DNA of 64,000 bases from Gammaproteobacteria bacterium (GTDB lineage: Bacteria; Pseudomonadota; Gammaproteobacteria; UBA4575), in contig OZ251487.1 in the NCBI GenBank assembly GCA_965242685.1, positions 547,340-611,339 on the forward strand, written 5' to 3'. A model generated the notes under the pieces. That model made no database searches. It saw nothing but the letters and a program-made list of their open reading frames with translations, and was not told where the DNA came from. Numbering within the stretch: position 1 is the first letter of the stretch; each line of letters starts with the position of its first letter. The position numbers and the translations under genes were made by a program. This document shows, in pieces, positions 1 through 64,000 of this stretch.

Positions 1-822
1 ATCTTGCGGGGCGGCTCGGAGGCGATCCATTCCAATCGCGCCATTGCCGATTGTATTCGCACGGGGTTGGTTGACGCCGGGTTTCCCGAAGACGTTGTAC
101 AGGTGATCAATACTTCCGACCGCCACGCCGTCAAGGCCTTGCTGCAAGCGGATAAGTATATTGATATCGTCATTCCGAGAGGAGGCAAGGGCCTGGTTGA
201 ACGTATTACCCGAGAGTCCCGCATTCCATTGATTAAACACCTTGACGGCGTATGTCACGTCTACATTCACAAGGATGCCGATATCGACATGGCCGTTGAT
301 ATTGCGGTCAACGCTAAGGCGCAGCGCTTCGGCGTTTGTAACGCTATGGAAACCTTGCTGGTAGATCAATCTGTTGCCGATAAAGTATTGCCGAAACTGA
401 GGCGACAATTCGACAGCAAGGGAGTGGAGTTACGCGGTTGTGAGGCGACCCGTTCAATTTTGTCGGGTATACGTGCGGCGTCGGAGCAGGACTGGTATCG
501 GGAATATCTTGGCCCCGTATTGGCCGTTCGTATCGTGGATGGGCTTTTACGGGCAATGGAGCATATTGATAAATACGGTTCTCATCACACCGACGCAATC
601 GTCACGGAAAATGACGCCGTTGCGCAACAGTTTTTACGCGAGGTTGATTCGAGCTCGGTGATCAGAAATGCCTCGACACGTTTTGCCGACGGTTTTGAGT
701 ATGGTTTGGGTGCGGAAATAGGAATCAGCACGGATAAGTTGCACGCACGAGGTCCGGTTGGCCTGGAAGGGCTTACTACGCAGAAGTTTGTCGTTGTCGG
801 TGAGGGAAACGTTCGTGAGTAA
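1..822 (+). CDS. proA: gamma-glutamyl phosphate reductase, C-terminal ~272 aa (5' end outside window)
   Basis: ORF is open to the window edge. Aldehyde-dehydrogenase-type core '[16 protein letters not shown]' with catalytic Cys, and 'HTDAIVTEN', are typical of ProA. Followed by nadD. Confidence 0.9.
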
Positions 823-890
823 GCGCAATGGCGATGGCGCAAAGGATACCGAGAGCTTTCATGGCGATTTGGATGAAATAGGGAAAAGGT

Positions 891-1520
891 GTGCTGGGGA
901 TTTTTGGCGGCTCTTTTGATCCGGTCCATTTTGGTCATATCAAGACGGCGTTGGCGTTACTGGAACGCTTTAATTTTGAACAGATATGCTTCATTCCCTG
1001 TCGGCGTTCGCCTTTCAAGCAGAAGGTTTATGCAAGTGCGCGGCATCGATGGCGGATGCTGAATTTGATAGTCGGCTCAAACGACAGGTTGGTCGCCGAT
1101 GATCGTGAGCTGAGGCGTTCCGGTCCTTGTTATACGATAGATACCCTGAAAGAATTGCGAGAGGAGATCGAAGGCCATACGTCCCTAGTGTTGATTATGG
1201 GAATGGATGCCTATTCAGGTTTCTGTCAATGGCGTGATTATAAAGAGATCCTCTCGCTGTGTAACATGATGTTGCTGCAACGCCCCGGATACATGCTTGC
1301 CGAGCAGGGCTGCGAAAAAGAGCTGTATGATCGACATGCGGCAAACGATATAATGGCAATCTCTACGGCGTTAAACGGCCGCATCTATTTAAGCGACGAA
1401 AAAAAGTTTGACGTTTCATCCACGGCTATCCGGCAAGCCGTTGTTGCGGGTGATCAACCGAGATATTTGTTGCCGGGAAGCGTGTGGAACTATATTTGCG
1501 AGCATAATCTGTATCGGTAA
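891..1520 (+). CDS. nadD: nicotinate-nucleotide adenylyltransferase
   Basis: 'GIFGGSFDPVHFGH' nucleotidyltransferase motif and C-terminal 'VSSTAIR'. Conserved proA-nadD-rsfS-rlmH order. Confidence 0.9.
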   Translation: MLGIFGGSFDPVHFGHIKTALALLERFNFEQICFIPCRRSPFKQKVYASARHRWRMLNLIVGSNDRLVADDRELRRSGPCYTIDTLKELREEIEGHTSLVLIMGMDAYSGFCQWRDYKEILSLCNMMLLQRPGYMLAEQGCEKELYDRHAANDIMAISTALNGRIYLSDEKKFDVSSTAIRQAVVAGDQPRYLLPGSVWNYICEHNLYR

Positions 1521-1525
1521 GCATT

Positions 1526-1870
1526 TTGCGAATAGAAAATAGCAAGGCCGTGGGCGTCGCGATTAATGCCCTAGAGGGACTTAAGGGCAAGGATATTGCC
1601 GTGATTGACGTGCGCGATAAAACCGACGTATTCGATGCCATGGTAGTCGTAACAGGAACGTCAGACCGGCATATTGAGTCCTTGGCCGACAAGTTGGAGA
1701 TGGATGCAAAACGGGGGGACATTGATATATTCGGAGTTGAGCGAGATCGTGCCTGGACGCTGGTTGATTTATACGACGTTGTCGTGCACATCATGCTGGA
1801 AGAAACACGCGATTTTTATAGCCTGGAAAAACTTTGGCGCGCCGAGGATGATCGCGAACAAACCTTGTAA
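1526..1870 (+). CDS. rsfS: ribosomal silencing factor RsfS (iojap-like)
   Basis: 114 aa. 'FDAMVVVTGTSDRHIESLAD' and 'WTLVDLYDVVVHIM' resemble RsfS. Position between nadD and rlmH. Confidence 0.85.
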   Translation: MRIENSKAVGVAINALEGLKGKDIAVIDVRDKTDVFDAMVVVTGTSDRHIESLADKLEMDAKRGDIDIFGVERDRAWTLVDLYDVVVHIMLEETRDFYSLEKLWRAEDDREQTL

Positions 1871-1929
1871 TGCAGGCGTAACGGAAGCGACGGAAAAAAA
1901 GTGTCTACAAGGCTTTCGGAAAGGCGGTT

Positions 1930-2400
1930 GTGCAAATCAATATACTAGCGGTTGGTGACAGGTCGCCGTCCTGGGTGGAGGCCGGCGTCAATCAGTACAT
2001 TTCCAGAATGCCTCGAGAATGCAGCATAGAGATTACCCCTGTCGCGGTGGCTAAGCGTACCAAGAATCAAACGCTTGCACAGGCACGGGCGCGGGAGCAG
2101 CAGCTTTTAATCCGCCGCACTCCAAACAACAGTGTGCGTGTTGTACTGGATGAACGGGGGCAATCCTGGACGACGGTTGTCCTCGCTGAGAAACTTAGAA
2201 AATGGTTGCAATCTTCCCCGATACTCACGTTTTATATTGGAGGGCCGGATGGCTTTAATGCGGAATTTTTGCGGCAAGCCAACTTGACGTGGTCCGTGTC
2301 TTCATTGACTTTGCCGCATATGTTGGTGCGCGTATTGCTTGTTGAACAGCTGTATCGTGCCTGGAGCATTATTCAAGGACACCCTTATCACCGGCAATGA
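1930..2400 (+). CDS. rlmH: 23S rRNA (pseudouridine1915-N3)-methyltransferase
   Basis: 156-aa SPOUT-type protein with 'FYIGGPDG' and 'SLTLPHMLVRVLLVEQLYRA'. Confidence 0.9.
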   Translation: MQINILAVGDRSPSWVEAGVNQYISRMPRECSIEITPVAVAKRTKNQTLAQARAREQQLLIRRTPNNSVRVVLDERGQSWTTVVLAEKLRKWLQSSPILTFYIGGPDGFNAEFLRQANLTWSVSSLTLPHMLVRVLLVEQLYRAWSIIQGHPYHRQ

Positions 2401-2496
2401 CCGAGCAATCTGTAAGACGTGAGATAAAGAAAAAGAACAAGCGGTACGTCTTCTTAGATTCAAATCCCCATTGTTGGTAAAGTTCGGTAAAGCTTC

Positions 2497-5400
2497 ATGT
2501 TGCGCAAACTCGCATTGACCTTTTGGTACGTCGCCGCGAGTGTTTTGGTGTTGGCAGCCGTCGTAATCGGTGTTTTGCGTTACTACCCGTCATTTTATCA
2601 GCGTTATTTGCCGGCAATACAGGTAAGCATTTCATCCATAATGGGTAATCCCGTATATGCTGAAAGTATCAATGTTGTCTGGGATGGTTACACGCCGCAT
2701 GTAACGGTAAAGGGTTTGAGGATATATTCCGACGACACCAGGATCGAGCGGCTTTTGTTTGCAAAAGAGGTACGTTTGTCGTTTGATCTTTACGAGAGCC
2801 TGGTGCACCAAAGACTCGATATTCGACAGTTGACATTGATTGGCAGCAAGCTGGAAGCAACGTGGACGGCAGATAAAAAAATAATAATAAATGGAATTGA
2901 TATAGGTGAGAGGTTTGCGCACCGACAAAAGCGTGATAACGGTACTGCGGTAAGTTTTTTGGATAGTGCGATTACCATCAAGGATGAAACGAGAAATTTG
3001 ACTTATTTTGTTACTCGCGCGGACCTCGCCTTTGATTTTTATCAAGATCGTTTCAGAGCCGCTGCAAATTTTTCACTACCAGACACCTTGGGAGAATCAC
3101 TGACGCTGATTGCAGATGTACAACACCTTGAGCGGGGCTTGAGTAATGTGCTAGGAAACTTGTATGTAAAAGGCAGCAACATCAACATCGGGCTGCTAAA
3201 TGACTTTTTCCCTCACTTTCAGGCCGGGGTCAAAGCCGGCAGTTCCGATTTTGAAGTGTGGGGTAACCTTGATCCTTTCGTGCAGCACTCATTTAGCGGC
3301 AGGCTGAATATTAGAGGCTTGCGGTATCATCACGTAGAAAAAGCTGTAGAGGCTACCGCGGTTGGACAAGAGGTCACCGCGATTGATACACGCTTCCAAG
3401 TCAAAGGCAAAGGAGGGAGTTGGTATTTGGCACTGGTAGACAGTACTGTTCAGGCCGCCGATAAACAATGGTTTGGCAAGAAGTATGAAATCAGGTGCGA
3501 TGATTGCAACGGTTCAAATTTTTCCGTCGTCGCTGCATTAGACCATATCGACGTCACTCACTTGCTTTCCACGTTACAGCACTACCCGATTTTAATGGCA
3601 TCATTAGATCCGTTGCTGACAAAAGTGCGAGTTGGAGGAACGCTTGAGAGTACCGACATTTCGGCACGTTGGACCGATGGGCGGCTTTCAAAGTATTCGT
3701 ACAAGGCCTTTTTACGGGGCGCAAATATGTCCGTGCCCGGCCAGGAGATTGAAGTTTCATCTTTAGTCGGTACTGTTCGTGGCAATCATCTGCAAGGCGA
3801 CCTGGAAATAAATGCCGCGGAACTCCATATTCAGGCGGGCGGTAGTATCGTAGATGATCTATTTGAAGTCCAAAAAGTCGCTGGTGGCATTAAGTGGAAA
3901 CATACGAACCGAGGCGTTATTGCATCGTTGGAAGGCGTCTCGCTTGAGGCGCCAGGTATCTCGACCCATTTACAAGGCTTTATACGGGCGGATGGCGAAG
4001 GACTTTATCTTGATTTGCAAGGCAAAATTTCTGAGGCCCGGTTGGTAGCGATAAAAAATTATTTGTCGTTCAAAAAAATTAATCCGAAATTGGTAAAGTG
4101 GCTGAGGGAGGGCATACATGGCGGCACGTTTAGAAATGCCAGGTTTTTATTTCGCGGTCGCCCTGAAAGCTTTCCATTTAAGGATCGTTCCGGTGTGTTT
4201 CAGGCTGTTTTAAGCGTGGAAGACGGCATCTTGAGTTATTACAAGGACTGGCCGGAGGTGCGTAATCTCCATGCGGATTTGAAAGCGGAAAACAAGCGCT
4301 TGGTAATCGTCGGACGTCAAGGTACGATACTGCGCTCATCGGTTGAACGTGCTACGGTCACGATTGATGACCTGAAATTGCCCCGCCTGATCATTGACGG
4401 CGAAGTGTTTGGGCCGGCCAGTGATCTTCTTGACTACCTGAAACGGTCTTCATTGATTCCGAATGACAGCCGGATTTCTGAAAAGATATCCTTTAGCGGC
4501 AATACCAAACTGAATTTGGACATTGCGTTGACGCTGACCAAAAAGTTGAAAAAAGAAAGGAAGATAAGTGGCGTTGTAGATTTCGATAATACAGACATGG
4601 TGGTAGTGCCGCTTTCATTGCCGTTCAAAAATATTAAAGGAAGCTTAAAATTTAACCAGAACAAGATTGACAGCCACGATCTGAGTGCCGTCCTGTACGG
4701 ATCGACTTTCAAGGCAAATACCCAAGGCCTTGAAGACAAACGCCTGTTGTTGACGGTCATGGGTGACTTTAATATTGACTCTCATTTTGGTGTTAACCCT
4801 GGCAATGCAGGTGGATACATTGGCGGCACCGTGCCTGTAAAGGCCACGTTGAATTTGCCGCGATTCGGGAAGCATGACGGTGATAAGTCTCTGATCATAA
4901 GTGTTGACAGTAATTTGATCGGTACCCGGATTACTTTGCCCGAACCCTTTTACAAGGAAGCCGACGTTGGCAGGAAATTTGTTTTGCAAACCAAGTATCA
5001 GGCAGGTAAGGGTTATCCGCTGTTCGTAAATTTTGCCGATGAGTTATTTGTGAAGGCATTGTTCGACGAGCGGGCGAGAGTTTTCTCTGCAATGGAACTG
5101 CGTATCGGTAACGACCGATTTAGCCTGCCTGAAAAAGGACTGAAAGTTTCAGGGATATTGCAGCAGTTGAATCTGCTGGACTGGCAGGACGTGTTTGTAT
5201 CGTCTGATAATGGTAATTTTCCGGCATTACATGAAGTAGACATGCGCGTCGATAAGGTTTTTATATCCGATTTGGAAATCAAGGACGTAAACTTTCAATT
5301 ACTGAAAAAGGCACAGTCGTGGACAGGAAAAATTGACTCATCCATAGCGAAGGGAAGTTTCAGCTATCCGTTTGGTTCCGATGTGGATGGCGTCGTAACG

Positions 5401-6312
5401 GCAGCCTTTGATTATCTTTTTTTTAGGAAGCCTGAGAAAGAAATCATTGAAATAGACCCGCGTAAACTACCCTCGCTAGAAGTTTATTCGAAGCAGTTTG
5501 AGTTCAATGATTATCCTTTTTATGACGTTACGCTGAAGACTACAGCTACTGATAATGGGATGATGATTGACTCTTTGGCCGGCAGGAGCAAGGACTTGTG
5601 GATTAAAGCGAATGGGACGTGGGAAATTGATAAATCGAACGAGCACCGCACTGATCTGGATATTGTTGCGACAACTGAAAACTTGCACAACAGCCTGGTG
5701 GCTCTCGGGTTTGACACGGTGATAGAGGAGGGGAAGGGCATTGTTACTTCGAAATTTAATTGGCCGAATGCACCGTATCAATTTTCCGCCGAGAATTTTA
5801 CCGGTATCACGAATCTCGATTTTGACGATGGAAAAATATCATCTGTAAATCCGGGTGCCGGTCGTTTGATCGGTGTATTTAATCTAGGTGAAATCTCAAG
5901 GCGCCTCTCGCTGGATTTTGCCGACTTTTTTTCCAAGGGATACGCGTTCAAGAAAATTCAGGGGGACTTGTTTTTCAAGGATGCAAACTTAAACACTGAA
6001 AACCTTATTATTACAGGGACTTCGGCAGATATCTCGATTGCGGGAAGAACCGGAATCGCGGCCAGGGACTACGATCAGATTGTCACCATAACGCCCCACG
6101 TGGCGGGCGGGTTGCCCTGGATCGGCTTGGCGGTTGGGGGGCCGATAGGTGCAGCCGGCGTATACGTCGGTGAGAAGGTGGCAAAAAAACTTGGTATTGA
6201 TGTGAATAAAGTGGTGGAGGTTGAATATTCCATAACGGGAAGCTGGGAACATCCGAAGATTGAGCCGGTGGCGAAAGTTGAAGCAACTCCATCTGCCGAG
6301 AACCAGCCTTGA
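2497..6312 (+). CDS. yhdP: YhdP/AsmA-like large envelope protein
   Basis: 1271 aa with one N-terminal TM helix, a long beta-rich body and a C-terminal hydrophobic Gly-rich segment. The neighbourhood (C-N hydrolase, tldD, pmbA) matches the Pseudomonas-type arrangement of this family. Confidence 0.7.
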   Translation: MLRKLALTFWYVAASVLVLAAVVIGVLRYYPSFYQRYLPAIQVSISSIMGNPVYAESINVVWDGYTPHVTVKGLRIYSDDTRIERLLFAKEVRLSFDLYESLVHQRLDIRQLTLIGSKLEATWTADKKIIINGIDIGERFAHRQKRDNGTAVSFLDSAITIKDETRNLTYFVTRADLAFDFYQDRFRAAANFSLPDTLGESLTLIADVQHLERGLSNVLGNLYVKGSNINIGLLNDFFPHFQAGVKAGSSDFEVWGNLDPFVQHSFSGRLNIRGLRYHHVEKAVEATAVGQEVTAIDTRFQVKGKGGSWYLALVDSTVQAADKQWFGKKYEIRCDDCNGSNFSVVAALDHIDVTHLLSTLQHYPILMASLDPLLTKVRVGGTLESTDISARWTDGRLSKYSYKAFLRGANMSVPGQEIEVSSLVGTVRGNHLQGDLEINAAELHIQAGGSIVDDLFEVQKVAGGIKWKHTNRGVIASLEGVSLEAPGISTHLQGFIRADGEGLYLDLQGKISEARLVAIKNYLSFKKINPKLVKWLREGIHGGTFRNARFLFRGRPESFPFKDRSGVFQAVLSVEDGILSYYKDWPEVRNLHADLKAENKRLVIVGRQGTILRSSVERATVTIDDLKLPRLIIDGEVFGPASDLLDYLKRSSLIPNDSRISEKISFSGNTKLNLDIALTLTKKLKKERKISGVVDFDNTDMVVVPLSLPFKNIKGSLKFNQNKIDSHDLSAVLYGSTFKANTQGLEDKRLLLTVMGDFNIDSHFGVNPGNAGGYIGGTVPVKATLNLPRFGKHDGDKSLIISVDSNLIGTRITLPEPFYKEADVGRKFVLQTKYQAGKGYPLFVNFADELFVKALFDERARVFSAMELRIGNDRFSLPEKGLKVSGILQQLNLLDWQDVFVSSDNGNFPALHEVDMRVDKVFISDLEIKDVNFQLLKKAQSWTGKIDSSIAKGSFSYPFGSDVDGVVTAAFDYLFFRKPEKEIIEIDPRKLPSLEVYSKQFEFNDYPFYDVTLKTTATDNGMMIDSLAGRSKDLWIKANGTWEIDKSNEHRTDLDIVATTENLHNSLVALGFDTVIEEGKGIVTSKFNWPNAPYQFSAENFTGITNLDFDDGKISSVNPGAGRLIGVFNLGEISRRLSLDFADFFSKGYAFKKIQGDLFFKDANLNTENLIITGTSADISIAGRTGIAARDYDQIVTITPHVAGGLPWIGLAVGGPIGAAGVYVGEKVAKKLGIDVNKVVEVEYSITGSWEHPKIEPVAKVEATPSAENQP

Positions 6313-6366
6313 ACATATCATAAAATATTTGTTTTTATCGCGTTTAATTAACGTACGGTCTTTCTT

Positions 6367-7182
6367 ATGAACAAAGTTGCAGCGATACAGATGGCCTCGG
6401 GGCCGCATGTCGAGGCAAATTTACAGGAAACGGGCCGTTTAATCGGACAAGCTGCCGATGCGGGTGCCGAGCTGATTGTACTGCCGGAAAACTTTGCGAT
6501 CATGGGCGTTACGGAAGAGGATAAGGTAGTCGTGCGCGAGGCCGAAGGTGACGGCCCCATACAGAAGTTTTTGTCCGAGCAGGCAAGGCAGCATAACGTG
6601 TGGTTGGTGGGGGGTACGATACCGATGGAATGCCCGGACCCCAAAAAAATATTTGCCGCTTGTATGTTGTATGACGATCACGGAGAGCTTGTCGAACGCT
6701 ACGATAAAATACATCTGTTTGACGTTGAACTTGTGGATACGGGCGAAAGCTATAACGAATCAGAGACCATTGAATATGGAGACTCGGGTGTAAAAGTAGT
6801 GGATTCGCCTTTTGGTAAAATCGGATTGGCGGTATGTTATGACCTTCGTTTTCCCGAGCTGTTTCGTTGTTTACTGGACATGGGTGCAGAGATTGTGACG
6901 TTACCTGCCGCATTTACGGCAACTACCGGCCAAGCACATTGGGAGAGCCTGCTACGTGCGCGTGCGATTGAAAATGTCACGTACATGGTTGCCGCCGCGC
7001 AAGGTGGGTACCACGTCAACGGCCGGACAACCTTCGGGGACAGTATGATTGTGGACCCCTGGGGGACGATTCTGAGCCGTATCAAACATGGTTCAGGCAT
7101 GGCGATCACGGATATCAACTTACAGTACCTGAAATCACGGCGTAAGACTTTCCCATGCATTCAGCACCGAAGATTGAAGTAA
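6367..7182 (+). CDS. carbon-nitrogen hydrolase (nitrilase superfamily) protein
   Basis: 271 aa with the E-K-C triad context: 'LIVLPENF', 'YDKIHLF', 'IGLAVCYDLRFPE'. Confidence 0.85.
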   Translation: MNKVAAIQMASGPHVEANLQETGRLIGQAADAGAELIVLPENFAIMGVTEEDKVVVREAEGDGPIQKFLSEQARQHNVWLVGGTIPMECPDPKKIFAACMLYDDHGELVERYDKIHLFDVELVDTGESYNESETIEYGDSGVKVVDSPFGKIGLAVCYDLRFPELFRCLLDMGAEIVTLPAAFTATTGQAHWESLLRARAIENVTYMVAAAQGGYHVNGRTTFGDSMIVDPWGTILSRIKHGSGMAITDINLQYLKSRRKTFPCIQHRRLK

Positions 7183-7218
7183 AGATCATCATTATCAAAT
7201 CTGTATAGGAAGACATAT

Positions 7219-8661
7219 ATGGAAAACTCACTAGAACTGGCGCGCGATTCCATTTTAGTACCTTCGGGGCTGGATGAATCTCACCTTGCACGGGCGTTTT
7301 CCGTGTTGCTTGATTCTGCCGCAGAGAGTGGAGATATCTACTTTCAGCTGCGCAAGCATGAAACCTGGTTTTTGGAAGATGGTATCGTCAAGGATGCGAG
7401 CCACGGTCTCAATCAAGGCGTGGGCATACGCGCAATCAAGGGCGACAAAAGCGGCTTTGCCTACTCTGATGAGATCGTGTTCCCCGCGTTGCTGGAATCG
7501 TGCAAGGCTGCGCGTACGATTGCACGGGGTGCCAAAGGCGGGCAGATTCGGGCCTGGGAGTCTCGTGCGGGCAATGACCTTTATCCCGCTGGCAACCCTC
7601 TTGAGTCGGTTACCGAAACGGACAAGGTTGGATTATTGCGCGAGTTGGATTCGCTGGCGCGCGGTTGCGATGAGCGAGTCAAGCAAGTGATGGTATCCCT
7701 GGCAGGCAGCCATGAAGTTGTTTTGATTGCAAACAGCGATGGGTTCATGGCAGCCGATCTACGTCCTCTGGTAAGGTTAAACGTGGCAGTCATTGCAGAG
7801 CAGAACGGACGCCTTGAGCAAGGCAGCGCCGGCGGAGGCGGACGCGTAAACTATGAATATTTTAGTAAGGATAACCTTGCGCATACCTACGTGCATGAAG
7901 CCGTGCGCATGGCCTTACTTAACTTGGAAGCCGTTGATGCGCCCGCCGGCAACATGGACGTGGTGCTAGGCCCCGGCTGGCCGGGTGTTCTTTTGCACGA
8001 GGCCATCGGTCACGGTCTAGAGGGCGATTTTACTCGTAAGGGTACTTCGGCGTTCAGCGGTCGCATTGGCGAGCGGGTCGCAAGTGCAGGGGTCACGGTA
8101 GTTGATGACGGCGCTGTTAGCGGCCGCAGGGGTTCTCTGAACATTGATGATGAGGGCACCCCGACGCAACGCACTACGCTGATCGAAGACGGTATTCTCA
8201 CGAATTTCATGTATGACAGACTCAATGCCAAATTATCCGGTGCGGTATCCACCGGCAACGGGCGGCGCGAGTCTTATGCGCATCTGCCTATGCCACGCAT
8301 GACGAATACATATATGCTTGCAGGCAAATACGATCCCGCCGAGATCATCCGTTCCGTAGACTCCGGTTTTTACGCCGTCAACTTCGGTGGCGGACAAGTG
8401 GATATCACTTCGGGAAAGTTTGTATTTTCTTCTTCGGAGGCCTACTTGATTGAAAAGGGCAAGATTACCAGACCTGTAAAGGACGCTACGCTCATTGGTA
8501 ACGGACCTGACGTATTGACGCGCGTGAGTATGGTTGGCAATGACTTGCAGCTTGATACGGGAATAGGCACTTGTGGTAAGGAAGGCCAAAGTGTGCCCGT
8601 CGGGGTGGGGCAGCCTACCTTGCTGGTCAAAGGGCTTACCGTTGGTGGCACCGCAAAGTGA
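7219..8661 (+). CDS. tldD: metalloprotease TldD
   Basis: 480 aa with 'LLHEAIGHGLEGD' (HExxxH) and 'GxC' near the C-terminus ('GIGTCGKEGQ'). Overlaps pmbA by 4 nt. Confidence 0.92.
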   Translation: MENSLELARDSILVPSGLDESHLARAFSVLLDSAAESGDIYFQLRKHETWFLEDGIVKDASHGLNQGVGIRAIKGDKSGFAYSDEIVFPALLESCKAARTIARGAKGGQIRAWESRAGNDLYPAGNPLESVTETDKVGLLRELDSLARGCDERVKQVMVSLAGSHEVVLIANSDGFMAADLRPLVRLNVAVIAEQNGRLEQGSAGGGGRVNYEYFSKDNLAHTYVHEAVRMALLNLEAVDAPAGNMDVVLGPGWPGVLLHEAIGHGLEGDFTRKGTSAFSGRIGERVASAGVTVVDDGAVSGRRGSLNIDDEGTPTQRTTLIEDGILTNFMYDRLNAKLSGAVSTGNGRRESYAHLPMPRMTNTYMLAGKYDPAEIIRSVDSGFYAVNFGGGQVDITSGKFVFSSSEAYLIEKGKITRPVKDATLIGNGPDVLTRVSMVGNDLQLDTGIGTCGKEGQSVPVGVGQPTLLVKGLTVGGTAK

Positions 8662-9998
8662 CGGAATTACAAAAATTGCCGCGCACTTCCGAAGAATTGA
8701 GCGAGCAAGTGCGGCTTTGCTTGCGTGAAGCAAAAGAGCAAGGCGCAACGAGTGCCGAAGCCTTGGTGAAAATCGAGAATGGCCTATCCGTCACGGCGCG
8801 TCTTGGCAAAGTGGAGACCCTTGAACATCATAACGATCATGGCCTGTCAATCACGGTGTATAGGGGTAAGAAAAAAGGTACTTCAAGCACTACGGGGCTT
8901 GGAGCCGAGGCGGTCAAGGATGCAGTTTCTGCGGCGTGCAGCATTGCGAGGCTCACTCAGGAAGACGACTGTGCCGGGCTTGCCGATGCAGACCTTATGG
9001 CGCCCTTGATTCAGGATTTGGAACTTGACTCCCCCTGGAGACTGACGCCGGAGGATGCACTGGACGTTGCCGTTGAATGCGAAAATGCGGCATGTGAGTT
9101 TGAAGGGATTTCAAACTCGGAGGGTGGCACCGTAACCACTTCGCGCAGCACCCGCGTTTACGGTAACACACACGAGTTTATCGGCGGCTACACATCTACT
9201 CGACATTATTTATCCTGTGCCGTGGTGGCGGGACGGGGGGATGCCATGCAAAGAGATTACTGGTTTACCGCTTCGCGTAACCCGGAAAACCTGGAATCCC
9301 CGGCTTCGGTAGGTAAGAAAGCCGCTCAACGCACGCTCAACAGGCTGGGTGCCAGGAAGCTTTCGACGCGCACGACCCCGGTAATTTTCGAGGCTGGTGT
9401 GGCGCGTTCTTTACTGTCGCATTTTATCTCTGCCGTCAGCGGTGGTGCATTATATCGCAAGGCTTCTTTTCTGCTGAATCAGTTGGATAAAAAGGTATTT
9501 TCCGTGCCGGTAATGATTTCCGAAGACCCGCATGTCAAAGGAGGGTTCGGCAGTAGTTCCTTTGATCTGGAGGGGGTTGCCACATGTTTTCGCACGCTGG
9601 TTGAAGATGGAATTTTAAGAGGTTACGTGCTGAACAGTTATGCGGCACGAAAACTAGGCATGAAAACCACCGGCAATGCGGGTGGAATTCATAATCTTGC
9701 CTTACGACCGGGTAAAAAAACGTTGCTCGAACTGATTGCAGACATGCACAGGGGGCTGTTGATAACAGAACTTATTGGGCACGGCGTAAACCAAGTAACG
9801 GGAGACTACTCGCGCGGTGCCATGGGGTACTGGGTCAGTGATGGCGAAATCCAATACCCTGTTGAAGAAATTACTGTTTCCGGAAACCTGAAAGACATGT
9901 TTCAGAAAATACTTGTTGTCGGCAATGACGTTGACCGACGCGGTAACATCATCACCCCTTCAGTATTGGTAGACGCCATGACGGTGGCGGGTGATTAA
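8658..9998 (+). CDS. pmbA: metalloprotease PmbA (TldE)
   Basis: 446-aa TldD/PmbA-fold protein lacking the HExxxH motif, with C-terminal 'GHGVNQVTGDYSRGAMGYWV'. Coupled to tldD. Confidence 0.9.
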   Translation: MTELQKLPRTSEELSEQVRLCLREAKEQGATSAEALVKIENGLSVTARLGKVETLEHHNDHGLSITVYRGKKKGTSSTTGLGAEAVKDAVSAACSIARLTQEDDCAGLADADLMAPLIQDLELDSPWRLTPEDALDVAVECENAACEFEGISNSEGGTVTTSRSTRVYGNTHEFIGGYTSTRHYLSCAVVAGRGDAMQRDYWFTASRNPENLESPASVGKKAAQRTLNRLGARKLSTRTTPVIFEAGVARSLLSHFISAVSGGALYRKASFLLNQLDKKVFSVPVMISEDPHVKGGFGSSSFDLEGVATCFRTLVEDGILRGYVLNSYAARKLGMKTTGNAGGIHNLALRPGKKTLLELIADMHRGLLITELIGHGVNQVTGDYSRGAMGYWVSDGEIQYPVEEITVSGNLKDMFQKILVVGNDVDRRGNIITPSVLVDAMTVAGD

Positions 9999-10732
9999 AT
10001 CCAGGTTACCGCCGTAATTTGAATGGAGAGAACTACTTTTCCGTTTTCAATTTTGCCCAACTTGACCGGTATGTAGTGCAGGGATTCGGCGTACCAGCCA
10101 AAATGCGTCGTGTTCTTATCGTTATTTTTTTGTCGAACATATTTATTCGCCATAAGTTTGCCAAGCTTGGTTTCCAGATGCTCACGGGTTGCCAGCCTAT
10201 ATACGTACTCCTTCAAACGTCCTCTGCCGATGACCGGAAATCTATTCTCCGCATTCTCATCTTTGGGCTCGCGCATGAGCAAAAGCTGTACTGAAAAGCT
10301 GTCGAACGTGTAGGGAGATATATTCAACACGGCACTCCTGTCCCTATATTGAACGTTGGCCCGATTGTTATTCCAGTCAAAGATATAGTGTTCGTTACGG
10401 TTTTTGCTGCCACCCCGTACTTCATGTTTGAACTCGGAAACTCGATAGCTTTTGCCAATGCGCTTCAGCACGGCGTGGTGAGTCACTTGCCTGCCGAGTA
10501 AGAGGACGGCAATTCCGGCAATGTCGGTAACTGATTCGTAAATCAATTCCTCACCGATCTTTTTTAAGCGCACCTGCATTTCTCCAATGTAGATACCGTT
10601 TTTGTGTACCTCATACCTGGCCTCAAATTCAGGCGGGAGGTTTTCCTCATCCAGAATTAGTGTGGGGTTGGCGGCGGCCAGAGTGATCCATGAAAGGAAA
10701 AGGGCACTCACACTGACGGCTTTTTTTACCAT
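9995..10732 (-). CDS. DUF3108-like exported protein
   Basis: 245 aa with an N-terminal signal peptide and a beta-rich body. Sits immediately downstream of purN on the same strand. Family assignment is from memory of similar purN-adjacent proteins. Confidence 0.5.
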   Translation of the reverse strand: MVKKAVSVSALFLSWITLAAANPTLILDEENLPPEFEARYEVHKNGIYIGEMQVRLKKIGEELIYESVTDIAGIAVLLLGRQVTHHAVLKRIGKSYRVSEFKHEVRGGSKNRNEHYIFDWNNNRANVQYRDRSAVLNISPYTFDSFSVQLLLMREPKDENAENRFPVIGRGRLKEYVYRLATREHLETKLGKLMANKYVRQKNNDKNTTHFGWYAESLHYIPVKLGKIENGKVVLSIQITAVTWI

Positions 10733-10747
10733 CGGTTTGTCATCACG

Positions 10748-11398
10748 TTATGATGAAAATAATATCGGTGTGTCAAGAGGCTTGTTTTCAAGGTAAGCAG
10801 TTTCATCGATACAGGATAATCTATTTTCAATGAACCATTTTATCGCCAGTGGAAGAATGACGTGTTCTTTTTCCTTCACACGTTTTTCCAAACTGTCCGG
10901 ATCGTCCGAGTTGTTGACGGCTATTTTCGCTTGTATTACCAACGGGCCTTTATCTAGGTCAAGAGTTACGAAGTGTACGCTGGAGCCATGTTCCTTATGG
11001 CCGGCTTCAAGCACGCGCCGGTGGGTATGCAGGCCGGGAAACTTGGGTAGCAGAGAAGGATGAACGTTCAAGATTTTGTTTCGGTATTTATATACAAATA
11101 GTTTGCTTAGCACACGCATAAATCCCGCTAAAACAACCAGGTCAAAGTTGTAGGCTTCGAGTGTTGCAATCAGTTTCTTTTCAAATGTTTCGCGCGAAAG
11201 ATAGCGAGTATGTTCAACGACGTGTGTAGGTATTTGTGCTCGTCTTGCGCGAAGCAGGCCGTAGACGTTTTTTTTGTCGCTGATTACGCACGCGACGCCG
11301 GCGCGAATAAGGCCATGTTGAACCTGGTCAATAATGGCTTGCAGGTTACTGCCGTTTCCCGAGATTAAAACGGCGATGTTGCGGGAATTATCCGGCAC
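10748..11398 (-). CDS. purN: phosphoribosylglycinamide formyltransferase
   Basis: 'IAVLISGNGSNLQAI' and 'LNVHPSLLPKFPG' motifs. The track ORF extends to 11476 and overlaps purM. An in-frame GTG at 11398 just after the purM stop is the more plausible start. Confidence 0.85.
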   Translation of the reverse strand: MPDNSRNIAVLISGNGSNLQAIIDQVQHGLIRAGVACVISDKKNVYGLLRARRAQIPTHVVEHTRYLSRETFEKKLIATLEAYNFDLVVLAGFMRVLSKLFVYKYRNKILNVHPSLLPKFPGLHTHRRVLEAGHKEHGSSVHFVTLDLDKGPLVIQAKIAVNNSDDPDSLEKRVKEKEHVILPLAIKWFIENRLSCIDETAYLENKPLDTPILFSS

Positions 11399-11402
11399 GG
11401 CA

Positions 11403-12428
11403 TTATCGCAATGTGATCTTGTTCTTGGAAATGGAGGAATTAATTTCACCAATGATTGTTGCCTGATGCGCCGCACGCTGACAAATCTCGATGGCTTGAT
11501 CGACTTGATGTTCCGGCAGCACGACGACCATCCCTATACCGCAATTGAAGACCCGGTGCATTTCCGTGTTATCGATCTCGCCCGCCTGTTGCAACCAGTT
11601 GAAGATTTCCGGGCGCCGCCACGTTGAGGAGTCTATATTTGCAATGAGGCCGTCGGGTATGATTCTGGGCACGTTTTCAAGCAAACCGCCGCCTGTGACG
11701 TGACATAAGCCGTGCACTTCAAGGGATGTAACCAACTGCGATACAACGTCCGCATAAATGATAGTGGGCGTTAGTAATATCTCTCCCAATGTTTTTTCAC
11801 CCAGCTTTTCACTGGTAGAGGTATTGGTGACTTGCATGACTTTATTGATTAATGAGTAGCCGTTGGCGTGGACGCCATTGGATGGAATCCCGATCACCAG
11901 GTCTCTTTCGGTTACGTTACTGCCGTCAATGACCTGTTGTTGGTCTACTACGCCTACACAAAAGCCTGCCAAGTCATAGGCGCCGTCGCCGTACATGCCC
12001 GGCATTTCGGCGGTTTCACCGCCAAGCAACGCCGCGCCGGCTTGGCGGCAACCTTCCGCAATGCCTTCAATCACTGCCCGGGCGGTCTTGGTGTCCAGTT
12101 TGCCCGTAGCGAAATAATCCAGGAAAAAAAGGGGTTCCGCTCCCTGTACAATCACGTCGTTTACGCACATGGCTACCAGATCGATACCGATGGTGGCATG
12201 CTGATTGAGCTGTTGTGCCAAACGCAGTTTCGTGCCTACGCCGTCTGTGCCCGCAACCAGTACCGGCTGCTTGTATTTATGATTTTGCAGCGCAAACAAT
12301 CCGCCGAACCCGCCAATGCCGGAAAGTACTTCCAAACGATGGGTGGAGCGTACTGCCGGTTTGATCAGGTTGATGAGTCGGTTTGCGGTGTCAATGTTGA
12401 CGCCGCTATCTCTGTAGGTGAGTGTCAT
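11403..12428 (-). CDS. purM: phosphoribosylformylglycinamidine cyclo-ligase (AIR synthetase)
   Basis: 341 aa with '[12 protein letters not shown]', '[23 protein letters not shown]' and 'HVTGGG'. Confidence 0.93.
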
Positions 12429-12563
12429 CGCATACTCGTTTTTAGTATCGGTAGTATCGGAAAAAAATCGTATTATCCAAGATTTTCGTTGCGTAGCGGT
12501 GAAGATACTTATACCATCCGAATGCCAACAATGAATATATAATCATACAACGTTGGGTGTGTC

Positions 12564-13139
12564 ATGGGGACAAGGCATAGCGTCTCTTACTGGAAGTTTA
12601 TTCCGAACCTGATTACCGTGGCTCGGTTTGCCGCCGTACCGTTTTTGGTGTGGTGGTTGTTTACAGGCCAGTTTTATAATGCCTTTTTGTTGCTTTTCCT
12701 CATGGGTTTGTCTGATGCGGTGGATGGTTATCTGGCTAAGTCGTTCAGTTGGAAAACCGCTTTGGGCGCCTACTTGGACCCTGCGGCAGACAAGGCCATG
12801 TTGATCAGTGCCTATGTCACTTTGGGTGCGTTGAATCTGTTACCCCATTGGTTGGTATTTGTCGTCATACTTCGGGACGTTGCACTATTGGCGGGTGCGC
12901 TGGCTTATAATCTTGCCACGCGCCGTCTGGAAATTCAGCCCACACTTATCAGCAAGTTCAATACGTGCATGCAAATCGTTTTGGCGTTTTCTGTCATCTA
13001 TAATCAGTTTGGTACGTTGCCCGGTATGGTGATACCGATACTGATTGGGCTTACGGTATTTACTACCGTTGCCAGCGGATTGGACTACTTGATGGAAGAG
13101 CGCTCCAGGCGTGCCGCACGGCATGGCGAGCAGGCCTAG
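12564..13139 (+). CDS. CDP-alcohol phosphatidyltransferase family protein
   Basis: Polytopic membrane protein with D-x2-DG-x2-AR...G-x3-D-x3-D in 'SDAVDGYLAKSFSWKTALGAYLDPAADK'. Confidence 0.8.
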   Translation: MGTRHSVSYWKFIPNLITVARFAAVPFLVWWLFTGQFYNAFLLLFLMGLSDAVDGYLAKSFSWKTALGAYLDPAADKAMLISAYVTLGALNLLPHWLVFVVILRDVALLAGALAYNLATRRLEIQPTLISKFNTCMQIVLAFSVIYNQFGTLPGMVIPILIGLTVFTTVASGLDYLMEERSRRAARHGEQA

Positions 13140-13210
13140 GCCTGATGCCCGCCTGTTAAGCATTTTCTCCGTCCCGTTGATAATAAAGACGTCCTCCCTT
13201 TTAGTCTTTT

Positions 13211-14881
<1,671 letters not shown>

Positions 14882-15009
14882 GGCGATTTTTCTCCGTTTG
14901 AGTCGTGACCGGTAATGATTGCGGCTTTTTCTCTCATTTATTTGCGGTTATATTGATACGCTATTATATTTTATCACAGCTTGTTTAGCGGGAATCGTTT
15001 GATACGTAG

Positions 15010-15294
15010 GTGAGTGACAGTTCTGTTCGAGTAGGCATGCGTTGTACTGTCCATGGGAAGGTGCAGGGCGTATTTTTCAGAGCTACTACGTGTGAGCAGG
15101 CACGGCGGCTTGGTATTGCAGGATATGCCAAGAATCTACCGGATGGTTGCGTAGAAGTGGTGGCGTATGGTGAACGGACGTCTTTGGATAGGTTGGAAGA
15201 ATGGCTATGGAAAGGTTCAGAGTCTGCACAGGTTACCCACGTGGAATGTGAGCCTGTATCGGAACGAGATTTTACAGGTTTTCAGATATTGTAG
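15010..15294 (+). CDS. acyP: acylphosphatase
   Basis: 94 aa with 'VHGKVQGVFFRATT' and 'GYAKNLPDGCVEVV'. Confidence 0.85.
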   Translation: MSDSSVRVGMRCTVHGKVQGVFFRATTCEQARRLGIAGYAKNLPDGCVEVVAYGERTSLDRLEEWLWKGSESAQVTHVECEPVSERDFTGFQIL

Positions 15295-15297
15295 ACG

Positions 15298-15654
15298 ATG
15301 CCTATATATGAATACGAGTGTGAAGCCTGCGGAACTCGACACGAGGCCTTACAGAAAATCAATGCTCCATCCTTGAAGGACTGCCCCGCATGTACAGCAC
15401 CGGCGCTCAAGAGGCTTGTTTCGGCGGCGAGGTTTAGATTAAAAGGTTCGGGATGGTATGAGACCGACTTCAAATCGGATAATAAGCGTAATTTGGCCGT
15501 TGGCGATTCAAAAGAGAAAGACGCATCGAAAGATACCAAAAAGTCAGGGATGAAAAACAACGGCAAAAAGACCGTGCCCAAAGGAAAAGGCAAGAAAAAC
15601 GATGCCAGAAAAGACACTAAACCTGCAAAGACATCGTCGACCAAAGAAAAATAG
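15298..15654 (+). CDS. FmdB-family zinc-ribbon protein with Lys-rich tail
   Basis: 'MPIYEYECEACG...CPAC' CxxC-x-CxxC ribbon followed by a low-complexity K/D-rich C-terminus. Confidence 0.8.
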   Translation: MPIYEYECEACGTRHEALQKINAPSLKDCPACTAPALKRLVSAARFRLKGSGWYETDFKSDNKRNLAVGDSKEKDASKDTKKSGMKNNGKKTVPKGKGKKNDARKDTKPAKTSSTKEK

Positions 15655-15767
15655 CAAGTTTGATCATGTATCTTCTAGAGTGTTTTATTGTAAGTAAGTA
15701 ATAGAGGGTGTTATTTACCCTGTCGTTGCACATAGCTACATATCGGCATATTTCTTTCAGATTTATC

Positions 15768-17552
15768 ATGCGAACTCATTACTGTGGCCAGGTAACGACG
15801 AGACTGATCGGTCAAGAAGTCTCCGTATGCGGGTGGGTGCACCGCAGACGCGACCACGGCGGGGTAATTTTTGTTGATTTGCGTGACCGGGAAGGGATTT
15901 TCCAGGTAGTGTTTGATCCGAATACGCCCGTTATATTTCAAGTTGCCGAGCGTATTCGCAACGAGTACGTGCTTCGTGTTACGGGTCATGTTCGTTTGCG
16001 TCCCGATGAGAGTGTTAATCCGGATTTGCCGACGGGGCAGGTAGAGATGCTTGCAGAATCATTGGAAGTGCTGAATGAATCGGATACGCCTCCGTTTCAG
16101 TTGGATGACGACAGCGTACATGAAGAAAAGCGGCTCCGTTACCGATACATTGACCTGCGTCGCCCCGTTATGCAGGCGCGTATTCGAACCAAAGCGAGCA
16201 TTGTTCGCATAGTACGCAGCTTTTTGGACGGCCATGGTTTCTTTGAAATTGAAACTCCCGTGTTGACCAAGGCAACGCCGGAGGGTGCACGTGACTATCT
16301 GGTACCCAGCCGCACGCAACCGCACTCGTTTTTTGCCTTGCCGCAGTCTCCACAACTGTTCAAGCAATTACTGATGATGGGAGGGTTTGATCGCTACTAT
16401 CAGCTTGCCCGCTGTTTTCGGGATGAAGATTTACGTGCTGATCGTCAACCTGAATTCACGCAACTGGATATCGAGACCTCGTTTATGACGCGAGATGAAA
16501 TCATGTCCGTGATAGAAGACATGCTGCATGATTTATTCAAACAGACCAGTAACGAAACGTTGGAGAGGCCGTTTCCAAGAGTCAGTTATAAGGAAGCGAT
16601 GCAGCGCTTTGGCAGCGATAAACCAGATTTGCGCATTCCGCTTGAATTGATTGATGTCACCACGATGATGAAAGACGTGGAGTTTGCAGTTTTCAGCAAG
16701 GCCGCGAATGATCAAGAAGGCCGGGTCGCAATGCTGAAGGTGCCACAAGGTTCGGTGCTTACACGCAAAGAGATTCAGGACTATACCGAATTTGTGGGCA
16801 ATTATGGCGCCAAAGGTTTAGCGTATATAAAGTGTAGTGACGTTGCCAAGGCTTCTGCTGGATTACAGTCGCCGATCGTAAAATTCTTGTCGGATGGCGT
16901 GATCGAGCAACTTATTGCCAAGTCGAACGCCATGAATGGTGATCTACTTTTTTTTGGTGCGGACAAAGAAGAAATCGTCAATGCCTCGCTTGGTGCGTTA
17001 CGGGTGAAGCTGGGGCATGACCTGAATATTGTCGAATCAGGATGGCGTCCGCTCTGGGTAGTGGAATTCCCTATGTTTGAAAAAGACCGGGACAGTGGGC
17101 ACTGGTCTACGTTGCATCACCCGTTTACCGCCCCATCTTGCAAGGATCCTGAATCCCTTATTCGAGACCCTGGCGCTGCCTCTTCACAGGCCTATGACGT
17201 AGTGTTGAATGGCGTAGAAGTAGGAGGGGGGTCCATACGTATTCACCGGCGCGACATACAGACCGCAGTTTTTGAAGTATTGCAAATCAATGCTCAGGAG
17301 GCTCGGGATAAGTTCGGGTTTTTATTGGATGCCTTACGTTATGGCGCCCCTCCGCACGGAGGGATTGCATTGGGTCTGGACCGACTGGTGATGTTGTTGA
17401 CTGGAAGCCAATCCATTCGCGACGTAATTCCTTTCCCGAAGACTCAAAATGCAGCTTGCTTGTTGATGGATGCGCCGGCGACCGTAGATGAACATCAATT
17501 ACAGACATTGCACCTTCGGTTACGTGGTGCGGTCAAACACACGGATGAATAA
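15768..17552 (+). CDS. aspS: aspartate--tRNA ligase
   Basis: 'MRTHYCGQV' start (the track ORF begins 60 nt upstream), 'FQVVFDP', '[19 protein letters not shown]' and 'GGGSIRIH'. Confidence 0.95.
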
Positions 17553-17627
17553 GGCGTTGTGGCCGGGTACTTGTATACGTATAGGGGCATGATTTGAGAT
17601 AACCGGAAATACTCGTAAAATAAATAC

Positions 17628-18068
17628 TTGCAAGCATTGATGGGTCATAAACGTCCGGAATCGGCGCTGGTAATCGTATACACGCAAGGCAGCGAAGTCT
17701 TGATGTTGCGGCGTCGATACCCCAAAAATTTTTGGCAATCGGTGACGGGAAGTCTTGAATGGGGAGAAGAGCCCTTGCAGGCGGCTATTCGGGAGTTGCG
17801 AGAAGAAACCGGCTTGATAAATGAAGGCATTCGTGATTGTCATTATTCGCAGATGTTTGAAATCTACCCTATATGGCGCGAACGCTATGCACCTGGAGTC
17901 ACTCAGAACAGGGAACACGTGTTTCGATTGCAGCTACCTGAAAAGGTAGATATCCATCTCGATGAAAAGGAGCACGAAAAGTTCATATGGTTACCTCGTG
18001 CCCAGGCAGCCGGCTTGGCGTCTTCTCACACAAATCGGGCTGCGATTTTGCATTGGGTGGGGTCATAG
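17628..18068 (+). CDS. nudB: NUDIX hydrolase (NudB-like dihydroneopterin triphosphate diphosphatase)
   Basis: Nudix box 'GSLEWGEEPLQAAIRELREETGL'. Position in the conserved aspS-nudB-yebC-ruvC order. Confidence 0.75.
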   Translation: MQALMGHKRPESALVIVYTQGSEVLMLRRRYPKNFWQSVTGSLEWGEEPLQAAIRELREETGLINEGIRDCHYSQMFEIYPIWRERYAPGVTQNREHVFRLQLPEKVDIHLDEKEHEKFIWLPRAQAAGLASSHTNRAAILHWVGS

Positions 18069-18085
18069 CCGCTATAAAGGTATTG

Positions 18086-18709
18086 ATGCGTGAAATAGTA
18101 GTCTGTATACATGGCACTTGGATGAAGGGTTGGGTGATGATGCCCATTTCACGCTATCTCAGCAGGCATGGACATGAATGCAGGCGGTTCTCTTACCAAA
18201 GTCTGCGTCACTCCCCCGAACGGAGCGCACAGATACTTGCGCGCTTTGTTGATCGGCTTGACGCCGATCTTGTTCACTTTGTTGCGCACAGTTTTGGAGG
18301 CGTCGTCCTGTTGTATTACTTTCAATGGGTCTACACGGCTCGGCCCGGCAGAGTCGTCATGCTGGGGACGCCATTGAGAGGAAGCGGTTGCGCGCGTTAT
18401 CTTGCCGGAAATAATTTCACCAAAAATCTCACTTTGGGCGAAAGTGCCGAGTCTCTCCTTGGCAATGCTCCAAAATGGAAAGGCGGGCGGCCGTTGGCTA
18501 TATTTGCCGGCACCCGAAGCAGGGGCGTGGGGAGGATGCTGGGTGTACCACTTGATGATCCCAATGATGGCACGGTTGCCGTTTCTGAAACAAAAACGGA
18601 TAATTGCACTTTACACGTGCAAATACCGTACAGTCATACTGGTATGTTATTCTCTAGAAGCGTTGCGGCCTTTGTGGATGAGTTTCTACGCACTGGAAGC
18701 ATTACATAG
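18086..18709 (+). CDS. alpha/beta-fold hydrolase
   Basis: 'VVCIHG' oxyanion region and 'AHSFGG' nucleophile elbow. Start taken at the internal ATG (MREIVV), since the track ORF overlaps nudB. Confidence 0.6.
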   Translation: MREIVVCIHGTWMKGWVMMPISRYLSRHGHECRRFSYQSLRHSPERSAQILARFVDRLDADLVHFVAHSFGGVVLLYYFQWVYTARPGRVVMLGTPLRGSGCARYLAGNNFTKNLTLGESAESLLGNAPKWKGGRPLAIFAGTRSRGVGRMLGVPLDDPNDGTVAVSETKTDNCTLHVQIPYSHTGMLFSRSVAAFVDEFLRTGSIT

Positions 18710-18760
18710 GCCTGGAGAGGGGTTGTCGCACAATGCCGCTAACCTGATAGAAGGGGTTCA

Positions 18761-19507
18761 ATGGCCGGTCATAGCAAGTGGGCTAATATTCAGCACCGAA
18801 AGAAGGCACAGGATGCCAAGCGCGGCAAATTATTCGGCAGGCTGATTCGGGAAATAACGGTTGCTGCCCGCATGGGGGGCGCGGATCCGGACGCCAATGC
18901 ACGTTTGCGTCTGGCGGTGGATAAGGCGCTGTCTGCCAACATGCCGAAAGATACCGTTGAACGAGCCATCAAGCGTGGTGCGGGTGAACTGGATGGCGGT
19001 GGTTATGAGGAGGTGCGTTACGAGGGCTATGGTCCTGGCGGTGCAGCGATATTGATAGATTGTTTGACGGACAACCGCAATCGCACGGTTGCCGAAATTC
19101 GCCATGTATTCACTAAGCACGGCGGTAATCTTGGTGCTTCTGGTTCGGTTTCCTATTTATTCTCACAGGCGGGCATTATCCTATTTGCGCCCGACACGAA
19201 TGAAGAAGCTGTGATGGAAATTGCACTTGAGTTTGGTGCCGAGGACGTGGTTACGGATGATGACGGTAGTCTTGAAGTCATTACGTCGGCGGAGGTGTTC
19301 CTGGAAGTCAAACAGGCACTTGAGGCATCCGGTTTGTCACCTGAGCAAGCTGAGGTCACTATGCGCGCCAATGCCACGGCATCCTTGTCGGCTAAAGATG
19401 GTGAGACGATATTGCGCCTGCTGGAGGCGCTGGACGGGCTTGATGACGTACAAGGTATCTATTCCAATGTAGCCTTGCCTGACACAGTACTGGAAGCGGT
19501 AGCTTGA
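18761..19507 (+). CDS. yebC: YebC/PmpR-family transcriptional regulator
   Basis: '[14 protein letters not shown]' hallmark N-terminus. Upstream of ruvC. Confidence 0.93.
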
Positions 19508-19524
19508 ATATTTGAAAGCATACC

Positions 19525-20070
19525 GTGGCGATGATCAACGAAGGTAACGTCACTCGAATTCTTGGTATTGACCCCGGTCTGAAAATTACGGGTTTTGGCG
19601 TTATAGAGAGCGATGGAAGGAACAGCCGTTATATCCACAGTGGCAACGTTTGTGCCAAGGGCAGGCGTGGTGATGCGGAAATGCCGCGGCGTTTAGGTAT
19701 AATCTTTCGCAGATTGACGGAAGTCATCGACCGGTACAAGCCCGATGAAATAGCGGTGGAAGAAGTATTTATCTCACGCAATGCCTCATCCGCACTTAAG
19801 CTTGGTCATGCACGCGGTGCCGCCCTGAGTGCCGCGGTACAATTTGATATACCTGTCAGTGAATACAGCGTGCGCTCCATAAGAAAGACTATAGTTGGAA
19901 ATGGTGCGGCGAATAAAGAACAAGTGCAGTACATGGTGTTGCGCCTACTGGCGTTACGTGGGAAATTGCAATTGGATGAAGCGGATGCCCTGGCCGTATC
20001 TTTATGCCACGCATATTCATCCTTGCTGGTTAAGAGACAACAAATTCACTGCGACGGAAGCCACGTATGA
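19525..20070 (+). CDS. ruvC: Holliday junction resolvase RuvC
   Basis: 'ILGIDPG' and 'EEVF...' acidic catalytic residues, plus 'DEADALAV'. Confidence 0.92.
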   Translation: MAMINEGNVTRILGIDPGLKITGFGVIESDGRNSRYIHSGNVCAKGRRGDAEMPRRLGIIFRRLTEVIDRYKPDEIAVEEVFISRNASSALKLGHARGAALSAAVQFDIPVSEYSVRSIRKTIVGNGAANKEQVQYMVLRLLALRGKLQLDEADALAVSLCHAYSSLLVKRQQIHCDGSHV

Positions 20071-20663
20071 TAGGACGCTTACAAGGAGAGATTATAGAAA
20101 AGCGTCCACCTCATCTTTTAGTTGACGTGCAGGGTGTGGGGTATGAAGTGGAGGCACCGATGTCTACATTTTATGAATTACCGGATTGCGGGCAGAATGT
20201 AGCACTGTATACGCACCTGTTGGTTCGTGATGACGCGCATACCTTGTATGCGTTCAAGCACGTTCAGGATCGTAGTCTGTTTCGTAATCTGTTAAAGGTG
20301 AACGGCGTAGGCGCCAAGGTAGCGTTGGCAATCCTTTCAGGTATGGATGCAATCGCATTTGCGAATTACGTACATAATGGAGATGCCGAATCATTGACTC
20401 GTCTTCCGGGCATCGGTCGGAAAACGGCCGAACGGCTCATTATAGATATGCGCGACCGCTTGGATATGACGAGTAGTGTCGGCACCTCGGGTGACGGCAA
20501 GGTCATGCCTCGGCACGGCTCCGCCGTTGAAGATGCTTTAACCGCTCTCATCTCACTAGGTTACAAGCCAAGAGAGGCAAATCGTATGGTGGATGAAGTT
20601 GAAACACACGGCCGGGATAGCGAGGCGATTATCCGCTTGGCATTAAAATCCCGTTTGTCCTGA
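20067..20663 (+). CDS. ruvA: Holliday junction branch migration complex subunit RuvA
   Basis: 'MIGRLQG', 'VGYEV', and HhH motifs 'VNGVGAKVALAIL' and 'LPGIGRKTAERL'. Confidence 0.93.
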   Translation: MIGRLQGEIIEKRPPHLLVDVQGVGYEVEAPMSTFYELPDCGQNVALYTHLLVRDDAHTLYAFKHVQDRSLFRNLLKVNGVGAKVALAILSGMDAIAFANYVHNGDAESLTRLPGIGRKTAERLIIDMRDRLDMTSSVGTSGDGKVMPRHGSAVEDALTALISLGYKPREANRMVDEVETHGRDSEAIIRLALKSRLS

Positions 20664-20737
20664 AATGAACGTAGGAAGTACTCAATGCCGAATTCTGCTC
20701 TACTCGCTTTCGGCCTTGGAGTATATGTAGCGAATAT

Positions 20738-21790
20738 TTGATGGCTGATTTGTCAACATCTCGTCTTGTTGATGCGCATGTCAAGAAAGATGAGCGTATT
20801 GCTGAAAACGAGATCCGCCCGCGTAAGCTTAATGAGTATATCGGGCAAGTAAGGGTTCGTGAGCAGATGGACATCTTTATATCTGCGGCAAAACAACGCA
20901 AAGAGGCACTGGACCACGTGTTGATATTCGGCCCTCCGGGGCTGGGGAAGACTACACTTTCCCATATAGTGGCCAATGAGATGCAAGTCAATCTGCGTCA
21001 CACTTCGGGGCCCGTTTTGGAACGTGCCGGGGACCTGGCTGCAATTCTCACCAATCTTGAACCTAATGACGTGTTGTTTGTTGACGAGATTCATCGACTC
21101 AGTCCCGTTGTAGAAGAAGTACTGTACCCGGTGATGGAAGACTTTCAGCTTGATATCATGATTGGTGAAGGGCCTGCCGCGAGATCGATCAAACTGGATT
21201 TGCCACCATTTACCTTGGTAGGGGCGACGACACGTACAGGGTTGCTTACTTCGCCTTTACGGGACCGCTTTGGGATTGTGCAGCGCCTTGAATTTTATAC
21301 TACCGAAGAGCTATCGGCGATCGTGCATCGGTCTGCGAAGATACTCAAGGTTCGCATTGATGAGAAGGGTGCCGAGCAGATTGCGCGCCGTGCGCGCGGC
21401 ACTCCAAGAATTGCAAATCGCTTATTGAGGCGCGTGCGTGATTACGTGCAAATCAAGTCCAACGGAGCGATTACCGGTGATAATGCGAATTTGGCATTGG
21501 ACATGCTGAGCGTTGACGGACATGGGTTTGACAGCATGGATCGGTGTTTATTGCTTGCTATAATTGAGAAATTTGAAGGAGGGCCGGTGGGTGTGGACAG
21601 CCTGGCTGCGGCCATTGGGGAGGAACGAGGTACCATTGAAGATGTAATTGAGCCATATCTTATTTTGACGGGATTTATGATGCGTACTTCACGTGGAAGG
21701 GTAGCAACGGGGAACGCCTATCGCCACTTCGGGATTAAACGTCCTTCACAAGGTGCGCCGAATTCGGACTTGTTCACGACAACCACGTAG
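20738..21790 (+). CDS. ruvB: Holliday junction branch migration DNA helicase RuvB
   Basis: Walker A 'GPPGLGKTT', Walker B '[10 protein letters not shown]' and '[16 protein letters not shown]'. Confidence 0.95.
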
Positions 21791-21834
21791 CCCCTTTTAT
21801 CAGTGCTACGTTAAAAAGGTTCAATCTCATACGA

Positions 21835-22248
21835 ATGAAGCCTTATTTCTGGCACGTGCGCATATACTATGAAGACACCGATGCAGGCGGTGTGGTGTAC
21901 TATGCGAATTATCTGAAATTCATGGAACGTGCACGCACGGAGTGGTTGCGTTCTCTCGGAGTCGAACAGGATGATTTGTTGCGGGACATGAACGTTCTAT
22001 TTGCCGTGCGGTCTGTAAATATGGAATATAAAAGGCCTGCAAGATTTAATGACTCACTGTGTATTACCGTAGAGCCTTTTGACTTAAAGCGCGCCAGTAT
22101 TTCTTTCAGGCAGATGATTATAAAGCAGGATGAAGATGAAAGTGTGTTGGCAGTTGGAAAAGTCAACGTTGCTTGTTTGCAAGCGATTGATTTCTCACCT
22201 AAATTCATTCCACAAGATTTATTCAGAGTGATAGAGCGTGCAAGTTGA
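21835..22248 (+). CDS. ybgC: tol-pal-associated acyl-CoA thioesterase YbgC
   Basis: 4HBT hot-dog fold with 'YYEDTDAGGVVYYANYLKFMERART'. First gene of the tol cluster. Confidence 0.88.
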   Translation: MKPYFWHVRIYYEDTDAGGVVYYANYLKFMERARTEWLRSLGVEQDDLLRDMNVLFAVRSVNMEYKRPARFNDSLCITVEPFDLKRASISFRQMIIKQDEDESVLAVGKVNVACLQAIDFSPKFIPQDLFRVIERAS

Positions 22249-22936
22249 TACAAGTGTTTTGGGCTTGATTCTTCATGCAAGCTTTTTGGTACAGCTGGTG
22301 ATGTTGCTGCTGTTGTTGGCCTCCATCATTTCCTGGACCATGATCGTGAGCAAATGGAGGATCATCAAGGATGCGCGTTATGCGGCGGACAAATTTGAGA
22401 AGGAATTCTGGTCGGGAACCAACCTGGTGTCCCTGTATGAAAAAACAAAATTGAAGAGGCATCCTGTCGGTATGGAAAATATCTTTTTGGTGGGGTTCAA
22501 GGAGTACATACGCTTACATCAACAACACAAGGTTTCGCAGACCGTCTTTTTGGACACCGCCTTACGCTCAATGAAAGTGGCCATGTCACGTGAGGTGGGC
22601 TTGTTGGAACACTACCTTTCCTTTCTTGCGACGGTCGGTTCAACCGCCCCTTATATTGGCTTGTTTGGAACGGTATGGGGTATTATGAATTCATTTCGTG
22701 CCTTGGGTAACGTACAACAGGCTACACTTGCTGCCGTTGCCCCGGGAATTGCCGAAGCCTTGATTGCTACGGCAATGGGGTTATTTGCGGCGATTCCGGC
22801 CGTCATTGCATACAACCGGTATTCAAATGATGTAGAGCGGCTTGTGATGCGCTTTGATAATTTTGTAGAAGAGTTCACTGCTTTGTTGCAAAGACAGGCA
22901 TTGACTCGAGATGTGGAACAGCAAGCAACTCCGTAG
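22238..22936 (+). CDS. tolQ: Tol-Pal system protein TolQ
   Basis: MotA/ExbB-type protein with 'ATVGSTAPYIGLFGTVWGIM'. Confidence 0.93.
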   Translation: MQVDTSVLGLILHASFLVQLVMLLLLLASIISWTMIVSKWRIIKDARYAADKFEKEFWSGTNLVSLYEKTKLKRHPVGMENIFLVGFKEYIRLHQQHKVSQTVFLDTALRSMKVAMSREVGLLEHYLSFLATVGSTAPYIGLFGTVWGIMNSFRALGNVQQATLAAVAPGIAEALIATAMGLFAAIPAVIAYNRYSNDVERLVMRFDNFVEEFTALLQRQALTRDVEQQATP

Positions 22937-22986
22937 AACGATGGTATGTACTAAAATTCGTCAACGTAAACGGATACTAGAGGTTA

Positions 22987-23442
22987 ATGTCGTACTCTTC
23001 GTGCACCGGAATTAATCAACGCAAGCGCATATCTGAAATCAATGTTGTTCCCTACATTGACGTTACTCTCGTTTTGCTCGTGATATTTATGGTGACCGCA
23101 CCTTTATTTCATCAAGGCGTAGAAGTGGAGTTACCTGATGCGCCTGCAAAACCGCTTGAAAAAGAGACGGAAAATCAAGAGCCTTTGATAGTATCTATCA
23201 ATCGGACAGGGCAAGTCTTTATAAATAAGGCACGTTCACCTGATAAACCCTTTGCAGACGAAGTATTCAGAAACCAAGTCAGGGAAATTTTATCTAACGA
23301 AGAGGATGGAGCCGTTTATGTGCGCGGCGACCAGAACGTCGAGTATGGCCGGGTGGTTGCCGTGATGGTCATGTTACAGGAGGCGGGCGCCGAAAACGTA
23401 GGATTGCTTACGAATCCGGCTGAAAGAAAATCTAAAAACTAG
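22987..23442 (+). CDS. tolR: Tol-Pal system protein TolR
   Basis: ExbD/TolR-type protein with 'EINVVPYIDVTLVLLVIFM'. Confidence 0.9.
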   Translation: MSYSSCTGINQRKRISEINVVPYIDVTLVLLVIFMVTAPLFHQGVEVELPDAPAKPLEKETENQEPLIVSINRTGQVFINKARSPDKPFADEVFRNQVREILSNEEDGAVYVRGDQNVEYGRVVAVMVMLQEAGAENVGLLTNPAERKSKN

Positions 23443-23448
23443 CGAGGT

Positions 23449-24240
23449 ATGACAAAGCTCAAGAAGCGTTTACCGATATCAGTGGCAATTGCGATCGGTA
23501 TCCACGTAGTCGCGGCGCTATTTCTAGTCGTGAGTTTTCAGATAAAAAGAGAGCAGCCGGTAGTTGCGCCGGCAGTTGATACTGTAATGGCAAAAGTTAT
23601 TGATGCCGAAAAACTTGCCGAAGAAAAAAAACGTAGAGAAGAAGAGATAAAGCACAAGCAACTGGAGCGTAAGAAGAAGCTCGCCGAACAGGAACGGCTG
23701 AAAAAAGAGAAACGCGACAAGGAGCTTGCGGCGAAACGCGCAGCGGAAAAAAAGAAAGCAGAAAAAAAGCGAGAAGAACTGGAGCGAAAAAAAGTTGCCG
23801 AAGCCAAACGGCTCGCACAGGAGAAAAAGGAAAAGGAACGAGAGCGGGAGCGACAGCGGCAAGCAGCGGAACAAGAGGCAGAAAATCGACGTTATGTGGA
23901 AAATTTGGCACGAGAAGAAGCCGCGATGAAAGCGGCAGAATTGAAGGCACAACAGATGGATAAATTGGCTCAACAGTATCTGAATTCAATACGCCGCAAG
24001 GTACAGATGCGCTGGCGCAAACCCTTGGGTGCTAAACCGAATGCATGGTGCGAAGTCTATGTACAACAAACTCCGAGCGGCTACGTGAAAGAAGTAGCGG
24101 TTAAAAAATGTACCGGTGATACGGCCTTTCGTCGTTCGGTAGAAGATGCGGTGTGGAAGTCAGACCCTTTGCCGGAACCTCCTTCGCCTGAATTATTTGA
24201 CCGGGAGCTACGTTTCACGTTTGCTCCGGAGAAGATGTGA
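23449..24240 (+). CDS. tolA: Tol-Pal system protein TolA
   Basis: N-terminal TM helix, long K/E/A-rich helical domain II and a small C-terminal domain. Confidence 0.88.
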   Translation: MTKLKKRLPISVAIAIGIHVVAALFLVVSFQIKREQPVVAPAVDTVMAKVIDAEKLAEEKKRREEEIKHKQLERKKKLAEQERLKKEKRDKELAAKRAAEKKKAEKKREELERKKVAEAKRLAQEKKEKERERERQRQAAEQEAENRRYVENLAREEAAMKAAELKAQQMDKLAQQYLNSIRRKVQMRWRKPLGAKPNAWCEVYVQQTPSGYVKEVAVKKCTGDTAFRRSVEDAVWKSDPLPEPPSPELFDRELRFTFAPEKM

Positions 24241-25544
24241 TGAAGAGTTGGTTGAGAGGAGCAAGTCTCAGTGCTTTTTTGCTTATGCAACAAGGCGTAC
24301 AGGCGGTTTTAGAGATCGAAATAACACGTGGCATAGAGGGTGCATTACCCGTTGCCGTGGTTACGTTTTCAGGAGAGACGTATGTCGCTCCGGAGGCCGT
24401 GGAAACAATTGTCAGGGATAATTTACGCCGCAGTGGATTTTTTAACGTATTGGAAAAACGTCACTTTCCACAGACTGTTACCGAAGCAAGGCAGCTTGAT
24501 TATCAAGCGTGGCGTGATGCGGGTGTGGAGAGCTTGTTATTGGGCAAGATCGATACAGTCGGCAGTGATCAATACCAAATAGAATTTCAATTATTCGATC
24601 TGATACGACAGCAGCGGCTTTTGGGAAACGTCATCTTTGCCGCGAGCAAAGACGTGCGCCGAGTAGGTCATAGGGTCAGTGACGTGGTATTTGAAGAACT
24701 TACCGGGATTCGTGGCGCATTCAGCACCCGTATCGCCTATATCAGCACGCTTAACAAAGGCACGGCGGAGCAAAAATACGTGTTGCAGGTTGCGGATGCG
24801 GACGGGCACAATCCAAGCACCGTTTTTGTATCTGATAAACAGATGATGTCGCCCGCCTGGTCTCCGGATGGCAGACGTCTGGCGTATGTATCATTTGAAG
24901 GAGACAGCTCTGCCGTTTACATTCAGGATATTTTCCAGAACACTCGCCTCAAGGTGCCGACTCAGAAGGGCATAAATAGCTCTCCAGCCTGGTCGCCGGA
25001 TGGTCGTTTTCTGGCGCTTACCCTCTCGAAGGACGGCAACCCGGACATTTATCTGATGAACTTGGCGACCTGGAAGACAAAGCGTATTACCAACAACTCC
25101 GCAATTGATACCGAACCTTGCTGGATGCCGCATGGCAAGTCGTTGCTGTTTACTTCGGATCGAGGTGGTAGCCCCCAGATTTATGAGGTATCCGTGAACG
25201 GTGGTGAAGCAAGGCGCATTACTCTGGAAGGAAGGTATAATGCAGCCGCCGCCGTTTCGCCGGATGGTCGCTTTCTTGCCGCGGTCCACCGTAACGGCAA
25301 CGGGTTTCGTATCGCAGTGACGGAAATGAACAACAGTACAGATAGTACAATGCACGTCATTACCAAGGGCAGGTTGGATGAAAGGCCAAGCTATGCACCG
25401 AATGGGAGTATGATTATCTATGCGACCGTGGAACATGGGCGCGGGGTTCTGGCCGCGGTAAGTGCAGACGGCAGAGTCAGGCAGAGCATTCGATTAACTG
25501 AAGGTGATGTGCGCGAGCCGGTATGGTCGCCGTTTCACCAGTAA
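24237..25544 (+). CDS. tolB: Tol-Pal system beta-propeller protein TolB
   Basis: Signal peptide and repeated 'SPAWSPDG' propeller blades. Confidence 0.95.
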   Translation: MMKSWLRGASLSAFLLMQQGVQAVLEIEITRGIEGALPVAVVTFSGETYVAPEAVETIVRDNLRRSGFFNVLEKRHFPQTVTEARQLDYQAWRDAGVESLLLGKIDTVGSDQYQIEFQLFDLIRQQRLLGNVIFAASKDVRRVGHRVSDVVFEELTGIRGAFSTRIAYISTLNKGTAEQKYVLQVADADGHNPSTVFVSDKQMMSPAWSPDGRRLAYVSFEGDSSAVYIQDIFQNTRLKVPTQKGINSSPAWSPDGRFLALTLSKDGNPDIYLMNLATWKTKRITNNSAIDTEPCWMPHGKSLLFTSDRGGSPQIYEVSVNGGEARRITLEGRYNAAAAVSPDGRFLAAVHRNGNGFRIAVTEMNNSTDSTMHVITKGRLDERPSYAPNGSMIIYATVEHGRGVLAAVSADGRVRQSIRLTEGDVREPVWSPFHQ

Positions 25545-25574
25545 CGTGGACGATTGAAAAAGGAAGGATAAGTA

Positions 25575-26147
25575 ATGACTGGACGATTATTTTACACCTT
25601 GCTGGCAGGGCTGTTTCTAATGGTAAGTGCCTGTACTACCAGCGTACAGCAAATACCCGAGAACGTGGCAAATGAAGGATATAAGAGCAGTGATACCGGC
25701 ATGGATGGCGCGGGTGACAGCTCCGAAGGCGCGACGACGGGTGACGGTTCCAGAACGATGGGCCTTGATGATAAGGGCGATTTATCCATGGTTACACTTG
25801 AAGCGCTGGATAGCGGCGAACTGGATAACGTTGTCTACTTTGACTACGACAGTGATCAAGTGCAGGATAAATCACTGCCGCTCATCACCTCGGTAGCCGA
25901 GGCACTTGTTGCATATCCCGAGCGGCAATTACGCCTGGAGGGGCATGCCGATGAACGTGGTACGCGCGAATACAATCTCGCTTTGGGTGAACGTCGCGCG
26001 CAAGCCGTGCGTGCAAGGCTTGAAGCACTCGGTGTTGGCAGTGATCAGCTTGACATCGTCAGCTATGGTGAAGAAAGGCCTGCGGTGACCGGGTCGGATG
26101 AAACATCCTGGCAACAGAACAGAAGAGTAGAGCTGGTGGTACCTTGA
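25575..26147 (+). CDS. pal: peptidoglycan-associated lipoprotein Pal
   Basis: Lipobox 'MVSAC' and OmpA-like 'EGHADERGTREYNLALGERRA'. Confidence 0.93.
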   Translation: MTGRLFYTLLAGLFLMVSACTTSVQQIPENVANEGYKSSDTGMDGAGDSSEGATTGDGSRTMGLDDKGDLSMVTLEALDSGELDNVVYFDYDSDQVQDKSLPLITSVAEALVAYPERQLRLEGHADERGTREYNLALGERRAQAVRARLEALGVGSDQLDIVSYGEERPAVTGSDETSWQQNRRVELVVP

Positions 26148-26168
26148 ACTTGACTACGAGCGTCTGAG

Positions 26169-27044
26169 ATGAACCTGACGAAACAACTGACGGCGGCCAC
26201 CGCGATTTTACTGTCTGCGACAGGTACGGCGGAAGAGGTTACTCGTACCGAGCTTGATGCCATCAATACGAGGGTACAGCGTGTTGAGCGTGTGATAGAT
26301 AACCAAGTATTGTTAAACATGGTAAAGCGGATAGAGGCCGTGCAAAGTGAAGTACGGCAGTTGCGCGGTGAAAACGAACGCTTGGCACATGAACTAAATA
26401 CTCTCAAGGTCCGTCAACGTGAACAATATCTGGAGATTGACGGTCGTCTACAGTCTGCTTTGAAACCTTCCGGGCCATCGGAAGCCGAAACTACGGCTGC
26501 TTTGGCAGAGGGTGAAGAGCCGACAACGGACATTGCGGCGGTACAAGGCCCGCCGACGGCCCAGGAGCTTGACGCGCCGCCGCGCCCACCGGCTGTCCCC
26601 GTGTCCCCTCCAGTCGCGGCAACGGCCTCGGGCACAACAGTGAAGACGACGGAACCGGATGAAGCAAAAAAGAACTACAAGGATGCCTTTATCCTGTTAA
26701 AACAAGGGAAATACGACGAATCGATCATGCTGTTTGAATACTTTGTACAGACGTATCCCGACAACAAATATGCCGCCAATGCCCAGTACTGGTTGGCGGA
26801 GGCCAACTACGTGTCCAAGCGTTACCCGAAGGCACTTGAAGAATTTGCCAAGGTTATGGACAACTACCCGACGAGTCAAAAAATAGCCGATGCCAAACTC
26901 AAACTCGGCTTTACACGTTACGAACTTGGACAATACGAGGAGGCGCGCAAAATACTCGTGCAGGTGCGCGCCCAATTTCCCAATACAAGCGTGGCAAGTC
27001 TTGCACAACAACGGCTTGAACGCATGTTACGTGAAGGCCGTTGA
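26169..27044 (+). CDS. cpoB: cell division coordinator CpoB (YbgF)
   Basis: Signal peptide, coiled coil, Pro/Ala linker and TPR-like C-terminus ('YPDNKYAANAQYWLAEA'). Last gene of the tol-pal cluster. Confidence 0.85.
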   Translation: MNLTKQLTAATAILLSATGTAEEVTRTELDAINTRVQRVERVIDNQVLLNMVKRIEAVQSEVRQLRGENERLAHELNTLKVRQREQYLEIDGRLQSALKPSGPSEAETTAALAEGEEPTTDIAAVQGPPTAQELDAPPRPPAVPVSPPVAATASGTTVKTTEPDEAKKNYKDAFILLKQGKYDESIMLFEYFVQTYPDNKYAANAQYWLAEANYVSKRYPKALEEFAKVMDNYPTSQKIADAKLKLGFTRYELGQYEEARKILVQVRAQFPNTSVASLAQQRLERMLREGR

Positions 27045-27720
27045 CGCATCGGGCGCGGCGGCACCTGTTCGGCAACGCCTATCAAGGCTGCGCGTCACCG
27101 AAATTTTTGCCTCAATCCAGGGTGAGTCCAGCACCGTAGGCATCCCCACCGTATTTGTCCGCCTGACCGGCTGTCCGCTACGCTGCCGGTACTGTGACAC
27201 CGCCTATGCCTTCACGGGTGGAAAGTGGATGTCGCTTACAGAAATAATATCCGAGGTGGCCGATTACAGCATCCACCATGTCACGGTAACGGGGGGTGAA
27301 CCGCTGGCACAACCTACCTGTCTGCCCTTGCTTTCAGACCTGTGTGACCGGGATTTTTACGTATCGCTGGAGACTGGCGGAGCTATGGATGTCAATCCGG
27401 TTGATCCTCGCGTAGTCAAAGTCATGGACATCAAAACGCCCGCGTCGGGCGAAATGGAAAAAAACTGCTGGCAGAACGTTGCTTACCTTCGAGCACAAGA
27501 CCAGATAAAATTTGTTATCTGCAATCGTGGAGATTATCTCTGGGCAAGGGATGTTTTAAGTGAGTATCAATTGACGAGCCGTTGTGAAGTACTGTTTTCC
27601 CCCAGCTTTGACGAACTGGAACCCGCTCACCTTGCGGAGTGGATTCTGGAAGACCGACTGACCGTCCGATTTCAATTACAGCTACATAAAGTACTTTGGG
27701 GTAACGTCCCGGGTCGCTGA
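27031..27720 (+). CDS. queE: 7-carboxy-7-deazaguanine synthase (radical SAM)
   Basis: 'EIFASIQGES' and 'RLTGCPLRCRYCDT' (Cx3Cx2C-type cluster). The track ORF starts at 26890 inside cpoB, so an in-frame GTG at 27031 is used. Confidence 0.85.
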   Translation: MKAVDASGAAAPVRQRLSRLRVTEIFASIQGESSTVGIPTVFVRLTGCPLRCRYCDTAYAFTGGKWMSLTEIISEVADYSIHHVTVTGGEPLAQPTCLPLLSDLCDRDFYVSLETGGAMDVNPVDPRVVKVMDIKTPASGEMEKNCWQNVAYLRAQDQIKFVICNRGDYLWARDVLSEYQLTSRCEVLFSPSFDELEPAHLAEWILEDRLTVRFQLQLHKVLWGNVPGR

Positions 27721-27894
27721 TTGAAAGACTTGGACAGAAATGCTAGCGGGAATAAAAACAATCATGTGCTTTGCCGTCACGGTCATTTCGGTAACGTCGG
27801 TAGTTGCGGCAGACCTTGGGGCAGGGACAGTGGCGATTAAACGTGACGGTTATGCCACATAGCCGGGAACGGGTTACTTTCAGGACTGATCGGA

Positions 27895-28578
27895 TTGTCA
27901 CGGCATAGGCGGGCAATCGTGCTCCTTTCGGGCGGGCTGGATTCGGCGACCACATTGGCGGTTGCTTGCTCACAGGGATTCATCTGCCATGCATTGAGTT
28001 TTCGCTATGGTCAGCGGCATGACGCCGAGTTGACGGCGGCAACAAAGATCGCCCGTGCCGTAAACGTCAGCGAGCATAGGATATTCGATATTGATCTTGC
28101 GACGTTCAAAGGCTCCGCCCTTACCGATGAAAGCATGGAAGTTCCCACCAAGGCAACGGCGGGAATTCCCGCCACCTATGTGCCGGCACGCAACACGGTC
28201 TTTTTGTCCATCGCCTTGGCATGGGCCGAGGTACTCCACGCTCGGGACGTGTTTATCGGTGTCAATGCCGTAGATTATTCCGGGTATCCAGACTGTCGAC
28301 CGGAGTATATTGAGGCGTATCAATCCATGGCGAATCTGGCTACCAAGGCGGGAGTAGAAGGGCAAAGGCTGGCCATCCATACGCCGCTGATTTCGCTTTC
28401 CAAGTCCGAGATTATTCGACTGGGTAGCGGCTTGGGGGTGGATTATTCACTTACAGTTTCCTGTTATGTGGCGGATCACCTCGGCAGGGCGTGTGGAGTG
28501 TGTGACGCCTGCCGTTTTCGCAAGCGGGGATTCACGGATGCCGGCATTGAAGATCCGACTTTATACCGTGGGCGTTAG
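27895..28578 (+). CDS. queC: 7-cyano-7-deazaguanine synthase
   Basis: '[11 protein letters not shown]' PP-loop and C-terminal zinc Cys cluster '[17 protein letters not shown]'. Confidence 0.92.
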
Positions 28579-28629
28579 TCCGTCTGCATAGAGCTTTTTT
28601 GAAATTTAGGGTACGATAGTGCGCCTTGT

Positions 28630-28705
28630 GGGTCGTTAGCTCAGTTGGTAGAGCACCGGGCTTTTAACCCGATGGTCATAGGTTCGAGCCCTATACGACC
28701 CACCA
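28630..28705 (+). tRNA. tRNA-Lys (anticodon UUU)
   Basis: 76-nt cloverleaf read by eye. Acceptor GGGTCGT/ACGACCC, anticodon loop CTTTTAA, TPsiC GGTTCGA, encoded CCA. Near-identical arms to E. coli tRNA-Lys. Confidence 0.9.
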
Positions 28706-28801
28706 AAATTTCACCTAAGGGAGTCTTCATCTCACCTGCTTCCATAGAGAGGTTTCTAGTAACCTATTTGCATTATAAAATTATGAGGAGGGCGGTAAGA
28801 C

Positions 28802-30745
28802 ATGGCGGATGAAAAAATTTACTCGGTTTCAGAGGCGACGGCCGCCGCCGCATATATTGACGCAGAAAAATACGAGTCTATGTATCGGCAATCTATAGAG
28901 GCCCCGACGAGTTTCTGGGCTGAACAGGCGGGGCAATTTATCAGTTGGTATGAAAAATGGGACCGTGTTCTCGACTGGGATTATAGCAAGGGCCATATAC
29001 GCTGGTTTGAGGGCGCAAGCCTGAACGCCTGCTACAATTGTGTGGACCGCCACTTGGATACCAAAGGCGATCAGACTGCAATCATCTGGGAGGGTGATAA
29101 TCCCGGCGATGGCCATCGCATCACCTATGGCGAATTGTATAAAGAGGTTTGCAAGTTTGCCAATGTGCTGAAATTGCACGGTGTCAAAAAGGGCGACCGC
29201 GTGTGTATCTACATGCCCATGGTGCCGGAAGCCACCTACGCAATGCTGGCCTGTGTGCGTATCGGTGCCGTACATTCCGTCGTATTTGGCGGCTTTTCTC
29301 CCGACGCGTTACGCGATCGTATATTGGATTCGGATTGCCGTACCGTGATCACCGCCGACGAGGGGGTTAGAGGCGGTCGATGCGTGCCGTTAAAGGCTAA
29401 CACGGATAAGGCGCTTGAAGCATGTCCCGATGTAAGAACGGTACTGGTAATCAAGCGGACGGGAGGAGATATCGCCTGGCATACTTCACGTGATTATTGG
29501 TATCACGAAGAAGTACGCTCGGTAAGCGATGATTGCCTACCCGAACGTATGGACGCGGAAGACCCCCTGTTTATTTTGTACACTTCGGGTTCAACGGGAA
29601 AACCCAAGGGCGTATTGCATACCACGGGAGGCTATCTCCTGCACGTAGCGGTTACCCATAAATACGCGTTCGACTACCATGACGGAGAAGTTTTCTGGTG
29701 TACCGCCGACGTCGGTTGGGTAACCGGCCATTCCTATGTTGTCTATGGTCCGTTGTGTAACGGTGCGATCACCTTACTGTTTGAAGGCGTGCCCGATTAT
29801 CCCGATGGAAGCCGTTTTTGGCAAGTTTGCGACAAGCACGACGTGGCCGCCTTTTACACTGCGCCCACCGTATTACGCGCATTGATGAGGTTGGGGGACG
29901 CGCCGGTCAAGAAAACCCGCCGTCATAGCTTACGGCTTTTGGGTTCGGTCGGCGAGCCGATCAACCCCGAGGCGTGGGAATGGTATTACCACGTAGTGGG
30001 GGAAGGGCGTTGCCCGATCGTTGACACCTGGTGGCAGACCGAGACAGGAGGCTTTATGATTACCCCGTTTCCCGGCGCCACGGCCTTGAAACCCGGCTCG
30101 GCAGGCAAGCCTTTTTTTGGCATTCAGCCCGCTATCGTCGATGAAAATGGTACCGAGCTTGAAGGGGAATGCAAAGGCAATCTTGCCATCAAGTACCCTT
30201 GGCCGGGGCAGATGCGTACTGTATATGGCGATCACCAACGCTTTATCGATACCTATTTCTCACAATATCCGGGCCTGTATTGCAGTGGCGACGGGTGCGC
30301 GCGAGATGCGGACGGCTATTACTGGATCACGGGTCGCGTGGATGATGTGCTGAACGTATCCGGTCACCGTTTGGGCACCGCGGAAGTCGAAAGTGCGCTG
30401 GTTTTGCACGTTGCGGTGGCCGAGGCCGCCGTCGTCGGGTATCCGCATGAGATTAAGGGACAGGGAATCTATGCCTATGTCACCCCTATGGCGGGCACGG
30501 ACACCACCGAGGCGCTAAAGGAAGAACTTGTGCAACTGGTGCGAAAAGAGATCGGCGCCTTTGCCAAACCGGATATTATTCAATGGGCGCCGGGTTTGCC
30601 TAAAACGCGCTCGGGCAAGATCATGCGCCGTATCCTGAGAAAAATTGCCGCCAATGAAGTGGACGATCTGGGCGATACGACTACATTGGCCGACCCTTCC
30701 GTAGTTGCGAATGTCATTGATAATCGATTGAATCGCGAGAGATAA
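28802..30745 (+). CDS. acs: acetyl-CoA synthetase
   Basis: 647 aa with '[11 protein letters not shown]', 'WWQTETGG' and '[12 protein letters not shown]'. Confidence 0.96.
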
Positions 30746-30752
30746 AGACAGC

Positions 30753-31871
30753 GTGTCGGCCCTGCGCTTGGCATTGATCGGTCACGGCCATTTACCGATA
30801 CCTCCCCAGGGATTTGGTGCCGTTGAAACCCTGATATGGGACTATAAGACTTACCTGGAGAAACTGGGTCACACGGTTGTTGTCGTCAACACCAAGAATG
30901 AGTGGGAAATTATCGGCGCGCTCCGGCGAGCGTCCCCCGACGTTGTCCACGTACATAGTGAATCGTATGCAAAAGCAATAGCAAAAACCGACGTCCCCAT
31001 AAAAATTTTTACCACACACGATCCTCATTTTCCGAGCGGGACACTCAAGCTCTACAGAAGGATACCGCTTTTCAGCATGTTAAAAGATAACTTTTCCTTT
31101 TTTGCATTGTCCTCGGTTCATGCAAAAAAATACCTTGCTTGCGGCTGTCCTCCCGAAAGCGTTTTTGTAACCCCGAACGGCACCGATCATGAAAAATTTC
31201 GCTTCCGTAAAACCCCCGTCTATCGTGACCGCAGCATCTATTTGGGACAAATCATTAAAAGAAAGAGGCAGTATGTCTATCAAGGCATCGCCTCTATTGA
31301 TTTCGTCGGGCCTATCAAAGATCGAAGGCAAAGACGTTACGGGTTTGACGACACGCGTGAAAATTACTTGGGGGAGAGGTCACGTGATCAGCTCTACGAG
31401 CACCTATCCGACTATGCAAATCTTGTTTTGTTGAGTAGGAACGAATCGGCGGCCCCTCTGGTTGTGTTGGAAGCTCTTGTTTGTGGCTTGGGCGTGGTGG
31501 TCAGCGAGGCGTGTACGCCAAACCTGGATATCTCTCTCGCATGGGTCAGTGTCATACCGGATGACAGGCTGGACGACCTGGAATACGTCGAGAACGAAAT
31601 AGCAAGGAATCGGCATATCTCCATTCAACACCGTAAACAGATACGCACCTATGGAATTGAAAACTTCTCTCAAAAGAAACAAATAGCCCGTTACGCGGAT
31701 TTGTGCGTGCGGCTGTGTGCCGACGCCGGTAGAAGTTCTCGTTATACGCTTTCTCGCGGTCGGCTTGCCTATCTTTATTTCCGCTTCCACCTGCCGGCCT
31801 CCATCATCAAAGTTTTCAGTGTTGCGCTGCGTCGCTTTCATCGCCTTCGCCGCCGGCCGCTGCAATCTTGA
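30753..31871 (+). CDS. glycosyltransferase (GT4-like, GT-B fold)
   Basis: N-terminal 'LALIGHGHLPIPPQGFGAVE' and C-terminal 'APLVVLEALVCGLGVVVSE' (E-x7-E-like region). Confidence 0.6.
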   Translation: MSALRLALIGHGHLPIPPQGFGAVETLIWDYKTYLEKLGHTVVVVNTKNEWEIIGALRRASPDVVHVHSESYAKAIAKTDVPIKIFTTHDPHFPSGTLKLYRRIPLFSMLKDNFSFFALSSVHAKKYLACGCPPESVFVTPNGTDHEKFRFRKTPVYRDRSIYLGQIIKRKRQYVYQGIASIDFVGPIKDRRQRRYGFDDTRENYLGERSRDQLYEHLSDYANLVLLSRNESAAPLVVLEALVCGLGVVVSEACTPNLDISLAWVSVIPDDRLDDLEYVENEIARNRHISIQHRKQIRTYGIENFSQKKQIARYADLCVRLCADAGRSSRYTLSRGRLAYLYFRFHLPASIIKVFSVALRRFHRLRRRPLQS

Positions 31872-31896
31872 AAGGCACTTTTTGCTTGAGCCAATT

Positions 31897-32985
31897 TCAG
31901 GCGTTGGTGCGTGCCAGCAACTGCCGATGGAGTTCGCGTGCCTCTTCAAGCAGGGATGGGGGGATGTTTGAGTCAACGGTGTGACGGGTCGAGGACCGGA
32001 ATCGGCGGGCGGCAGCGGCCAGATCGGTGGATGGAAGTCCCGTCGCCTGGGCGATGCGAGACAGGGCGGCGACCGGCTCCGTCAGCATGGAATCATAGCT
32101 GACAAACACTATTTTATCGTCCGTACCGGTAAGCAGATACCCGTATGCCGCACACCAGTATCTGAGCCAAAAGTCCGCGCTATCCGTGTGATGCGGAGTT
32201 TCTTGTTTTAGCCAAGGCTCGAAACATACGGGATGGAAGTTTGCACCAAAATCGAAATGACCGATGTCCCGCATGTAACGTTGGGTAAAAGGTTCGGTGG
32301 TATGCAGGCTTAGGAAATTGCGGTGCTGGCGTAGTAGAGAAGCGGCATGATCAAGCGGATCGCGAAACAAGACGAGCACGATAGCGTCGGGAAACAACCG
32401 GGTGATTTTGGGAATGCGGGATACGTTCATATTATTTTTTGAGAGGTATCGCACATGGTTTGTTCTCCCGGTTGCGCGAGCTTGTAGGGCGATTATCTTG
32501 GTGATGTGGGCCTTGAAGAAAGTGTCGAATTCTCCGTGAACGTCTCGGTCGTCTGCCGCCCAAGTGGCAATGCGGTCATCAAAGTATTTGTCGGGCCAGA
32601 ATGCGTGCCACAGGGTCTCTTCAAATGCCTCGGGGCTGTCGTAGCTGATGATCATGCCGTCGCCGTGGGCGCGCTTGAAAGGGATGCTATCGGCCCGCAG
32701 GCGACGCGAAAAGGTATGCCACAGCAGTGGGGTCATCAAAAACGGCATGTTCCGGTACGTGTGTGTAGCGAAACAATCAAGTGCGCTCAGAATCTCTAGC
32801 AAAAGTGTAGTACCGGCACGTGGTAACGCGGTAATAAATACCGGTCGATCAATTTCAATATTTTTGAAACGTTTGGAGTAGATGAGGTTTTCAATGTCGA
32901 CCAATGCCTTTTGAAAGTTGATGGTGGAAAAGGCCAGGCGATGCAAAAGCCGATCCAGTTTGGAATACCGATCTTGAAATTTCAT
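31897..32985 (-). CDS. PAPS-type sulfotransferase family protein
   Basis: 5'-PSB loop 'ALPRAGTTLLLE' and a 3'-PB-like 'LFRDPLDHAASLLRQH'. Confidence 0.7.
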   Translation of the reverse strand: MKFQDRYSKLDRLLHRLAFSTINFQKALVDIENLIYSKRFKNIEIDRPVFITALPRAGTTLLLEILSALDCFATHTYRNMPFLMTPLLWHTFSRRLRADSIPFKRAHGDGMIISYDSPEAFEETLWHAFWPDKYFDDRIATWAADDRDVHGEFDTFFKAHITKIIALQARATGRTNHVRYLSKNNMNVSRIPKITRLFPDAIVLVLFRDPLDHAASLLRQHRNFLSLHTTEPFTQRYMRDIGHFDFGANFHPVCFEPWLKQETPHHTDSADFWLRYWCAAYGYLLTGTDDKIVFVSYDSMLTEPVAALSRIAQATGLPSTDLAAAARRFRSSTRHTVDSNIPPSLLEEARELHRQLLARTNA

Positions 32986-33015
32986 GTTTGATCGGATGAG
33001 AGGGGGGATGTGGTT

Positions 33016-33231
33016 TTATTTATTGTTCCGGTACGCGGTCGTTTTCCATTTGCGAAGCACTTGTTTGATGGGATACCAGACAAGGCCGGCGATTATCAGT
33101 AGCCCGATGCCGAGCAGCACCAGCAGCGGACCGAGGGCGATCAAACCCGCCCCGGGGCCAATGTAGGCCGCTATGGCGATTAGTTCCGTTGGTATTGCAA
33201 TGTTCAAGGGTTCATTTTCCGTTTCTGTCAA
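33016..33231 (-). CDS. small two-TM membrane protein
   Basis: 71 aa with two hydrophobic helices and a basic tail. Its start overlaps the end of the upstream ASST-like gene by 20 nt. Confidence 0.4.
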   Translation of the reverse strand: MTETENEPLNIAIPTELIAIAAYIGPGAGLIALGPLLVLLGIGLLIIAGLVWYPIKQVLRKWKTTAYRNNK

Positions 33232-34723
33232 GATAATACATCCCCTGGAGCACGTGTCGCACTGCCCTGGTTTTTCTTTCTTCGGGGTAATGCTCTATGT
33301 GCGATGCGTTATGCACGGAGGTGAACTCGGTCAGTATTTCGCCGTCGGCAATGTGTACTTCAACAGCCTTTCCATCAATGGAGAACGTGATGATAACCCG
33401 TTTTCGATCAGGGGAGATAGAAATATGTCCTCCTTTTATGGTGAACAGATTTTTTATGGGTTCGGGGGTTGTGTCACTTGGGAAGATGGTGGTCTCCCTG
33501 CCATCTTTCAGATCAACCATAAGCAACCTCGAGGCGTCGTATTTTCTTCCTCCCAGGTTGTCAAGCATGAGAAATTTTGAACCTTCGAGATGCATAACGC
33601 TGTGCTGGGCAAAGAAACTGCCGCGTATAAACCGTTTTAACCGGTAATTGCTGCGGTCAATGATGCCGAAGGCATTCAGGTTCCTGAGGGAAACCACAAG
33701 ATCTCCCGGTTTCCCTCCGTCAATCTCTGTGGTGTCTTCTTGCAATACGTGCGCAAAGTTGAGATGAATGGGATTACAGGGGTTGCGGACATTGAGTAGA
33801 GTCAGGGCATACGGGGATTCAAGAAGTGCATCGAAAACGGGAATCTCTTCCAACATTTTTCCTTCCCCGTCAATAATGCGAATGTTATCCCTGTAATATT
33901 TTTCCGTGCATTTCATTGTAAATTTGTTTACATGGCCCATTGAAGGCAATCCCGCCTCTGCCAAAGGTTTGTTGGGACTGACGTAGTGGCGGCCTTCGCC
34001 GATACGAAAGCCGGGCACCAGGGCCACGTCGCCGTCTACCAGATAGGGTATATGATGGCTGGAATCATCACGATACCAGACGATTTGACCGGCACGGTTT
34101 ATGCGCGCGCTGCCGCCGCTATAAGGAAAGGTGTTTCCAGTATGCATGACAACCAGCAAGTCACCGTTGGGGTACTGCGCGACGCCGGATATATCCACGT
34201 GTTTGGAAAATGAGAAAGTAGGTAACTTTTCTTTGGGGAAATAAACGATGGGGTTTGTATCGGCTAGCTCGTTCAAACGATAAGGGTAGGCGTGTACTAC
34301 TTTACCTTGGCCGGCATACTCGACCGCAAGGCAGCCCGTGTAGCCGGGACAATACTCGGCAAAGTGCTCCTTTCCTCCCGGAAAAAGGACCGGATCAATA
34401 AGCTTGCCACCGGAAATAAATCTGATACGGTGCGACGCGACGCTTTCAGGAGGGATGTCTACAAACTTCGACCATATGGGTAGGGGGCCTTTTAGGCTTT
34501 TTTCTTCGGGCGATTCGATCAGGTTCGAGGTGGTTTTTTGGACGGCGGACAAGACGTTGGATGGGAATATCTCCTGCTGTTGCACGACCATGCCGGCGAT
34601 GAATGCCGTCAGCGTGATGGAAATAATAAACGCGGGCAGCGGTGCTTTTTCCCGCAGCCAGTAAAAAGCTTTCTTGTACACTATGCCGTATGACTTGAAG
34701 ATGGAGGGTTCATCTTCTATCAA
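33212..34723 (-). CDS. membrane-anchored arylsulfotransferase (ASST)-like beta-propeller protein, copy 1
   Basis: N-terminal TM anchor. 'NPIHLNFAHV', 'GDLVVSLRNLNAFGIIDRSN' and 'FFAQHSVMHLEGSKFLMLDNLG' resemble ASST-family motifs (H-x-N; S-x-R...ID; QH...DN). Confidence 0.5.
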   Translation of the reverse strand: MIEDEPSIFKSYGIVYKKAFYWLREKAPLPAFIISITLTAFIAGMVVQQQEIFPSNVLSAVQKTTSNLIESPEEKSLKGPLPIWSKFVDIPPESVASHRIRFISGGKLIDPVLFPGGKEHFAEYCPGYTGCLAVEYAGQGKVVHAYPYRLNELADTNPIVYFPKEKLPTFSFSKHVDISGVAQYPNGDLLVVMHTGNTFPYSGGSARINRAGQIVWYRDDSSHHIPYLVDGDVALVPGFRIGEGRHYVSPNKPLAEAGLPSMGHVNKFTMKCTEKYYRDNIRIIDGEGKMLEEIPVFDALLESPYALTLLNVRNPCNPIHLNFAHVLQEDTTEIDGGKPGDLVVSLRNLNAFGIIDRSNYRLKRFIRGSFFAQHSVMHLEGSKFLMLDNLGGRKYDASRLLMVDLKDGRETTIFPSDTTPEPIKNLFTIKGGHISISPDRKRVIITFSIDGKAVEVHIADGEILTEFTSVHNASHIEHYPEERKTRAVRHVLQGMYYLDRNGK

Positions 34724-36176
34724 GATAATGAACCCCGCCCCGTAATACGTGTCGCACTACCTTGGTTTTTTTTTCTTCGGGGTAGTGCTCTATGTGCGAT
34801 GCATTATGCACGGAGGTGAACTCGGTCAGTACTTCACCATCGGCAATGCGTACTTCAATAGCCTTTCCATCATTGGAGAACGTGATGATAACCCGTTTTC
34901 TGTCGGGGGAGATAGAAATATGTCCCCTGTTCATGGTGAACAGATTTTTTATGGATTCGGGGGTTGTGTCACTTGGGAAGATGGTGGTCTCCCTGCCATC
35001 TTTCAGGTCAACCATAAGCAGCCGCGAGGCGTCGTATTTTCTTCCTCCCAGGTTGTCAAGCATGAGAAATTTTGAACCTTCGAGATGCGTAACGCTGTGC
35101 TGGGCAAAGAAACTGCCGCGTATAAACCGTTTTAACCGGTAATTATTGCGGTCAATGATGCCGAAGGCATTCAGGTCCCTGAGGGAAACCACAAGATCTC
35201 CCGGTTTCCCCCCGTCAATCTCTGTGGCGTCTTCTTGCAATACGTGCACAAAATTGAGATGAATGGGATCACAAGGGTAGGGGACGCTGAGTAGAATCAG
35301 TGCATACGGGGATTTAAGAAGCGCATCGAAAACGGGAATCTCTTCCAACATTTTTCCTTCCCCGTCAATAATGCGAACGATATCCATATAATATTTTTTC
35401 GCGCATTTCATTTTAAATTTGTTTACATGGCCCGTTGAAGGAAATCCCGCCTCTGCCAAAGGTTTGTTGGGACTGACATAGTGGCGGCCTTCGCCGATAC
35501 GAAAGCCGGGTACCAGGGCCACGTCGCCGTCCACCAGATAGGGCATATGATGACTGTAATCTTGGCGATACCAAACGATTTGGCCGGCACGGTTTACGCG
35601 CGCAACGCCGTAGCTATAAGGGAAGGTTTTTGTACTTTGCATGGCAATCAGCAAGTCACCGTTGGAGTACTGCGCGACGCCGGATATATCCACGTGTTTG
35701 GAAAATGAGAAAGTAGGTAACTTTTCGTGGGAGAAGTAAACGATAGGTTTTGTATCGTCTAGCTCGTTCAAACGATAAGGATAGGCGTGTACTACTTTGC
35801 CCCGGCCGGCATACTCGACCGCAAGGCAGCCCGTGTAGCCGGGACAATATTCGACAAATTGCCCGTCTCCTCCCGAAAAAAGGACCGGATCAATAAGCTT
35901 GCCACCAGAAATAAATCTGATATGGTGCGATGCGACGCTTTCAGGAGGGATATCTACAAACTTCGACCATGTGGGGAGGGGGCCTTTTAGGTTTTTTTCT
36001 TCGGGCGATTCGATCAGGTTCGAGGCGGTTTTTTGGACGGCGGACAAGACGTTGGATGGGAATATCTCCTGCTGTTGTACGACCATGCCGGCGATGAATG
36101 TCGTCAGCGCGATAGAAATAATAAACGCGGGCAGCGGTGCTTTTTCCCGCAGCCAGTAACAAGATTTCTTGTACAC
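34710..36176 (-). CDS. membrane-anchored arylsulfotransferase (ASST)-like beta-propeller protein, copy 2
   Basis: Paralog of 33212..34723 with the same motifs. GTG start. Contains an A9 run (T9 on the plus strand, 34766..34774) near its 3' end. Confidence 0.5.
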   Translation of the reverse strand: MYKKSCYWLREKAPLPAFIISIALTTFIAGMVVQQQEIFPSNVLSAVQKTASNLIESPEEKNLKGPLPTWSKFVDIPPESVASHHIRFISGGKLIDPVLFSGGDGQFVEYCPGYTGCLAVEYAGRGKVVHAYPYRLNELDDTKPIVYFSHEKLPTFSFSKHVDISGVAQYSNGDLLIAMQSTKTFPYSYGVARVNRAGQIVWYRQDYSHHMPYLVDGDVALVPGFRIGEGRHYVSPNKPLAEAGFPSTGHVNKFKMKCAKKYYMDIVRIIDGEGKMLEEIPVFDALLKSPYALILLSVPYPCDPIHLNFVHVLQEDATEIDGGKPGDLVVSLRDLNAFGIIDRNNYRLKRFIRGSFFAQHSVTHLEGSKFLMLDNLGGRKYDASRLLMVDLKDGRETTIFPSDTTPESIKNLFTMNRGHISISPDRKRVIITFSNDGKAIEVRIADGEVLTEFTSVHNASHIEHYPEEKKTKVVRHVLRGGVHYLDRR

Positions 36177-36248
36177 TATGCCGTATGATTTGAAGATGGA
36201 AGGTATAATTTATTCTACGTACCCGGCAAGTATACAGTAGCTATAGAA

Positions 36249-37202
36249 GTGAGTCATGTAATGCCTCCATGGAAATCTCCGGCCAAGAAGCGATGGGTAT
36301 TTCTGTCGGTTAATCGCTACCGACTCTATAAATACGGCATCCCCGTCTTTTTGGTTTTTTACCTGTTTATGGTGGGGGTGGGTGGTACCGTCGGAGATCG
36401 TAGAGTGGAAGTAATTCCATTTTTCTCATGGAAACTTTTTTCAAATACCCCTTCCCAATGGCAAAGGGTAGACTCTGCCGTTATAGTACATTCGATAGAG
36501 GGTCGGCCGGTCGCCGAACGTTACTTGGTGCCCAATGACAATAACCTGGATCGGACGGTGCTTAGGATCACTGTCAGAAAGTGTCGTTATCACTTTGACG
36601 AATGCAATGAAATCGTAAGGCGGCACCTTTATCCAATTGTCAACAGACAGGCGCAAAGCAACAATGTTGAATTTAGCATCGTAACAGTGAGCGTCGACCT
36701 GCGCGAGGTGCAAAAGAACATCGACAATCTTTCGCGGGGAGAGACAAAAGTAGATGATTATTACCGAAGGGTAAACGTACTTGGTCGCTGGACGACGGGT
36801 GCGGGTAATTCCGGCACGAACTTTTTTCAGTTCCCGCCGCCGGGAGATGAAAGATGGAAGGATATTACATCCTACGTCGATAAATCAAAGCCGATAATCA
36901 ACGCCTATTTCGATGTTTATTTATATGAGAGGGCGTTGATATACGTCCGGCGTGCCTGCCGGTCGTCCGATTTGGCAAATCGTTTCTTTTTGCACACCTG
37001 GCCGGTGGATGAAGGACTCCGGGACGGTTTTGAAAATCTTGATTTTAAATTCATGGACGTTTACTTCAGGATGGTCGGTGAAGAATGTATGGTGGTTCGC
37101 AGTCTCCCTCAATACACCGTTGATCGTATTCGTACCGGCCAATTCAAATCTGGACGAGTGGTTTGGGAAGGTGCCGCCGACTTTACCAACCCGCAAAAAT
37201 GA
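36249..37202 (+). CDS. hypothetical membrane-anchored protein
   Basis: 317 aa with one N-terminal TM helix and no motif I can name. Its stop overlaps the next start (ATGA). Confidence 0.5.
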   Translation: MSHVMPPWKSPAKKRWVFLSVNRYRLYKYGIPVFLVFYLFMVGVGGTVGDRRVEVIPFFSWKLFSNTPSQWQRVDSAVIVHSIEGRPVAERYLVPNDNNLDRTVLRITVRKCRYHFDECNEIVRRHLYPIVNRQAQSNNVEFSIVTVSVDLREVQKNIDNLSRGETKVDDYYRRVNVLGRWTTGAGNSGTNFFQFPPPGDERWKDITSYVDKSKPIINAYFDVYLYERALIYVRRACRSSDLANRFFLHTWPVDEGLRDGFENLDFKFMDVYFRMVGEECMVVRSLPQYTVDRIRTGQFKSGRVVWEGAADFTNPQK

Positions 37203-38185
37203 CAAGGCCCTTTATGTATAGACGATTGCGGTTGTTTTTGAAAATTGACGCGGGGCCTCCACGCCGCCTGTCGGACTTTCATCATGCCGCCGTCGGCGTA
37301 GTCTGGATCGCACGTTGTTTTTATTTGTTTATCGCCTTTTTGATGAATACAAGCTACCTTCATCTCTCCGAAGCCTTACAGCAGGGGAAGCCGCCGCTAC
37401 CCTTGTGGCCGATAGATATACTGAACAGCCTGCTGGGTACGGGATGGGTAGAACAGCTGGCCGGGTTACCCATTATTCCTGTCGTCTGCTCCCTCATCGG
37501 CCTGCTTGCCGTCGTTTTCCCCGGCAGCGTCGTTTTGCGTATCGCTATTTTTCTGTATCTGCTGGTTGTCACGGCATTGCGATATTCCTACGGAGGCCTC
37601 AATCATTTCACCCACTTTTTCATCTACGTCAGTTTTGCATTGATATTTTTACCGTCCGCGATCAGTGATCCGCGGCAAATGTCGCGCCGGGACGCGATGC
37701 ATTGCAACATGGTCTTTTGGTTTACGCAAAGCATCCTGTTGCTTTGTTACTTTTTGGCCGGTTTCTGGAAGATCTGGGATAGTGGGCTTGAACTTTTGTC
37801 GCCAGACGGCTTTGTCAGAATTCTGTTGAGCCGCATGGTAGCCGACATATGGCCCGTTCCGTTAATGGCGCCCCTGCTGGTGAAGCATGAGGTTCTTGCC
37901 CAGCTTGTTTTTCTTGCCGTGGTCTATATACAGCTTTCGGCGATTTTTGTATTGTTTAGGCCGCATTTGCATCGGCTGTTTGGCGTTCTGCTGATTCTTT
38001 TCCACTACGGAACCGAATGGCTACTCAATATTGCCTTTTATGAATTTACGGTTGTCCTGGGCTTGTTCATGGTGTTTTCGCCTTTTGCACCGCGAAGATT
38101 TTCGTGGCTTGGCACGGTGCAGTCGCTACCAGTGCTCGGGTTTCCTTTTCGGTTGCGGGGGAAGGTTACTTCCAGTGGTGCGTAA
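37199..38185 (+). CDS. polytopic membrane protein (possibly HTTM/DoxX-like)
   Basis: Start taken at the ATG in the ATGA overlap (37199). About 8 hydrophobic helices. 'YGGLNHFTHFFIYVSFALIFLP' is reminiscent of HTTM-domain proteins, but this is a weak assignment. Confidence 0.45.
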   Translation: MTRPFMYRRLRLFLKIDAGPPRRLSDFHHAAVGVVWIARCFYLFIAFLMNTSYLHLSEALQQGKPPLPLWPIDILNSLLGTGWVEQLAGLPIIPVVCSLIGLLAVVFPGSVVLRIAIFLYLLVVTALRYSYGGLNHFTHFFIYVSFALIFLPSAISDPRQMSRRDAMHCNMVFWFTQSILLLCYFLAGFWKIWDSGLELLSPDGFVRILLSRMVADIWPVPLMAPLLVKHEVLAQLVFLAVVYIQLSAIFVLFRPHLHRLFGVLLILFHYGTEWLLNIAFYEFTVVLGLFMVFSPFAPRRFSWLGTVQSLPVLGFPFRLRGKVTSSGA

Positions 38186-38249
38186 GAAGATTTATGCCAA
38201 TGTGTAACCTGCCACGGCACGGCTTTGTTGTGGGCTTCGTTTCGATACC

Positions 38250-39305
38250 ATGAAGACGTCATCAGGATCGGTCGGGTTACCGTGGTTGATAACGTTGGCC
38301 GCCTTAGTAGTTGTGATCGCCGGCATGCGCGCGGCGGAAGCCATCGTAGTGCCTTTTTTATTGTCGGTGTTTATCGCGGTGATCAGTGCGCCGGCGCTGC
38401 TGTGGTTGGAAGACCGGCGGGTCCCCCGTTGGCTTGCCATGATAATCGTGTTGGGCGTGATCATCGTGGCGGCGGCGGGGCTGTCCATGCTGATCGGCTC
38501 ATCCATCAAAGACTTTTCCCAGGCCGTCCCTCAATATCAACAACGGTTGTCGGATTTGTTGACGCACGTCAATAGCCGGGTAAGCCGGTATGGTATTGAT
38601 CTATCGGGCATCCTGCTTGACCATCTCAATCCGGCGGCCGCGATGAAGCTTGTCGCCGACTTATTGAACGGCCTGGGAGCAGTGTTTGGAAACGTCTTTC
38701 TTATACTGCTGACGGTAGTATTTATCCTGTTTGAGGCCTCTTCGGTGCCGCACAAGCTGCGTGCCGGCCTGTCCAATGCGGATGAATCGCTCGACGCCTT
38801 TAGCGTCATCGCGGCTAAGATCAATCGGTATCTGGCGATCAAGACGGCTACCAGCTTGGCAACGGGAGCAATCGTAACTATTGCGCTGGCTGTGATAGGA
38901 GTGGATTATCCGTTGCTGTGGGGCGTTATCGCATTTCTGTTCAACTACATTCCCAATATCGGTTCGATCATCGCCGCCGTGCCGGCGATATTGCTGGCGT
39001 TGATTCAACTGGGTGGCGGCGAGGCATTGGTAACGGCCGGCGTGTACGTGGTCGCCAACGTGTTGATCGGTAGCGTAATTGAACCTCGAATGATGGGTAG
39101 GCAGGTGGGTCTGTCGACGTTGGTGGTGTTTCTGTCGCTGGTTTTTTGGGGGTGGGTGTTCGGGCCTGTCGGGATGTTTTTGTCGGTGCCCTTGACGATG
39201 ACGGCGAAGATCGCGGTGGAGAATAATCCGAAGATGCGCTGGTTGGCGGTGTTGTTGGGGAATGAGTTAGCCGGGCGGCCAACTGAACGGGCGGCCGGCG
39301 AGTAG
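38250..39305 (+). CDS. AI-2E family (PerM/UPF0118) transporter
   Basis: 351-aa polytopic protein with 'FNYIPNIGSIIAAVPAILLAL' and 'FWGWVFGPVGMFLSVPLT'. Confidence 0.8.
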   Translation: MKTSSGSVGLPWLITLAALVVVIAGMRAAEAIVVPFLLSVFIAVISAPALLWLEDRRVPRWLAMIIVLGVIIVAAAGLSMLIGSSIKDFSQAVPQYQQRLSDLLTHVNSRVSRYGIDLSGILLDHLNPAAAMKLVADLLNGLGAVFGNVFLILLTVVFILFEASSVPHKLRAGLSNADESLDAFSVIAAKINRYLAIKTATSLATGAIVTIALAVIGVDYPLLWGVIAFLFNYIPNIGSIIAAVPAILLALIQLGGGEALVTAGVYVVANVLIGSVIEPRMMGRQVGLSTLVVFLSLVFWGWVFGPVGMFLSVPLTMTAKIAVENNPKMRWLAVLLGNELAGRPTERAAGE

Positions 39306-39608
39306 GTGGACGTGTAGGTGGAAGACGGTTTGGCCGGCGTTGGCGCCGTTGTTGATGGCTACCCGGTAGGCGTCGCCGCAGCCTAGCTGATCGGCGATGT
39401 CCCGTACCTTTAGGAGTAGGTGGCCAAGCAGGGCCTGGTCTTGGTCGTCGCAGTCGGCGAGTTTGGGGATCGGCTTCTTGGGGATGACGAGTATGTGTGT
39501 CGGGGCTTGGGGGTTGACGTCCTTGAAGGCGAGGCAGAGATCGTCCTCGAAGATGATGTCGGCGGGGATGTCGCGGGCGATGATCCGGCTGAAGATGGTG
39601 TCACTCAT
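39267..39608 (-). CDS. HIT-family (HinT-like) nucleotide hydrolase
   Basis: 113 aa with the histidine triad 'HLHVHLLAG'. Confidence 0.88.
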   Translation of the reverse strand: MSDTIFSRIIARDIPADIIFEDDLCLAFKDVNPQAPTHILVIPKKPIPKLADCDDQDQALLGHLLLKVRDIADQLGCGDAYRVAINNGANAGQTVFHLHVHLLAGRPFSWPPG

Positions 39609-39822
39609 GCGGGGATCGTATCATCTTTACTACGGCACTAAAAGGCGGGGGATAATGGGATTTTAACGGGATATTTCGGGATATATCGGGATGGACGGAA
39701 AAAAGTTAGAAATTACTTTATATTTGTTTTGTAGGCATGGGATAGGCAGAGAAAAGTTTAGATGATGTGAGATGAGTGAGATGGATTGAGATGGATTCGT
39801 AGGGAACCTTACAGGGAAGTTT

Positions 39823-39897
39823 CACAGCGAACCTTGCAGCGAATTTTCACAGCGAACCTTGCAGCGAATTTCATAACGGACATTGCAGCGAATTTTA
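39823..39897. repeat. three tandem copies of a ~25-bp unit (cacagcgaaccttgcagcgaatttt)
   Basis: Copies at 39823..39847, 39848..39871 (near-identical) and 39872..39897 (diverged). Read directly from the sequence. Confidence 0.85.
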
Positions 39898-40302
39898 CAA
39901 CGACAGGGGGGGTTTGCCGGCCTTGGCGCGGATCCAGTTGAGGGAGTTGAGCACCGAGGGCATGGCGACGAGTCTTTGTTCGAGGGCGTATTTGCCCGGA
40001 AAGTCTATCAGGATCAGGCCGATCAGTATGGTTAGCAGTCCCTGCCCCGGGGTGACCAGCATGATGACGCCCAGGCAGACGAGGGCGGCGCCGAGCAGGT
40101 TTTTGATGACGGCGAGGCAGCGGGCGGCGGCGGATCGATGGACTGCCGAGTGAAGTTTGGCGCGGTAGTGCGGTTGGAAGTAGTCGGCGGGGATCTTGGT
40201 TACCAGCCACGGGATGACGGCGAGGCTGACGATGAACAGCAGCAGCGATCCCCATGCCAGTGCCATCAGCAGTTGCTTGTATTGAAATAAGAAGTCGAGC
40301 AT
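39895..40302 (-). CDS. small membrane protein (PGPGW-like?)
   Basis: 135 aa with three hydrophobic helices and 'VTPGQGLLTILIGLILIDFPGK'. The family call is tentative. Confidence 0.45.
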   Translation of the reverse strand: MLDFLFQYKQLLMALAWGSLLLFIVSLAVIPWLVTKIPADYFQPHYRAKLHSAVHRSAAARCLAVIKNLLGAALVCLGVIMLVTPGQGLLTILIGLILIDFPGKYALEQRLVAMPSVLNSLNWIRAKAGKPPLSL

Positions 40303-40540
40303 TCAATCGTTGTTTGTATTTCGAGGAAAGGATACATCATTTGGATACACGCTACCCGCCGAGTGACCAAGCGAGTGGGGAAATAATTATCGTTTACGCG
40401 TATTGACACAAGGGGAAGATCAAGCGACCAAGCGGGGAGCGGTAGTCGCCGTTCCAGTGCAAGAGTTTGGGGCGAAGTTGGGCTGTAAAGGTTTAAGAGT
40501 TGCACTATACTTCCACACTACATGACGTTCACGCTACATT

Positions 40541-43183
40541 ATGGCCAGAAAAAAGAGAGTTACCGGTAGAAAGAAGGCCATTGAGGCCTACACGCACGAT
40601 GATAAGGAGCGGGTGAATAATCCGCCGGTGGGGCTGGTGACGGCGGCGACCGATCCGGCGCCGGCTTCAGAGGGTAGGAAGGCGGGAAAGAAAACTTATC
40701 AGTACGATCCGCACATCGATCCGTCCTTGCAGTGGGCGGGGAAGGCGGAGCGGCTGTCGTTTGAGGTGCCGACGGAGTCGCTGCACGTCCACGAGCGGGT
40801 CGAGGCGGCGACGATCCTGAAGGCGGTGGGCAGGAAGAACGGCGACGACGGCGCGCAGCCGTCTCTATTTGGCACGCCCGAGCAGAATCCGCCTTTGCAT
40901 AAGGCGGTGGAGTTTTACCGGCATCGGCACGGCTGGAGCAATCGGCTGATCGCGGGCGACAGTCTGTTGGTGATGAATTCGTTGTTGGAGAAAGAGGGGA
41001 TGGCGGGGAAGGTGCAGTGCGTGTACATGGATCCGCCCTATGGAATTAAATACGGCAGCAACTTTCAGGCGTTTACGAACAAGCGGGAGGTGCGGGACGG
41101 CAGGGACGAGGATTTGACGGGCGAGCCGGAGACGATACGGGCGTTTCGGGACACGTGGGAGCTGGGGATCCACTCGTATTTGGCGTATATGCGAGACCGG
41201 CTGTGGCTGGCACGGGAGATGTTGACCGAAAGCGGCTCGTGTTTTGTGCAGATCGGCGATAAAAACGTATATCGGATGGGGCTGCTGATGGATGATGTGT
41301 TCGGCGCCGACAACCGCATCACGACGATCACGTATGCCAGCACGGGGGCAAGTTCGGCCAAGATGCTGCCAGACGTAGCAAACTATCTGCTGTGGTACGC
41401 CAAAGATAAGGCTAAGGCCGAGGCCAAGTATCGGCAGTTGTATGAAACGCTGACCCGATCGGAGGTGATCGATCTCTGGTGGCATGTAATGGTGGAGCTG
41501 GCCGACGGAACGTGTAGGAAGCTGACGCAGGAAGAGCGTTTTGATCCGGATGCGCATTTGCCGAAAGGGGCGCGCCTATATAGGCGAGTGCCTCTGGATT
41601 CGCAAGGGGTTTCCACGACCGGACGGTCCGAACCGTATGTTTTCGATGGCCGTACTTTTCATTGCGGAAAAAATCGTCAGTGGGCAGTTTCCAAAGAAGG
41701 GATGGACAGGTTAGCGGCGTTGAACCGATTGGAGCCCGCTGGAAAGTCATTGATGTGGAAGCAATATGAGGACGAAGTACCCGGGCGGCAAGTCAATAAT
41801 GTATGGCCGGTAAGGATGCGTGCAGACAATAAGAAATATGTGGTGCAGACTTCGCCCGAGACGATAAAGCGTTGCATCCTGATGACGACGGATCCGGGCG
41901 ATCTGGTGTTGGATCCGACCTGCGGCAGCGGGACGACGGCGTTTGTCGCCGAGCAGTGGGGGCGACGGTGGATCACGTGCGACACGTCGCGGGTGGCAGT
42001 AGCGGTGGCGAAACAGCGGTTGATGACGGCGGTGTTTGACTATTACCGGCTTGCCCATCCGGATGAAGGCGTGGGCAGGGGGTTTGCGTATCGGCAGGTG
42101 GAGACGGTCTCGCCCCGCATTTTGGGGTATGACGAGCCGAAGACGCCCGTACCGCTGGTCGATCAGCCGTTGAAGGATAGCAAGAAGGCGCGGGTGACGG
42201 GGCCGTTTACGGTGGAGGCGGTGCCGGCGGCGCGAGTGAAGTCGGTGACGGAGGTGATGGAGGGAAATTTGACGCCTGATGTCTCACGTAGTGGCGAGAC
42301 GCTGCAAGCGGTAGACGAGGAGTTTGACGCCGATACTTCTATTTCCCGTTCCGGCGAGACGCTGCGCCAGCAGGAATGGCGGGATGAGCTGTTGAAGTCG
42401 GGGATCCGCGGCAAGCGGGGGCAGCGGATCAGCTTCTCCCGTATCGAGGCGTTTCCGGGGCGGTATCTGCACGCCGATGCGGAAACCCGTGTCGATGAAC
42501 AGGAGGCGGATGAGGAAGGGGGCGGGGGTGAGAGAGCGGTGATCTGCTTCGGGCCGGAATTTGCACCGATGGGAACACGGCAGGTCGGGCGCGCCCTAGA
42601 AGAAGCGAACACGCTGGTACCGAAGCCATCGATGATCGTGTTTTGCGCCTTTCAGTTTGATCCGGAGGCCGCTAAGGACATCGACAAAACCAACTGGCCG
42701 GGGGTGACGCTGCTCAAGGCGCAGATGAACGCCGACCTGCAAACGTATGATCTGAGAAAGAAACAACGGAGCAGCGATAGTTTCTGGCTGATCGGTCAAC
42801 CGGATGTGGGAGTGGAACAGATAATGGAAGGGAAAGACCGCGACAAGTGGCGGGTGGAGGTGCGCGGCTTTGACTATTTCAACACGAAGACGGGGGAGGC
42901 CGGCGTGGAGTCCGGCGACGAAAAACGGATCGCCGTGTGGATGCTGGATACCGACTACGATGGGCGGAGCCTGTATCCGCGCCAGGTGTTTTTCCCGATG
43001 GCGGGGCAGCAGGACGGCTGGGCGCGGCTGGCTAAGAACCTGAAGGCGGAGATCGATGCGGAGTTGATCGAGGCGTATAGAGGCACGGTGTCACTGCCGT
43101 TTAAGGCAGGCGAGAATAGACGGATCGCGGTTAAGATCGTGGATGATAGGGGGATCGAAAGTTTGAAAGTGGTGGAGTTGTGA
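40541..43183 (+). CDS. Type III-like (beta-class) N6-adenine/N4-cytosine DNA methyltransferase, Mod-like
   Basis: Motif IV 'MDPPYG' (D codon at 41030) precedes motif I 'LDPTCGSGTTAFVAEQWGRRWITCD' (from 41912). The ~350-aa C-terminal extension ends 'IAVKIVDDRGIESLKVV', typical of large Mod-like enzymes. Confidence 0.85.
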   Translation: MARKKRVTGRKKAIEAYTHDDKERVNNPPVGLVTAATDPAPASEGRKAGKKTYQYDPHIDPSLQWAGKAERLSFEVPTESLHVHERVEAATILKAVGRKNGDDGAQPSLFGTPEQNPPLHKAVEFYRHRHGWSNRLIAGDSLLVMNSLLEKEGMAGKVQCVYMDPPYGIKYGSNFQAFTNKREVRDGRDEDLTGEPETIRAFRDTWELGIHSYLAYMRDRLWLAREMLTESGSCFVQIGDKNVYRMGLLMDDVFGADNRITTITYASTGASSAKMLPDVANYLLWYAKDKAKAEAKYRQLYETLTRSEVIDLWWHVMVELADGTCRKLTQEERFDPDAHLPKGARLYRRVPLDSQGVSTTGRSEPYVFDGRTFHCGKNRQWAVSKEGMDRLAALNRLEPAGKSLMWKQYEDEVPGRQVNNVWPVRMRADNKKYVVQTSPETIKRCILMTTDPGDLVLDPTCGSGTTAFVAEQWGRRWITCDTSRVAVAVAKQRLMTAVFDYYRLAHPDEGVGRGFAYRQVETVSPRILGYDEPKTPVPLVDQPLKDSKKARVTGPFTVEAVPAARVKSVTEVMEGNLTPDVSRSGETLQAVDEEFDADTSISRSGETLRQQEWRDELLKSGIRGKRGQRISFSRIEAFPGRYLHADAETRVDEQEADEEGGGGERAVICFGPEFAPMGTRQVGRALEEANTLVPKPSMIVFCAFQFDPEAAKDIDKTNWPGVTLLKAQMNADLQTYDLRKKQRSSDSFWLIGQPDVGVEQIMEGKDRDKWRVEVRGFDYFNTKTGEAGVESGDEKRIAVWMLDTDYDGRSLYPRQVFFPMAGQQDGWARLAKNLKAEIDAELIEAYRGTVSLPFKAGENRRIAVKIVDDRGIESLKVVEL

Positions 43184-43251
43184 GTGGAAGGCTTGCGGAA
43201 ATTTTGACGTTTGATGTTGATATTTTTACCGATTTGTAAATATTTGGTTGG

Positions 43252-45969
43252 TTGGTGATGTTGGAAAGAGAGGTAGAGATTGTGGGTGAGACTGTGGGCG
43301 AATTTCGGGGGGCGTATCTTGGCGCGCGTTTTTATAAGTGCGCGTTGCAGGTGAATCCATCTACGTATGCCGAAGAGTATCAGGGGAAACTGGCTCAGAA
43401 AGAAGACGAATACAACCATGAAATTTGGCGGCAGTGCGAAAAAAATGGCATTGAAATTGTAGGGCTTGCCGACCATGGCCAGGTTGAAAGCTCGGAAGGT
43501 TTGCGGAAATTTTTGACAGAAAAGGACATCACCGTGTTTCCAGGGTTTGAGATTGCCAGCTCTGAAAAGATTCACATGGTTTGTCTTTATGCCAAAAATA
43601 CTGACTCGGACACACTCAACGGGTACCTTGGTCAGTTGATGGGTACGAATTTCAAAAAACTTGAACAGCAGCGAACCTACCCATCTTCACTCAGCTGTGA
43701 GGATATCGACAAAAAAATCAAAGAGCAGGATGGCTTCTGGTATGCCGCACACATGACGGGCAGAAACGGTTTATTAAGATTGGATGGCAGCGGTGGTGGC
43801 CTTGCTCATCTGTGGAAAAAAGATGAGTTAGTCATAGCTGGACAAATCCCCGTCAAAATAGAAGGCTTGAGGGATAACTACAGGAAAATTATAGAAAATA
43901 AGAACCCTGATTATGAAAGAAAAAAGCCTATTGTTATTATCAACGCCAAGGATGTATATGAGCCGGAAACATTGTCAAACCCCGCCGCTTCCTGCCTGGT
44001 GAAAATGACCACGCCTACTTTTGATGCCTTCAAAAAAGCGTTTCACGATCCTGAATCCCGCATTCGATTGAACCATGATGTTCCAGAAAAACCTTATTCA
44101 GTCATCAATTCCATTCAATGGGAAGTTGGCGGGTTTTTTAAGGAAAATACACTGTGTTTCTCCAAACATCTGAACACCGTCATTGGTGGGCGCGGTACCG
44201 GCAAGACAACCTTGGTTGAAGGCATACGCTATGTCCTGGGTCTGCCTATACCGAAAGGAAGCGACAAGGAGCTGAATGAGTTTTATAAAAGGAATCTGGG
44301 CGATTCAAAAATTACTCTGCATGTTACTTCAAAGGCACAGGGTCGGCAGCGTTACACGATCAGTAGGAGGTTTGGCGAACATGCGATTGTGAAAAATGCT
44401 GAGGGAGGTATTTCTCATCTCCTTCCGGAAGATATTTTGCCTGACGTTAAGCTATTAGGGCAAAACGAGATACTGGATATTGCAAAAGACGATGCCGAAA
44501 AACTGTCATTGATTCAAAGTTTCTTACCCGATAGCTCCAAGCTTGATGAGAATCTTCAAAGGATTAAACGAGAGATGGCAAACAACAGAGAGCAGCGGGT
44601 CAAGGCGAATGAGGAGTTTGATCGGTTAGAAAGTGAGGTACAGAAGAAACCGAAGCTGGAAGAGCAACTAGAGCATTTTAAGAAACTGGGCATAGAACAA
44701 AAATTAAAGAATGCTAAACAGATTGAGAAGGAAAAAAATATTCAGGCAAGTATTGAGGGGCAGATTGAAAAGGTTGAAGTATGGCTGGAACGTTACGAGG
44801 AAGTGTTTGATTTAGAGTTTTTGCAAGAAACCAGAATTGAATCCTTACCCAATAAAACTATTTTCGAAAAGGAACGAGACATATTTGAGAAGCTTAAAGG
44901 CCATCTGGATACTTCTGTCGGGCAGGCCAATAAAAATTTGGAAGTCGCCATCAATGAACATAGTGGATTAAAAAAAGAGTGGCAGACCGAAGCCGATAAA
45001 ATCAAGGGCGAGCGACAGCAGGCAATTGCTCAATTACCTGGACATGCCGGGAAAACAGGTGAGGAACTGGGAAAGGAGTACACTGATCTTATCCGTTCAC
45101 TGGAATATATAGAGAGGCAAAAAATTGAATACACACGGCAAAAAAAATTGATCAAAACTCTTAAGGAAGAGAGGAAAGAACTGCTGGAAGTATATCGTGA
45201 AACCGCTTTCAATCGTTTTAAGGCTTTGAGAGAAACCGCCGAAGAGTTAAATCGAGACAATCTGAAAGGGAAGGTGAAACTTAAGGTGAAACGTTTTGGC
45301 AATAAGCAGCCTCTTAAAGATTTTTTGTGCACCATCGACGGTATAGGTGAAGCTAAAATAAAATGGTTGGATAAAGTGGAAACCCTGGATTTGTTAGCCT
45401 GGTCAGAATGGATAAAAGAAAAAAATAGAGAGGCCTTTATGGATGCATACCGAGATTATGGGTTGCAAAAGGGCACCGTTGAAAAATTATTGGGTCCTGA
45501 CTTAGGGAAGAGACTCAAACTGGAAGAGATCGAATTGGAAGAGAAGGTTGAGATCGAATTGAATGTTGCGCACGACGGTGGGGAAAATTATAGGCCACTG
45601 GAATATCTTTCCACCGGTCAGCAATGTACCGCTATTCTCAACCTGCTGCTATTAAATTTAAATTGTGATGATCCACTGATCATCGACCAGCCGGAAGATC
45701 ATCTGGATAACGCCTTCATCGCCGACCGTATCGTGCATGATTTAAGAGAATTTAAGACCAGAAGGCAATTTATTTTTACAACCCACAACGCCAATATCCC
45801 GGTTTTTGGCGATGCCGAATTGATCGCGGTGCTAGATAGTGAAAGGAACGAGGGAGAGGTTAAAGAAGCAGGCTCTATTGATAAAAAAGAGATATGCGAA
45901 CAAACGGCCCAGATACTGGAGGGCGGCGAGGCGGCCTTCCAAATGCGCAGACGTAAGTACGGCTATTAA
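43252..45969 (+). CDS. PHP-like domain fused to ABC/SMC-type (RecF/RecN/OLD-class) ATPase with coiled-coil insert
   Basis: N-terminal PHP-like motifs ('GLADHG', 'FPGFEIAS', 'IHMVCLY', 'YAAHM'). Walker A 'GGRGTGKTT' at 44185..44208, a ~400-aa K/E-rich coiled coil, signature 'LSTGQQ', Walker B 'LIIDQPEDHLD' at 45676..45708, and 'TTHNANIPV'. The architecture recalls proteins I remember as TrlF-family AAA-like ATPases (unverified). Confidence 0.7.
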   Translation: MVMLEREVEIVGETVGEFRGAYLGARFYKCALQVNPSTYAEEYQGKLAQKEDEYNHEIWRQCEKNGIEIVGLADHGQVESSEGLRKFLTEKDITVFPGFEIASSEKIHMVCLYAKNTDSDTLNGYLGQLMGTNFKKLEQQRTYPSSLSCEDIDKKIKEQDGFWYAAHMTGRNGLLRLDGSGGGLAHLWKKDELVIAGQIPVKIEGLRDNYRKIIENKNPDYERKKPIVIINAKDVYEPETLSNPAASCLVKMTTPTFDAFKKAFHDPESRIRLNHDVPEKPYSVINSIQWEVGGFFKENTLCFSKHLNTVIGGRGTGKTTLVEGIRYVLGLPIPKGSDKELNEFYKRNLGDSKITLHVTSKAQGRQRYTISRRFGEHAIVKNAEGGISHLLPEDILPDVKLLGQNEILDIAKDDAEKLSLIQSFLPDSSKLDENLQRIKREMANNREQRVKANEEFDRLESEVQKKPKLEEQLEHFKKLGIEQKLKNAKQIEKEKNIQASIEGQIEKVEVWLERYEEVFDLEFLQETRIESLPNKTIFEKERDIFEKLKGHLDTSVGQANKNLEVAINEHSGLKKEWQTEADKIKGERQQAIAQLPGHAGKTGEELGKEYTDLIRSLEYIERQKIEYTRQKKLIKTLKEERKELLEVYRETAFNRFKALRETAEELNRDNLKGKVKLKVKRFGNKQPLKDFLCTIDGIGEAKIKWLDKVETLDLLAWSEWIKEKNREAFMDAYRDYGLQKGTVEKLLGPDLGKRLKLEEIELEEKVEIELNVAHDGGENYRPLEYLSTGQQCTAILNLLLLNLNCDDPLIIDQPEDHLDNAFIADRIVHDLREFKTRRQFIFTTHNANIPVFGDAELIAVLDSERNEGEVKEAGSIDKKEICEQTAQILEGGEAAFQMRRRKYGY

Positions 45970-45971
45970 GG

Positions 45972-47204
45972 ATGTTGAAAAGCGAGGTATTAAAACTCAT
46001 TGGGCAAGGCGAGGGCGCCAAGCTTGAGTTTAAGCGCGATGACGAGCATTCGAAACAACTTGTCAAAGTGCTTGCCAAAGCGATTGTCGCCTTTGCCAAT
46101 ATGAATGGCGGTAAGATTCTGCTCGGTGTCGAGGATGACGGCAAGGTTAGCGGCATCCAACGGGGCAATCTTCAGGAGTGGCTTATGGATACGGTCATCG
46201 GCAGATATGTTCATCCATTTATATTGCCGGATTACGAAGAGGTCGACGTTGAAGGAAAGCGGGTGGCCGTTGTAACCGTTCCTCAAGGTACCAGCAAGCC
46301 ATACTTTCTCAAAGATAAGGATCGCGAAGATGTTTATGTTCGGTATGGAAATGTTTGCAAGTTGGCGGGGCTTGAACAACTGGCCCGGTTGCTTGATTCG
46401 GGAGGTTTGTTAGCCGCAGAGACGTTTCCCGTACATGGTTCCTCTATCGAGGATTTGGATGAGCGGCGTTATGTCGAGTATTTTGAGAGGGTGCTAAAAG
46501 ACCCCGAGGCAAAAGACTGGGGAAAGGAAGACTGGCAGCAAATATTATTTAATCAAAGTTTTCTTGTAGGGGACGATGCCGCCTCATCGGTTTGTAGTTA
46601 TTTTGCTTATGCGCTGTTTGCCAAGCGGCCCGGATTGAGGCTGCCGAAGGCTGAGGCACGTATCACGATATACCCTGGCGAAGATAAGGATTACCATAGC
46701 GATTATGACGAAGTCCTGGACGCGCCTTTTGTTGGGTTTCGCGGCGAGAACTATCCCACGAGTCAGGCTATCGAGCCTACCTTGCATGAAAGGTTGATCG
46801 CAGCTATTAAGCGGCATTTCAGCAAAGAGGAATTGCAGGGAACGGCGCGGCGACGATTCTGGGACTATCCTCCTAAAGTCGTCAGGGAATTGATAATCAA
46901 TGCACTCGTGCACAGGGACTGGACAAAGAGTAACTATGTGCGCGTAACCGTTTATAGCAATCGCCTGGAAGTTACCAGCCCCGGCGGGCTGCCTAACGGA
47001 CTGACCATAGAAAAGATCAAGAGCGGTGCGCAAGTGTCACGCAATCCACAGTGCGTGAGAATTTTCAGAAATTATGAGTATTTGGAAGATGAGGGCATGG
47101 GTATACGGCGCAAGGTTATCCCGTTGATGCGTGAACATAATGGCACAGAGCCGGAGTTTGAGGACTCTGAACATCATTTCAAAGTGACGCTGTGGAAGAA
47201 ATAG
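45972..47204 (+). CDS. AlbA_2 (Schlafen-type DNA/RNA-binding) + HATPase_c_4-like domain protein
   Basis: N-terminal 'GEGAKLEFKRD...AFANMNGGKILLGVEDDG' and C-terminal 'ELIINALVHRDW...VTSPGGLPNG'. Starts 2 nt after the upstream stop and overlaps the res start by 13 nt. Confidence 0.7.
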   Translation: MLKSEVLKLIGQGEGAKLEFKRDDEHSKQLVKVLAKAIVAFANMNGGKILLGVEDDGKVSGIQRGNLQEWLMDTVIGRYVHPFILPDYEEVDVEGKRVAVVTVPQGTSKPYFLKDKDREDVYVRYGNVCKLAGLEQLARLLDSGGLLAAETFPVHGSSIEDLDERRYVEYFERVLKDPEAKDWGKEDWQQILFNQSFLVGDDAASSVCSYFAYALFAKRPGLRLPKAEARITIYPGEDKDYHSDYDEVLDAPFVGFRGENYPTSQAIEPTLHERLIAAIKRHFSKEELQGTARRRFWDYPPKVVRELIINALVHRDWTKSNYVRVTVYSNRLEVTSPGGLPNGLTIEKIKSGAQVSRNPQCVRIFRNYEYLEDEGMGIRRKVIPLMREHNGTEPEFEDSEHHFKVTLWKK

Positions 47205-49990
47205 ACCATCTCATCATCAATTCTCCCTACGAGAAACCTAAGGAGCATTGGTTTTATAAGGTTGAGACTAAAAGATTCAAGAAGGAAGAAGGACGACGGC
47301 GGGCGGGGTATCTGATAGCGACGCCCGGTTTGAAGGGGCGGGGGCATGACGACCCGGGCAGGTTCGTGGAGATTCCGCTCGTCAATAAGATTCGCGGCTG
47401 CGTCGATGCCTGGCGCGAGGCGGGTTATCCGGGGGTAAGCGGGATGACCAAACGCCTGTTGGATTATTGGAACGATCCGGATGAGCGGGACGGCAAGCGG
47501 TTTTTCTTCTGTCAACTGGAGGCGGTGGAGACGCTGATCTGGTTTACCGAGGCGCCCGACAGCGAGAAGGTCGGGATCGAGATGCCCTCGGATGGCAGTG
47601 ACTTCTTGCGCCTGTGTGCCAAGATGGCGACCGGCACCGGTAAGACGGTGGTGATGGCGATGGTGATCGCCTGGCATATCCTGAACAAGGTGACGGATCG
47701 GCGGGACGTGCGTTTTTCCAAGAATATTTTCATCGTGGCGCCCGGTCTGACGGTTAAGAGCCGCCTGGCGGTGTTACAGCCCGCCGACGCCAATAATTAC
47801 TACGAGGAATTTGGCATCGTGCCCACAGACCTGATGGACAAGCTGCGGCAGGGCAAGGTACGGGTTTGCAACTGGCACGCACTCGGTTGGGAGAGCGAGG
47901 AACGGATCGCAAAGAAGAAGGGGGTGGACAAGCGCGGCGCAAAGAGTGACGAGGCGTACACCCGCGAAGTGCTTGACGAGATGGCCAATGCCCGCAATAT
48001 ATTGGTGATCAACGACGAGGCGCATCATGCCTGGCGCGTCAATCCCGAGGCAGAGGGGAAGTATCTGCGACAGAGGGATATGAAGGACAGCGCCGAGGAG
48101 GCGACGATCTGGGTGGGCGGATTGGATCGCCTACACAGGACGCGCGGTATTTTGGCCTGCTATGATTTTTCGGCGACGCCGTTGGCGCCAACCGGAAAGA
48201 AAAGCGTCGAAGAAGCGCTTTTCGGGTGGATCATCAGCGATTTTGGGTTGAATGATGCGATTGAATCGGGGTTGGTGAAGACGCCCCGCGTGGTGGTGCG
48301 GGACGATGCGCTACCGGACGCCAAGACTTATAAATCGCGCCTTTATCACATCTACAGCAATCCCAAGGTGAAGGATGACCTGAATCGCAAGGCAAGCCCC
48401 GAGGAACCGTTGCCGTCTTTGGTGCTCAATGCGTATTGTCTGCTTGGGTATGACTGGAAGGAGACCGCCCGGGACTGGAAAGATGAAAAGGGTGGGCCGC
48501 CGCCTGTGATGATCACCGTCGCCAACCGTACCGAGACCGCCGCCAGGATCAAGTACGCGCTGGAACGAAATCAGATATGGGTAGAGGAATTGTGTGATCC
48601 GGAACGCATTCTGCACATCGACTCCAAGGTGCTGGCGGAGGCCGAGACGGCGGATGAGGCGGTGGCGTTGAATGGGAATGGGAATGGCGGAGGAGGGGAA
48701 ACCCGTAGTAAAAAGCCCACCAAGGCGGCAAGGGCGGAGCAGTTACGCAGGCAGGTGGATACGGTTGGCAAGCCCGGGGCGCCCGGGGAGCAGATCCAAA
48801 AGGTTATTTCGGTGGGGATGCTTTCCGAAGGCTGGGACGCCAAGAACGTTACCCACATTATGGGCTTGCGTGCCTTTACCAGTCAGTTGTTGTGCGAGCA
48901 GGTGGTGGGCAGGGGGCTGCGAAGGATGTCTTATGAGGTGGATGAAAGTAGCGGCTTGTTTGCGCCGGAATATGTCAATGTCTTCGGTGTGCCGTTCAGT
49001 TTTTTGCCGCATGAGGATAGTGGCAGTACACCGGCGCCCACCTTACCGAAGACGCGTATTTATGCCGATCCCGACAAGGGCAAGTTTGAGATCCGCTGGC
49101 CGAACGTCATCCATATCGAGCATACCTATCGCCCGCGCCTTTTTGTGGATTGGAAGAAGGTAGAAACGTTGGAGCTGGAGGCCGGTAATACGCCCAGCAT
49201 TGCGGAATTGGCGGATGTCATTGCAGGGAAGCCCGATGTTACGAAGGTCAAAGACATAGACCTGAGTAAATTGATACGAGGACAACGATTGCAGGAAGTT
49301 GTCTTCAAGATGGCGCGGGAGACTTATGAGCGGATGAAGCCGGACTGGAAGGGCGGCAAGGAGTTTTTGTTGGCGCAACTCGTTGGGCTGACCGAGGAAT
49401 TTATCCATTCCGACCGTATCGTTATCCATCCGGAACTTTTTAATCGGGATGATTTGCGGCGGCGTGTGATGCTGATCTTGCACATGAGCGAGGTCTTGAA
49501 TCACCTGTGGCAGGCGATTCGGTTTGAGAATACCGAGAGGCTGAAGCCGGTTTTTGACCAGCGTCCGTTCCGTGCCACCGGCGACATGCGTGCCTGGTAT
49601 ACCGGCAAGCCCTGTGAATATACGCGGCGGTCGCATATCAATCTCTGTGTCTGTGACAGCACTTGGGAATCGTCCGAGGCCTTTGAGCTTGACCGTAACC
49701 CGGCGGTGGACGCCTGGGTGAAAAACGATCATCTGGGGTTTGAGGTTCTCTATATCTACAATGGCGTCGTGAAGAAGTATCGGCCCGATTTTATTATCCG
49801 CCTGAAGTCGGGTGAGTTTCTGGTACTGGAGACCAAAGGGCAGGAAACGCAACAGGACAAGGCCAAGCGCAAGTTTTTGGATGAGTGGGCGCGGGCGGTC
49901 AACGGGCAGGGCGGGTTGGGTACGTGGCGCACCGCCGTTTCAAAGGCGCCGGCGGATGTTAGGGATATTCTTCATCGTTACGGGGACTGA
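47192..49990 (+). CDS. Type III-like restriction subunit (SF2 helicase + C-terminal PD-(D/E)xK nuclease), Res-like
   Basis: Motif I 'MATGTGKT' (47624..47647) and motif II 'DEAHH' (48014..48028). Motif VI-like 'VVGRGLRR'. C-terminal 'RPDF...LVLETKG' with D at 49787, E at 49829 and K at 49835. Confidence 0.85.
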   Translation: MEEIDHLIINSPYEKPKEHWFYKVETKRFKKEEGRRRAGYLIATPGLKGRGHDDPGRFVEIPLVNKIRGCVDAWREAGYPGVSGMTKRLLDYWNDPDERDGKRFFFCQLEAVETLIWFTEAPDSEKVGIEMPSDGSDFLRLCAKMATGTGKTVVMAMVIAWHILNKVTDRRDVRFSKNIFIVAPGLTVKSRLAVLQPADANNYYEEFGIVPTDLMDKLRQGKVRVCNWHALGWESEERIAKKKGVDKRGAKSDEAYTREVLDEMANARNILVINDEAHHAWRVNPEAEGKYLRQRDMKDSAEEATIWVGGLDRLHRTRGILACYDFSATPLAPTGKKSVEEALFGWIISDFGLNDAIESGLVKTPRVVVRDDALPDAKTYKSRLYHIYSNPKVKDDLNRKASPEEPLPSLVLNAYCLLGYDWKETARDWKDEKGGPPPVMITVANRTETAARIKYALERNQIWVEELCDPERILHIDSKVLAEAETADEAVALNGNGNGGGGETRSKKPTKAARAEQLRRQVDTVGKPGAPGEQIQKVISVGMLSEGWDAKNVTHIMGLRAFTSQLLCEQVVGRGLRRMSYEVDESSGLFAPEYVNVFGVPFSFLPHEDSGSTPAPTLPKTRIYADPDKGKFEIRWPNVIHIEHTYRPRLFVDWKKVETLELEAGNTPSIAELADVIAGKPDVTKVKDIDLSKLIRGQRLQEVVFKMARETYERMKPDWKGGKEFLLAQLVGLTEEFIHSDRIVIHPELFNRDDLRRRVMLILHMSEVLNHLWQAIRFENTERLKPVFDQRPFRATGDMRAWYTGKPCEYTRRSHINLCVCDSTWESSEAFELDRNPAVDAWVKNDHLGFEVLYIYNGVVKKYRPDFIIRLKSGEFLVLETKGQETQQDKAKRKFLDEWARAVNGQGGLGTWRTAVSKAPADVRDILHRYGD

Positions 49991-52900
49991 GGGTTACGCG
50001 GCTTATTTTCTCCGTGGCGTATTTTCCCCCGCTGCCTATTTTCCCTGTGGCGTGCTCGGCGTACTCGTTCAGCCAGCAGAATGTATTGACCAGCTTCATC
50101 TGCTCCACCGTGCCGCAAGGGATTTCCAGCAGGTTGGGATTGGCGACTACAACGGCTAGACACTGGGCGCGGGAGACGGCGACATTTAGGCGGTTCTTGC
50201 TGTAGAGAAACTCGATGTTGCGCGGCAGGTCTGCGGCGCTGGATGTCACCATAGAGATCAGGACGATGGGCGCCTCCTGTCCCTGGAATTTGTCGACGGT
50301 GCCGACCTTGGCGTTCTCCGGCAGGATGGAGCGCAGATAATTCACCTGCACATTGTAAGGCGTGACCACCAGGATGTCGTTCTCGGTGATCGGGCGCGTG
50401 CCGCCGTCGCGATCGGTGAAGGCCTGCCCAAGCAGGGTTTGGTATTTGGCTTTGATGATCCGGCCTTCCTCGACGCTCTTTTGCGAACAGCCTTCATGCC
50501 GGGCCGGGATCATCGCTATGCCTTCGTTGGGGAGATCAATGCCTTGTAGATTCAGATTACGCGCGGCGGTGCTTTCGTGGGCGGTCAGGCGGCCATCATA
50601 GAAGGCATCGGAAATAAATTGGCAAATGCCGGGGCGCATGCGGTACGTCCGGCCAAGAAAAATGCCGCGTTCGGCAGGGATGGTAGAGTGATCGCCAAGT
50701 AGGAATTCCAGCACCGATAGTCCGGCCTCGCCCGGATGCGTGCCTTGAATGGGCTGGCCCAGCTGCATTTGATCGCCCACCAGGATAATGTTTTTAGCGG
50801 CGGTGGACATGGCCACGACGTTGGCGGTTGCAACCTGTCCGGCCTCATCGATAAAGAGATAGTCCAAGCGACCATCAAAATGCGGGTTGGCGAAGGTCCA
50901 TGCCGTTCCGGCAAACAGATCGGCGCCGAGGTTGATGTTGTCGGTCTTGGTTTCGGGAGTAATGAAGCGGCCATTAAAGAAGGTTTCAGCGTTACCGCCA
51001 CTGGCCTTTTTGATGCCATCGAAGTGCACGCCTTTTTCGGCGGCGACATTTTCCACCTTTTCCAAGAGGTTGTGGATGGCCTTGTGGGAGTTGGAAGTAA
51101 CGCCGATCTTTTTGCCGCGTTTGATCAAGTCGACGATGATGTGGCTGCTGGTGTAGGTCTTACCGGCCCCCGGCGGGCCTTGAATGAAGAGATAGCTGTT
51201 TTCCAGCGCGGCGATGGCTGCCAGCGCATCTGTTTGCAAATCATCGGAGGTGATGATCGCCTCGCCGGGCGGCTTGTCGTGAATGCGCGGCACACGGCGC
51301 GCCAGCAGTTCGGTTGCGGCGCGGGCGGTGTCGGGCGATTGCAATACCTGATCGGCATAGCGGTAGAGGGCCGCGCGGATGATCTTGCTGTCAATCGGGC
51401 CCGGCGGGCCGATGGAGAGGCTTGCCGGCAACGGGTCTTTGTTTGTCCCGCGCCTGATCCTGACGATGCGGGTATCCTCGTCGATCTCGACGAGGGTGCC
51501 GGCGGTCTTCATGGCGGCGACGTCAACGGCCTGTGCGCCGACCTTTAGCTTGTATTCCTGTGACGGGAAACGGTAGGTATAGATCAGGGAGCGTTTGTCC
51601 GGTTCGGGCGCACCGATCTGTTGTAGGCCGCCCAGGCATTCGGTGTCGTCGATTAGCTCGTCTTCAAACTTGTTTTGACGTTCGAAGCCGCTCCACCATT
51701 GCGGCTTGGCTTCCCGGTTGTGAAACTCTAACAGATGGGCCAGCAGATGGGATAGCAGATGGGATGGGCGTTCATCGTTCGGCGGCGGGTCTTCACCGGT
51801 CACGCCCAGACGGGTCTGGTAGTGCTCATATTCGATCTCCCAGTCTTTACGCTGTAGCTGTTCGTCTTCGGCATCTTCCGGCACGCCCTTAAACCATGCC
51901 GTATCTTGAGGCTTGAGGGTCAGCAGCCAATCACGCAGCAGGTGGGTGGAAACGCAGTCTACCTCGTTATAACCGGCGATCGCTTGCAGCAATTCATCGG
52001 CGCCGGTCTCGCGCCATTCGTTGTAAAAGATGATGCTATCCGCCGCCGTTGCCACCGTATTGTCTCGTTCGTCCATGTAGAAGGTTTCCAAGTTTTTGAT
52101 GGAGTAGCCGGGTTCGGAGGTGCGGATGCTCTCGCGCACCACCAGGTACAGGTCGATGAATTTTTGATTGCGGAGTAGGTTGTCCAGCCGTTCCTCGCAA
52201 ACCGCATAGCGGCAGGCCAGCCGTTTCAGCGCGGTCGTTTCATAGTGGTTGTAGTGGTAGATGTGGGCGTGCGGGTGCGCGGCCAGATGGTCGGCCAGAA
52301 AGCCCATAAAGCGTTGGAAGGTCGCTTTCTCCTGTTCGTGATCGTGTGCCCAGAAGGGTTTGAAGCGCTTTTCGCCGTGCTTGGAGTAATAGACGCCAAA
52401 CAGGTATTCCAGGCCGTTCGGGTAGAGTGGATCGCCCTCCATATCGAAGAACAGGTCGCCATCATCGGGCACAGGCAGGCGGGCGAAGCCCTTGTTTGAC
52501 GGGAATGTGTTCGATGGAAATGCGTCGGGCGGGCACGGGATGATCTCGCATTGGTCCTCGCCCGTGGTGGCTTTGTGATGCTGTAAGACCGCCTGTGCGC
52601 GCAGACGCTGGAATACGTCACGGTTTAGGTCGGGGATTTTTTTGTGCGGCGATGTTGCCGCCAGATCGGCAACGGTGCGGATGCCGGTGTTGCGCAGCTT
52701 GTCCATCTGAGCGCGTTGGATATTGGCCACGAGGCTTAAATGGTCGTCTTTTTCCCAGCGCGCTGTACAGCCATCGCGCCACTGGCAGGCGTTACAATGG
52801 CCGCATGGCTCGGGGTAGGAATTGGTAGGCAGGTTTTGAAGATAGCTTTCAAAACGGCCTTTGGCGCGGCGGTAGTAGTAGAAGAAATCGGCCACCCGGA

Positions 52901-53434
52901 AGCCGTGTTTTTTGTGGTCGCCCAGAAACAGGTGCATAGTGGCCGGACGCAAGCCCTGTAATGCCGCCAGCAGCTCTGAATACACGCACAGTTGCATGAT
53001 GTGTTTGGGCGCGGCGGTTCGCGCCAGTTTGGTGTCGAGCACCTCATAGCTAAAATATCGCCCAAGCCGGAGGATGTGTCGCATTTCATCAGGAAGTCGG
53101 CATCGCCCCGCCAAGGGGGGTCAAGGAGTACGGCCTGATAGATGACGTCCGCACCGGATTGCATGGCATCGTGTGTAAGGGAAGCCCGATCCCGTAAGTT
53201 GTGACCTTTGGGGATCTCAATAACGGCTTTGCCTTCGTCCTTCAGGTGTTGGAGATAGGCGGCCTCGTGCTCCAAGCCTTTCTGCCGCAGTAGTCGGTCG
53301 GTCGTACTGGCTTCGGTCTTGTCCATCTTTTCAGTCAGCGCCTTCACGTCAAGAAGGCTGGCATGGTGACATCCCAAGAAGGTGGTCAAGTCCGAGGGGG
53401 AGTAGAGGATCCGATCGTTGCCGTATTGCTGCAT
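49959..53434 (-). pseudogene. RecB/Cas4-like Fe-S nuclease + RNaseH-fold exonuclease-like + Dna2/Upf1-type SF1 helicase, interrupted by a -1 frame change near 53055-53065
   Basis: Two overlapping ORFs (52736..53434 and 49959..53114) join into one architecture. 'GDADFLMKCDTSSGLG' in the first frame runs into 'YFSYEVLDTKLAR' in the second. Also present: Cys cluster 'CGHCNACQWRDGC' (52767..52805), 'FFDMEGDP', Walker A 'GPPGAGKTYT', 'FIDEAGQ', 'GDQMQLGQP', 'DKFQGQE' and 'NVAVSRA'. Confidence 0.7.
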
Positions 53435-53583
53435 ACTATTTTTTATAAAACGCCATTAGAGGGAAAGGGGGGGGTGTTTTTATAGAGAGGGGAAGTCGGT
53501 TGCGAATAGCAAACCGCAATTACCGGCGGGCTTTTGAGGTGATGGTATCCAGGGGCATAGGAAAGTTTATTATTTTACGTCAA

Positions 53584-53676
<93 letters not shown>

Positions 53677-53865
53677 ATAGAATTTAGGGTAGCAGTATAT
53701 CGGTAAGAGTATAGCGGATAAAGGGGCACTACTCGCCGAGATTTTTTTCTGTAGGGCTTCGTTTTTTCTTGATCGTTTCAAGAGAACCTTGATTTTTGTC
53801 TTCGGGGTTCGGTGGTTTTTAGCGGGTTTTAGGTATGATATTTCGGTATAATTGCCACTTCAGAT

Positions 53866-53942
53866 GCGCCCGTAGCTCAGTTGGATAGAGTGCGTGGCTA
53901 CGAACCACGAGGTCGGGAGTTCGAATCTCTCCGGGCGCGCCA
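53866..53942 (+). tRNA. tRNA-Arg (anticodon ACG)
   Basis: 77 nt. Acceptor GCGCCCG/CGGGCGC, anticodon loop CTACGAA, TPsiC GTTCGAAT, encoded CCA. Confidence 0.9.
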
Positions 53943-54026
53943 TCAGATTTGACGCCGTTGTGTATGGTGACATGAGATGAAGGCGTTGCAAGTCTTAGTT
54001 TACAAAGTTTCCGTAGGTCCTTAAAA

Positions 54027-54983
54027 ATGAATATAAAAATAATCAAGAGAAGCGATGCACGCGAATCCGAGATAACCGCCGAGGCCCTGTATGAGAGCCG
54101 CCGCGAGTTCCTGCGAGGGTCGGTCTCCATGGCCGCCATGACGATGATGCCGGCGTTTTCGATGTGGCCGGTGGCCGGACGTGCCAAGCTGGATTTTGGC
54201 AGTATCGGCGAGAGTGCCTTTTCCACCGGCGAGGAGCTTACATCCATCGATGATGTGACGAGCTATAACAATTTCTATGAGTTGGGGACGGGTAAGAAAG
54301 ACCCGAAACGGAACGCGCATCTTCTGAAGGTTACGCCCTGGCACGTTCGGGTCGAGGGTGAATGCGACAAGCCGGGGGAATATGCGCTAGAGGATTTTAT
54401 CGGTTCATCAAGGCTGGAGGAGCGCATCTATCGGTTACGCTGTGTCGAGGCCTGGTCGATGGTCATCCCCTGGGTGGGGGTGGAGCTAGGTTCCGTTCTC
54501 AAGCGTTTTGAGCCTAATTCAAGGGCCAAATACGTGCAGTTTTTTACCATCCATGACCCGGAAAATCTGCCGGGGCAGAAGCGCCCCATCCTGGAGTGGC
54601 CGTATCGTGAGGGGCTGCGTATGGATGAGGCCATGCACCCGCTTGCTATCTTTGCGGTCGGTCTGTACGGGAAGGAGATGCCAAATCAGAACGGCGCGCC
54701 GCTGCGTTTGGTGGTGCCGTGGAAATACGGCTTCAAGAGTATCAAGTCCATCGTCAGGGTGCGTTTCACCGAGGAGCAGCCGGCGACCACCTGGAATACT
54801 TCCGCCCCGCGTGAATATGGGTTTTATTCCAACGTCAATCCGGCAGTGGATCATCCGCGCTGGAGCCAGAAGCGCGAACGCCGTATCGGTGAGTTTCGAA
54901 AACGCGAGACGCTGCCTTTTAACGGCTATGCCGAGGAAGTGGCCGGTTTGTATGGAGATATGGATCTCGAGAAGTATTTTTAG
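54027..54983 (+). CDS. msrP: protein-methionine-sulfoxide reductase catalytic subunit MsrP (YedY)
   Basis: Tat signal 'SRREFLRGS' and molybdopterin-oxidoreductase core '[18 protein letters not shown]' and '[18 protein letters not shown]'. Confidence 0.9.
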
Positions 54984-55005
54984 GTTCTTTTCGGTTTTTC
55001 TTCTG

Positions 55006-55036
55006 ATCCACGTGGGGTTGTGGATTCGTGTGTTTT
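55006..55036 (+). terminator. weak hairpin + T-tract downstream of msrP
   Basis: atccac (55006..55011) pairs with gtggat (55020..55025) around an 8-nt loop, followed by tcgtgtgtttt. The stem is short and the T-run interrupted. Confidence 0.3.
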
Positions 55037-55081
55037 CGAGATGATGTAGGAGAAGTGTATGGTGTATATAGTTGCTAAACG

Positions 55082-55339
55082 TTGTGTATATTTACCAAGT
55101 GTCTGACGTGTAGCAATTCGTACCCACTCACACGTACCGATAAACAATTCTGCTCAGACACTTGCGAAGGGCGTGCAGGCTATCGGAGACGCAGGGGCTT
55201 ACCCGTATCCGATGTTGATTTTGAGGCGTACCAGCGCGAGCAAGGCCGTACAGCACATAGACGGCGTGAGCGGAAAAACTATCTACCCGTGACGCCGACA
55301 GTTCGGCAGAAAGAACAACAACAGGAGAGCGTAGGGTGA
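55082..55339 (+). CDS. small basic zinc-ribbon-like protein
   Basis: 85 aa with 'CLTC...x14...FCSDTCEGRAGYRRRRG', a Cys4 ribbon followed by an Arg-rich tail as in many small phage or mobile-element proteins. TTG start. Overlaps the next ORF by 4 nt. Confidence 0.45.
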   Translation: MCIFTKCLTCSNSYPLTRTDKQFCSDTCEGRAGYRRRRGLPVSDVDFEAYQREQGRTAHRRRERKNYLPVTPTVRQKEQQQESVG

Positions 55340-55638
55340 ATGGTTTTATGCAATGGTGTTTAGGCGCGTTCATTATCAGTATGGTAGGGCTGGGGGTTAT
55401 GGAGATTTTTGAGCCTGAGGCGGATTTACCCAACAAGTATGATTTTTGTAAGACGGAAGGCGGGTATTGGCACTGTTCTCATCATCCAATGACGTATGAA
55501 TATCCAGAAAGGCTTGAATGCGTGGACAAACATTGTGAAGTCAAAATAGACAGGAAAACAGGCGACAAGTTCAAGTTCATGGAAATACGTTTTGAAAATT
55601 GGGAAAAAGAGCGGGGGTATCTACACGTCCATGATTGA
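55336..55638 (+). CDS. small membrane-anchored Cys/His-rich protein
   Basis: 100 aa with an N-terminal TM helix. GTGA overlap with the upstream ORF. Confidence 0.45.
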   Translation: MNGFMQWCLGAFIISMVGLGVMEIFEPEADLPNKYDFCKTEGGYWHCSHHPMTYEYPERLECVDKHCEVKIDRKTGDKFKFMEIRFENWEKERGYLHVHD

Positions 55639-55674
55639 CGGGCAACAGCAACAAGGCGATAACGATACAGTACA

Positions 55675-56034
55675 TTGAACAGTTACATTATAAACAGCGA
55701 AACGAAAAACAAGCTGGTGACATTGGGTTGTGACATTGGCGTGGCGGTGGGCGTGTTACTTACTTTGGACAGACACAAAATACCGCCGTTTGACGATGGA
55801 TTCAGATGCACTTATGGAGAGTTCAAAGAGATGTTGAAACGGGGGTATCTAGTGGAGATAAGCGTCCCCGATTTAGGGGCAATAATGGACTTGTTTAATC
55901 ATTACCCAACAGCAAAGTTAGAGGGTATACAGCTTGACTTATTTAATCATGATCCAACAACAGAGGCGCAGATAAAAAACAAGGTTATATCGGTTCACAA
56001 GACGGACAAGGGGAAGGGGAAAATATACTTTTGA
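55675..56034 (+). CDS. hypothetical protein with internal 'DLFNH-PT' repeat
   Basis: 119 aa with 'MDLFNHYPT' and 'LDLFNHDPT' 15 residues apart. TTG start, so the call is uncertain. Confidence 0.35.
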   Translation: MNSYIINSETKNKLVTLGCDIGVAVGVLLTLDRHKIPPFDDGFRCTYGEFKEMLKRGYLVEISVPDLGAIMDLFNHYPTAKLEGIQLDLFNHDPTTEAQIKNKVISVHKTDKGKGKIYF

Positions 56035-56176
56035 ACGTGTAATAGGAAGGGGTATTGATGGCGTGTACTTTACAGCGTTGTGCGGGCACTTGCAGGTTTA
56101 GAGCTGGTTGAATTTCAATGCCGTTTCGTTTATCTTGAAAAGGTGATGGAAGGGAGCAAATATAGGAGAACAATGA

Positions 56177-56467
56177 ATGGAAACCTTTAATTTCTTTCAA
56201 GCAATAATTGATCAATACGGAGTGGTGGGCGTGATAGTTGGTTTTGTTTGGCTTCATTTCCAAATTAAAGGTATGAAAGACAACACCAATACCCGAATTG
56301 ATGGTATCAAGGATGACGTAAAAGAGATCAAGGATTTGTTTGTAAGGCACGAGCAGCAATGCAATGAAAGACACCAACAGTTCATGGACTATATGAAAGA
56401 ACACGGGGACAGAATATCCAAGCTGGAAGGCAGGTTAGACGAGAGGCAACAACAGCCGGCGACCTGA
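56177..56467 (+). CDS. small N-terminally anchored coiled-coil protein, paralog 1
   Basis: 96 aa with a TM helix ('VVGVIVGFVWLHF'), 'NTRIDGIKDDVKEIKD' and a conserved tail 'HQQFMDYMKEHGDRISKLEGRLDERQQQPAT'. AGGAGA SD-like sequence 7 nt upstream. Confidence 0.6.
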   Translation: METFNFFQAIIDQYGVVGVIVGFVWLHFQIKGMKDNTNTRIDGIKDDVKEIKDLFVRHEQQCNERHQQFMDYMKEHGDRISKLEGRLDERQQQPAT

Positions 56468-56566
56468 CCTGTTCCTAGTGCGCGTGATTATGATGTTCCG
56501 TAAGGCGAGGTAGTTTCGTTTATCTTGAAAAGGTGGCGGAAGGGAGCAAATACAGGAGAACAATGA

Positions 56567-56902
56567 ATGGAAGCCTTTAACTTCTTTCAAACAATGGTTG
56601 ATGAATATGGAGCGGTGGCAGTGCTGTTTGGCTTTGTGTTGGGTTGGCTTTATTTCCGTTTCCGAATTGATGGTATAGAAAACAACATCAATATCAACAT
56701 GGAAAACATCAATACCCGAATTGATGGTATAGAAAACAACATCAATAAAAGCATAGAAAGGATCGAGAATGCGTTTGCAGAGCATGAGAGGAAATGCGCG
56801 GAAAAGCACCAACAGTTCATAGACTATATGGAAGAACACTCGGGCAGAATATCGCATATAGAAGGCAGGCTAGACGAGAGGCAACAACAGCCGGCGACCT
56901 GA
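56567..56902 (+). CDS. small N-terminally anchored coiled-coil protein, paralog 2
   Basis: 111 aa with the same leader, TM helix and tail as paralog 1, plus an in-frame 18-codon duplication ('RIDGIENNIN' twice). Confidence 0.6.
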   Translation: MEAFNFFQTMVDEYGAVAVLFGFVLGWLYFRFRIDGIENNININMENINTRIDGIENNINKSIERIENAFAEHERKCAEKHQQFIDYMEEHSGRISHIEGRLDERQQQPAT

Positions 56903-57002
56903 CCTGTTCCTAGTGCGCGTGATTATGATGTTCCGTAAGGCGAGGTAGTTTCTCGTTTATCTTGAAAAGGTGATGGAAGGGAGCGATACAGAGGAATAAT
57001 GA

Positions 57003-57329
57003 ATGGACAATAGCGGCAACGGCTTCATTGAATGGCTTTTCAAACAGGGTTCGTTGGGAGCGATACTTGGAGTTGTCTTGTTTGTGGGATATAACAGTAT
57101 CAATACCAAAATTGACAACGTGTATACCAATCTCAATACCAAAATTGACAGCGTGAGTACCAGTATCAATGCCAGAATTGATAGCGTGAATGTAAGAATT
57201 GATGGTATCCAGGCCGATATAAAAGAGATCAAGGATAGGGAAAAGTGGTTTATGGATCATGTGATCAAAAACGGGGACAGGATATCTAAGCTGGAAGGGC
57301 AACTGGCGAGGGAACAGGGCAATTCTTAA
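57003..57329 (+). CDS. small N-terminally anchored coiled-coil protein, paralog 3 (diverged)
   Basis: 108 aa with a TM helix, four 'N-x-[KR]-I-D-x-V' repeats, 'IKEIKD' and 'GDRISKLEGQL'. Confidence 0.55.
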   Translation: MDNSGNGFIEWLFKQGSLGAILGVVLFVGYNSINTKIDNVYTNLNTKIDSVSTSINARIDSVNVRIDGIQADIKEIKDREKWFMDHVIKNGDRISKLEGQLAREQGNS

Positions 57330-57482
57330 TCCATAGTCTCAGCGTCCCATCGTCTCATCGTCCCATCCTATATACGCACTTCATAATATCGGGACAAACC
57401 CCACAGCCATAGGCTATGCCCCCTCGCCGGCGCGCTTGCGGCAAGCCTGCCTGCGGAAGGGGATGCCGGCGGGGTTTTATCC

Positions 57483-58100
57483 GTGAAGTTCAGCGCAAGA
57501 TACTTGGTAAGGCCGGTATTGTTTCTGGCGCTGCTTATCCCGCTAGGCCTGCACGCCTACGGGTTTTTCAGTGGTGCCGCCGGCGCCAATCCGATTGAGT
57601 TTGTGACGCGGCGCGCGGGCGACTGGGCGTTGAGGATCCTGCTGATCACCCTGGCGATCTCGCCGTTGGCAAGGATCACCGGCTGGCATGGGTTGGTACG
57701 CTACCGAAGGATGTTCGGCCTGTTTGCATTTTTCTACGTCTGCGTCCATCTCTTTTTGTATGTCACCTTGGATAAATTCTTCGATATGGGTGAAATCCTG
57801 GATGACGTGATCAAGAGGCCGTTTATCACCGCCGGTTTTTCGTCGTTTTTGTTGCTGATACCGCTTGCGGTTACGTCAACCAGGAGAATGGTGGAGCGGT
57901 TACAGCATCGCTGGGTTTTGCTGCACCGGTTGGTCTATCTGATCGCGGTGCTGGCGGTGTTGCATTTCTGGTGGATGGTGAAGGCGGATACGCGGGAGCC
58001 GGCCATCTATGCGGCCGTGCTGGCCGTGCTGCTCGGGTTCAGGTTGTTTTTCTACGTGAGGAGAAGGCTGCGCCCCTTGTCACGCCGAGGCGGAATATAG
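57483..58100 (+). CDS. msrQ: protein-methionine-sulfoxide reductase heme-binding subunit MsrQ (YedZ)
   Basis: 205-aa, six-TM ferric-reductase-like protein with 'RRMFGLFAFFYVCVHLFLY' and 'LHFWWMVK' His ligand contexts. GTG start. Confidence 0.85.
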   Translation: MKFSARYLVRPVLFLALLIPLGLHAYGFFSGAAGANPIEFVTRRAGDWALRILLITLAISPLARITGWHGLVRYRRMFGLFAFFYVCVHLFLYVTLDKFFDMGEILDDVIKRPFITAGFSSFLLLIPLAVTSTRRMVERLQHRWVLLHRLVYLIAVLAVLHFWWMVKADTREPAIYAAVLAVLLGFRLFFYVRRRLRPLSRRGGI

Positions 58101-58565
58101 ATGGTCTTTACAGGTTTCGGTGATCGTTTTGCCATCGTTATGCGAGTCGCCGATCAGCTTTTGTACGGCGTGCGTAAATTCATGGTTCAGGTTGCTGAAA
58201 AATGTGGTTGAAAGCGGGTATTTTTCCGTCGGTAGCGCGATGATTTTTCGCGGAAATGTTACCGGCAGGATCGTCCGGTCTTTATACATGACGTGCAGCG
58301 CAAAGACCCAACGCCAGTCCCAGGGGCAGGGCGCCGCAAGGTCGGTTTCCGGAGTGATGCCGAAGACATCGCCATCCGTCGGGTGAACGTCGCTGAATAC
58401 ACGGGCTTGAAAGGAGGAGAGATCATTTGCGCACAGCAGGCCGGCCGCTACGATGTCGGGCTTGCTCGAGTGTTGGACGAGGCGTGCATACAGCGATGGG
58501 TAGATGAGTTGCAGAAAGGCGAGGAGCTTGGGATAGGGTTCAAGCGGACGGGCGGCGGGTTGCAT
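58080..58565 (-). CDS. hypothetical protein with C-terminal HExxH motif
   Basis: 161-aa longest ORF in this interval with 'NHEFTHAVQ'. No family recognised. Its 3' end overlaps the msrQ 3' end by 21 nt. Confidence 0.35.
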   Translation of the reverse strand: MQPAARPLEPYPKLLAFLQLIYPSLYARLVQHSSKPDIVAAGLLCANDLSSFQARVFSDVHPTDGDVFGITPETDLAAPCPWDWRWVFALHVMYKDRTILPVTFPRKIIALPTEKYPLSTTFFSNLNHEFTHAVQKLIGDSHNDGKTITETCKDHLYSASA

Positions 58566-58666
58566 GTAACCAAAAGATGTCGATGTTTAGGGGTCTAATC
58601 GTGTATATAATTCCTAGTTTATTTTACCGGTATCCAGGTGTATAACGCTGTTGCGATCTTTCTCAC

Positions 58667-58743
58667 GCGCCCGTAGCTCAGTTGGATAGAGTACCTGGCT
58701 TCGAACCAGGTGGTCGGGAGTTCGAGTCTCTCCGGGCGCGCCA
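58667..58743 (+). tRNA. tRNA-Arg (anticodon UCG)
   Basis: 77 nt. Acceptor, D and T arms are nearly identical to the tRNA-Arg(ACG) at 53866. Anticodon loop CTTCGAA, encoded CCA. Confidence 0.88.
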
Positions 58744-58788
58744 ATTCAACGGCTTACGGAAAAATATTTGAAAGGTATAGGGTATTTT

Positions 58789-59157
58789 TTACCTGTTCAA
58801 CACGTTGTCCCGATGCCTTTCAATCGTGTTGATGACCTTGTCTATTTGCGGTTCCCCGATATTCATTTCACGCAACGTTTTTTTCACGCATTCCATCATG
58901 GCGTCAAAATGTTCATCGCTCAGGCCGTTTTCCACCGCATTTTTATGCGCCCTACGCATGTCTTTGCCGGTATATAGGGAAGGGCCGCCGAAGATGTAGG
59001 TTAGAAAAGCGTTCATCTTCAGCTCTTGCTTTTTGATGTCCACGTTTTCAAAAAATCCCTTGATACGCTCGTCACGCAGTATGTTTACGTACAGATAGTG
59101 CGAGGCCTTTTTAACGGTGTCTTTACCGCCGATTTCTTGGTATAGAGTTTCGTCCAT
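58789..59157 (-). CDS. glbN: group I truncated hemoglobin (trHbN), copy 1
   Basis: 122 aa with 'LYQEIGG', 'FF..VD', 'FLTYIFGGPSLYTGKDMRRAH' and 'HFDAMMEC'. Confidence 0.8.
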   Translation of the reverse strand: MDETLYQEIGGKDTVKKASHYLYVNILRDERIKGFFENVDIKKQELKMNAFLTYIFGGPSLYTGKDMRRAHKNAVENGLSDEHFDAMMECVKKTLREMNIGEPQIDKVINTIERHRDNVLNR

Positions 59158-59242
59158 AGTCGTGTATAGTGTTAGGGGTTTATATTGGATGTATGGGTGC
59201 GCCGGCGGGCGCGGCGCGGGCTAAAAAAGTGTGCGTTCGTCG

Positions 59243-59611
59243 TCATCTGTTGAGTACGTCGTCTCGATAGCTTTCGATTTTGTCTAGAACTATGCCTGCC
59301 TGACTTTCACCGACGCCCAAGTCGTTCAACGTTTTTTTCACACACTCTAGCACCGCATCAAAATGTCCGTCATTCAGACCATTTTCCACCGCCTTTTTGT
59401 GTGCCTGACGCATGTTTCTGCCTTCATAGATGGCCGGGCCACCAAGTGCCTGGGTCAAAAAGGTGCTCATCTTGCGCTCTTGTCTTGCTATGTCGACGGT
59501 ATCAAAGAAGCCTTTGATACGGTCGTCATTCATGATGTTCAGGTACAGGTGATGCGCGGCCGCCGTCATGGCGGCTTGACCGCCAAGTTCTTCGTATAGG
59601 GTCTTGCTCAT
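59243..59611 (-). CDS. glbN: group I truncated hemoglobin (trHbN), copy 2
   Basis: 122 aa, collinear with copy 1 without gaps. 'LYEELGG', 'FLTQALGGPAIYEGRNMRQAH' and 'HFDAVLEC'. Confidence 0.8.
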   Translation of the reverse strand: MSKTLYEELGGQAAMTAAAHHLYLNIMNDDRIKGFFDTVDIARQERKMSTFLTQALGGPAIYEGRNMRQAHKKAVENGLNDGHFDAVLECVKKTLNDLGVGESQAGIVLDKIESYRDDVLNR

Positions 59612-59628
59612 GGTTTATGCTTATATAA

Positions 59629-61068
59629 GTGCTATTGATGAAACCTAAAGTATATCGGGCAAACCGATTTTTTCAACCATTTCGGGATAAGAAGGGGATC
59701 GCGGCGGCGGTTGCCTTTTTTTTGATGCCGGCGATGGTTGACGCCACGAACGTCTATTTTTCTCATGGGGCGGGTATCAAGAATCGCGCGCTGGCGGGCG
59801 CGGGCGCGGCATTTCCGCAGGATGCCATGGCGGCCGCTATCAACCCCGCGGGGATGGCCTTTGTAGGTGGGCGGCTTGACGTTGGCGCGGTGTTGTTCAT
59901 GCCTCGGCACGGGTATTCCGCGGGGAGTAGTCGCGTCAATGGCGAGGGCGGGGCGTTGACGTTGGGCGCGGGTTCCGAAGGCAGTGGCGACCGGTTCTTT
60001 TTCGTCCCCAGTTTCGGCTTCAATCGTATGCTCACCGAACGGGATGCGGTGGGGGTTTCGATCTACGGCAACGGCGGCATGAACACGAGTTATGACGGCG
60101 GCAGTGTCGTGTTTGATCCGGATGGGCCGGGGGCGGCGGTAACGTCAAGGATCGCCGGCACCTTCGGCGATGGCCTCGGCGGCGGCAGCGGCGTTGCCGG
60201 CGTCGATATGATGCAGGTGTTTTTCAATTTTTCTTATGCGCGCAGGTTTTCCGACCGCTTTGCGGCGGGCATTAGTCCGATCCTTGCCGTTCAGAGTTTT
60301 CGCAGTAACGGTCTGGATGCGTTTGCCGGTTTTACCAAGACCTCCGCCGAGAGCAACGGCGCCGTTATGGCGGAAAACCTGACCGGTAACGGGCAGGATT
60401 ATTCCTACGGCGGCGGCGTGCAGTTGGGGGCGTTGGCGAGGGATGTGATCGGTACGGCGGATTTCGGTGTCTCGTATCGCTCAAGGATCTATATGAGCAG
60501 GTTTGACGATTATGCGGATCTGTTTGCCGAGAACGGGGATTTTGATATTCCGGCGACCTTGTGGGCGGGCGTCGCCGTCGATCTGAGTGACAGGCTGACG
60601 CTGGTGGCGGATTATCAAAGGATCGAGTACGGCGACGTTGATGCCGTAAGCAATGACGTGCGCAACGTCTTTGATTGTCCGGCAGCGGGCCGCGGGGGGA
60701 ACGATGTGGAGAGCTGTCTGGGCGGGGATGACGGCCCCGGATTCGGCTGGCAAGACGTGGATATATTCAAGGTGGGCCTCCAGTGGCGGGCGTCTGCCAA
60801 CGTTACCGCACGTTTCGGCTATAGTCATGTCGATCAGGTGGTGGACGACGACCAGGTGCTCTTTAATATATTGGCGCCGGCGGTGGTTGAAGACCACGTT
60901 ACCTTAGGGGCAACCTTTAAGCTTGGAGAGTTGGGCGAGATCAGCGTTGAGGCGATGCACGCTCTGCATAATTCGGTGAAGGGGCGCAATACTTTTGATC
61001 CCACTCAAGAGGTTCGTTTGCGGATGAAACAGTATGAGGTGGGGATCGGCTGGTCGCGGGAGTTTTAG
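59629..61068 (+). CDS. FadL/OMPP1/TodX-family outer-membrane transport protein
   Basis: Signal peptide, 'GAGAAFPQDAMAAAINPAGMAF', a Gly/aromatic-rich beta-barrel and a C-terminal '...GIGWSREF' ending in Phe. Confidence 0.75.
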   Translation: MLLMKPKVYRANRFFQPFRDKKGIAAAVAFFLMPAMVDATNVYFSHGAGIKNRALAGAGAAFPQDAMAAAINPAGMAFVGGRLDVGAVLFMPRHGYSAGSSRVNGEGGALTLGAGSEGSGDRFFFVPSFGFNRMLTERDAVGVSIYGNGGMNTSYDGGSVVFDPDGPGAAVTSRIAGTFGDGLGGGSGVAGVDMMQVFFNFSYARRFSDRFAAGISPILAVQSFRSNGLDAFAGFTKTSAESNGAVMAENLTGNGQDYSYGGGVQLGALARDVIGTADFGVSYRSRIYMSRFDDYADLFAENGDFDIPATLWAGVAVDLSDRLTLVADYQRIEYGDVDAVSNDVRNVFDCPAAGRGGNDVESCLGGDDGPGFGWQDVDIFKVGLQWRASANVTARFGYSHVDQVVDDDQVLFNILAPAVVEDHVTLGATFKLGELGEISVEAMHALHNSVKGRNTFDPTQEVRLRMKQYEVGIGWSREF

Positions 61069-61117
61069 GGGCCGGTTGGTCGGTGTGGCTGATCGGTAGA
61101 GAAAATATCCAGTCCAG

Positions 61118-63025
61118 TCAATGGTCGGCGAGTAGTGCGGTGACTTGGCGTTGTAATATGTCGGCACTGACGGCGTTTGCGTCTATCGGGCTGCCGATGG
61201 TGAGCTTGATCTTGCGCCACAGTTTACGCGGCAGCCCCTTCATGGGTTTGCCGCGCCGGTTGCTGAAGTAGCTGCCCCATAGCCCGTCCAGCGCCACGGG
61301 GATGACCGGTACGGGTGTTTCGGCAAGTATGCGGTCGATGCCCGGTTTGAAGGTGTCGGTCTTGCCGTTTGAGGTTAATTTTCCCTCCGGAAATATGCCG
61401 ACTACGTTACCGGCGCGAAGTTCCTGCGCGATCTGTTCGAAGGCCTGTTCAAAGAGTGCGGCGTCTTCTTTTTTCGAGGCGATGGGAATGACGTTGGCGG
61501 CCCTGAATATAGGGCGCAGGGCAGGGGTGTTGAAGATCTTGTGGGACATGACGAAACGGATCGGCCGGCGGATACATCCGCCTATGACGAGGGCGTCCAT
61601 CAGGCTGACGTGGTTGGAGGCGATGACTACGCCGCCCTTGTCGGGTACGTTGTCCAGGTCGATCTTCTTTACGCGATATACCAGGTGAACGAGTATCCAG
61701 GCGATGAAACGGATGAAAAATTCGGGGATGAGCGTGTAGATGTAGATCGCCACGCAGGCGTTCAGTGCCGCCGTTACGAGGAATAGTTGCGGGATGGTGA
61801 GGCCGGTCTTCAACAGGGAGATCGCATACAGGGCCGAGGCGATGATCAGGATGGCATTGAGAATATTGTTGCCGGCGATGACCCTTGAACGTCTCTTGAG
61901 GTTGGAGCGTGCCTGAATGAGTGCATACAGGGGGACGATATAGATGCCGCCGAACATTCCGATGAGGAAGAAATCGAGGATCAACCGCCAGTTTTCCGGC
62001 GCCAGGACGAATGTCTGAAGGCCCACGGGGCCGGCGACGGCGGGCGTGGTCGTCGCCAGGAATACGTCGGCGCCGAACAGGGTCAGGCCGATGGAGCCGA
62101 CCGGCACCAGCCCCAATTCTATGGTGCGGTTTGAGAGACGTTCGCACAACAGTGAACCGGTGCCGATGCCGATACAGAATAGACCCAGAAAGAGGGTTAC
62201 AACCTGTTCGTTGGCGTGTAGGGAGAGGTGGGTGAAGTTGGGTAGTTGGGTGATGTAGGTGGCACCCAGAAACCAGAACCATGATATGCCCAGAACGGCG
62301 TAAAAGATCGTTTTGTTTTCCCGTAGGCTGTTTAGGTTGCGAAAGGTTTCCGTCAGGGGATTCCAGCGTACTTTGAGTTCGGGGTCGACGGCGGGGGCGA
62401 CGGGGATTCTGGTGCTGCTTGCCAGGCCGAGTGCGGCGAGTGCCACGATGGTGCAGGGCACCAGCACTTTCGGGCCGGACGCGCTGCCGATCAGTAGCCC
62501 CCCCAACATGGTGCCCAGCAGGATGGCGATAAACGTGCCGGATTCGACCAGGGCGTTGCCGCCAACCAGCTCATTTTTGCCGAGGTGTTGCGGGATGATC
62601 GAGTATTTGATCGGGCCAAACAGCGAGGATTGAGAACCCATGAGGAACAGGGCGGCCAGCAGCAGCGGGACGCTTTCCAGGTAAAAGCCGACCGCGGCGA
62701 ATAGCATGATGCAGATTTCCGCCATTTTTATGCGCCGGATCAGTGCCGATTTTTCAAGCCGATCCGCGATTTGGCCGGCGATGGCGGAAAACAGCAGGAA
62801 GGGCAGTATAAAGAGGATGGACGCCAGATTGATGATGTAGTGGGAGCTGGAGGCGCCGGCATAGATGCTCTGAAAGGCGATCAGGATGAACAGGGAATTT
62901 TTGAATACGTTGTCGTTGAACGCGCCCAGGAATTGGGTGATGAAGAAGGGGACAAAGCGCCTTGCCCCTAATAGCTGAAACTGGTGGTCTGAACGTTGGG
63001 CGTCGCGGGCGGACAAGAGCGTCAA
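61118..63025 (-). CDS. fused MFS lysophospholipid transporter (LplT-like) / PlsC-type acyltransferase
   Basis: N-terminal 12-TM MFS domain. The C-terminal acyltransferase has 'NHVSLMD' (H-x4-D) and 'FPEGKLT'. Confidence 0.75.
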   Translation of the reverse strand: MTLLSARDAQRSDHQFQLLGARRFVPFFITQFLGAFNDNVFKNSLFILIAFQSIYAGASSSHYIINLASILFILPFLLFSAIAGQIADRLEKSALIRRIKMAEICIMLFAAVGFYLESVPLLLAALFLMGSQSSLFGPIKYSIIPQHLGKNELVGGNALVESGTFIAILLGTMLGGLLIGSASGPKVLVPCTIVALAALGLASSTRIPVAPAVDPELKVRWNPLTETFRNLNSLRENKTIFYAVLGISWFWFLGATYITQLPNFTHLSLHANEQVVTLFLGLFCIGIGTGSLLCERLSNRTIELGLVPVGSIGLTLFGADVFLATTTPAVAGPVGLQTFVLAPENWRLILDFFLIGMFGGIYIVPLYALIQARSNLKRRSRVIAGNNILNAILIIASALYAISLLKTGLTIPQLFLVTAALNACVAIYIYTLIPEFFIRFIAWILVHLVYRVKKIDLDNVPDKGGVVIASNHVSLMDALVIGGCIRRPIRFVMSHKIFNTPALRPIFRAANVIPIASKKEDAALFEQAFEQIAQELRAGNVVGIFPEGKLTSNGKTDTFKPGIDRILAETPVPVIPVALDGLWGSYFSNRRGKPMKGLPRKLWRKIKLTIGSPIDANAVSADILQRQVTALLADH

Positions 63026-63480
63026 TGGCAGCAGGATTGCCCCAGTTTTTTCAGACGCCAGTAGTTATACGGCCATGGCGTCAGAAACCCTACGATCAAC
63101 ATGATGGGGATCACCCACCAGACCAGTTTTGCGCCGCCGGTCAGAAAGTAGTCGGCGGCGTTCATGGCTATTTCCATCGAGAGCATGGAGATGAAGCTCA
63201 TGCCCATGGCGGTGGTGATCGCATTTTTGAACGCCATGCTTTTGCGCATCAATATGATCGTTTCGAGTATGATGCTGGTGATCAGGCCGTTGATGATGGC
63301 CAAGCTGAAGACCAACAGGATCGGGGTATCGGGGGCGTAGATCTGAAAGTAGGCGATGGTGCCGAAGTCGCCGATGGCACAGCCGATGAGACACCACATG
63401 GTATTGTAGGCACTTTTCCCCCAAACTTGGGGGCTGCCCCAAAAGGATATCGAAGCGGTCATTGCGGATTGTTGGGACAT
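63022..63480 (-). CDS. DUF4396-like membrane protein
   Basis: 152 aa with four TM helices and 'WCLIGCAIGDFGT'. Overlaps the downstream gene by 4 nt. Confidence 0.5.
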   Translation of the reverse strand: MSQQSAMTASISFWGSPQVWGKSAYNTMWCLIGCAIGDFGTIAYFQIYAPDTPILLVFSLAIINGLITSIILETIILMRKSMAFKNAITTAMGMSFISMLSMEIAMNAADYFLTGGAKLVWWVIPIMLIVGFLTPWPYNYWRLKKLGQSCCH

Positions 63481-63542
63481 TTGTTGTGCCTTTTGTTATG
63501 TCTTTCCGTTACGTCTTTCCGTTACGTCATTCGGGTAGGCGG

Positions 63543-63872
63543 TTATTTGTAGTCGGGATTGGTGGCGCCCTGGTCAAAGTCTACCTCGACCTCCACGTCT
63601 GTCTTCAAACGCGATTGGCAGGCCAGTATGTAGTTGTCTCTTAACATGTCGCCGTCAAGGGTGTAGGCGAAGTCCGTCAGTTCTTTTACCTTGCCGCTGA
63701 GGAGTTTTGCCCGACAGGTGCCGCACGAGCCTACCTTGCAGTCGCACGGCCATTTAATGCCGGCATTGAGCGCCGCCTGCAACAGGTTGATGCCGCCCTT
63801 CACGTCAAATGTTTCACCCGTGTTTTTTATGGTTGCCTTGAAGTCTTTCTTTTTTCCACCCAATCCAAACAT
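63543..63872 (-). CDS. plant-type [2Fe-2S] ferredoxin
   Basis: 109 aa with 'CKVGSCGTC' (C-x4-C-x2-C) and a later 'ILACQ' Cys. Confidence 0.8.
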   Translation of the reverse strand: MFGLGGKKKDFKATIKNTGETFDVKGGINLLQAALNAGIKWPCDCKVGSCGTCRAKLLSGKVKELTDFAYTLDGDMLRDNYILACQSRLKTDVEVEVDFDQGATNPDYK

Positions 63873-64000
63873 GTCGTGTTCTCCTCATAAATTATTCCGC
63901 ATGAAACGGATAACGTCTCGTGGCCTCAAGTCTAAGGGATCAGGCAAAAAATATATAGACTGCCGCCCGATTATTTAGTTCCGTCATGGGCACGAGATCA

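What the first reader, a model, noticed from the sequence alone, without database searches (positions are those of the whole stretch)
40541..49990. Type III-like mod/res pair split by a PHP-like/ABC-SMC ATPase and an AlbA_2-HATPase protein: candidate four-gene defence operon
**Seen:**
- Four co-directional genes have a 68-nt gap, a 2-nt gap and a 13-nt overlap. There is no room for internal promoters or terminators.
- Gene 1 is a beta-class MTase, with DPPY before the FxGxG-type 'DPTCGSGTT'.
- Gene 4 is an SF2 helicase (MATGTGKT, DEAHH) with a C-terminal PD...E-x-K nuclease motif.
- Between them lie two extra genes. One is a 905-aa protein with an N-terminal PHP-like phosphoesterase domain and a Walker A/coiled-coil/'LSTGQQ'/Walker B ATPase. 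The other is a 410-aa AlbA_2 (Schlafen-type) + HATPase_c_4-like protein.

**Established:**
- Canonical Type III R-M needs only Mod and Res.
- ABC/OLD/SMC-class ATPases (Gabija GajA, Septu PtuA, Lamassu LmuB, PARIS AriA) and Schlafen/AlbA_2 modules are recurrent parts of anti-phage systems.

**Inference:**
- This looks like a composite system. A methylation-based self/non-self module may be wired to an ATPase/phosphoesterase effector and a nucleic-acid sensor, giving a second or abortive layer or a regulator of restriction.
- It is reminiscent of the helicase-methylase-ATPase ('Hma') gene sets I recall from PADLOC. I cannot verify identity, and I do not recall the AlbA_2 gene or the PHP fusion as part of that description.
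Basis: partly seen in the sequence, partly recalled or inferred. Interest (0 to 1): 0.85.

Follow-up and report, generated by a model that had tools for sequence, protein, structure and literature searches.

The report
Defence cassette nested in restriction operon
The four genes are real, but they are best read as two systems: a Type III-like restriction-modification pair whose mod-res junction acts as a swap-in slot for defence genes, holding here a mobile two-gene module (a PHP/SMC-like ATPase, TrlF, plus a Schlafen RNase-ATPase).

Summary
In detail: all four ORFs, their spacing (68, 2 and -13 nt) and every quoted motif are present.

The "integrated four-gene system" reading is only partly supported.
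- **Genes 1 and 4** are a Mod/Res pair of NCBI's "BPTD_3080 family" of Type III-like R-M.
- **Gene 2** is a curated-family TrlF ATPase, a distant Ppl relative. It has a PHP fold with a variant metal site and an SMC/Rad50-like head with a coiled coil.
- **Gene 3** is a prokaryotic Schlafen RNase fused to a GHKL ("minimal histidine kinase") ATPase, with an invariant Ex4ExK triad.

Genes 2 and 3 form a co-inherited pair. In 65 of 80 TrlF loci from many phyla, gene 3 follows gene 2 directly. Only a few of those loci have this mod/res. Others lie inside Type I R-M, BREX or DUF1156-methylase clusters, after classical Type III R-M, or beside housekeeping genes.

Conversely, 46 of 73 BPTD_3080 mod-res pairs carry other cargo at the same junction: toxin-antitoxin pairs, TIR proteins, OLD-like ATPases, Type II R-M, ubiquitin-like systems and Dsr1. 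Duplicated mod-3'/res-5' scars lie between cargo modules. A close relative has an empty slot that still keeps gene 3's last 60 nt.

Verdict: a new variant of the known "defence genes nested in R-M operons" theme. No function has been tested.

The parts
40541..43183 (+). mod: beta-class N6/N4 DNA methyltransferase of the BPTD_3080-type Type III-like R-M. It is the carrier gene on the left side of the cargo slot.
   Evidence: Pfam N6_N4_Mtase 2.8e-31. PADLOC MTase_III PDLC03632 9e-147. DPPY at aa 164-167 lies before DPTCGSGTT at aa 458-466. A mod homolog lies upstream of res in 73 of 80 family loci. GC3 is 0.73, like host genes. dN/dS is 0.27 against L161.
43184..43251 (+). Left junction of the cargo slot: the mod-trlF spacer.
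   Evidence: It holds a weak promoter-like match at 43217-43244. A 19/20-nt repeat of trlF codons 82-88 lies at 43186-43205. Homology with the empty-slot relative L162 ends at about 43189.
43252..45969 (+). trlF (cargo gene 1): variant-PHP domain (about 43315-44124), then an SMC/Rad50-like ABC ATPase head split by a coiled coil of about 240 aa (aa 426-666).
   Evidence: NCBIfam TrlF NF045780 scores 491.9 bits (cut-off 350). Ppl NF042955 scores only 177 bits (cut-off 1000). PADLOC Ppl 4.9e-35. Walker A is at 44185-44208, LSTGQQ at 45607-45624 and Walker B at 45676-45699. The canonical PHP motif HxH is replaced by an invariant QxN (aa 33, 35). GC3 is 0.46. Public gene calls start at the ATG at 43258.
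45972..47204 (+). Cargo gene 2: prokaryotic Schlafen (AlbA_2) RNase domain fused to a GHKL/HATPase_c_4 ATPase (pSlfn-HisKinase class).
   Evidence: Pfam SLFN_AlbA_2 9.5e-25 and HATPase_c_4 6.2e-21. The Ex4ExK triad E14/E19/K21 (46011-46034) is invariant, or E-to-D, in 66 homologs. The GHKL N-box E306...N310 is conserved. PADLOC matches the N-terminal region of SLFN-type pAgo and Aga proteins. The gene follows trlF directly in 65 of 80 loci. dN/dS is 0.26.
47142..47204 (+). Right junction of the slot: the last ~60 nt of cargo gene 2, which contain the res start region (GTG at 47192).
   Evidence: This stretch is retained almost unchanged in the empty-slot relative L162 and in L161.
47192..49990 (+). 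res: SF2 helicase plus C-terminal PD-(D/E)xK nuclease, BPTD_3080 family restriction endonuclease. It is the carrier gene on the right side of the slot.
   Evidence: NCBIfam NF046055 scores 1091.5 bits (cut-off 800). Pfam ResIII. Motifs: MATGTGKT, DEAHH at 48014-48028, QVVGRGLRR, and PD/ETK at 49781-49840. Identity is about 67% across phyla. dN/dS is 0.21-0.23.

Best explanation
The block is a nested arrangement of two defence systems that share one operon.

**Carrier.** The carrier is a Type III-like restriction-modification pair of the BPTD_3080 family. Mod is a beta-class N6/N4 methyltransferase. Res is an SF2 helicase with a PD-(D/E)xK nuclease. In this family the short mod-res junction is a recombination-prone cargo slot. 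Cassettes enter, stack and leave, apparently by recombination through the conserved mod 3' end and res 5' end.

**Cargo.** Here the slot holds an autonomous, horizontally mobile two-gene module:
- TrlF, a Ppl-like protein with a variant PHP phosphoesterase domain and an SMC/Rad50-like ABC ATPase with a coiled coil.
- A Schlafen RNase fused to a GHKL ATPase.

**Shown.** Gene and domain identities, conserved catalytic motifs, tight co-inheritance of the pair, its independence from this R-M, the variability of the slot, the scars, the distinct composition of the cargo, and purifying selection on all four genes.

**Inferred.**
- The cargo is co-transcribed from the mod promoter.
- Mod/Res gives methylation-based restriction as a first line.
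- The pair acts independently as a second line. By analogy with Ppl and SMC-like sensors, TrlF would sense aberrant DNA or DNA ends, or a change in the nucleotide pool. The Schlafen-GHKL partner would act as an ATP-dependent, oligomerisation-gated tRNA/RNA nuclease that aborts infection.
For: **Family assignments.**

**Autonomy of the pair.**
- In 65 of 80 TrlF loci, spanning bacteria and an ANME-1 archaeon, the Schlafen gene lies right after trlF. The median gap is 9 nt and identity co-varies with r = 0.93.
- Only L005, L007 and L013 have full mod/res flanks.
- The pair is also nested between hsdS and hsdR (L031, L032, L039, L051). It lies between pglX and a PglZ-position gene plus brxL (L026, L027, L029), and in BREX clusters in L011 and L023.
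- It follows classical Type III mod-res (L016, L017, L048) and lies in DUF1156-methylase/SNF2 clusters (L052, L057, L061, L065, L066, L080).
- It also sits next to housekeeping genes such as cstA.
- TrlF occurs alone on plasmids.

**The slot.**
- Of 73 mod-res pairs, 23 are adjacent and 46 carry more than 400 nt of cargo. Cargo ORFs of at least 100 aa run 72 on the + strand and 14 on the - strand.
- Cargo families: AAA_15 ATPase + PIN-like, HepT/MNT, VapBC-like PIN, TIR (PDC-S35), M78 + DUF4411, Type II R-M, split Dsr1, and ubiquitin-like clusters.

**Scars.**
- Extra mod-3' and res-5' fragments lie between cargo modules in L081, L131, L155, L163 and L005.
- L162's empty slot keeps gene 3's last 60 nt.
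- L161 keeps a trlF 3' stub, but a Type II R-M replaces trlF.

**Composition and selection.**
- Cargo GC3 is about 0.2-0.25 below mod, res and host genes, here and in L163, L149, L161 and L031.
- dN/dS is 0.16-0.27 for all genes, including res next to an empty slot.

**Mechanistic analogies from the literature.** Ppl (review PMC12904381), Schlafen tRNases (PMC13462974, bioRxiv 10.1101/2025.07.24.666596), and GHKL-driven tetramerisation that activates a Schlafen nuclease (bioRxiv 10.64898/2026.05.29.728809).
Against: - No activity of any of the four proteins was tested.
- The pair nests inside methylation-based systems in at least 25 of 80 loci, and 36 of 80 have such genes within 10 kb. This could reflect functional coupling rather than hitch-hiking.
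- Gene junctions are very tight: the slfn-res overlap is 13 nt here, the mod-trlF overlap is 4 nt in L163, and the gap is 17 nt in L149. Expression is therefore coupled.
- Window and L163 show similar divergence for all four genes (65-71% aa), which is compatible with long co-residence.
- TrlF's PHP site is non-canonical (HxH replaced by QxN, and the final His lost). A Ppl-like exonuclease activity is therefore uncertain.
- The recombination mechanism is inferred from scars, not demonstrated.
- The 80+80 loci are the best-scoring matches, not a random sample.
Confidence: 0.62

Rival explanations
1. Facultative functional coupling, in either a guard or an end-processing form. The TrlF-Schlafen pair is a generic second layer that works with whatever methylation-based restriction system hosts it. 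One option is that TrlF acts on DNA ends or ssDNA produced by restriction. The other is that it senses anti-restriction proteins (as PrrC does in EcoprrI, or PARIS in BREX) and then unleashes the Schlafen RNase.
For: - The pair is nested within or abutting Type I, classical Type III, BPTD_3080, BREX and DUF1156 systems in many loci.
- There is precedent in PrrC embedded in EcoprrI (PMC12707154) and in PARIS-like modules in BREX (PMC12839542).
- Published surveys call Schlafen-HisKinase proteins embedded in BREX and BREX-related loci 'backup effectors' (PMC12839542). They also speculate that R-M-linked Schlafens sense structures made by DNA cleavage (PMC13462974).
- Ppl is reported to need 3'-OH DNA ends (PMC12904381).
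- Gene 2 gives weak PADLOC hits to AriA, GajA and LmuB.
Against: - About 44 of 80 pairs have no detected methylation-based neighbour within 10 kb, using my limited probe set.
- TrlF occurs alone on plasmids.
- The hosts are mechanistically diverse, and BREX is not known to cut DNA. That argues against direct physical coupling.
- The same slot holds many unrelated cargoes.
Confidence: 0.25
2. Obligate four-component system. Mod, TrlF, Schlafen-GHKL and Res would form one machine in which methylation status gates the ATPase/phosphoesterase and the RNase.
For: - The genes are co-directional with minimal spacing, and terminator-like and promoter-like matches are at chance level.
- The same four-gene order recurs in L149/L007 and L163.
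Against: - Mod-res pairs of the family are adjacent in 23 of 73 loci and hold other cargo in 46 of 73.
- L162 lost the cargo and kept res under purifying selection.
- L161 swapped trlF for a Type II R-M.
- Most TrlF-Schlafen pairs lack this mod/res.
- The cargo has a distinct GC3.
Confidence: 0.05
3. Non-defence role. TrlF would be a single-chain SbcCD/Mre11-Rad50 analogue, with a PHP nuclease in place of Mre11, acting in DNA repair. The Schlafen-GHKL protein would be a regulator, and the position inside an R-M operon would be incidental.
For: - The ATPase head matches Rad50, SMC and RecN structures.
- COG2865-type proteins have often been annotated as transcriptional regulators (my own knowledge).
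Against: - The distribution is patchy and mobile across phyla and on plasmids.
- The genes have a foreign composition.
- They recur inside defence operons.
- TrlF is related to the anti-phage protein Ppl.
- The Schlafen catalytic triad is conserved.
Confidence: 0.05

Closest known systems
Classical Type III R-M (EcoP1I/EcoP15I)
   Same: - Mod is beta-class with the target-recognition region between motifs IV and I.
- Res has an N-terminal SF2 helicase and a C-terminal PD-(D/E)xK nuclease.
- mod lies upstream of res in one operon.
   Different: - Res belongs to a separate curated family (BPTD_3080). It scores only 22 bits on the Type III Res model NF012027, whose cut-off is 564.
- Mod carries an extra C-terminal region of about 370 aa.
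- mod and res are separated by cargo here and in most family members.
Ppl (single-gene anti-phage PHP-ATPase from P2-like prophage hotspots)
   Same: - It has the same N-terminal PHP plus SMC-like ABC ATPase architecture.
- Homology is detectable: PADLOC Ppl 4.9e-35 and NCBIfam Ppl 4e-52 over aa 90-645.
- A Ppl-like protein in a P2-like Yersinia phage aligns along its whole length.
   Different: - Gene 2 falls far below the Ppl cut-off (177 against 1000 bits) and belongs to the TrlF family.
- In TrlF the PHP motif HxH is QxN and the last His is lost. The phage protein and the L081 homolog keep the canonical ligands.
- TrlF usually has a Schlafen-GHKL partner (65 of 80 loci), whereas Ppl is a single gene.
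Prokaryotic Schlafen-HisKinase(-HTH) proteins embedded in BREX and R-M loci
   Same: - Gene 3 has the Schlafen/AlbA_2 domain with the Ex4(E/D)xK triad and a GHKL 'minimal histidine kinase' domain.
- This architecture is the commonest pSlfn class (bioRxiv 10.1101/2025.07.24.666596).
- It is reported inside BREX, BREX-related and R-M loci (PMC12839542, PMC13462974).
   Different: - Those surveys, as far as I could read them, do not mention a PHP/SMC-like partner. PHP and SMC are absent from the relevant texts.
- No member of this class has been shown experimentally to defend.
- Here the protein co-evolves with TrlF.
PrrC in EcoprrI and PARIS-like modules in BREX (defence genes nested in R-M-type operons)
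   Same: A second-line effector is encoded inside the operon of a methylation-based system (PMC12707154, PMC12839542).
   Different: - PrrC depends physically on its host enzyme, whereas this cargo occurs without any R-M.
- The host here is a Type III-like pair.
- The insertion site is one defined junction that exchanges many different cassettes and bears recombination scars.
Hma (helicase-methylase-ATPase) in PADLOC
   Same: The locus contains a helicase, a methylase and an ATPase.
   Different: No Hma model appears among the PADLOC hits for genes 2-4. The helicase is a restriction endonuclease of a defined family, and the ATPase belongs to separate cargo.

Membership tests
BPTD_3080 family restriction endonuclease (NCBIfam NF046055) | Full-length match at or above the curated cut-off (800 bits) | tested here: met
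   1091.5 bits, covering aa 5-928 of 932.
BPTD_3080-type R-M | A cognate N6_N4 Mod gene lies upstream on the same strand | tested here: met
   A mod homolog lies upstream in 73 of 80 family loci and in the window.
Classical Type III R-M | Beta-class Mod (motif IV before motif I) | tested here: met
   DPPY at aa 164-167 and DPTCGSGTT at aa 458-466.
Classical Type III R-M | Res with SF2 helicase motifs and a C-terminal PD-(D/E)xK nuclease | tested here: met
   MATGTGKT, DEAHH, QVVGRGLRR, and PD...ETK at aa 865-882.
Classical Type III R-M | Res matches the curated Type III endonuclease model (NF012027, cut-off 564) | tested here: not met
   22 bits. PADLOC REase_III hits are weak, the best being 5.7e-9.
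Classical Type III R-M | Cleavage needs two inversely oriented unmethylated sites, with hemimethylation of one strand | not testable with these tools
   This needs biochemistry and methylome data.
TrlF family AAA-like ATPase (NCBIfam NF045780) | Full-length match at or above the curated cut-off (350 bits) | tested here: met
   491.9 bits, covering aa 24-904. Plasmid homologs are annotated as TrlF by PGAP.
Ppl anti-phage protein | Match at or above the curated cut-off (NF042955, 1000 bits) | tested here: not met
   177.3 bits.
Ppl anti-phage protein | PHP domain fused to an SMC-like ABC ATPase | tested here: met
Ppl anti-phage protein | Canonical PHP metal ligands (HxH ... DxH), as in the P2-like phage homolog | tested here: not met
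   CALQVNP and INAKDV are invariant across TrlF. The phage protein has DLHIHS and SDAHS.
Ppl anti-phage protein | NTP-inhibited 3'-5' ssDNA exonuclease activity | not testable with these tools
   The activity is known only from the review PMC12904381.
Prokaryotic Schlafen nuclease (pSlfn-HisKinase class) | Schlafen/AlbA_2 domain with the Ex4(E/D)xK catalytic motif | tested here: met
   E14, E19 and K21 are conserved in 66 of 66 homologs, with E19 being D in 3. The motif is as defined in bioRxiv 10.1101/2025.07.24.666596.
Prokaryotic Schlafen nuclease (pSlfn-HisKinase class) | C-terminal GHKL/histidine-kinase-like ATPase domain | tested here: met
   HATPase_c_4 6.2e-21. The conserved N-box is E306..N310. 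PDB 3lmm matches at 3.2e-11.
Hma system (PADLOC) | Helicase and ATPase components match Hma models | tested here: not met
   No Hma model appears among the hits for genes 2, 3 and 4. Only the best 25 of 59 hits were visible for gene 1.
MADS | A multi-gene mad1-8 set | tested here: not met
   Gene 2 gives only partial hits to mad3 (4e-16) and mad8 (1.8e-4). No other mad components were found.
PrrC-type R-M guard | The cargo is found only together with its host R-M | tested here: not met
   The pair occurs without any detected R-M in about 44 of 80 loci, and TrlF occurs alone on plasmids.

The most novel reading that the evidence does not exclude
This reading has two linked claims.

1. BPTD_3080-type R-M operons act as integrase-free carriers for defence cassettes. 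The unusually conserved mod 3' end and res 5' end (Res is about 67% identical across phyla) would serve as homology arms. Through them, cassettes are exchanged, stacked and deleted between lineages, and each cassette is expressed from the R-M promoter.
2. The TrlF + Schlafen-GHKL dyad is an undescribed two-gene defence system that preferentially lodges inside methylation-based systems. It would use their products (DNA ends) or guard them against anti-restriction, with an SMC-like sensor switching on a tRNA-cleaving Schlafen.
Probability: 0.3. Interest if true: 0.75.

Novelty: new variant of a known kind. Interest (0 to 1): 0.55.

Why it matters
- **How to read such loci.** A tight four-gene "operon" should not be taken as one machine. 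Here comparative genomics splits it into a carrier and a cargo.
- **A way to find defence genes.** The mod-res junction of one very widespread R-M family (more than 8000 clustered Res proteins) appears to be a defined, easily searched hotspot. It already collects Type II R-M, TIR, OLD-like, ubiquitin-like, Dsr1, toxin-antitoxin and TrlF-Schlafen cassettes, plus several ORFs with no annotation. That makes it a cheap way to find new defence genes.
- **A candidate partner for an untested Schlafen class.** The commonest prokaryotic Schlafen architecture (Schlafen-HisKinase) has no demonstrated trigger. A co-evolving PHP/SMC-like partner is a concrete candidate sensor that can be tested.
- **A natural variant of Ppl.** TrlF's conserved change from HxH to QxN in the PHP site is a natural variant of the Ppl nuclease and deserves biochemistry.

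Tried and rejected
- **Literature.** Searches for "TrlF" and "BPTD_3080" found nothing relevant. A search for mod-res cargo in Type III systems also found nothing. The primary Ppl paper and Krishnan et al. 2020 (NAR 48:10045, ABC-ATPase conflict systems) are not held. Krishnan et al. is cited by PMC12839542 for Schlafen-linked systems and may already describe a PHP-ABC + Schlafen dyad, so I cannot exclude that.
- **Solved structures.** A sequence search of solved structures found nothing for Res. For full-length TrlF it found only Rad50/SMC heads.
- **Structure searches with the full-length model.** Foldseek against PDB and viral libraries returned only SMC/Rad50-like proteins and hid the PHP domain. 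A separate N-terminal model was needed.
- **Neighbour census.** A Pfam census of all neighbours exceeded the size limit, so it was rerun on loci without a known R-M context.
- **Antisense ORFs.** Those at 40865-41557, 42955-43575, 47174-47677 and 49043-49852 have no family hits and were dismissed.
- **RNA families.** Rfam finds only the two tRNAs in 39000-54500.
- **Mobile-element boundaries.** No flanking repeats suggest a transposon or integron-type boundary around the cargo. Only a 19/20-nt repeat was found.
- **Hma and MADS.** Both were rejected from the PADLOC hits.
- **Control not run.** I did not measure mod-res spacing in classical Type III families, because the locus finder reaches only close relatives from a single query.

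Full report
**1. Observation**

The four ORFs are exactly as described: 40541-43183, 43252-45969, 45972-47204 and 47192-49990, all on the + strand. The gaps are 68 nt and 2 nt, followed by a 13-nt overlap.

Translation confirms every quoted motif:
- Gene 1: DPPY before DPTCGSGTT.
- Gene 2: GGRGTGKT, LSTGQQ and LIIDQPED.
- Gene 4: MATGTGKT, DEAHH, QVVGRGLRR and PD...ETK.

Pfam gives N6_N4_Mtase, SMC_N/AAA_23/AAA_21, SLFN_AlbA_2 + HATPase_c_4, and ResIII.

The PHP-like domain of gene 2 has no Pfam hit, but it is real.
- In a profile search of aa 22-291, every hit listed (E up to 10) is a PHP-family structure, though only the top three are significant.
- An AlphaFold model (pLDDT 88.6) best matches EndoQ, RNase AM, PHP phosphoesterases and Pol III alpha PHP domains.
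- The rest of the protein models as an SMC/Rad50-type head with a coiled coil of about 240 residues.

Promoter-like and terminator-like matches in the region are at chance level. No antisense ORF or Rfam family competes with this reading.

**2. What the genes are**

- **Gene 4** passes the curated NCBIfam model "BPTD_3080 family restriction endonuclease" (1091 bits, cut-off 800). It fails the classical Type III Res model (22 bits, cut-off 564).
- **Gene 1** is called a Type III methyltransferase by PADLOC (9e-147).
- **Gene 2** passes NCBIfam "TrlF family AAA-like ATPase" (492 bits, cut-off 350). It is only a distant relative of the anti-phage protein Ppl (177 bits, cut-off 1000; PADLOC Ppl 4.9e-35).
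- **Gene 3** has the architecture now called pSlfn-HisKinase. The Schlafen triad Ex4ExK (E14, E19, K21) is invariant in 66 homologs, and the GHKL N-box is conserved. The motif is as defined in bioRxiv 10.1101/2025.07.24.666596 and PMC13462974.

One difference from Ppl stands out. All TrlF proteins have CALQVNP where canonical PHP enzymes have DLHxH, and they lack the last His of DxH. A Ppl-like protein in the hotspot of a P2-like Yersinia phage, and a distant homolog in L081, keep the canonical ligands.

**3. Genes 2 and 3 are an autonomous pair**

I examined 80 genome loci with TrlF homologs (one genome per species). They include Nitrospirota, Proteobacteria, Firmicutes, Chloroflexota, Bacteroidota and an ANME-1 archaeon.
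- In 65 of them a gene-3 homolog lies directly downstream. The median gap is 9 nt, and the identities of the two genes co-vary (r = 0.93).
- Only L005, L007 and L013 have full mod/res flanks. L004 and L006 have remnants.

The pair sits in many other contexts:
- between hsdS and hsdR of Type I R-M (L031, L032, L039, L051);
- between pglX and a PglZ-position gene plus brxL in BREX (L026, L027, L029), and in BREX clusters in L011 and L023;
- after classical Type III mod-res (L016, L017, L048);
- in DUF1156-methylase/SNF2-helicase clusters (L052, L057, L061, L065, L066, L080);
- beside housekeeping genes (for example cstA in L001, L002 and L008).

Overall, 36 of 80 loci have methylation-type defence genes within 10 kb, using my limited probe set. 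On plasmids TrlF occurs alone, for example in X. citri plB and S. epidermidis p1.

**4. The mod-res junction is a cargo slot**

I examined 80 loci with BPTD_3080 Res homologs. Of these, 73 have mod upstream.
- In 23 the two genes are adjacent (60 nt or less apart).
- In 46 (63%) more than 400 nt lies between them.
- ORFs of at least 100 aa in that interval run 72 co-directional and 14 opposite.

The cargo is diverse and defence-like:
- AAA_15/NsnB-like ATPase + PIN-like protein (10 loci);
- HepT/MNT;
- VapBC-like PIN pairs;
- a TIR protein equal to PADLOC PDC-S35 (7 loci);
- Peptidase_M78 + DUF4411;
- Bro-N;
- a split Dsr1;
- C5 methylase sets.

Closer relatives, found through their exact proteins, show rapid turnover:
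- **L161** is syntenic with the window (Res 84% identical at the protein level). Its slot holds a complete Type II R-M (REase_II 1.4e-111) plus the Schlafen gene, with only a trlF 3' stub left.
- **L162** (Res 87%) has an empty 128-nt slot that still contains the last 60 nt of gene 3.
- **L163** (Res 70%) stacks three cassettes over 9 kb: TrlF-Schlafen, an AAA_15 pair, and a ubiquitin-like cluster (Multi_ubiq, E2, JAB-E1, BubE).
- **L167 and L168** hold the AAA_15 pair plus the ubiquitin-like cluster. **L169** holds a C5-methylase Type II R-M.

Between stacked cassettes there are extra copies of the mod 3' end and the res 5' end (L081, L131, L155, L163, L005). Such scars are expected if cassettes move with their flanking homology. 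This mechanism is inferred.

**5. Composition and selection**

- In the window, GC3 is 0.73 for mod and 0.70 for res, like host genes at about 0.69. It is 0.46 for trlF and 0.54 for slfn. The same offset appears in L163, L149, L161 and L031.
- All four genes are under purifying selection (dN/dS 0.16-0.27). This includes res next to the empty slot in L162.
- The slot content changed at dS of about 0.3-0.4.

**6. Interpretation**

The best-supported reading is a carrier and a cargo. A Type III-like R-M operon carries, and probably co-transcribes, an independent TrlF + Schlafen-GHKL module.

The mechanism of the cargo is inferred from relatives:
- Ppl is described as an NTP-inhibited 3'-5' ssDNA exonuclease that needs 3'-OH ends (review PMC12904381).
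- Prokaryotic Schlafens cleave tRNA to abort infection (PMC13462974; bioRxiv 10.1101/2025.07.24.666596).
- In a Schlafen-Argonaute fusion, ATP binding to the GHKL domain drives the oligomerisation that builds the active nuclease (bioRxiv 10.64898/2026.05.29.728809).

I therefore propose that TrlF is the DNA- or nucleotide-state sensor, and possibly a nuclease, while the Schlafen-GHKL protein is the RNase effector.

The main rival is facultative coupling with the host restriction system, through end processing or guarding against anti-restriction. It keeps real weight because the pair nests so often inside methylation-based systems, and because PrrC/EcoprrI and PARIS-in-BREX are precedents (PMC12707154, PMC12839542). 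An obligate four-protein machine is unlikely.

**7. Novelty**

- The parts are known families. Schlafen-HisKinase proteins embedded in BREX and R-M loci are already published as "backup effectors" (PMC12839542, PMC13462974).
- Two things were not found in the searchable literature. One is the co-evolving TrlF-Schlafen dyad. The other is the defined, scarred cargo slot between mod and res of the BPTD_3080 family.
- One likely relevant paper (Krishnan et al. 2020) could not be read.
- I rate the finding a new variant of a known kind, of moderate interest. No function has been tested.

Noticed in passing
window 49959-53434 (- strand): A gene convergent with res overlaps its 3' end by 32 nt. It encodes a TM0106-type RecB-like nuclease with an RNase_H_2-like domain and an SF1 helicase. 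PADLOC gives MkoA/MkoC-like helicase hits (4.6e-46). Here it is split into two frames (49959-53114 and 52736-53434). The 92%-identical ortholog in L162 is one 1157-aa gene, so this is a probable frameshift or pseudogene. The gene is absent from the syntenic L161.
   Followed up: partly
window 43186-43205 and 43494-43513: A 19/20-nt direct repeat links the spacer just after the mod stop with trlF codons 82-88. It does not extend further on alignment. It may be a recombination scar or chance.
   Followed up: partly
window 53584-53942; L161 12830-12931: tRNA-Ser(GCT) and tRNA-Arg(ACG) bound the right side of the R-M/helicase block. In L161, res is followed almost directly by the same tRNA-Ser. 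The left flank (AI-2E transporter, 38250-39305) is shared. The region therefore behaves as a variable island next to tRNA genes, and no integrase was seen.
   Followed up: partly
L163 5254-10004; L167 4221-8640; L168 3991-8392: Three relatives share a slot cargo. It is an AAA_15 (NsnB/PDC-M55A-like) ATPase plus a ~165-aa protein, followed by a ubiquitin-like conjugation cluster (Multi_ubiq, Prok-E2_E, JAB/ThiF, and BubE in L163).
   Followed up: partly
L161 6343-8453; L169 3429-6550: Complete Type II R-M systems are nested inside the Type III-like R-M operon, giving an R-M within an R-M. L161 has an N6_N4 methylase plus an REase_II (1.4e-111). L169 has a C5 methylase plus a HATPase_c_3-type REase_II (2.4e-92).
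   Followed up: partly
L150 6143-9861 (- strand within the slot): A split Dsr1-like system lies on the opposite strand between mod and res. It is a SIR2_2 protein plus a 601-aa protein that matches the Dsr1 C-terminal region (1.5e-89).
   Followed up: no
L167 1-1419: Fragments resembling a decayed TrlF-like ATPase (SMC_N/AAA_15/AAA_21) and a 61-aa HATPase_c_4 piece lie just upstream of mod. They may be a remnant of a TrlF-Schlafen pair outside the slot.
   Followed up: no
L081 3479-7263: A distant version of the cargo also sits in a BPTD_3080 slot, flanked by res-5' and mod-3' scars. Its ATPase is 25% identical to gene 2 over aa 248-903 and has a canonical HxH PHP motif. Its AlbA_2/HATPase_c_4 protein is 30% identical to gene 3. 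The dyad therefore has at least two deep lineages.
   Followed up: partly
window 31897-36176 (- strand): A run of genes with sulfotransferase (Sulfotransfer_3) and weak arylsulfotransferase-like hits, plus two large ORFs with no family hit. They are unrelated to the finding.
   Followed up: no

What the first reader, a model, noticed from the sequence alone, without database searches (positions are those of the whole stretch)
49959..53434. Large Cas4/RecB-like nuclease-exonuclease-SF1 helicase gene, frame-broken inside the nuclease motif and overlapping res tail-to-tail
**Seen:**
- The N-terminal ORF (start 53434) carries 'FLGCHH' (first Cys) and 'GDADFLMK'.
- At about 53055-53065 the sense continues in the -1 frame as 'YFSYEVLDTKLAR'.
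- After that come the C-x2-C-x2-C-x5-C stretch 'CGHCNACQWRDGC' (52767..52805), 'FFDMEGDP', and complete SF1 helicase motifs.
- One missing nucleotide around 'ggcga-tatttt' would restore '...SSGLG(D/E)YFSYEV...'.
- Its stop (49959) lies 32 nt inside the 3' end of res (49990), so the two convergent genes overlap.

**Established:** the D...(D/E)xK plus 4-Cys arrangement is the Cas4/AddB/Dna2-type Fe-S nuclease. The nuclease + DnaQ-like + Upf1-like helicase fusion matches what I recall as TM0106-family RecB-like proteins fused to AAA helicases.

**Inference:** this is either a recently inactivated defence or repair gene (a toxic partner silenced?), a sequencing indel, or an on/off switch. Being next to the four-gene operon makes a functional link plausible.
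Basis: partly seen in the sequence, partly recalled or inferred. Interest (0 to 1): 0.65.

Follow-up and report, generated by a model that had tools for sequence, protein, structure and literature searches.

The report
Recently frameshifted Cas4-exonuclease-helicase gene
A large, widespread but uncharacterised bacterial nuclease-helicase gene, probably used against foreign DNA or in DNA-end processing, has been knocked out in this sponge-associated bacterium by a recent two-base insertion; it is an ordinary fresh pseudogene, not a switch or a sequencing error.

Summary
One minus-strand gene (53434..49959) is split into two overlapping ORFs, and it overlaps res by 32 nt.

The lesion is a 2-nt insertion, an AT duplication (GAT-AT-TTT, 53055-53058). 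Four orthologues and the closest relative (L084, 91.6% nt identity) read GGCGATTTTAGC = G-D-F-S.

The break is real. Contigs from three runs (two samples) carry it. A roughly 97-98% identical strain from a third sample and L084 both carry intact alleles.

Removing the two bases gives a 1157-aa protein that matches TIGR03491 end to end (TM0106 family, COG2251), followed by an SF1B Upf1-like helicase. The domains are a Cas4/Dna2-like Fe-S nuclease, an HhH motif, a DEDDy exonuclease and the helicase.

All catalytic motifs are intact. Synonymous/nonsynonymous counts on the window branch match those of the intact sister, so the break is recent.

The long tail and the overlap with res are lineage-specific. 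A 683-nt segment present in L084 is missing here, and 18-nt repeats fill the tail.

A functional link to the Mod/Res operon is not supported: only 3-4 of 83 homologue loci have Mod/Res nearby. Homologues often sit beside WYL-WCX regulators (22/83), McrBC and other defence genes.

Verdict: an ordinary recent pseudogene of a known, uncharacterised, probably defence-related family.

The parts
49959..53434 (-). Whole frame-broken gene. With the 2-nt insertion removed it encodes a 1157-aa TM0106/COG2251 nuclease-exonuclease-SF1B helicase.
   Evidence: ORFs; repaired translation; TIGR03491 E=2.3e-90 over profile positions 4-462/462; Pfam RNase_H_2, AAA_11, AAA_12.
53055..53058 (-). Frameshift site. 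Minus strand reads GAT-AT-TTT; one AT of ATAT is an inserted (duplicated) dinucleotide.
   Evidence: DNA alignment with L084, L001, L002 and L003; X4 contig lacks 53055 and 53057; protein alignment A1.
53059..53434 (-). Native N-terminal 125 codons. They include the invariant Cys22 (53369-53371, putative Fe-S ligand) and nuclease motif II GDADFL (53090-53107, D113).
52736..53054 (-). Out-of-frame extension of the N-terminal ORF (about 107 junk residues up to the stop at 52736-52738). It overlaps the true reading frame.
53028..53045 (-). Nuclease motif III, E130-V-L-D133-T-K135 ((D/E)xK). It is now in a different frame from motif II.
52767..52805 (-). CxxCxxCx5C cysteine cluster (C210, C213, C216, C222), invariant in all 21 aligned sequences.
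52647..52736 (-). Helix-hairpin-helix-like DNA-binding segment (SLVANIQRAQMDKLRNTGIRTVADLA).
   Evidence: AF2 model of the orthologue's N-terminus, with Foldseek local hits to the Rad51/RadA N-terminal domain and NusA AR2 (probability 0.94-0.97).
51918..52460 (-). DEDDy-type 3'-5' exonuclease (RNase H-like) domain. Invariant D330/E332 (FFDMEGD), D427 and Y488-x3-D492.
   Evidence: PF13482 E=2.4e-32, profile positions 1-164/165; invariant columns; Majorek et al. 2014 place COG2251/PF13482 in the 3'-5' exonuclease clade.
50118..51245 (-). SF1B Upf1/IGHMBP2/Dna2-like helicase core. Walker A GPPGAGKT 51156-51179; Walker B FIDEAGQ 50835-50855.
   Evidence: AAA_11/AAA_12; PDB sequence hits to IGHMBP2 (4.4e-24), Upf1 and Dna2; PADLOC MkoA 6.6e-46.
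49959..50057 (-). Non-conserved 32-residue C-terminal tail plus stop codon. It contains about 3 degenerate 16-18-nt tandem repeats (50000-50053).
   Evidence: Tails of homologues are 3-12 residues long; TRF; X4 has one more 18-nt copy behind 50013; indel junction against L084 at 50028-50040.
49959..49990 (.). 32-nt convergent overlap between the tail of this gene and the 3' end of res.
   Evidence: There is no terminator-like site in or next to the overlap.
47192..49990 (+). res: BPTD_3080-family restriction endonuclease, a convergent neighbour. It is not part of the same functional unit.
   Evidence: NCBIfam NF046055, 1091 bits. No conserved linkage in homologue loci.
53584..53676 (-). tRNA-Ser(GCT) immediately upstream and co-oriented. 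The same junction is found in L084.
   Evidence: ARAGORN; upstream alignment 95% identical.

Best explanation
This is a recently pseudogenised copy of a widespread single-polypeptide nuclease-helicase: the TM0106/TIGR03491/COG2251 family fused to a Upf1-like SF1B helicase.

How the intact enzyme most likely works (inferred from domain homology):
- The SF1B motor translocates 5'->3' on single-stranded DNA.
- The N-terminal Cas4/Dna2-like Fe-S PD-(D/E)XK nuclease degrades one strand or polarity, and the central DEDDy 3'-5' exonuclease degrades the other.
- An HhH motif helps to hold the DNA.

Context points to a role against invading DNA, with DNA-end resection or repair as the alternative. The gene is scattered across phyla, is carried on plasmids, and often sits beside a divergent WYL-WCX (CapW/BrxR-type) regulator and next to McrBC, restriction-modification and other defence genes.

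What happened in this strain:
- A duplicated AT dinucleotide (53055-53058) shifted the frame between nuclease motifs II and III.
- No product can carry Cys22, D113 and E130/K135 together, so the Cas4-like nuclease is dead.
- At best an N-terminally truncated exonuclease-helicase could be made from an internal start that has no obvious ribosome-binding site.
- The break is young and polymorphic: sister strains in the same sponge study and in another metagenome keep the frame.

The long C-terminal tail and the overlap with res are a separate, lineage-specific accident of an indel plus 18-nt repeat expansion.
For: Shown:
- The frame break and its position.
- A +2 insertion relative to four orthologous DNAs and 20 proteins.
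- The break is reproduced in three runs from two samples, and the frame is intact in X4.
- An intact 1157-aa allele, P0121/L084, sits at the same tRNA-Ser locus.
- Family and domain hits.
- Cas4, Dna2 and ACE1 are the top structural matches to the N-terminal domain of the 84% identical orthologue.
- The window protein has only 2 changes at otherwise invariant columns, within the 0-16 range of the other sequences.
- Window branch 43 synonymous / 31 nonsynonymous changes; intact L084 branch 27/17.
- 0 of 83 chromosomal homologues are frame-broken.
- Context: a WYL-WCX regulator next to the gene in 22 of 83 loci across many orders; McrBC in 10 of 83; PADLOC hits to dGTPase, Mrr/type IV, type I RM, DpdE, ZorD, JetB and DruE among 110 sampled neighbours.
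- 68 plasmid copies and no phage copy.
- Plasmid copies sit beside multiubiquitin/E2/ThiF genes and a WYL gene.
- The tail: a 683-nt segment of L084 is absent here and tandem repeats fill it.

From the literature:
- COG2251 was described as PF13482 + a PD-(D/E)XK domain + tandem AAA domains, and is uncharacterised (PMC3985635).
- CapW-type WYL repressors sense single-stranded DNA and control immune operons (PMC11662680 abstract).
Against: - No member of this family has been tested, as far as the searched literature shows. The enzymology and the defence role are therefore inferences.
- The neighbourhood enrichment has no formal genome-wide control. WYL regulators also control DNA-damage responses, so a repair role is equally compatible.
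- The window copy itself has no WYL neighbour.
- Only assembled contigs, not raw reads, were available. A minor intact subpopulation in X1-X3 could not be looked for.
- The runs' library type is unknown, so nothing can be said about transcription.
Confidence: 0.85

Rival explanations
1. Phase-variable on/off switch: the dinucleotide slips back and forth, so the population toggles the gene, which may be costly or toxic.
For: - Broken and intact alleles coexist among closely related strains of the same host study.
- The lesion is a tandem duplication of a dinucleotide.
- Other in-frame tandem repeats vary in this gene.
Against: - The tract is only (AT)2 followed by T4, far below the lengths that give high slippage rates.
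- Orthologues have a single AT there.
- The intact X4 allele differs at the site by a substitution (GAA TTT), not by repeat number.
- No broken allele was found among 83 chromosomal homologues.
- The three contigs with the break show no variant, although contigs drop rare variants.
Confidence: 0.04
2. Selected inactivation: the nuclease-helicase was silenced because it conflicts with the neighbouring restriction system, in particular after the TrlF/AlbA_2 cassette was inserted between mod and res.
For: - The window strain has both the broken gene and a low-GC TrlF + AlbA_2 cassette (43192-47141).
- The relative L084, which has an intact gene, lacks that cassette.
- Defence genes are often lost when costly (general knowledge).
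Against: - This is a single co-occurrence (n=1).
- The intact gene coexists with the same Mod-Res pair in L084.
- X4, which is intact, also yields res fragments at 97-98% identity and an AlbA_2-like fragment at 87%.
- No TrlF or AlbA_2 homologue lies near any of 83 homologues, so there is no recurrent association, positive or negative.
Confidence: 0.06
3. Sequencing or assembly artefact, or programmed -1/+2 recoding, so that a full-length protein is in fact made.
For: The downstream frame stays open, and all catalytic motifs are intact.
Against: - The identical sequence appears in contigs of three runs from two samples, at depths of 6-18.
- A 2-nt insertion outside a homopolymer is not a typical long-read error.
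- There is no X XXY YYZ slippery heptamer at the site (read).
- All orthologues are in a single frame, so no conserved recoding signal exists.
Confidence: 0.04

Closest known systems
TM0106 family RecB-like putative nuclease (NCBIfam TIGR03491; COG2251), helicase-fused form
   Same: - The profile match is full length (residues 14-504, E=2.3e-90).
- The architecture is the same as in more than 7000 homologues of about 1110-1125 aa: PD-(D/E)XK + PF13482 + AAA_11/AAA_12.
- NCBI names the plasmid homologues this way.
   Different: - This copy is frame-broken by a 2-nt insertion.
- It carries lineage-specific in-frame repeats and a 32-residue tail.
- The family has no experimentally established function.
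CRISPR Cas4, and the Argonaute-associated Cas4-family enzyme ACE1
   Same: - They are the best structural matches to the N-terminal domain (Foldseek E=4.7e-5 to 1e-2, probability 0.87-1.0).
- The motifs match: D...(D/E)xK, a QxxxY-like motif (Q147...Y151), one N-terminal Cys and a C-terminal Cys cluster.
   Different: - TM-scores are only 0.3-0.5 and sequence identity 12-17%.
- There is an extra fourth Cys in the C-terminal cluster.
- The domain is fused to an exonuclease and a helicase.
- No cas or pAgo genes are nearby.
Dna2 (eukaryotic nuclease-helicase) and AddB-type Fe-S nucleases
   Same: - The order of parts is the same: an N-terminal Fe-S PD-(D/E)XK nuclease followed by an SF1B helicase in one chain.
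- Dna2 is hit both by sequence (helicase, 1.4e-11) and by structure (nuclease, about 2e-3).
   Different: - An additional DEDDy exonuclease and an HhH motif lie between nuclease and helicase.
- The distribution is sporadic, horizontally transferred and plasmid-borne, rather than a core replication or repair gene.
Mokosh MkoA/MkoC (COG1112 helicase-based anti-phage systems)
   Same: The helicase core is the best PADLOC match (MkoA E=6.6e-46, MkoC 3.4e-30). Both are large helicase-plus-nuclease defence-type proteins.
   Different: - The match covers only the helicase half (residues about 837-1112).
- Mokosh uses a PLD-type nuclease (my recollection of Millman et al. 2022), not Cas4 plus DEDDy.
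- No MkoB partner is present.
Nhi / Hhe single-protein nuclease-helicase defences
   Same: The concept is the same: one polypeptide combining an SF1 (AAA_11/AAA_12-type) helicase with nuclease domains, found in defence islands.
   Different: - There was no Nhi hit, and only a marginal Hhe hit (7.5e-5 over about 70 residues at the Walker A region).
- The nuclease domains are different.

Membership tests
TIGR03491 / COG2251 TM0106-family RecB-like nuclease | Score above the curated cut-off, with end-to-end coverage of the family profile | tested here: met
   303.8 bits against a cut-off of 97.45, profile positions 4-462/462, for the frame-repaired protein. The match needs the repair, because the two ORFs each carry only part of it.
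TIGR03491 / COG2251 TM0106-family RecB-like nuclease | Cas4-like PD-(D/E)XK domain followed by a PF13482 RNase H-like exonuclease domain, often with tandem AAA (helicase) domains | tested here: met
   PF13482 E=2.4e-32; AAA_11/AAA_12/AAA_30/AAA_19; Cas4/Dna2 fold; architecture as described in PMC3985635.
TIGR03491 / COG2251 TM0106-family RecB-like nuclease | A single uninterrupted reading frame, meaning a functional member | tested here: not met
   A +2 frameshift at 53055-53058. The window copy is a pseudogene of the family.
Cas4/AddB/Dna2-type Fe-S PD-(D/E)XK nuclease | Catalytic D ... (D/E)xK motifs and a QxxxY motif | tested here: met
   D113, E130, D133, K135, Q147 and Y151 are invariant in 21 sequences. 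In the window they are all encoded, but split between two frames.
Cas4/AddB/Dna2-type Fe-S PD-(D/E)XK nuclease | Four Cys ligands: one N-terminal plus C-x2-C-x5-C | tested here: met
   C22 together with C213-x2-C216-x5-C222, and an extra C210, are all invariant. Actual cluster binding cannot be tested here.
Cas4/AddB/Dna2-type Fe-S PD-(D/E)XK nuclease | Structural similarity to solved members | tested here: met
   The AF2 model of the orthologue's N-terminus has pLDDT 75.9. The top 9 Foldseek hits are Cas4, Dna2, SSO0001 and ACE1, at E=4.7e-5 to 9e-3. TM-scores are modest (0.24-0.52). A profile search against PDB sequences found nothing.
CRISPR-associated Cas4 (as a system member) | Association with a CRISPR array and cas1/cas2 | tested here: not met
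   No cas genes appear among the ORFs around the gene. No Cas1 or Cas2 family appears in the top-25 family summaries for the 110 sampled neighbours. No CRISPR-array search was run.
DEDD 3'-5' exonuclease (PolB-exo-like, PF13482) | ExoI DxE, a central D, and ExoIII Yx3D acidic residues | tested here: met
   D330/E332, D427 and Y488/D492 are invariant. The Pfam match is full length. Assignment of these residues to the motifs is by inference.
SF1B Upf1-like helicase | Walker A, Walker B and motifs III-VI; similarity to Upf1/IGHMBP2/Dna2 | tested here: met
   GPPGAGKT, DEAGQ, GDQMQL, VDKFQGQE and VAVSRA are all invariant and present in the window. PDB hits: IGHMBP2 4.4e-24 and Upf1 6e-20.
Known anti-phage defence system (PADLOC/DefenseFinder class) | Full-length match to a curated defence model, or experimental evidence | tested here: not met
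   Only helicase-domain matches were found (MkoA, MkoC, DpdJ, PDC-S37). No paper on the family was found. A defence role rests on context only.
Phase-variable (contingency) gene | A long simple-sequence repeat at the frameshift site whose length varies between isolates | tested here: not met
   The tract is (AT)2T4. Relatives have (AT)1, or a substitution instead.

The most novel reading that the evidence does not exclude
The COG2251 Cas4-DEDDy-SF1B proteins could be a not-yet-validated family of single-gene immune or anti-plasmid effectors under WYL control, with the WYL repressor sensing ssDNA or DNA damage. These would be bacterial 'Dna2-like' enzymes that shred invading DNA from both polarities. 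On that reading, the natural intact/broken polymorphism in sponge symbionts would reflect an ongoing cost-benefit trade-off in a microbiome dense with restriction systems.
Probability: 0.35. Interest if true: 0.55.

Novelty: new member of a known kind. Interest (0 to 1): 0.25.

Why it matters
For this window the result matters mainly for annotation. The two ORFs should be merged and flagged as one pseudogene of the TM0106 family. The overlap with res should not be read as a regulatory feature.

More broadly, the survey gives a concrete, testable lead for a large family that still has no assigned function. The family has more than 7000 database homologues and 68 plasmid copies. About a quarter of the sampled loci pair the gene with a divergent WYL-WCX regulator, and many sit among McrBC, restriction-modification, dGTPase, Bil-like and other defence genes. 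Intact close alleles (P0121, P0002) are available for expression tests.

Tried and rejected
- The '1-nt deletion' repair (G-D/E-Y-F-S-Y-E) was built first. It was rejected once orthologues showed no extra residue.
- Exact look-up of the window's 1041-aa product found no contig on record.
- Literature searches for TM0106, TIGR03491, COG2251, PF13482, TrlF and BPTD_3080 found no functional study. Two WYL/BrxR papers do not mention this family.
- A profile search of the N-terminal domain against PDB sequences gave only noise. The structure-based search was needed.
- An RNA-run search returned only the same four runs, of unknown library type. Transcription and convergent read-through could therefore not be assessed.
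- The test for a Mod/Res link was negative.
- The idea that the broken allele goes with the RM operon and the intact allele with its absence was rejected: L084 and X4 both have res.
- The terminator scan of the overlap found nothing relevant.
- The extra 224-aa ORF of L084 has no Pfam match.
- The phage collection has no homologue beyond a weak helicase hit.
- The organism's taxonomy was not pursued, to save the costly searches. Only 'sponge-associated' is inferred, from the run labels.


Full report
**Observation**

On the minus strand, an ORF of 232 aa (53434..52736) overlaps an ORF of 1051 aa (53114..49959) in another frame.
- FLGCHH, GDADFLMK and FSYEVLDTKLAR;
- CGHCNACQWRDGC at 52767..52805;
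- FFDMEGDP;
- the Walker A (51156-51179) and Walker B (50835-50855) motifs.

The stop codon at 49959 lies 32 nt inside res (47192..49990).

**Nature of the lesion**

The closest homologues instead read ...S(S/G)LGDFSYEVLDTKLAR, with no extra residue.

At DNA level the window has GGCGATATTTTAGC. The closest relative L084 has GGCG--ATTTTAGC, and three further orthologous loci (L001, L002, L003) lack the same two bases. The lesion is therefore a 2-nt insertion, a duplication of AT at 53055-53058.

Removing it gives a 1157-aa protein that aligns without a gap through the junction. The break falls between nuclease motif II (D113, GDADFL) and motif III (E130-V-L-D133-T-K135).

**Real or artefact**

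Logan contigs of three public runs (X1-X3; two samples; depths 17.8, 5.9, 6.1) match the window across 49800-53604 with no mismatch and no gap. A fourth run from the same study and host label (X4, another sample) carries a roughly 97-98% identical strain. In that strain two bases are absent at exactly 53055 and 53057, giving GGC GAA TTT AGC (G-E-F-S), an intact frame.

The protein cluster of the window's product also contains P0121, 1157 aa and uninterrupted. It comes from a 9453-nt contig (L084) of another metagenome, 91.6% identical in DNA and joined to the same tRNA-Ser.

So the mutation is real, and intact and broken alleles coexist among close relatives.

**Age of the break**

- The window protein differs at only two otherwise invariant columns (I647L, E1067A). 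This is within the range of 0-16 seen for the other 20 sequences.
- With L001-L003 as outgroups, the window branch has 43 synonymous and 31 nonsynonymous changes. The intact L084 branch has 27 and 17.
- Constraint was therefore the same on both branches for nearly all of their length. The inactivation is recent.
- None of 83 chromosomal homologue loci is frame-broken. Among 68 plasmid copies, one is annotated as two overlapping CDSs and one is interrupted by IS5.

**What the gene is**

- The repaired protein matches NCBIfam TIGR03491 ('TM0106 family RecB-like putative nuclease') over the whole profile: residues 14-504, 303.8 bits against a cut-off of 97.45.
- It matches Pfam RNase_H_2/PF13482 (residues 328-504, E=2.4e-32) and the SF1 helicase families AAA_11, AAA_12, AAA_30 and AAA_19 (residues 733-1100).
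- By sequence the helicase is closest to IGHMBP2, Upf1/Nam7, Dna2 and Sen1, and to the Mokosh helicase MkoA among defence models.
- An AlphaFold2 model of the N-terminal 312 residues of the 84% identical orthologue P0002 has a mean pLDDT of 75.9. Its core is above 90, while the first 40 residues and the Cys loop are low.
- The best Foldseek matches in the PDB are Cas4 (type I-C, Pcal_0546, SSO0001), Dna2 and the Argonaute-associated Cas4-family enzyme ACE1, at E=4.7e-5 to 9e-3.
- Residues 233-262 give local matches to helix-hairpin-helix modules.
- Invariant residues fit a Cas4-type active site and Fe-S ligands (C22; C210/C213/C216/C222), a DEDDy exonuclease (D330, E332, D427, Y488, D492) and a complete SF1B motor.
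- Majorek et al. 2014 described this architecture for COG2251 and placed it in the 3'-5' exonuclease clade without known function (PMC3985635).
- I found no paper that characterises the family.

**Distribution and context**

More than 7000 homologues scored E<=1e-20, typically 1110-1125 aa. They include Legionella, Sphingomonas, Bradyrhizobium, Pelagibacter, Actinomycetota, cyanobacteria and Chloroflexota. Sixty-eight plasmids carry a copy and no phage does.

Within 10 kb of 83 homologue loci:
- Mod or Res relatives of the window's operon occur in only 3-4 loci, and TrlF or AlbA_2 relatives in none.
- The most frequent neighbour is a roughly 330-aa WYL-WCX regulator, found in 22 of 83 loci across many orders. 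It is usually immediately upstream and divergent.
- McrB/McrC pairs occur in 10 loci.
- Among 110 randomly sampled neighbours of at least 220 aa, PADLOC or Pfam also hit HNH and Mrr/type IV enzymes, dGTPase, type I RM, DpdE, ZorD, JetB and DruE.
- The three closest sponge-metagenome orthologues lie next to type I RM with RhuM, next to a type ISP enzyme, or among ordinary genes.
- Two plasmid copies sit beside multiubiquitin/E2/ThiF genes.

This pattern is typical of defence islands. No formal control was run, and WYL regulators also govern DNA-damage responses. CapW-type WYL repressors sense ssDNA (PMC11662680 abstract).

**Mechanism**

The following is inferred from domain homology. The intact enzyme would load on ssDNA or a DNA end. 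It would translocate 5'->3' with its SF1B motor and degrade DNA with two nucleases of opposite polarity. In many hosts it would be under a DNA-damage/ssDNA-responsive WYL repressor.

I put defence against invading DNA at about 0.5-0.6 and a repair or resection role at about 0.3.

In the window the nuclease cannot be assembled, because C22 and D113 are encoded in one frame and E130/K135 in the other. The annotated 1041-aa product starts at an internal ATG (53084) with no evident Shine-Dalgarno sequence and would lack these residues.

**The tail and the overlap with res**

- Homologues end 3-12 residues after ...CWLxEYA. The window continues for 32 residues.
- In L084 the gene ends ...EYAEYATGETSHA*. 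It is followed by a 224-aa ORF (3652-4326, no Pfam match) and then by res.
- The window lacks this 683-nt segment. Homology runs window 50040 = L084 3645 and resumes at window 50028 = L084 4329.
- The native stop codon is therefore gone, and reading continues through about three degenerate 16-18-nt repeats (50000-50053) into res. X4 has one more repeat copy.
- The overlap is a lineage-specific by-product, not a conserved arrangement. No terminator-like site lies in it.

**Rivals**

- A phase-variable switch is unlikely. The tract is only (AT)2T4, relatives differ there by a substitution rather than by repeat number, and no other broken alleles were found.
- Sequencing error and programmed recoding are contradicted.
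- Selected silencing through conflict with the neighbouring operon rests on a single co-occurrence. The window has a low-GC TrlF + AlbA_2 cassette between mod and res that L084 lacks. The intact gene nevertheless coexists with the same Mod-Res pair.

**Verdict**

This is an ordinary, recent pseudogene of a known, widespread, functionally uncharacterised nuclease-helicase family. The proposed repair, the switch idea and the operon link are not supported. The finding itself is of low interest. The family-level lead (WYL-paired, found in defence islands, untested) is of moderate interest.

Noticed in passing
window 43192-47141 (TrlF-family ATPase 43252-45969; Schlafen AlbA_2/HATPase_c_4 45972-47204): These two inner genes of the 'four-gene operon' form a low-GC (42-47%) cassette. 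It is absent from the closest relative L084, where mod and res are adjacent. The cassette therefore looks like an insertion of a Ppl-like PHP/AAA ATPase plus a Schlafen-AlbA_2 protein into a type III-like Mod-Res operon.
   Followed up: partly
L084 3652-4326: An extra 224-aa ORF lies between the nuclease-helicase gene (overlapping its stop by 8 nt) and res. It has no Pfam match, and the segment is missing in the window.
   Followed up: partly
window 55082-57329: A low-GC (~44%) insert lies between msrP (54027-54983) and msrQ (57483-58100). It carries three paralogous small ORFs (56177-56467, 56567-56902, 57003-57329) with similar C-termini (...ISK/HxEG.L.ERQQQPAT). The one tested (56567-56902) has no Pfam match.
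   Followed up: no
window 40455-43191 and 47493-49838: Short conserved stretches of mod and res reach word depths of 1000-14000 in the sponge-derived runs, against 10-20 for this genome. Many different contigs join these stretches in other ways. This Mod/Res family is therefore extremely abundant and diverse across the sponge microbiome.
   Followed up: no
L013, L014, L016, L033, L037, L040, L063, L070, L086 and others (immediately upstream of the homologue): A divergent WYL-WCX regulator gene is the most conserved neighbour of the family (22 of 83 loci), which suggests a regulator-effector pair. The window copy has a tRNA-Ser in that position instead.
   Followed up: partly
L085 (Phenylobacterium plasmid pA) and L086 (Rhizobium leguminosarum pRL1): Plasmid homologues sit next to multiubiquitin / E2-UBC / ThiF-E1 / DUF6527 genes (a Bil-like ubiquitin-type system). 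The pRL1 copy is annotated as two overlapping CDSs, which makes it another split allele.
   Followed up: no
window 51732-51765 and 52493-52522: The gene contains in-frame tandem repeats: 12 nt x2.8 (SHLL/SHLL/AHLL) and 15 nt x2 (FPSNT/FPSN, in the linker). Copy number or sequence varies among close strains: X4 has 15 extra nt behind 52519, and P0121 reads PPDAYPPDAFPSN.
   Followed up: partly
window 53436-53457: X4 lacks 22 nt (AATGGCGTTTTATAAAAAATAG on the gene strand) ending 1 nt upstream of the start codon. L084 keeps this stretch. The effect on expression is unknown.
   Followed up: no

Follow-up and report, generated by a model that had tools for sequence, protein, structure and literature searches.

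The 2.5 kb between msrP and msrQ in the window (the whole 64,000-nucleotide stretch of gammaproteobacterial DNA that was analyzed) are best explained, at a probability of roughly 60%, as an old, lineage-confined and strain-variable accessory islet that lacks its own mobility machinery and consists of two modules lodged in the msrP-msrQ spacer. MsrPQ is a periplasmic protein-repair enzyme of two subunits, and the genes encoding them usually adjoin. Of the six open reading frames (ORFs) that lie between them here, o4-o5-o6 constitute module A, a tandem array, and o1-o2-o3 constitute module B.

Both flanking genes are intact. msrP (54027..54983, + strand) specifies the catalytic molybdopterin subunit, with a TAT-type signal, an RREFLRGS motif, the Pfam domain Oxidored_molyb, and a match to the NCBIfam MsrP equivalog NF003767 (E 1e-138, 461.8 bits against a cut-off of 207), and its start lies 84 nt downstream of tRNA-Arg(ACG) (53866-53942). 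msrQ (57483..58100, + strand; GTG start) specifies the heme-binding membrane subunit, with the Pfam domain Ferric_reduct and a match to the MsrQ equivalog NF003831 (E 2e-53, 180.8 bits against a cut-off of 130); its dN/dS of 0.13 relative to the related genome L082 indicates purifying selection. In its intact, co-oriented genes and equivalog matches, the locus resembles the canonical msrPQ (yedYZ) operon of Proteobacteria, but 2,499 bp with six ORFs take the place of a short spacer. The original prediction had placed the end of msrP at 54983 and the start of msrQ at 57483, with six small co-oriented ORFs (85-119 amino acids [aa]) in the 2,499 bp between them, a GTGA overlap of o1 and o2, and a composition AT-richer than that of the flanking genes. 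All of this stands, and the compositional difference holds on calculation: the gap has a GC content of 44.7%, compared with ~56% for its flanking genes (msrP, 55.7%; msrQ, 56.3%) and 51.3% for the whole window, a value as low as that of the gap occurs in just 2.8% of 2.5-kb windows, and GC3 is 0.47-0.52 in the cassette ORFs versus 0.68 in msrP and 0.75 in msrQ. Also as predicted, none of the six ORFs matches a redox or molybdenum-cofactor family, or any other family above threshold, in scans of Pfam, NCBIfam, PHROGs, and PADLOC, and no recombinase domain is present in the ten larger neighboring ORFs scanned (38.2-63.0 kb).

Separation of the two genes on this scale is exceptional. At 65 of 80 GTDB-representative msrP loci, msrQ comes next after ≤460 nt (raw gap in the alignment), and the estimated msrP-msrQ spacer is -18 to +142 nt at all 67 metagenome loci with both genes, such that the 2,499 bp in the window compare with ≤~460 nt in 132 other loci. 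Relative to every other sampled lineage, the msrP-msrQ spacer thus holds extra, lower-GC DNA. None of these 132 msrP/msrQ loci (GTDB representatives and metagenomes) contains o1-o6; the same six ORFs were therefore not seen at the msrPQ loci of many distant taxa, an outcome that would have spoken for a conserved extension of the operon, and on the sequences sampled the block is not a widely conserved operon extension. Searches for an empty site returned no close relative with one; the nearest relatives share 71% of the amino acids of MsrP (GTDB) or 74-75% of those of MsrQ (JGI).

The array next to msrQ is built of repeated units. Its first leader (56035..56176, + strand) contains the motif TCGTTTATCTTGAAAAGGTGATGGAAGGGAGC at 56126-56157 and an AGGAGA Shine-Dalgarno (SD) sequence and precedes o4 (56177-56467, + strand; 96 aa), the first paralogue, whose product has a membrane helix, one repeat, and a tail ending in QQPAT. 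Spacer 2 (56468..56566, + strand), composed of a trailer and a leader with the motif at 56516-56547, leads to the second paralogue, o5 (56567-56902, + strand; 111 aa), and spacer 3 (56903..57002, + strand), of the same composition and with the motif at 56953-56984, leads to the third, o6 (57003-57329, + strand; 108 aa), which is always the copy beside msrQ. Every array gene travels with a leader (GTTTCGTTTAYCYTGAAAAGGTGAYGG and an SD) and a trailer, both of which are conserved; the leader motif occurs three times in the window, versus 0 expected by chance, and is also kept upstream of paralogues in L081, L082, L083, and L088. Spacers 2 and 3 are 92% identical, whereas the coding sequences of o5 and o6 alongside them are 59% identical, a pattern of concerted evolution. 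Family members have an N-terminal hydrophobic membrane helix (residues ~6-34), 0-10 eleven-residue (hendecad) repeats of the NxRIDxV type, and a conserved tail (...YMKxHEGRISxLEGRLDERQQQPAT), with the repeats of o6 encoded by a 33-nt × 3.1 tandem repeat at 57091-57191 (TRF). The o6-msrQ spacer (57330..57482, + strand), kept in L081, L082, and L169, contains a tandem repeat of 8/16 nt at 57331-57367 and an imperfect, GC-rich hairpin at 57396-57477. This hairpin, whose sequence is present nowhere else in the window, closes with TTTTA, leaving 5 nt to the GTG of msrQ, and its fold z-score of only -1.15 does not set it apart from shuffled sequences.

Module B is more heterogeneous. The first of its genes, o1 (55082-55339, + strand; 85 aa; TTG start), encodes a zinc-ribbon-like N terminus (CxxC...CxxxC) and a basic tail, matches the treble clef of DUF2116 below the cut-off (E 0.003), and is 88-89% identical in amino acids to its copy in L082 (tblastn, global alignment), which keeps the zinc-ribbon cysteines, with a dN/dS of 0.40. 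It is followed, with a 4-nt overlap (GTGA), by o2 (55336-55638, + strand; 100 aa; GTG start; GGAGA SD), which specifies an N-terminal membrane helix and a Cys/His-rich domain with four conserved Cys. The o2 homologue was found in L082 only (58% identity; dN/dS of 0.27), and its dS of 1.1, set against 0.13-0.24 for the flanks, points to allele replacement. The third gene, o3 (55675-56034, + strand; 119 aa; uncertain TTG start), is an orphan in a variable slot: searches of Pfam, PHROGs, NCBIfam, phage genomes, IMG/VR, and the PDB found no homologue, and no gene on record specifies its exact product. In L081 and L082, the slot is filled by an unrelated gene, o3b, and recombination between strains has exchanged both the allele of o2 and the gene that fills the o3 slot. 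AlphaFold2 models of o2 (from two sequences; pLDDT of 45) and o3 (from a single sequence; pLDDT of 48) are too low in confidence for fold searches. As o1 and o3 have TTG starts without a clear SD, a protein search with o1 recovered no database protein with word matches, not even a self-match, and no record corresponds exactly to o3, their extent and coding status are less certain than those of o2 and o4-o6; the coding status of o1 is only moderately supported.

In three relatives, a version of the block occupies the same msrP-msrQ spacer. In L082, the order is msrP, TnpB, o1, o2, o3b, two paralogues, and msrQ, with TnpB in ~1.5 kb inserted into the msrP-o1 spacer, whose empty site for this IS605-type element lies at ~55053-55061 in the window. 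In L081, it is o3b, o4, o6', and msrQ. The congeneric genome L169 is fully syntenic with the window from a restriction-modification island to an acyltransferase gene, at 83-87% nucleotide identity, and its islet consists of one paralogue with 5' and 3' remnants (~7895-7953 and 8387-8470); o1-o2-o3, as an indel of ~1 kb, is missing. Gain of module B in the lineage of the window and its loss in L169 are both compatible with this comparison. The array adjoins msrQ in every one of the four related genomes or contigs (window, L081, L082, and L169) and has two or three copies in all but L169. Its genes differ in how far they have diverged: the o4 protein is identical in L081, with synonymous differences only; o5 is not a separate unit in L081 or L082, where segments of it sit in mosaic genes; and o6 is 93% identical in amino acids in L082 (dN/dS of 0.26; a second estimate is 0.12), 87% in L081 (tblastn), with one 33-nt repeat fewer, and 76% in its L169 counterpart. 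Comparisons of o1, o2, o4, o6, and msrQ show purifying selection (dN/dS). Flanking DNA has diverged from that of the window by a dS of 0.13-0.24 or, in L169, at ~15% of nucleotides, and, because versions of the block share a site despite this divergence, these alignments indicate that the block is old. It is also composite, confined to one small lineage, and variable between strains.

The original prediction went further, proposing that a phage- or mobile-element-derived module had inserted precisely into the intercistronic junction. A single precise insertion is not borne out by a composite block with versions at the same site in L082, L081, and L169, and nor is a phage or mobile origin, as we found no phage homologue, recombinase, attC site, or terminal repeat. 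A tblastn search with o1-o4 against 50,697 phage records (INPHARED) gave no match; in IMG/VR, pattern and tblastn searches recovered neither the leader motif nor any relative of o1, o3, or the array family; and PADLOC gave no hit to o1-o4 and only coiled-coil noise for o5 and o6 (E 0.002-0.009). Inter-ORF spacers contain no attC-like palindromes (inverted repeats, seed 6, distance of ≤150 nt), the only block-spanning inverted arms are 13 nt long and lie inside the coding sequences of o1 and msrQ, no target-site duplication or transposase was found in the gap of the window, and no integrase, att sites, or neighboring phage genes were detected. It is thus quite unlikely that a recent, passively carried, moron- or cassette-like module occupies the junction. 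Its GC and GC3 lie below those of msrPQ, its position is between tRNA genes and beside a defense island, and the spacer tolerates insertions, having taken up TnpB in L082, all of which are in keeping with recent arrival; however, the TnpB element is a separate 1.5-kb insertion, searches of INPHARED and IMG/VR found no homologue, the signatures of integration and transposition are absent, the composite block is older than the divergence of at least four genomes (13-24% synonymous or ~15% nucleotide difference), and the cassette genes are under purifying selection. The only phage link, also in keeping with such an origin, is a weak profile match of the array family, over its full length, to phrog_1009, which has no assigned function (best E of 1e-6; 8 of 25 family members match; o4, E 9e-6); a common composition of membrane helix plus coiled coil may be all that it reflects. 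Matches to holin, spanin, and XhlA-like profiles, which point the same way, are sub-threshold (named lysis families, E > 0.01). Phage i-spanins, holins, XhlA-type proteins, and phrog_1009 are similar in size (~100 aa) and in having a single membrane helix and a coiled coil, yet no endolysin, o-spanin, other phage gene, or phage-genome match occurs here.

Similarly, CALIN integron arrays share with the block their small, co-oriented, promoter-poor, and lower-GC ORFs without a recombinase nearby (no IntI integrase is encoded by the ten larger ORFs scanned at 38.2-63.0 kb), but the block has no attC-like palindromes, and the element repeated between its ORFs, a leader, is direct rather than palindromic. 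The accessory islet that we favor resembles flexible genomic islets, ORFan insertions that vary between strains and lie at hot spots of recombination beside tRNA genes or defense islands, in its lower GC, orphan genes, polymorphism by presence/absence and allele replacement between close relatives, lack of mobility genes, and position adjoining tRNA genes and a restriction-modification island; it differs in lying inside the two-gene operon of one enzyme and in being formed in part by a self-similar array with leaders. The locus lies between tRNA genes (a scan of 53.4-58.8 kb against Rfam returned three tRNAs only), with a defense island upstream in the window, and the msrP-msrQ spacer would sit at the edge of a tRNA-flanked, defense-gene-rich variable region.

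Could the gap instead be mostly non-functional, decaying junk and repeats in which the ORFs are chance or relic frames? The TTG starts of o1 and o3 without SD, the failure of o1 to find word matches and of the exact o3 product to appear on record, the truncated array remnants in L169, and the long mirror ORFs on the - strand, a sign that this composition yields ORFs readily, are what such DNA would produce. We nevertheless find it highly improbable, given dN/dS values far under 1 for o2, o4, and o6, good SDs for o2 and o4-o6, a membrane helix and C-terminal motif kept across 19 representative clusters, and the zinc-ribbon cysteines of o1 kept in L082.

Expression of msrQ most likely depends on read-through from upstream, starting either at the msrP promoter or at signals linked to the array leaders, as the gene is intact and under purifying selection and the 153-nt spacer upstream of it contains no recognizable promoter. 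The original prediction had the module either hitch-hike on msrPQ transcription or uncouple msrQ from msrP, two effects between which consensus scans do not discriminate: they found neither a convincing terminator nor a convincing sigma-70 promoter in the gap. The msrP-o1 spacer (54984..55081, + strand) has a weak hairpin and T-run (55005-55036) whose terminator-like match is no better than those of shuffled sequences (fold z-score of -0.8). Array genes are probably independent of the msrP promoter, because their own conserved leader accompanies the family at a locus without msrPQ. In that leader, CTTGAAA alone resembles a -35 element and is followed by no conserved -10, and the consensus fold is weak (-5.3 kcal/mol, with compensatory change in only 2 of 12 pairs). 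Inspected by eye as a possible sigma-70, sigma-54, sigma-32, or sigma-E promoter or CsrA site, the leader was rejected as unproven. Efficient termination at the TTTTA-ending hairpin before msrQ would contradict read-through.

Co-orientation, short spacers, the absence of a strong terminator after msrP, purifying selection, and the retention of one site across diverged relatives, with the array always beside msrQ via a conserved spacer, would also be expected of a lineage-specific extension of the msrPQ operon, in which co-regulated small membrane proteins serve as partners, assembly factors, or substrates of MsrQ or MsrP. A hydrophobic helix is predicted at the N terminus of five of the six products, which would thus share the membrane of MsrQ. 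We consider this unlikely, however, as the block is missing from the 132 other msrPQ loci, close relatives differ in the o3 slot, module B, and copy number, the ORFs have no redox or molybdenum-cofactor similarity and are low in Met (1-6 per ORF), and members of the array family occur away from msrPQ. The L169 genome has a second array at another locus, which lacks msrPQ and adjoins a type III restriction-modification system. More distant members lie beside unrelated genes, namely, a response regulator gene (L086) and a superoxide dismutase gene (L087).

The array family itself is sparse, with 5 matches among 5.8e9 clustered proteins and 19 representatives among 1.84e9, and a PDB sequence search with its profile, as with o3, returned noise only. 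P0002 and P0003 are o4/o5 mosaics, and P0009 is an o6/o4 hybrid; as copy number, repeat number, and mosaic genes differ between strains, the array changes through unequal crossing-over and gene conversion between units. Borrelia Bdr (KID-repeat) proteins, which are small, multi-copy, membrane-anchored paralogues with a variable number of central 11-residue repeats and a C-terminal membrane anchor, offer an analogy only: array paralogues are also multi-copy, with 0-10 repeats, and a 33-nt repeat has been gained or lost between the window and L081, but the Pfam KID repeat PF02524 is matched at E 0.13-0.51 (11-13 bits against a cut-off of 20.8), the helix of the array proteins is N-terminal, the QQPAT tail is unrelated, and the host chromosome is gammaproteobacterial. 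The literature searched offered nothing useful on either split msrPQ operons or Bdr.

With low confidence, the predicted features suggest that array proteins are probably single-pass inner-membrane proteins that oligomerize via a coiled-coil stalk of variable length. Strain-level variability and the restriction-modification islands beside both loci in complete genomes lead us to guess, again with low confidence, that a role in the envelope under diversifying pressure, e.g., phage exclusion, may fit better than methionine-sulfoxide repair. We hold very doubtful the bolder proposal that the array genes, together with their leader and trailer, are a new family of recombinase-free spreading cassettes that diversify by gene conversion and whose products form a membrane stalk of variable length (serving in phage exclusion or host interaction, for example), with one array so wired into msrPQ that msrQ would depend on transcription through it.

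The locus is a clear example of the operon of a two-subunit enzyme tolerating a long-lived, strain-variable insertion of unrelated genes between its cistrons, and it defines a very rare small-protein family whose architecture is modular and recombining and whose genes take a conserved cis-element with them. Were the family to have no role in the envelope or in relation to phages, the locus would amount to an ordinary flexible islet made up of orphan genes; if such a role is true, it would provide a compact model of diversification by gene conversion in small-genome, uncultured Gammaproteobacteria.

Both genes that flank the six small ORFs are intact: msrP (54027 to 54983, + strand) matches the NCBIfam MsrP equivalog (E value of 1e-138) and contains an Oxidored_molyb domain, and msrQ (57483 to 58100, + strand) matches the MsrQ equivalog (E value of 2e-53) and contains a Ferric_reduct domain. 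As the original prediction had it, the 2,499 bp between them hold six ORFs, all on the + strand: o1 (55082 to 55339), o2 (55336 to 55638, joined to o1 by a GTGA overlap), o3 (55675 to 56034), o4 (56177 to 56467), o5 (56567 to 56902), and o6 (57003 to 57329). The AT-richness ascribed to the gap holds on calculation, with a GC content of 44.7% versus about 56% in msrP and msrQ and 51.3% in the whole window; GC this low is seen in just 2.8% of 2.5-kb windows, and third-codon-position GC is 0.47 to 0.52 in the six ORFs versus 0.68 in msrP and 0.75 in msrQ. In family scans, none of the six matches any curated family, including redox, Mo-cofactor, and defence families, which agrees with the predicted lack of redox or Mo-cofactor functions.

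By the terms of the prediction, finding the same six ORFs between msrP and msrQ in many distant taxa would have spoken against an insertion. Among 80 msrP loci from GTDB species representatives (54 to 71% amino acid identity), msrQ lies directly 3' of msrP in 65, with raw alignment gaps of ≤460 nt; in the other 15, msrQ is undetectable or the contig edge is reached. Both genes are present in 67 of 80 JGI metagenome loci retrieved with MsrQ, at estimated spacers of −18 to +142 nt, and relatives of o1 to o6 are encoded at none of the loci in either sample. It follows that the block is no widespread extension of the operon and that a spacer of 2.5 kb is exceptional. That it is a functional extension of msrPQ specific to this lineage is unlikely.

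Versions of the block at the same site in three related sequences identify it as an old, composite accessory islet confined to this lineage. The first, L082 (Logan SRR17504027, 5 kb), is 100% identical to the window at the MsrP C terminus and 93% identical in MsrQ (amino acids), and reads msrP, a TnpB element, o1 (88%), o2 (58%), o3b (an unrelated gene in the o3 slot), one o4/o5-like paralogue, o6 (93%), msrQ, and tRNA-Arg. Its IS200/IS605-type, TnpB-only element of about 1.5 kb (L082 positions 348 to 1852; 453-aa protein, OrfB_IS605/Cas12f-like TNB) lies in the msrP-o1 spacer at a point equivalent to about 55053 to 55061, for which the window is the empty site. The second, L081 (an ENA sequence of 1.2 kb), carries o3b, o4 with an identical protein, o6 minus one 33-nt repeat, and msrQ. 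The third, L169 (ENA ERZ25068320 contig_8, 1.76 Mb, a congeneric genome), is syntenic with the window across a restriction-modification island, tRNA-Ser, tRNA-Arg, msrP, msrQ, globin genes, a FadL-like gene, and an acyltransferase gene at 83 to 87% nucleotide identity, and its msrP-msrQ spacing is only 855 nt. There, o1 to o3 are not present, and the spacer encodes a single hybrid paralogue (P0009), whose front is o6-like and whose QEPAT tail is o4/o5-like, preceded by a 5' remnant (a leader, then ATGGATAAC, joined to a second leader) and followed by a 3' fragment of an o6-type gene that is 86% identical to o6 residues 82 to 108. The array formed by o4 to o6 and their leaders is the usual resident adjoining msrQ, and o1 to o3, together with the o3 slot, represent indel and replacement polymorphisms.

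Synonymous divergence (dS) between the window and L082 is 0.13 for msrP and 0.24 for msrQ, and dN/dS is 0.40 for o1, 0.27 for o2, 0.26 for o6, and 0.13 for msrQ; relative to L081, dN/dS of o6 is 0.12, and all differences in o4 are synonymous. That the block is non-functional relic DNA is very unlikely. The dS of o2 versus L082 is 1.1, far above that of the flanks, so this allele was swapped by recombination and did not diverge in place. In the module made up of o1 to o3, o1 encodes a small, basic, zinc-ribbon-like protein with a TTG start and shares word matches with no database protein, o2 combines a membrane helix with a domain containing four conserved cysteines, and o3 is an orphan whose start codon is uncertain; structure predictions for o2 and o3 gave no usable model. 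A 15-codon mini-ORF (MVYIVAKRCVYLPSV, 55059 to 55106) with a GGAGAA Shine-Dalgarno (SD) sequence overlaps the o1 start in a different frame; L082 does not share its ATG, so this frame has probably arisen by chance.

The proteins encoded by o4, o5, and o6 are paralogues that share an N-terminal hydrophobic helix, a run of 11-residue NxRIDxV-type repeats (encoded in o6 by a tandem repeat of 33 nt × 3.1), and a conserved C-terminal block, ...F(I/M)DYM(K/E)EH(G/S)xRISxxEGRLDERQQQPAT. Each gene is preceded by a leader with TCGTTTATCTTGAAAAGGTGATGGAAGGGAGC and an AGGAGA-type SD; the motif occurs three times in the window versus zero expected by chance, and spacers 2 and 3 are 92% identical, compared with 59% for the coding sequences that flank them. 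The family is very rare, with 5 matches among 5.8e9 clustered proteins and 19 representatives at an E value of ≤1e-3 among 1.84e9; its members contain from 0 to about 10 repeats and are mosaic, two of them (P0002 and P0003) joining o4 and o5 segments. Recombination among its own units makes the array grow, shrink, and reshuffle. Most members come from short contigs of one metagenome series, a pattern that strain heterogeneity at a repetitive locus would give. Frames of 130 to 140 aa on the − strand, one per array unit (55985 to 56404, 56435 to 56857, and 56910 to 57302) and also running across the leader, are most likely mirror ORFs arising from coiled-coil codon composition; SDs, family conservation, and dN/dS support all belong to the + strand frames.

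The original prediction left open whether the block hitch-hikes on msrPQ transcription. The leader also stands 5' of paralogues in L081, L082, L083, and L088, the last being a second family locus in the L169 genome (L088:8001-8845, at about 1.63 Mb of ERZ25068320 contig_8) in which a tadA-like deaminase gene and a type III restriction-modification system enclose two paralogues in tandem; both carry the leader motif, and the reading frame of the second continues past the usual QQPA(T) stop. Since the leader goes with the family to a locus that lacks msrPQ, the array probably has expression signals of its own and would do more than hitch-hike. Between 53.4 and 58.8 kb, the only sigma-70-like promoters detected are a − strand site and two sites 5' of msrP; as msrQ is under purifying selection and none was detected in the spacer preceding it, msrQ would most likely be transcribed by read-through from upstream. 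Only 5 nt separate the msrQ start from a GC-rich hairpin with a terminal TTTTA, which is conserved in relatives but statistically indistinguishable from shuffled sequence. Directly after the o6 stop is a tandem repeat (57331 to 57367; CCATCGTC × 4.6, or a 16-nt unit × 2.3) that is conserved in L081.

As to origin, the block was predicted to be a phage- or mobile-element-derived module inserted between the two genes. This reading is borne out in part: compared with other taxa the block is an insertion, yet no evidence points to such a derivation, to a single event, or to recency. No recombinase occurs among the ten larger neighbouring ORFs scanned (38.2 to 63.0 kb), as had been noted; attC-like palindromes, terminal inverted repeats, target-site duplications, and Rfam elements were not found at the block; and phage genomes and IMG/VR hold no relative of the proteins tested or of the leader. 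Only a weak match to phrog_1009, a family without assigned function, hints at phage, and shared membrane-helix-plus-coiled-coil composition could explain it. A recent phage or mobile insertion is accordingly quite unlikely. Identification as an integron cassette, prophage moron, IS/MITE, Bdr/KID, or known defence family was in each case rejected or unsupported. Bdr proteins are multi-copy membrane proteins with variable 11-residue repeats, and the array proteins resemble them in these features by analogy only.

The islet occupies the margin of a variable region that has tRNA genes on its flanks and many defence genes. Directly 5' of the tRNA genes, a defence-type island (40541 to 53434) encodes an N6/N4 DNA methylase, an SMC-like/AAA_23 ATPase, a Schlafen AlbA_2/HATPase_c_4 protein, a ResIII helicase, and an RNase_H_2 + AAA_11/12 helicase-nuclease similar to PADLOC MkoA. 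GC content reaches its minimum for the window, about 42.5%, at the ATPase gene near 43.4 kb. Two overlapping ORFs of 1051 and 232 aa make up the helicase-nuclease gene (49959 to 53434, − strand), a split suggestive of a frameshift or pseudogene. In L169, tRNA-Ser comes directly after ResIII and the entire 3.4-kb gene is absent, so the neighbourhood is itself variable. Co-oriented tRNA-Arg genes bracket msrP through msrQ, ACG at 53866 to 53942 (the msrP start is only 84 nt downstream) and TCG at 58667 to 58743; the two cross-match in BLAST, each being 92% identical to the other's L169 orthologue, and tRNA-Ser(GCT) lies just 5' of the former on the opposite strand. An ORF at 58080 to 58565 (− strand, 161 aa, no family match) overlaps the msrQ 3' end by 21 nt; given its 90% amino acid conservation in L082 and the 143-aa gene called at the equivalent position in L169, it is probably a real orphan gene. 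Beyond it are clearly paralogous tandem ORFs of 122 aa each (58789 to 59157 and 59243 to 59611, − strand), the first matching Pfam Bac_globin (truncated haemoglobin-like); both genes of the syntenic L169 pair are annotated Bac_globin.

Tentatively, the array proteins would probably span the membrane once and oligomerise by way of a hendecad coiled-coil stalk of variable length. The variability of the array and its restriction-modification neighbourhoods suggest, at low confidence, that they may act in the envelope under diversifying pressure instead of in methionine-sulfoxide repair. The block belongs to a known class, flexible genomic islets of orphan genes; noteworthy are its position inside the operon of a two-subunit enzyme and its rare, recombining gene family, with a leader that travels along.

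Follow-up and report, generated by a model that had tools for sequence, protein, structure and literature searches.

Three short genes (p1, p2 and p3) lie in tandem between msrP and msrQ in the stretch of DNA analysed here (64,000 nt, hereafter the window), and their repeats raise the question of whether three genuine genes are present, how such an array is built and altered, and what its products could do. The DNA comes from an uncultured gammaproteobacterium (genome of ~1.8 Mb) that is associated with sponges. An earlier note, made from the sequence alone, had reported three open reading frames (ORFs) with a common leader, an 82-nt identical block and an exact 32-nt repeat, all of which were found again at the same positions (Table 1). 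The reading proposed here covers the anatomy of the array and the genetic mechanism by which it varies, the biological role being excluded, and its probability is put at about 0.7.

The three genes are part of a 2.5-kb island, which is an insert of foreign composition splitting the msrPQ operon. It is regarded as an insertion because msrP and msrQ are directly adjacent, without insert, in L004-L007, the four closest species genomes found, and because the GC (Table 1) and GC3 of the island differ from those of its flanks (GC3 of 0.47-0.52 in the island genes versus 0.68 in msrP and 0.75 in msrQ). The genes z85, c100, o119 and p1-p3 all have the same orientation as msrP and msrQ. Orthologs of z85 (89% identity) and c100 (57% identity) are encoded at locus L001, and a homolog of o119 (43% identity, E 7.5e-14) is encoded at L086, a second island with members of the same family as p1-p3; the database search for o119 homologs returned only two matches. 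The stability of a GC-rich hairpin ahead of msrQ does not exceed that of shuffled sequence (z = -0.67). The segment from 40.5 to 53 kb of the window encodes a DNA methylase, an SMC-like ATPase, a Schlafen/AlbA2 protein, a ResIII helicase and an RNaseH+SF1 helicase.

Table 1. Features of the msrP-msrQ region (positions are those of the window)
Feature	Positions	Strand	Description	Match or remark
msrP	54027..54983	+	left flank of the island	NCBIfam NF003767, E 1.2e-138
Low-GC accessory island	54984..57482	+	msrP-msrQ spacer	GC 0.447 vs 0.557 (msrP) and 0.563 (msrQ)
z85	55082..55339	+	85-aa Arg-rich ORF, zinc-ribbon-like motif; stop codon overlapping the c100 start	DUF2116 treble clef, sub-threshold, E 0.0031
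c100	55336..55638	+	100-aa orphan ORF, N-terminal hydrophobic segment and several Cys	no family match
o119	55675..56034	+	orphan ORF, internal DLFNH(Y/D)PT repeat	67 aa in the public record
Leader 1	56108..56176	+	putative -35 TTGAAT (56108-56113), 17-nt spacer, putative -10 TATCTT (56131-56136), conserved GAAAAGGTGATGG, RBS AGGAGA (56165-56170)	
p1	56177..56467	+	96 aa; acidic N-tail, one TM segment, coiled coil with H58-x3-C62-x3-H66 stripe, box FMDYMKEHGDRISKLEGRL, QQQPAT tail	
82-nt block, copy 1	56436..56517	+	last codons of p1, stop, spacer, start of leader 2	
Leader 2	56513..56566	+	-10-like TATCTT retained, no -35-like hexamer	
p2	56567..56902	+	111 aa; p1-like architecture with internal 54-nt-spaced duplication, RIDGIENNIN twice	
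p2 intragenic direct repeat	56662..56747	+	exact 32-nt copies at 56662-56693 and 56716-56747, 54 nt apart	
82-nt block, copy 2	56871..56952	+		identical to 56436-56517
Leader 3	56953..57002	+		
p3	57003..57329	+	108 aa; different N-module (MDNSGNGFIEW...), three 11-residue repeats and heptads, box WFMDHVIKNGDRISKLEGQL, no His/Cys stripe	
p3 tandem repeats	57090..57188	+	three 33-nt (11-codon) repeats	
msrQ	57483..58100	+	right flank of the island	NCBIfam NF003831, E 2.4e-53

The units do not collapse on re-assembly, since public contigs from three independent runs reproduce them. In these runs (X1-X3, from two samples) the contig breaks coincide exactly with the repeat borders, the unique pieces of p1 and p2 are at the depth of the flanks (13.5-16.6 versus 15.4-19), and the 82-nt block is at about twice that depth (33.3; 6 versus 3; 12 versus 5.7). 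Because this pattern fits three units in all three runs, the units are real and are not an artefact of assembly. The alternative of a duplication made during assembly, or of selfish repeats in decay with accidental ORFs, is thus largely refuted and is rated as extremely improbable. The highly repetitive nature of the region, the gene fragments found at L084 and the long antisense ORFs across each unit would agree with such an explanation but, besides the sequencing depth, (i) among the six frames, dN/dS is lowest in the sense frame for both divergent pairs of p3 orthologs, (ii) the indels are all in frame (12, 21, 33 and 54 nt), (iii) each unit has a strong ribosome-binding site (RBS), of AGGAG type and 6 nt 5' of the ATG in p1, p2 and p3, and (iv) a family profile recovers members at 30-40% identity which retain the same architecture. 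The antisense ORFs (130-140 aa) were themselves ruled out as candidates by the frame-specific dN/dS. In the sense frame, dN/dS is 0.12-0.27 between p3 orthologs and 0.7-1.1 between paralogs. On the evidence of their sequences, p1-p3 are real protein-coding genes of an expressed type; a search for RNA sequencing runs returned none that was clearly RNA.

The repeats are of two kinds, between genes and within genes. The identity of the two 82-nt copies cannot be extended at either copy, and this block is a substrate for unequal recombination. Within p2, the repeat is exact, as the earlier note had described it, but the gain over p1 is of 15 codons, brought about by three indels of 12, 21 and 12 nt, and not of the 18 codons it had counted. 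The repeats described in p3 as four consecutive heptads are present as well, but the first three have a period of 33 nt, or 11 residues (hendecads), and only the last step is of 7 residues; likewise, the C-terminal motif proposed for all three proteins fits the p3 tail, WFMDHVIKNGDRISKLEGQL, only in part. The locus contains no homopolymer of 7 nt or more and no inverted repeats. Integron gene cassettes were considered and rejected, the spacers having no attC-like inverted repeats and no integrase being present among the neighbouring ORFs scanned.

A survey of natural strains showed that both copy number and repeat number differ, as had been supposed when the genes were described as an expanding and contracting family with coiled-coil length as the variable. 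The msrP-msrQ site holds one gene at L084, two genes at L001 and L003 and three genes in the window, and alleles that differ by an intragenic repeat occur. At L084, the single gene is accompanied by a leader stub and by a 3' fragment of a gene; of the two genes at L001, one is a p1/p2 chimera; L002 also has a p1/p2 chimera, with a conversion tract of ~45 nt; and L003 has p1 and a p3 allele of 97 aa, which is 11 aa shorter. In addition, a sponge-metagenome contig lacks exactly one unit of 436 nt, its joint (56487->56924) falling inside the 82-nt block, a second such contig (X7) has a joint (57094->57128) at which one 33-nt repeat is missing from p3, and a third has a 21-nt insertion in p2 behind 56737. 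The array has therefore expanded and contracted by recombination, given the copy number of one to three, the loss of one unit, the loss of an 11-residue repeat, the 21-nt insertion and the p1/p2 chimeras.

These variants show how the locus changes. Whole units come and go through unequal homologous recombination, for which the near-identical blocks of tail, spacer and leader are the substrate, in-frame gain or loss of intragenic repeats alters the length of the helix, and paralogs swap segments via crossover and gene conversion. The product would be a single unbroken helix that extends from the membrane into the cytoplasm (N-out/C-in), with a C-terminal box that probably mediates oligomerisation and a repeat number that may set the length of the stalk, every 11 residues adding roughly 1.6 nm.

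Each unit begins with a conserved TAYCYT-GAAAAGGTGAYGG leader. The leader motif GTTTAYCYTGAAAAGGTGAYGG has three matches in the window, each ahead of one of p1-p3, where 0.02 are expected from shuffles; it is also conserved 5' of family genes at the unrelated loci L085, L086, L089 and L090 and was not found in IMG/VR or in JGI metagenomes. A TTGnnn -35-like hexamer is present in first or solitary units, whereas internal units have none. TAYCYT-GAAAAGGTGAYGG is read as a likely promoter -10 element followed by the start of a 5'UTR, a reading that uses hexamers weaker than consensus; a scan for strict sigma70 consensus promoters returned nothing on the + strand. An RNA element was considered as well and rejected, and a reading at the DNA level as a promoter is preferred because the leader has no match in Rfam and no RNA structure supported by covariation (RNAalifold predicts 8 pairs, without covariation).

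The proteins p1-p3 belong to a very small, lineage-restricted and unnamed family, of which no description was found in the literature. Relatives numbered 5 by word-based search, 19 by HMM among 1.84 billion representative proteins and 35 with the profile, and all matches that could be placed belong to this lineage or to its sponge metagenomes. At least eight members are encoded on the 1.83-Mb contig of the window, and P0027 and P0031 are among the members in this genome. Pattern scans for relatives returned none in GTDB representative genomes (including the nearest relatives found here), IMG/VR or JGI metagenomes. Family members range in length from 60 to ~120 aa, varying mainly by the number of NxRIDxV repeats, and the family alignment shows N- and C-modules joined in different combinations. 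The modules are thus shuffled; they comprise a short acidic N-tail, a TM segment, a variable number of N-x-[KR]-[IF]-D-x-[VI] repeats (of 11 or 7 residues) and a conserved C-terminal box, [FL]-[IM]-x-Y-M-K-[DE]-H-E-G-R-I-[SA]-x-x-E-G-R-L, usually with a QQQPAT tail. Elsewhere, family genes adjoin McrBC (L086), a pair of ResIII and methylase genes (L085), an OMP gene (L089) and kdsB (L090), and in other bacteria distant single-copy TM-plus-repeat proteins are encoded in ordinary housekeeping contexts (L087 and L088). The association with defence genes covers three loci, and these genomes are rich in restriction systems.

The AlphaFold2 model of p3 is one continuous helix (residues 17-106, pLDDT 83.4), while that of p1 is poor (pLDDT 61); hydrophobic periodicity peaks at 3.6 residues. 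No signal peptide and no lipobox were found in p1-p3. The N-terminal flank of the TM segment has 0-1 K/R in most members (0-2 overall) and a mostly negative net charge, and the 15 residues C-terminal of the segment have 1-5 K/R across members. By the positive-inside rule only, which is a rule of thumb and is ambiguous for p3-type proteins, this suggests that the coiled coil faces the cytoplasm (N-out/C-in). Such a predicted topology, the single long helix, the combination of hendecad and heptad periodicity, the purifying selection on orthologs and the distant single-copy proteins at L087 and L088 would all suit a lineage-specific housekeeping membrane scaffold (YhcB-, PspB- or ATP-synthase b-like) which organises or spaces complexes at the membrane and whose changes in copy number are a neutral by-product. 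This explanation is nevertheless considered unlikely, since one to three copies occupy a single site and whole units are lost in natural strains, the composition is foreign, the dN/dS of paralogs is 0.7-1.1, as above, and the scan of GTDB representatives, nearest relatives found included, returned no relative.

The position of the array could point instead to a function attached to its flanking genes, namely an accessory of MsrPQ oxidative repair, or a metal or oxidant sensor using the His-Cys-His-Met-Met stripe of p1/p2-type proteins. In p1, the H58-x3-C62-x3-H66 stripe is followed by M70 and M73, all lining the same face of the helix at a spacing of ~3.6 residues, and in the family alignment C62 occupies a position where other paralogs have a core Ile; moreover, the location between msrP and msrQ is shared by three species (window, L001/L003 and L084) and the island genes are co-oriented with the operon. 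However, the stripe is absent from p3 and from most other members, most copies are located elsewhere in the genome (beside restriction systems, the OMP gene or kdsB), the nearest species found have msrPQ without insert, and the Met content is only ~3-4%, unlike that of Met-rich scavenger peptides. A role of this kind is held to be very unlikely.

Searches of Pfam, NCBIfam, PADLOC, PDB and phage genomes gave no significant match. In detail, (i) Pfam and NCBIfam returned only sub-threshold coiled-coil noise, XhlA (PF10779, gathering cutoff 34.7 bits) being approached with 15.3 bits by p3 and 25.7 bits by the best-scoring family relative, P0031, and DUF7310 (PF23991, cutoff 40 bits) with at best 27 bits by P0031 and P0033, (ii) PADLOC-DB 2.0 gave nothing at E < 0.001, with coiled-coil noise to JetC and ZorA at E >= 0.0018, (iii) the profile search against PDB recovered nothing beyond spurious or generic coiled-coil matches (cyanovirin constructs, HA2), (iv) tblastn against 50,697 phage genomes gave no match below E 0.1, and (v) Foldseek with the p3 model gave 0 PDB matches and a best BFVD match at E 0.12 (none below E 0.1), a single helix having no discriminating fold. 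In PHROGs, the matches are weak and are to families of unknown function: phrog_1009 with E 8.6e-6 (p1, the best value), 3.7e-5 (p2) and 8.9e-3 (p3), ~80% of the profile being covered, and phrog_5553 with E 6e-5 (p3).

The earlier note had likened the proteins to phage membrane proteins of the lysis or superinfection-exclusion type, a proposal that neither homology nor the gene content of the island backs. In its fullest form, the array would be the remnant or moron of a holin-, XhlA-, i-spanin- or Sie-like module acting at the inner membrane. This fits the architecture (small, with one TM segment and a charged coiled coil), the low GC of the island, the sub-threshold XhlA scores of p3-type relatives and the weak near-full-length matches to the phage families phrog_1009 and phrog_5553, which are likewise ~100-115 aa long and are matched across TM segment and coiled coil; on the other hand, the proteins of the array have no detectable relative in phage genomes or viral contigs, and IMG/VR contains neither a relative nor the leader motif. 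Matches to holin, spanin and hemolysin PHROGs are all at E >= 0.027 (spanins: phrog_739, E 0.027, and phrog_1152, E 0.081, not significant; holins: phrog_1296, E 0.16, and phrog_689, E 0.41, with no endolysin nearby). Furthermore, the island and the genes beside it include no phage structural, lysis or integrase genes, neither strand of 54984-57482 has an ORF in which a lipobox follows a basic N-terminus (a possible o-spanin partner), and the family has at least eight chromosomal copies per genome, several of them beside housekeeping genes. A phage origin of this kind is therefore judged quite unlikely.

Regarding the role, the high turnover of the units and their neighbours, taken by themselves, could tentatively point to an accessory and dispensable membrane factor in conflict with phages or mobile elements, a possibility to which we give clearly less than an even chance. 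In a wider and improbable version, the units would be mini-cassettes, each with its own promoter and RBS, scattered over many intergenic positions in the reduced genome of a symbiont and encoding a new class of length-tunable inner-membrane stalks; shuffling and repeat change would be under selection, and the stalks may act at the membrane as a barrier or sensor against invading phages or other DNA or, in the His-Cys-His-Met-Met subtype, as a coiled coil which responds to metals or oxidants and was recruited into the msrPQ operon. If a role is selected, the array would represent a compact natural case of a bacterial coiled coil, anchored in the membrane, whose length is tuned as repeats are gained and lost, and an orphan family arising and multiplying in a small symbiont genome, even within a conserved operon which is left undestroyed. 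These aspects are relevant to symbiont genome dynamics and to coiled coils. In practice, the natural length variants could be used to relate coiled-coil length to function, the conserved leader could be turned into a promoter probe for a sponge symbiont that is uncultured, and the array offers a marker locus for distinguishing strains in sponge metagenomes.

Several known systems resemble the array in part. XhlA, the PBSX-type lysis-associated protein, is likewise small, membrane-bound and equipped with a coiled coil, and p3-type relatives score 25-26 bits against it, but its TM segment is C-terminal and it sits in lysis cassettes of Gram-positive phages, whereas here the TM segment is N-terminal and no lysis cassette is present. 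Rz-type i-spanins likewise have a coiled coil behind a TM segment at the N-terminus; they differ by the opposite orientation predicted here (a cytoplasmic helix, from the K/R distribution only) and by the lack of a nearby endolysin or holin. In ATP-synthase subunit b, PspB and YhcB, a short N-out tail and a single TM segment precede a long, unbroken helix in the cytoplasm, and subunit b has an 11-residue periodicity and tolerates changes in length. The likeness is an architectural analogy only, without sequence similarity or conserved operon context, and the family of the array is multi-copy and strain-variable. The mycoplasma vlp/vsp systems, which encode size-variable surface proteins and offer a genetic analogy, combine tandem paralogs, a highly conserved 5' leader, in-frame repeats that alter length and chimeras between genes. 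In the present array, whose host is Gram-negative, there is no lipoprotein signal, no predicted surface exposure and no homopolymer or invertase switch, but the genetics are of the same kind, with tandem paralogs behind a conserved leader and an in-frame repeat number that differs between strains.

Between msrP and msrQ, the three tandem genes p1, p2 and p3, which encode small TM-anchored coiled-coil proteins, make up a genuine tandem array with clear limits and natural polymorphism, and belong to an orphan family. The three ORFs, their shared leader, an 82-nt identical block and a 32-nt repeat within p2 were all found as claimed in the earlier note (see table). An AGGAG-type ribosome-binding site lies 6 nt upstream of each gene, and neither copy of the 82-nt block can be extended. 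Some details had to be revised: of the four repeats of p3 described as consecutive and heptad-like, the first three have a 33-nt (11-residue) period and a step of 7 residues occurs only at the last; three indels make p2 longer than p1 by 15 codons, not by the 18 codons attributed to its repeat; and the tail motif quoted for each of the proteins fits p3 only in part. A 16-nt tandem direct repeat follows p3, and a shorter version of it is carried by L084, a related 1.76-Mb genome (MsrP 90% identical).

Features of the msrP-msrQ region, with window coordinates
Feature	Position	Strand	Size or remark
p1	56177-56467	+	96 aa ORF
p2	56567-56902	+	111 aa ORF
p3	57003-57329	+	108 aa ORF
82-nt block, two identical copies	56436-56517; 56871-56952		
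32-nt repeat in p2	56662-56693; 56716-56747		
16-nt tandem direct repeat	57331-57362		CCATAGTCTCAGCGTC / CCATCGTCTCATCGTC, just 3' of p3 stop codon
Antisense ORF over unit 1	55985-56404	-	139 aa
Antisense ORF over unit 2	56435-56857	-	140 aa
Antisense ORF over unit 3	56910-57302	-	130 aa
Island (insert)	54984-57482		2.5 kb, genes co-oriented with msrP and msrQ
z85 stop/c100 GTG start overlap	55336-55339		GTGA
o119 internal direct repeat (repeat family D10)	55888-55965		48 nt apart; DLFNHYPTAK / DLFNHDPTTE
GC-rich long hairpin	57395-57482		ends in GGGGTTTTAT, 5 nt upstream of msrQ GTG start
Defence-type gene cluster	40541-53114		upstream of msrP
Two tandem ORFs	58789-59611	-	122 aa each
ORF of this pair scanned against Pfam	58789-59157	-	Bac_globin (truncated-globin) match
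tRNA-Ser(GCT), tRNA-Arg(ACG), tRNA-Arg(TCG)	53584-53942; 58667-58743		flank msrP-island-msrQ

The possibility that the three units collapse to one copy was discarded, because read depth and contig breaks match the array structure. Indeed, public sequencing runs containing the window DNA reproduce this structure and, in three runs from two samples, contig breaks coincide with the repeat borders, coverage of the unique portions of p1 and p2 equals that of the flanks and coverage of the 82-nt block is about double.

The earlier proposal of an actively expanding and contracting family is borne out by natural strains. At the msrP-msrQ site, (i) L084 has one family gene, with an upstream stub consisting of the leader plus three codons and a downstream 28-codon p3-type 3' fragment, (ii) L001 has, besides an IS605-type TnpB gene, z85 and c100, two family genes, the first of which joins a p1-like 5' half to a p2-like 3' half, and (iii) in L003 p1 (100% identical) is immediately succeeded by a p3 that is one 11-residue repeat shorter. 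In L002, about 45 nt of p1 are a p2-like conversion tract, and contigs from public sponge-metagenome runs (X5-X7) show a joint inside the 82-nt block skipping exactly 436 nt, i.e. one unit, a joint in p3 skipping 33 nt and a 21-nt insertion in p2. Natural variants thus give direct evidence of expansion and contraction by unequal recombination, of changes in repeat number and of shuffling among paralogs. The TnpB gene of L001 (446-1807; 453 aa, IS605-family, with OrfB_IS605 and Cas12f1-like domains) is inserted at the island's left edge, with msrP on one side and z85 on the other, and is absent from the window.

When p3 was compared with its L001, L003 and L084 orthologs, sense-frame dN/dS was 0.12-0.27 and, in the two more divergent of these pairs, the sense frame was the lowest of the six (0.27 vs 0.52 for the best antisense frame). 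Values are higher between paralogs (0.7-1.1 for p1/p2-type comparisons), and the natural indels are all in frame. On these substitution and indel patterns, p1, p2 and p3 are genuine genes. The antisense ORFs of 130-140 aa were rejected as genes and considered by-products, because the sense frame has the lowest dN/dS in the divergent pairs, indicating that theirs are non-selected frames.

The leader core GTTTAYCYTGAAAAGGTGAYGG has three matches in the 64-kb window, solely before p1, p2 and p3 (0.02 expected from shuffles). At all loci examined, those of divergent paralogs from another species among them, a TAYCYT-GAAAAGGTGAYGG motif is located 39-50 nt from the start codon, on its 5' side, and is preceded, 17-19 nt upstream, by a TTGnnn hexamer in first or solitary genes; internal units of the array are devoid of this hexamer. 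A strict sigma70 consensus scan gave no match on the + strand, no RNA structure was supported for the leader and Rfam gave no match. The motif is interpreted as a putative weak sigma70-type -10 element and the start of the 5'UTR.

A bitopic coiled-coil architecture is well supported. The AlphaFold2 model of p3, built with the family alignment (pLDDT 83.4), comprises a short helix (7-14) and one continuous helix (17-106); the p1 model is poor (pLDDT 61). Hydrophobic periodicity peaks at 3.6 residues, consistent with a mix of heptads and hendecads, and the proteins presumably oligomerise. The N-terminal flank, mostly net negative, contains 0-1 Lys/Arg in most members (0-2 overall), and the 15 residues C-terminal to the TM segment have 1-5 Lys/Arg; from this distribution, the positive-inside rule predicts with moderate strength an N-out/C-in topology with the helix in the cytoplasm, least strongly for p3-type members. 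In p1/p2-type members, H58-x3-C62-x3-H66, then M70 and M73, lie on a single helical face, and C62 aligns with a core Ile of other paralogs.

The family is very small: a word-indexed search found 5 proteins and a profile search 35 matches, and of 1.84 billion representatives scanned in full with an HMM, 19 matched (7/19 at E <= 1e-10). Where visible, the origin of the matches is always the same sample series or the two complete genomes. Scans of GTDB representative genomes, IMG/VR and JGI metagenomes gave no relative. The family alignment combines modules differently, with at least five types of N-terminal/TM module, a varying number of N-x-[KR]-[IF]-D-x-[VI] repeats and three types of C-terminal box, usually with a QQQPAT tail. 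At least five more members are encoded outside the window on its own 1.83-Mb contig. Elsewhere, three full members (79, 89 and 71 aa) and an o119 homolog share an island that adjoins McrBC (L086), one member (P0016) and a weak paralog adjoin a ResIII-methylase pair (L085), a tandem pair adjoins an OMP gene (L089) and a single gene adjoins kdsB (L090). The weak paralog (L085, 8498-8845) is a 115-aa ORF following P0016 that has the family leader motif and encodes a TM segment, a coiled coil and a C-terminal region containing QQPA; its family-profile match is weak (E 0.0017), and it may be decaying or divergent. Weaker matches from other bacteria (L087 and L088), each a lone gene in a housekeeping context, may share only generic architecture with the family.

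The island is a foreign-looking insert splitting msrPQ. It is flanked by msrP (NF003767, E 1e-138) and msrQ (NF003831, E 2e-53), and has a GC content of 44.7% vs about 56% in the flanking genes (GC3 0.47-0.52 vs 0.68-0.75). In all four nearest species-level genomes found, which are uncultured Gammaproteobacteria MAGs (MsrQ 67-80% identical; for three, the stated length of the chromosome or contig is 1.1-1.8 Mb), msrP and msrQ are directly adjacent. Three further orphan ORFs are present in the insert: the zinc-ribbon-like z85; c100, which has several cysteines and a hydrophobic N-terminus; and o119, only 67 aa long in the public gene call. The stop/start overlap of z85 and c100 suggests translational coupling. 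The hairpin before msrQ resembles a terminator, but its stability does not exceed that of shuffled sequence (z = -0.67) and its T-run is not kept in L084. Runs with related sequence are labelled sponge metagenomes, and the host is therefore a sponge-associated bacterium.

The defence-type cluster encodes an N6/N4 DNA methylase (880 aa), an SMC/AAA-like ATPase (905 aa), a Schlafen-AlbA2/HATPase_c_4 protein (410 aa), a ResIII helicase (932 aa) and, on the - strand, an RNaseH-like + SF1 helicase protein (1050 aa); this set recurs in part (methylases, Schlafen/AlbA2, ResIII) upstream of msrP in L084. Both ORFs of the L084 pair syntenic to the tandem 122-aa ORFs are called Bac_globin. tRNA genes such as those flanking the region are common landmarks of variable regions.

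The resemblance to phage lysis or superinfection-exclusion proteins suggested earlier is not supported, although a function of this kind keeps a small probability, because no significant match was found in phage genomes, viral contigs, BFVD models or PDB entries, no lipoprotein ORF is present in the island and no lysis or integrase gene occurs among the ORFs scanned. For the role, the preferred but tentative guess, drawn from turnover, composition and neighbourhood, is an accessory part in conflicts with phages or mobile elements, with a chance of little more than one in four. Among known families, for which p1-p3 and their relatives passed no curated threshold, XhlA, DUF7310, HSBP1 and similar families share coiled-coil similarity at a sub-threshold level, and the best matches are PHROG families of unknown function.
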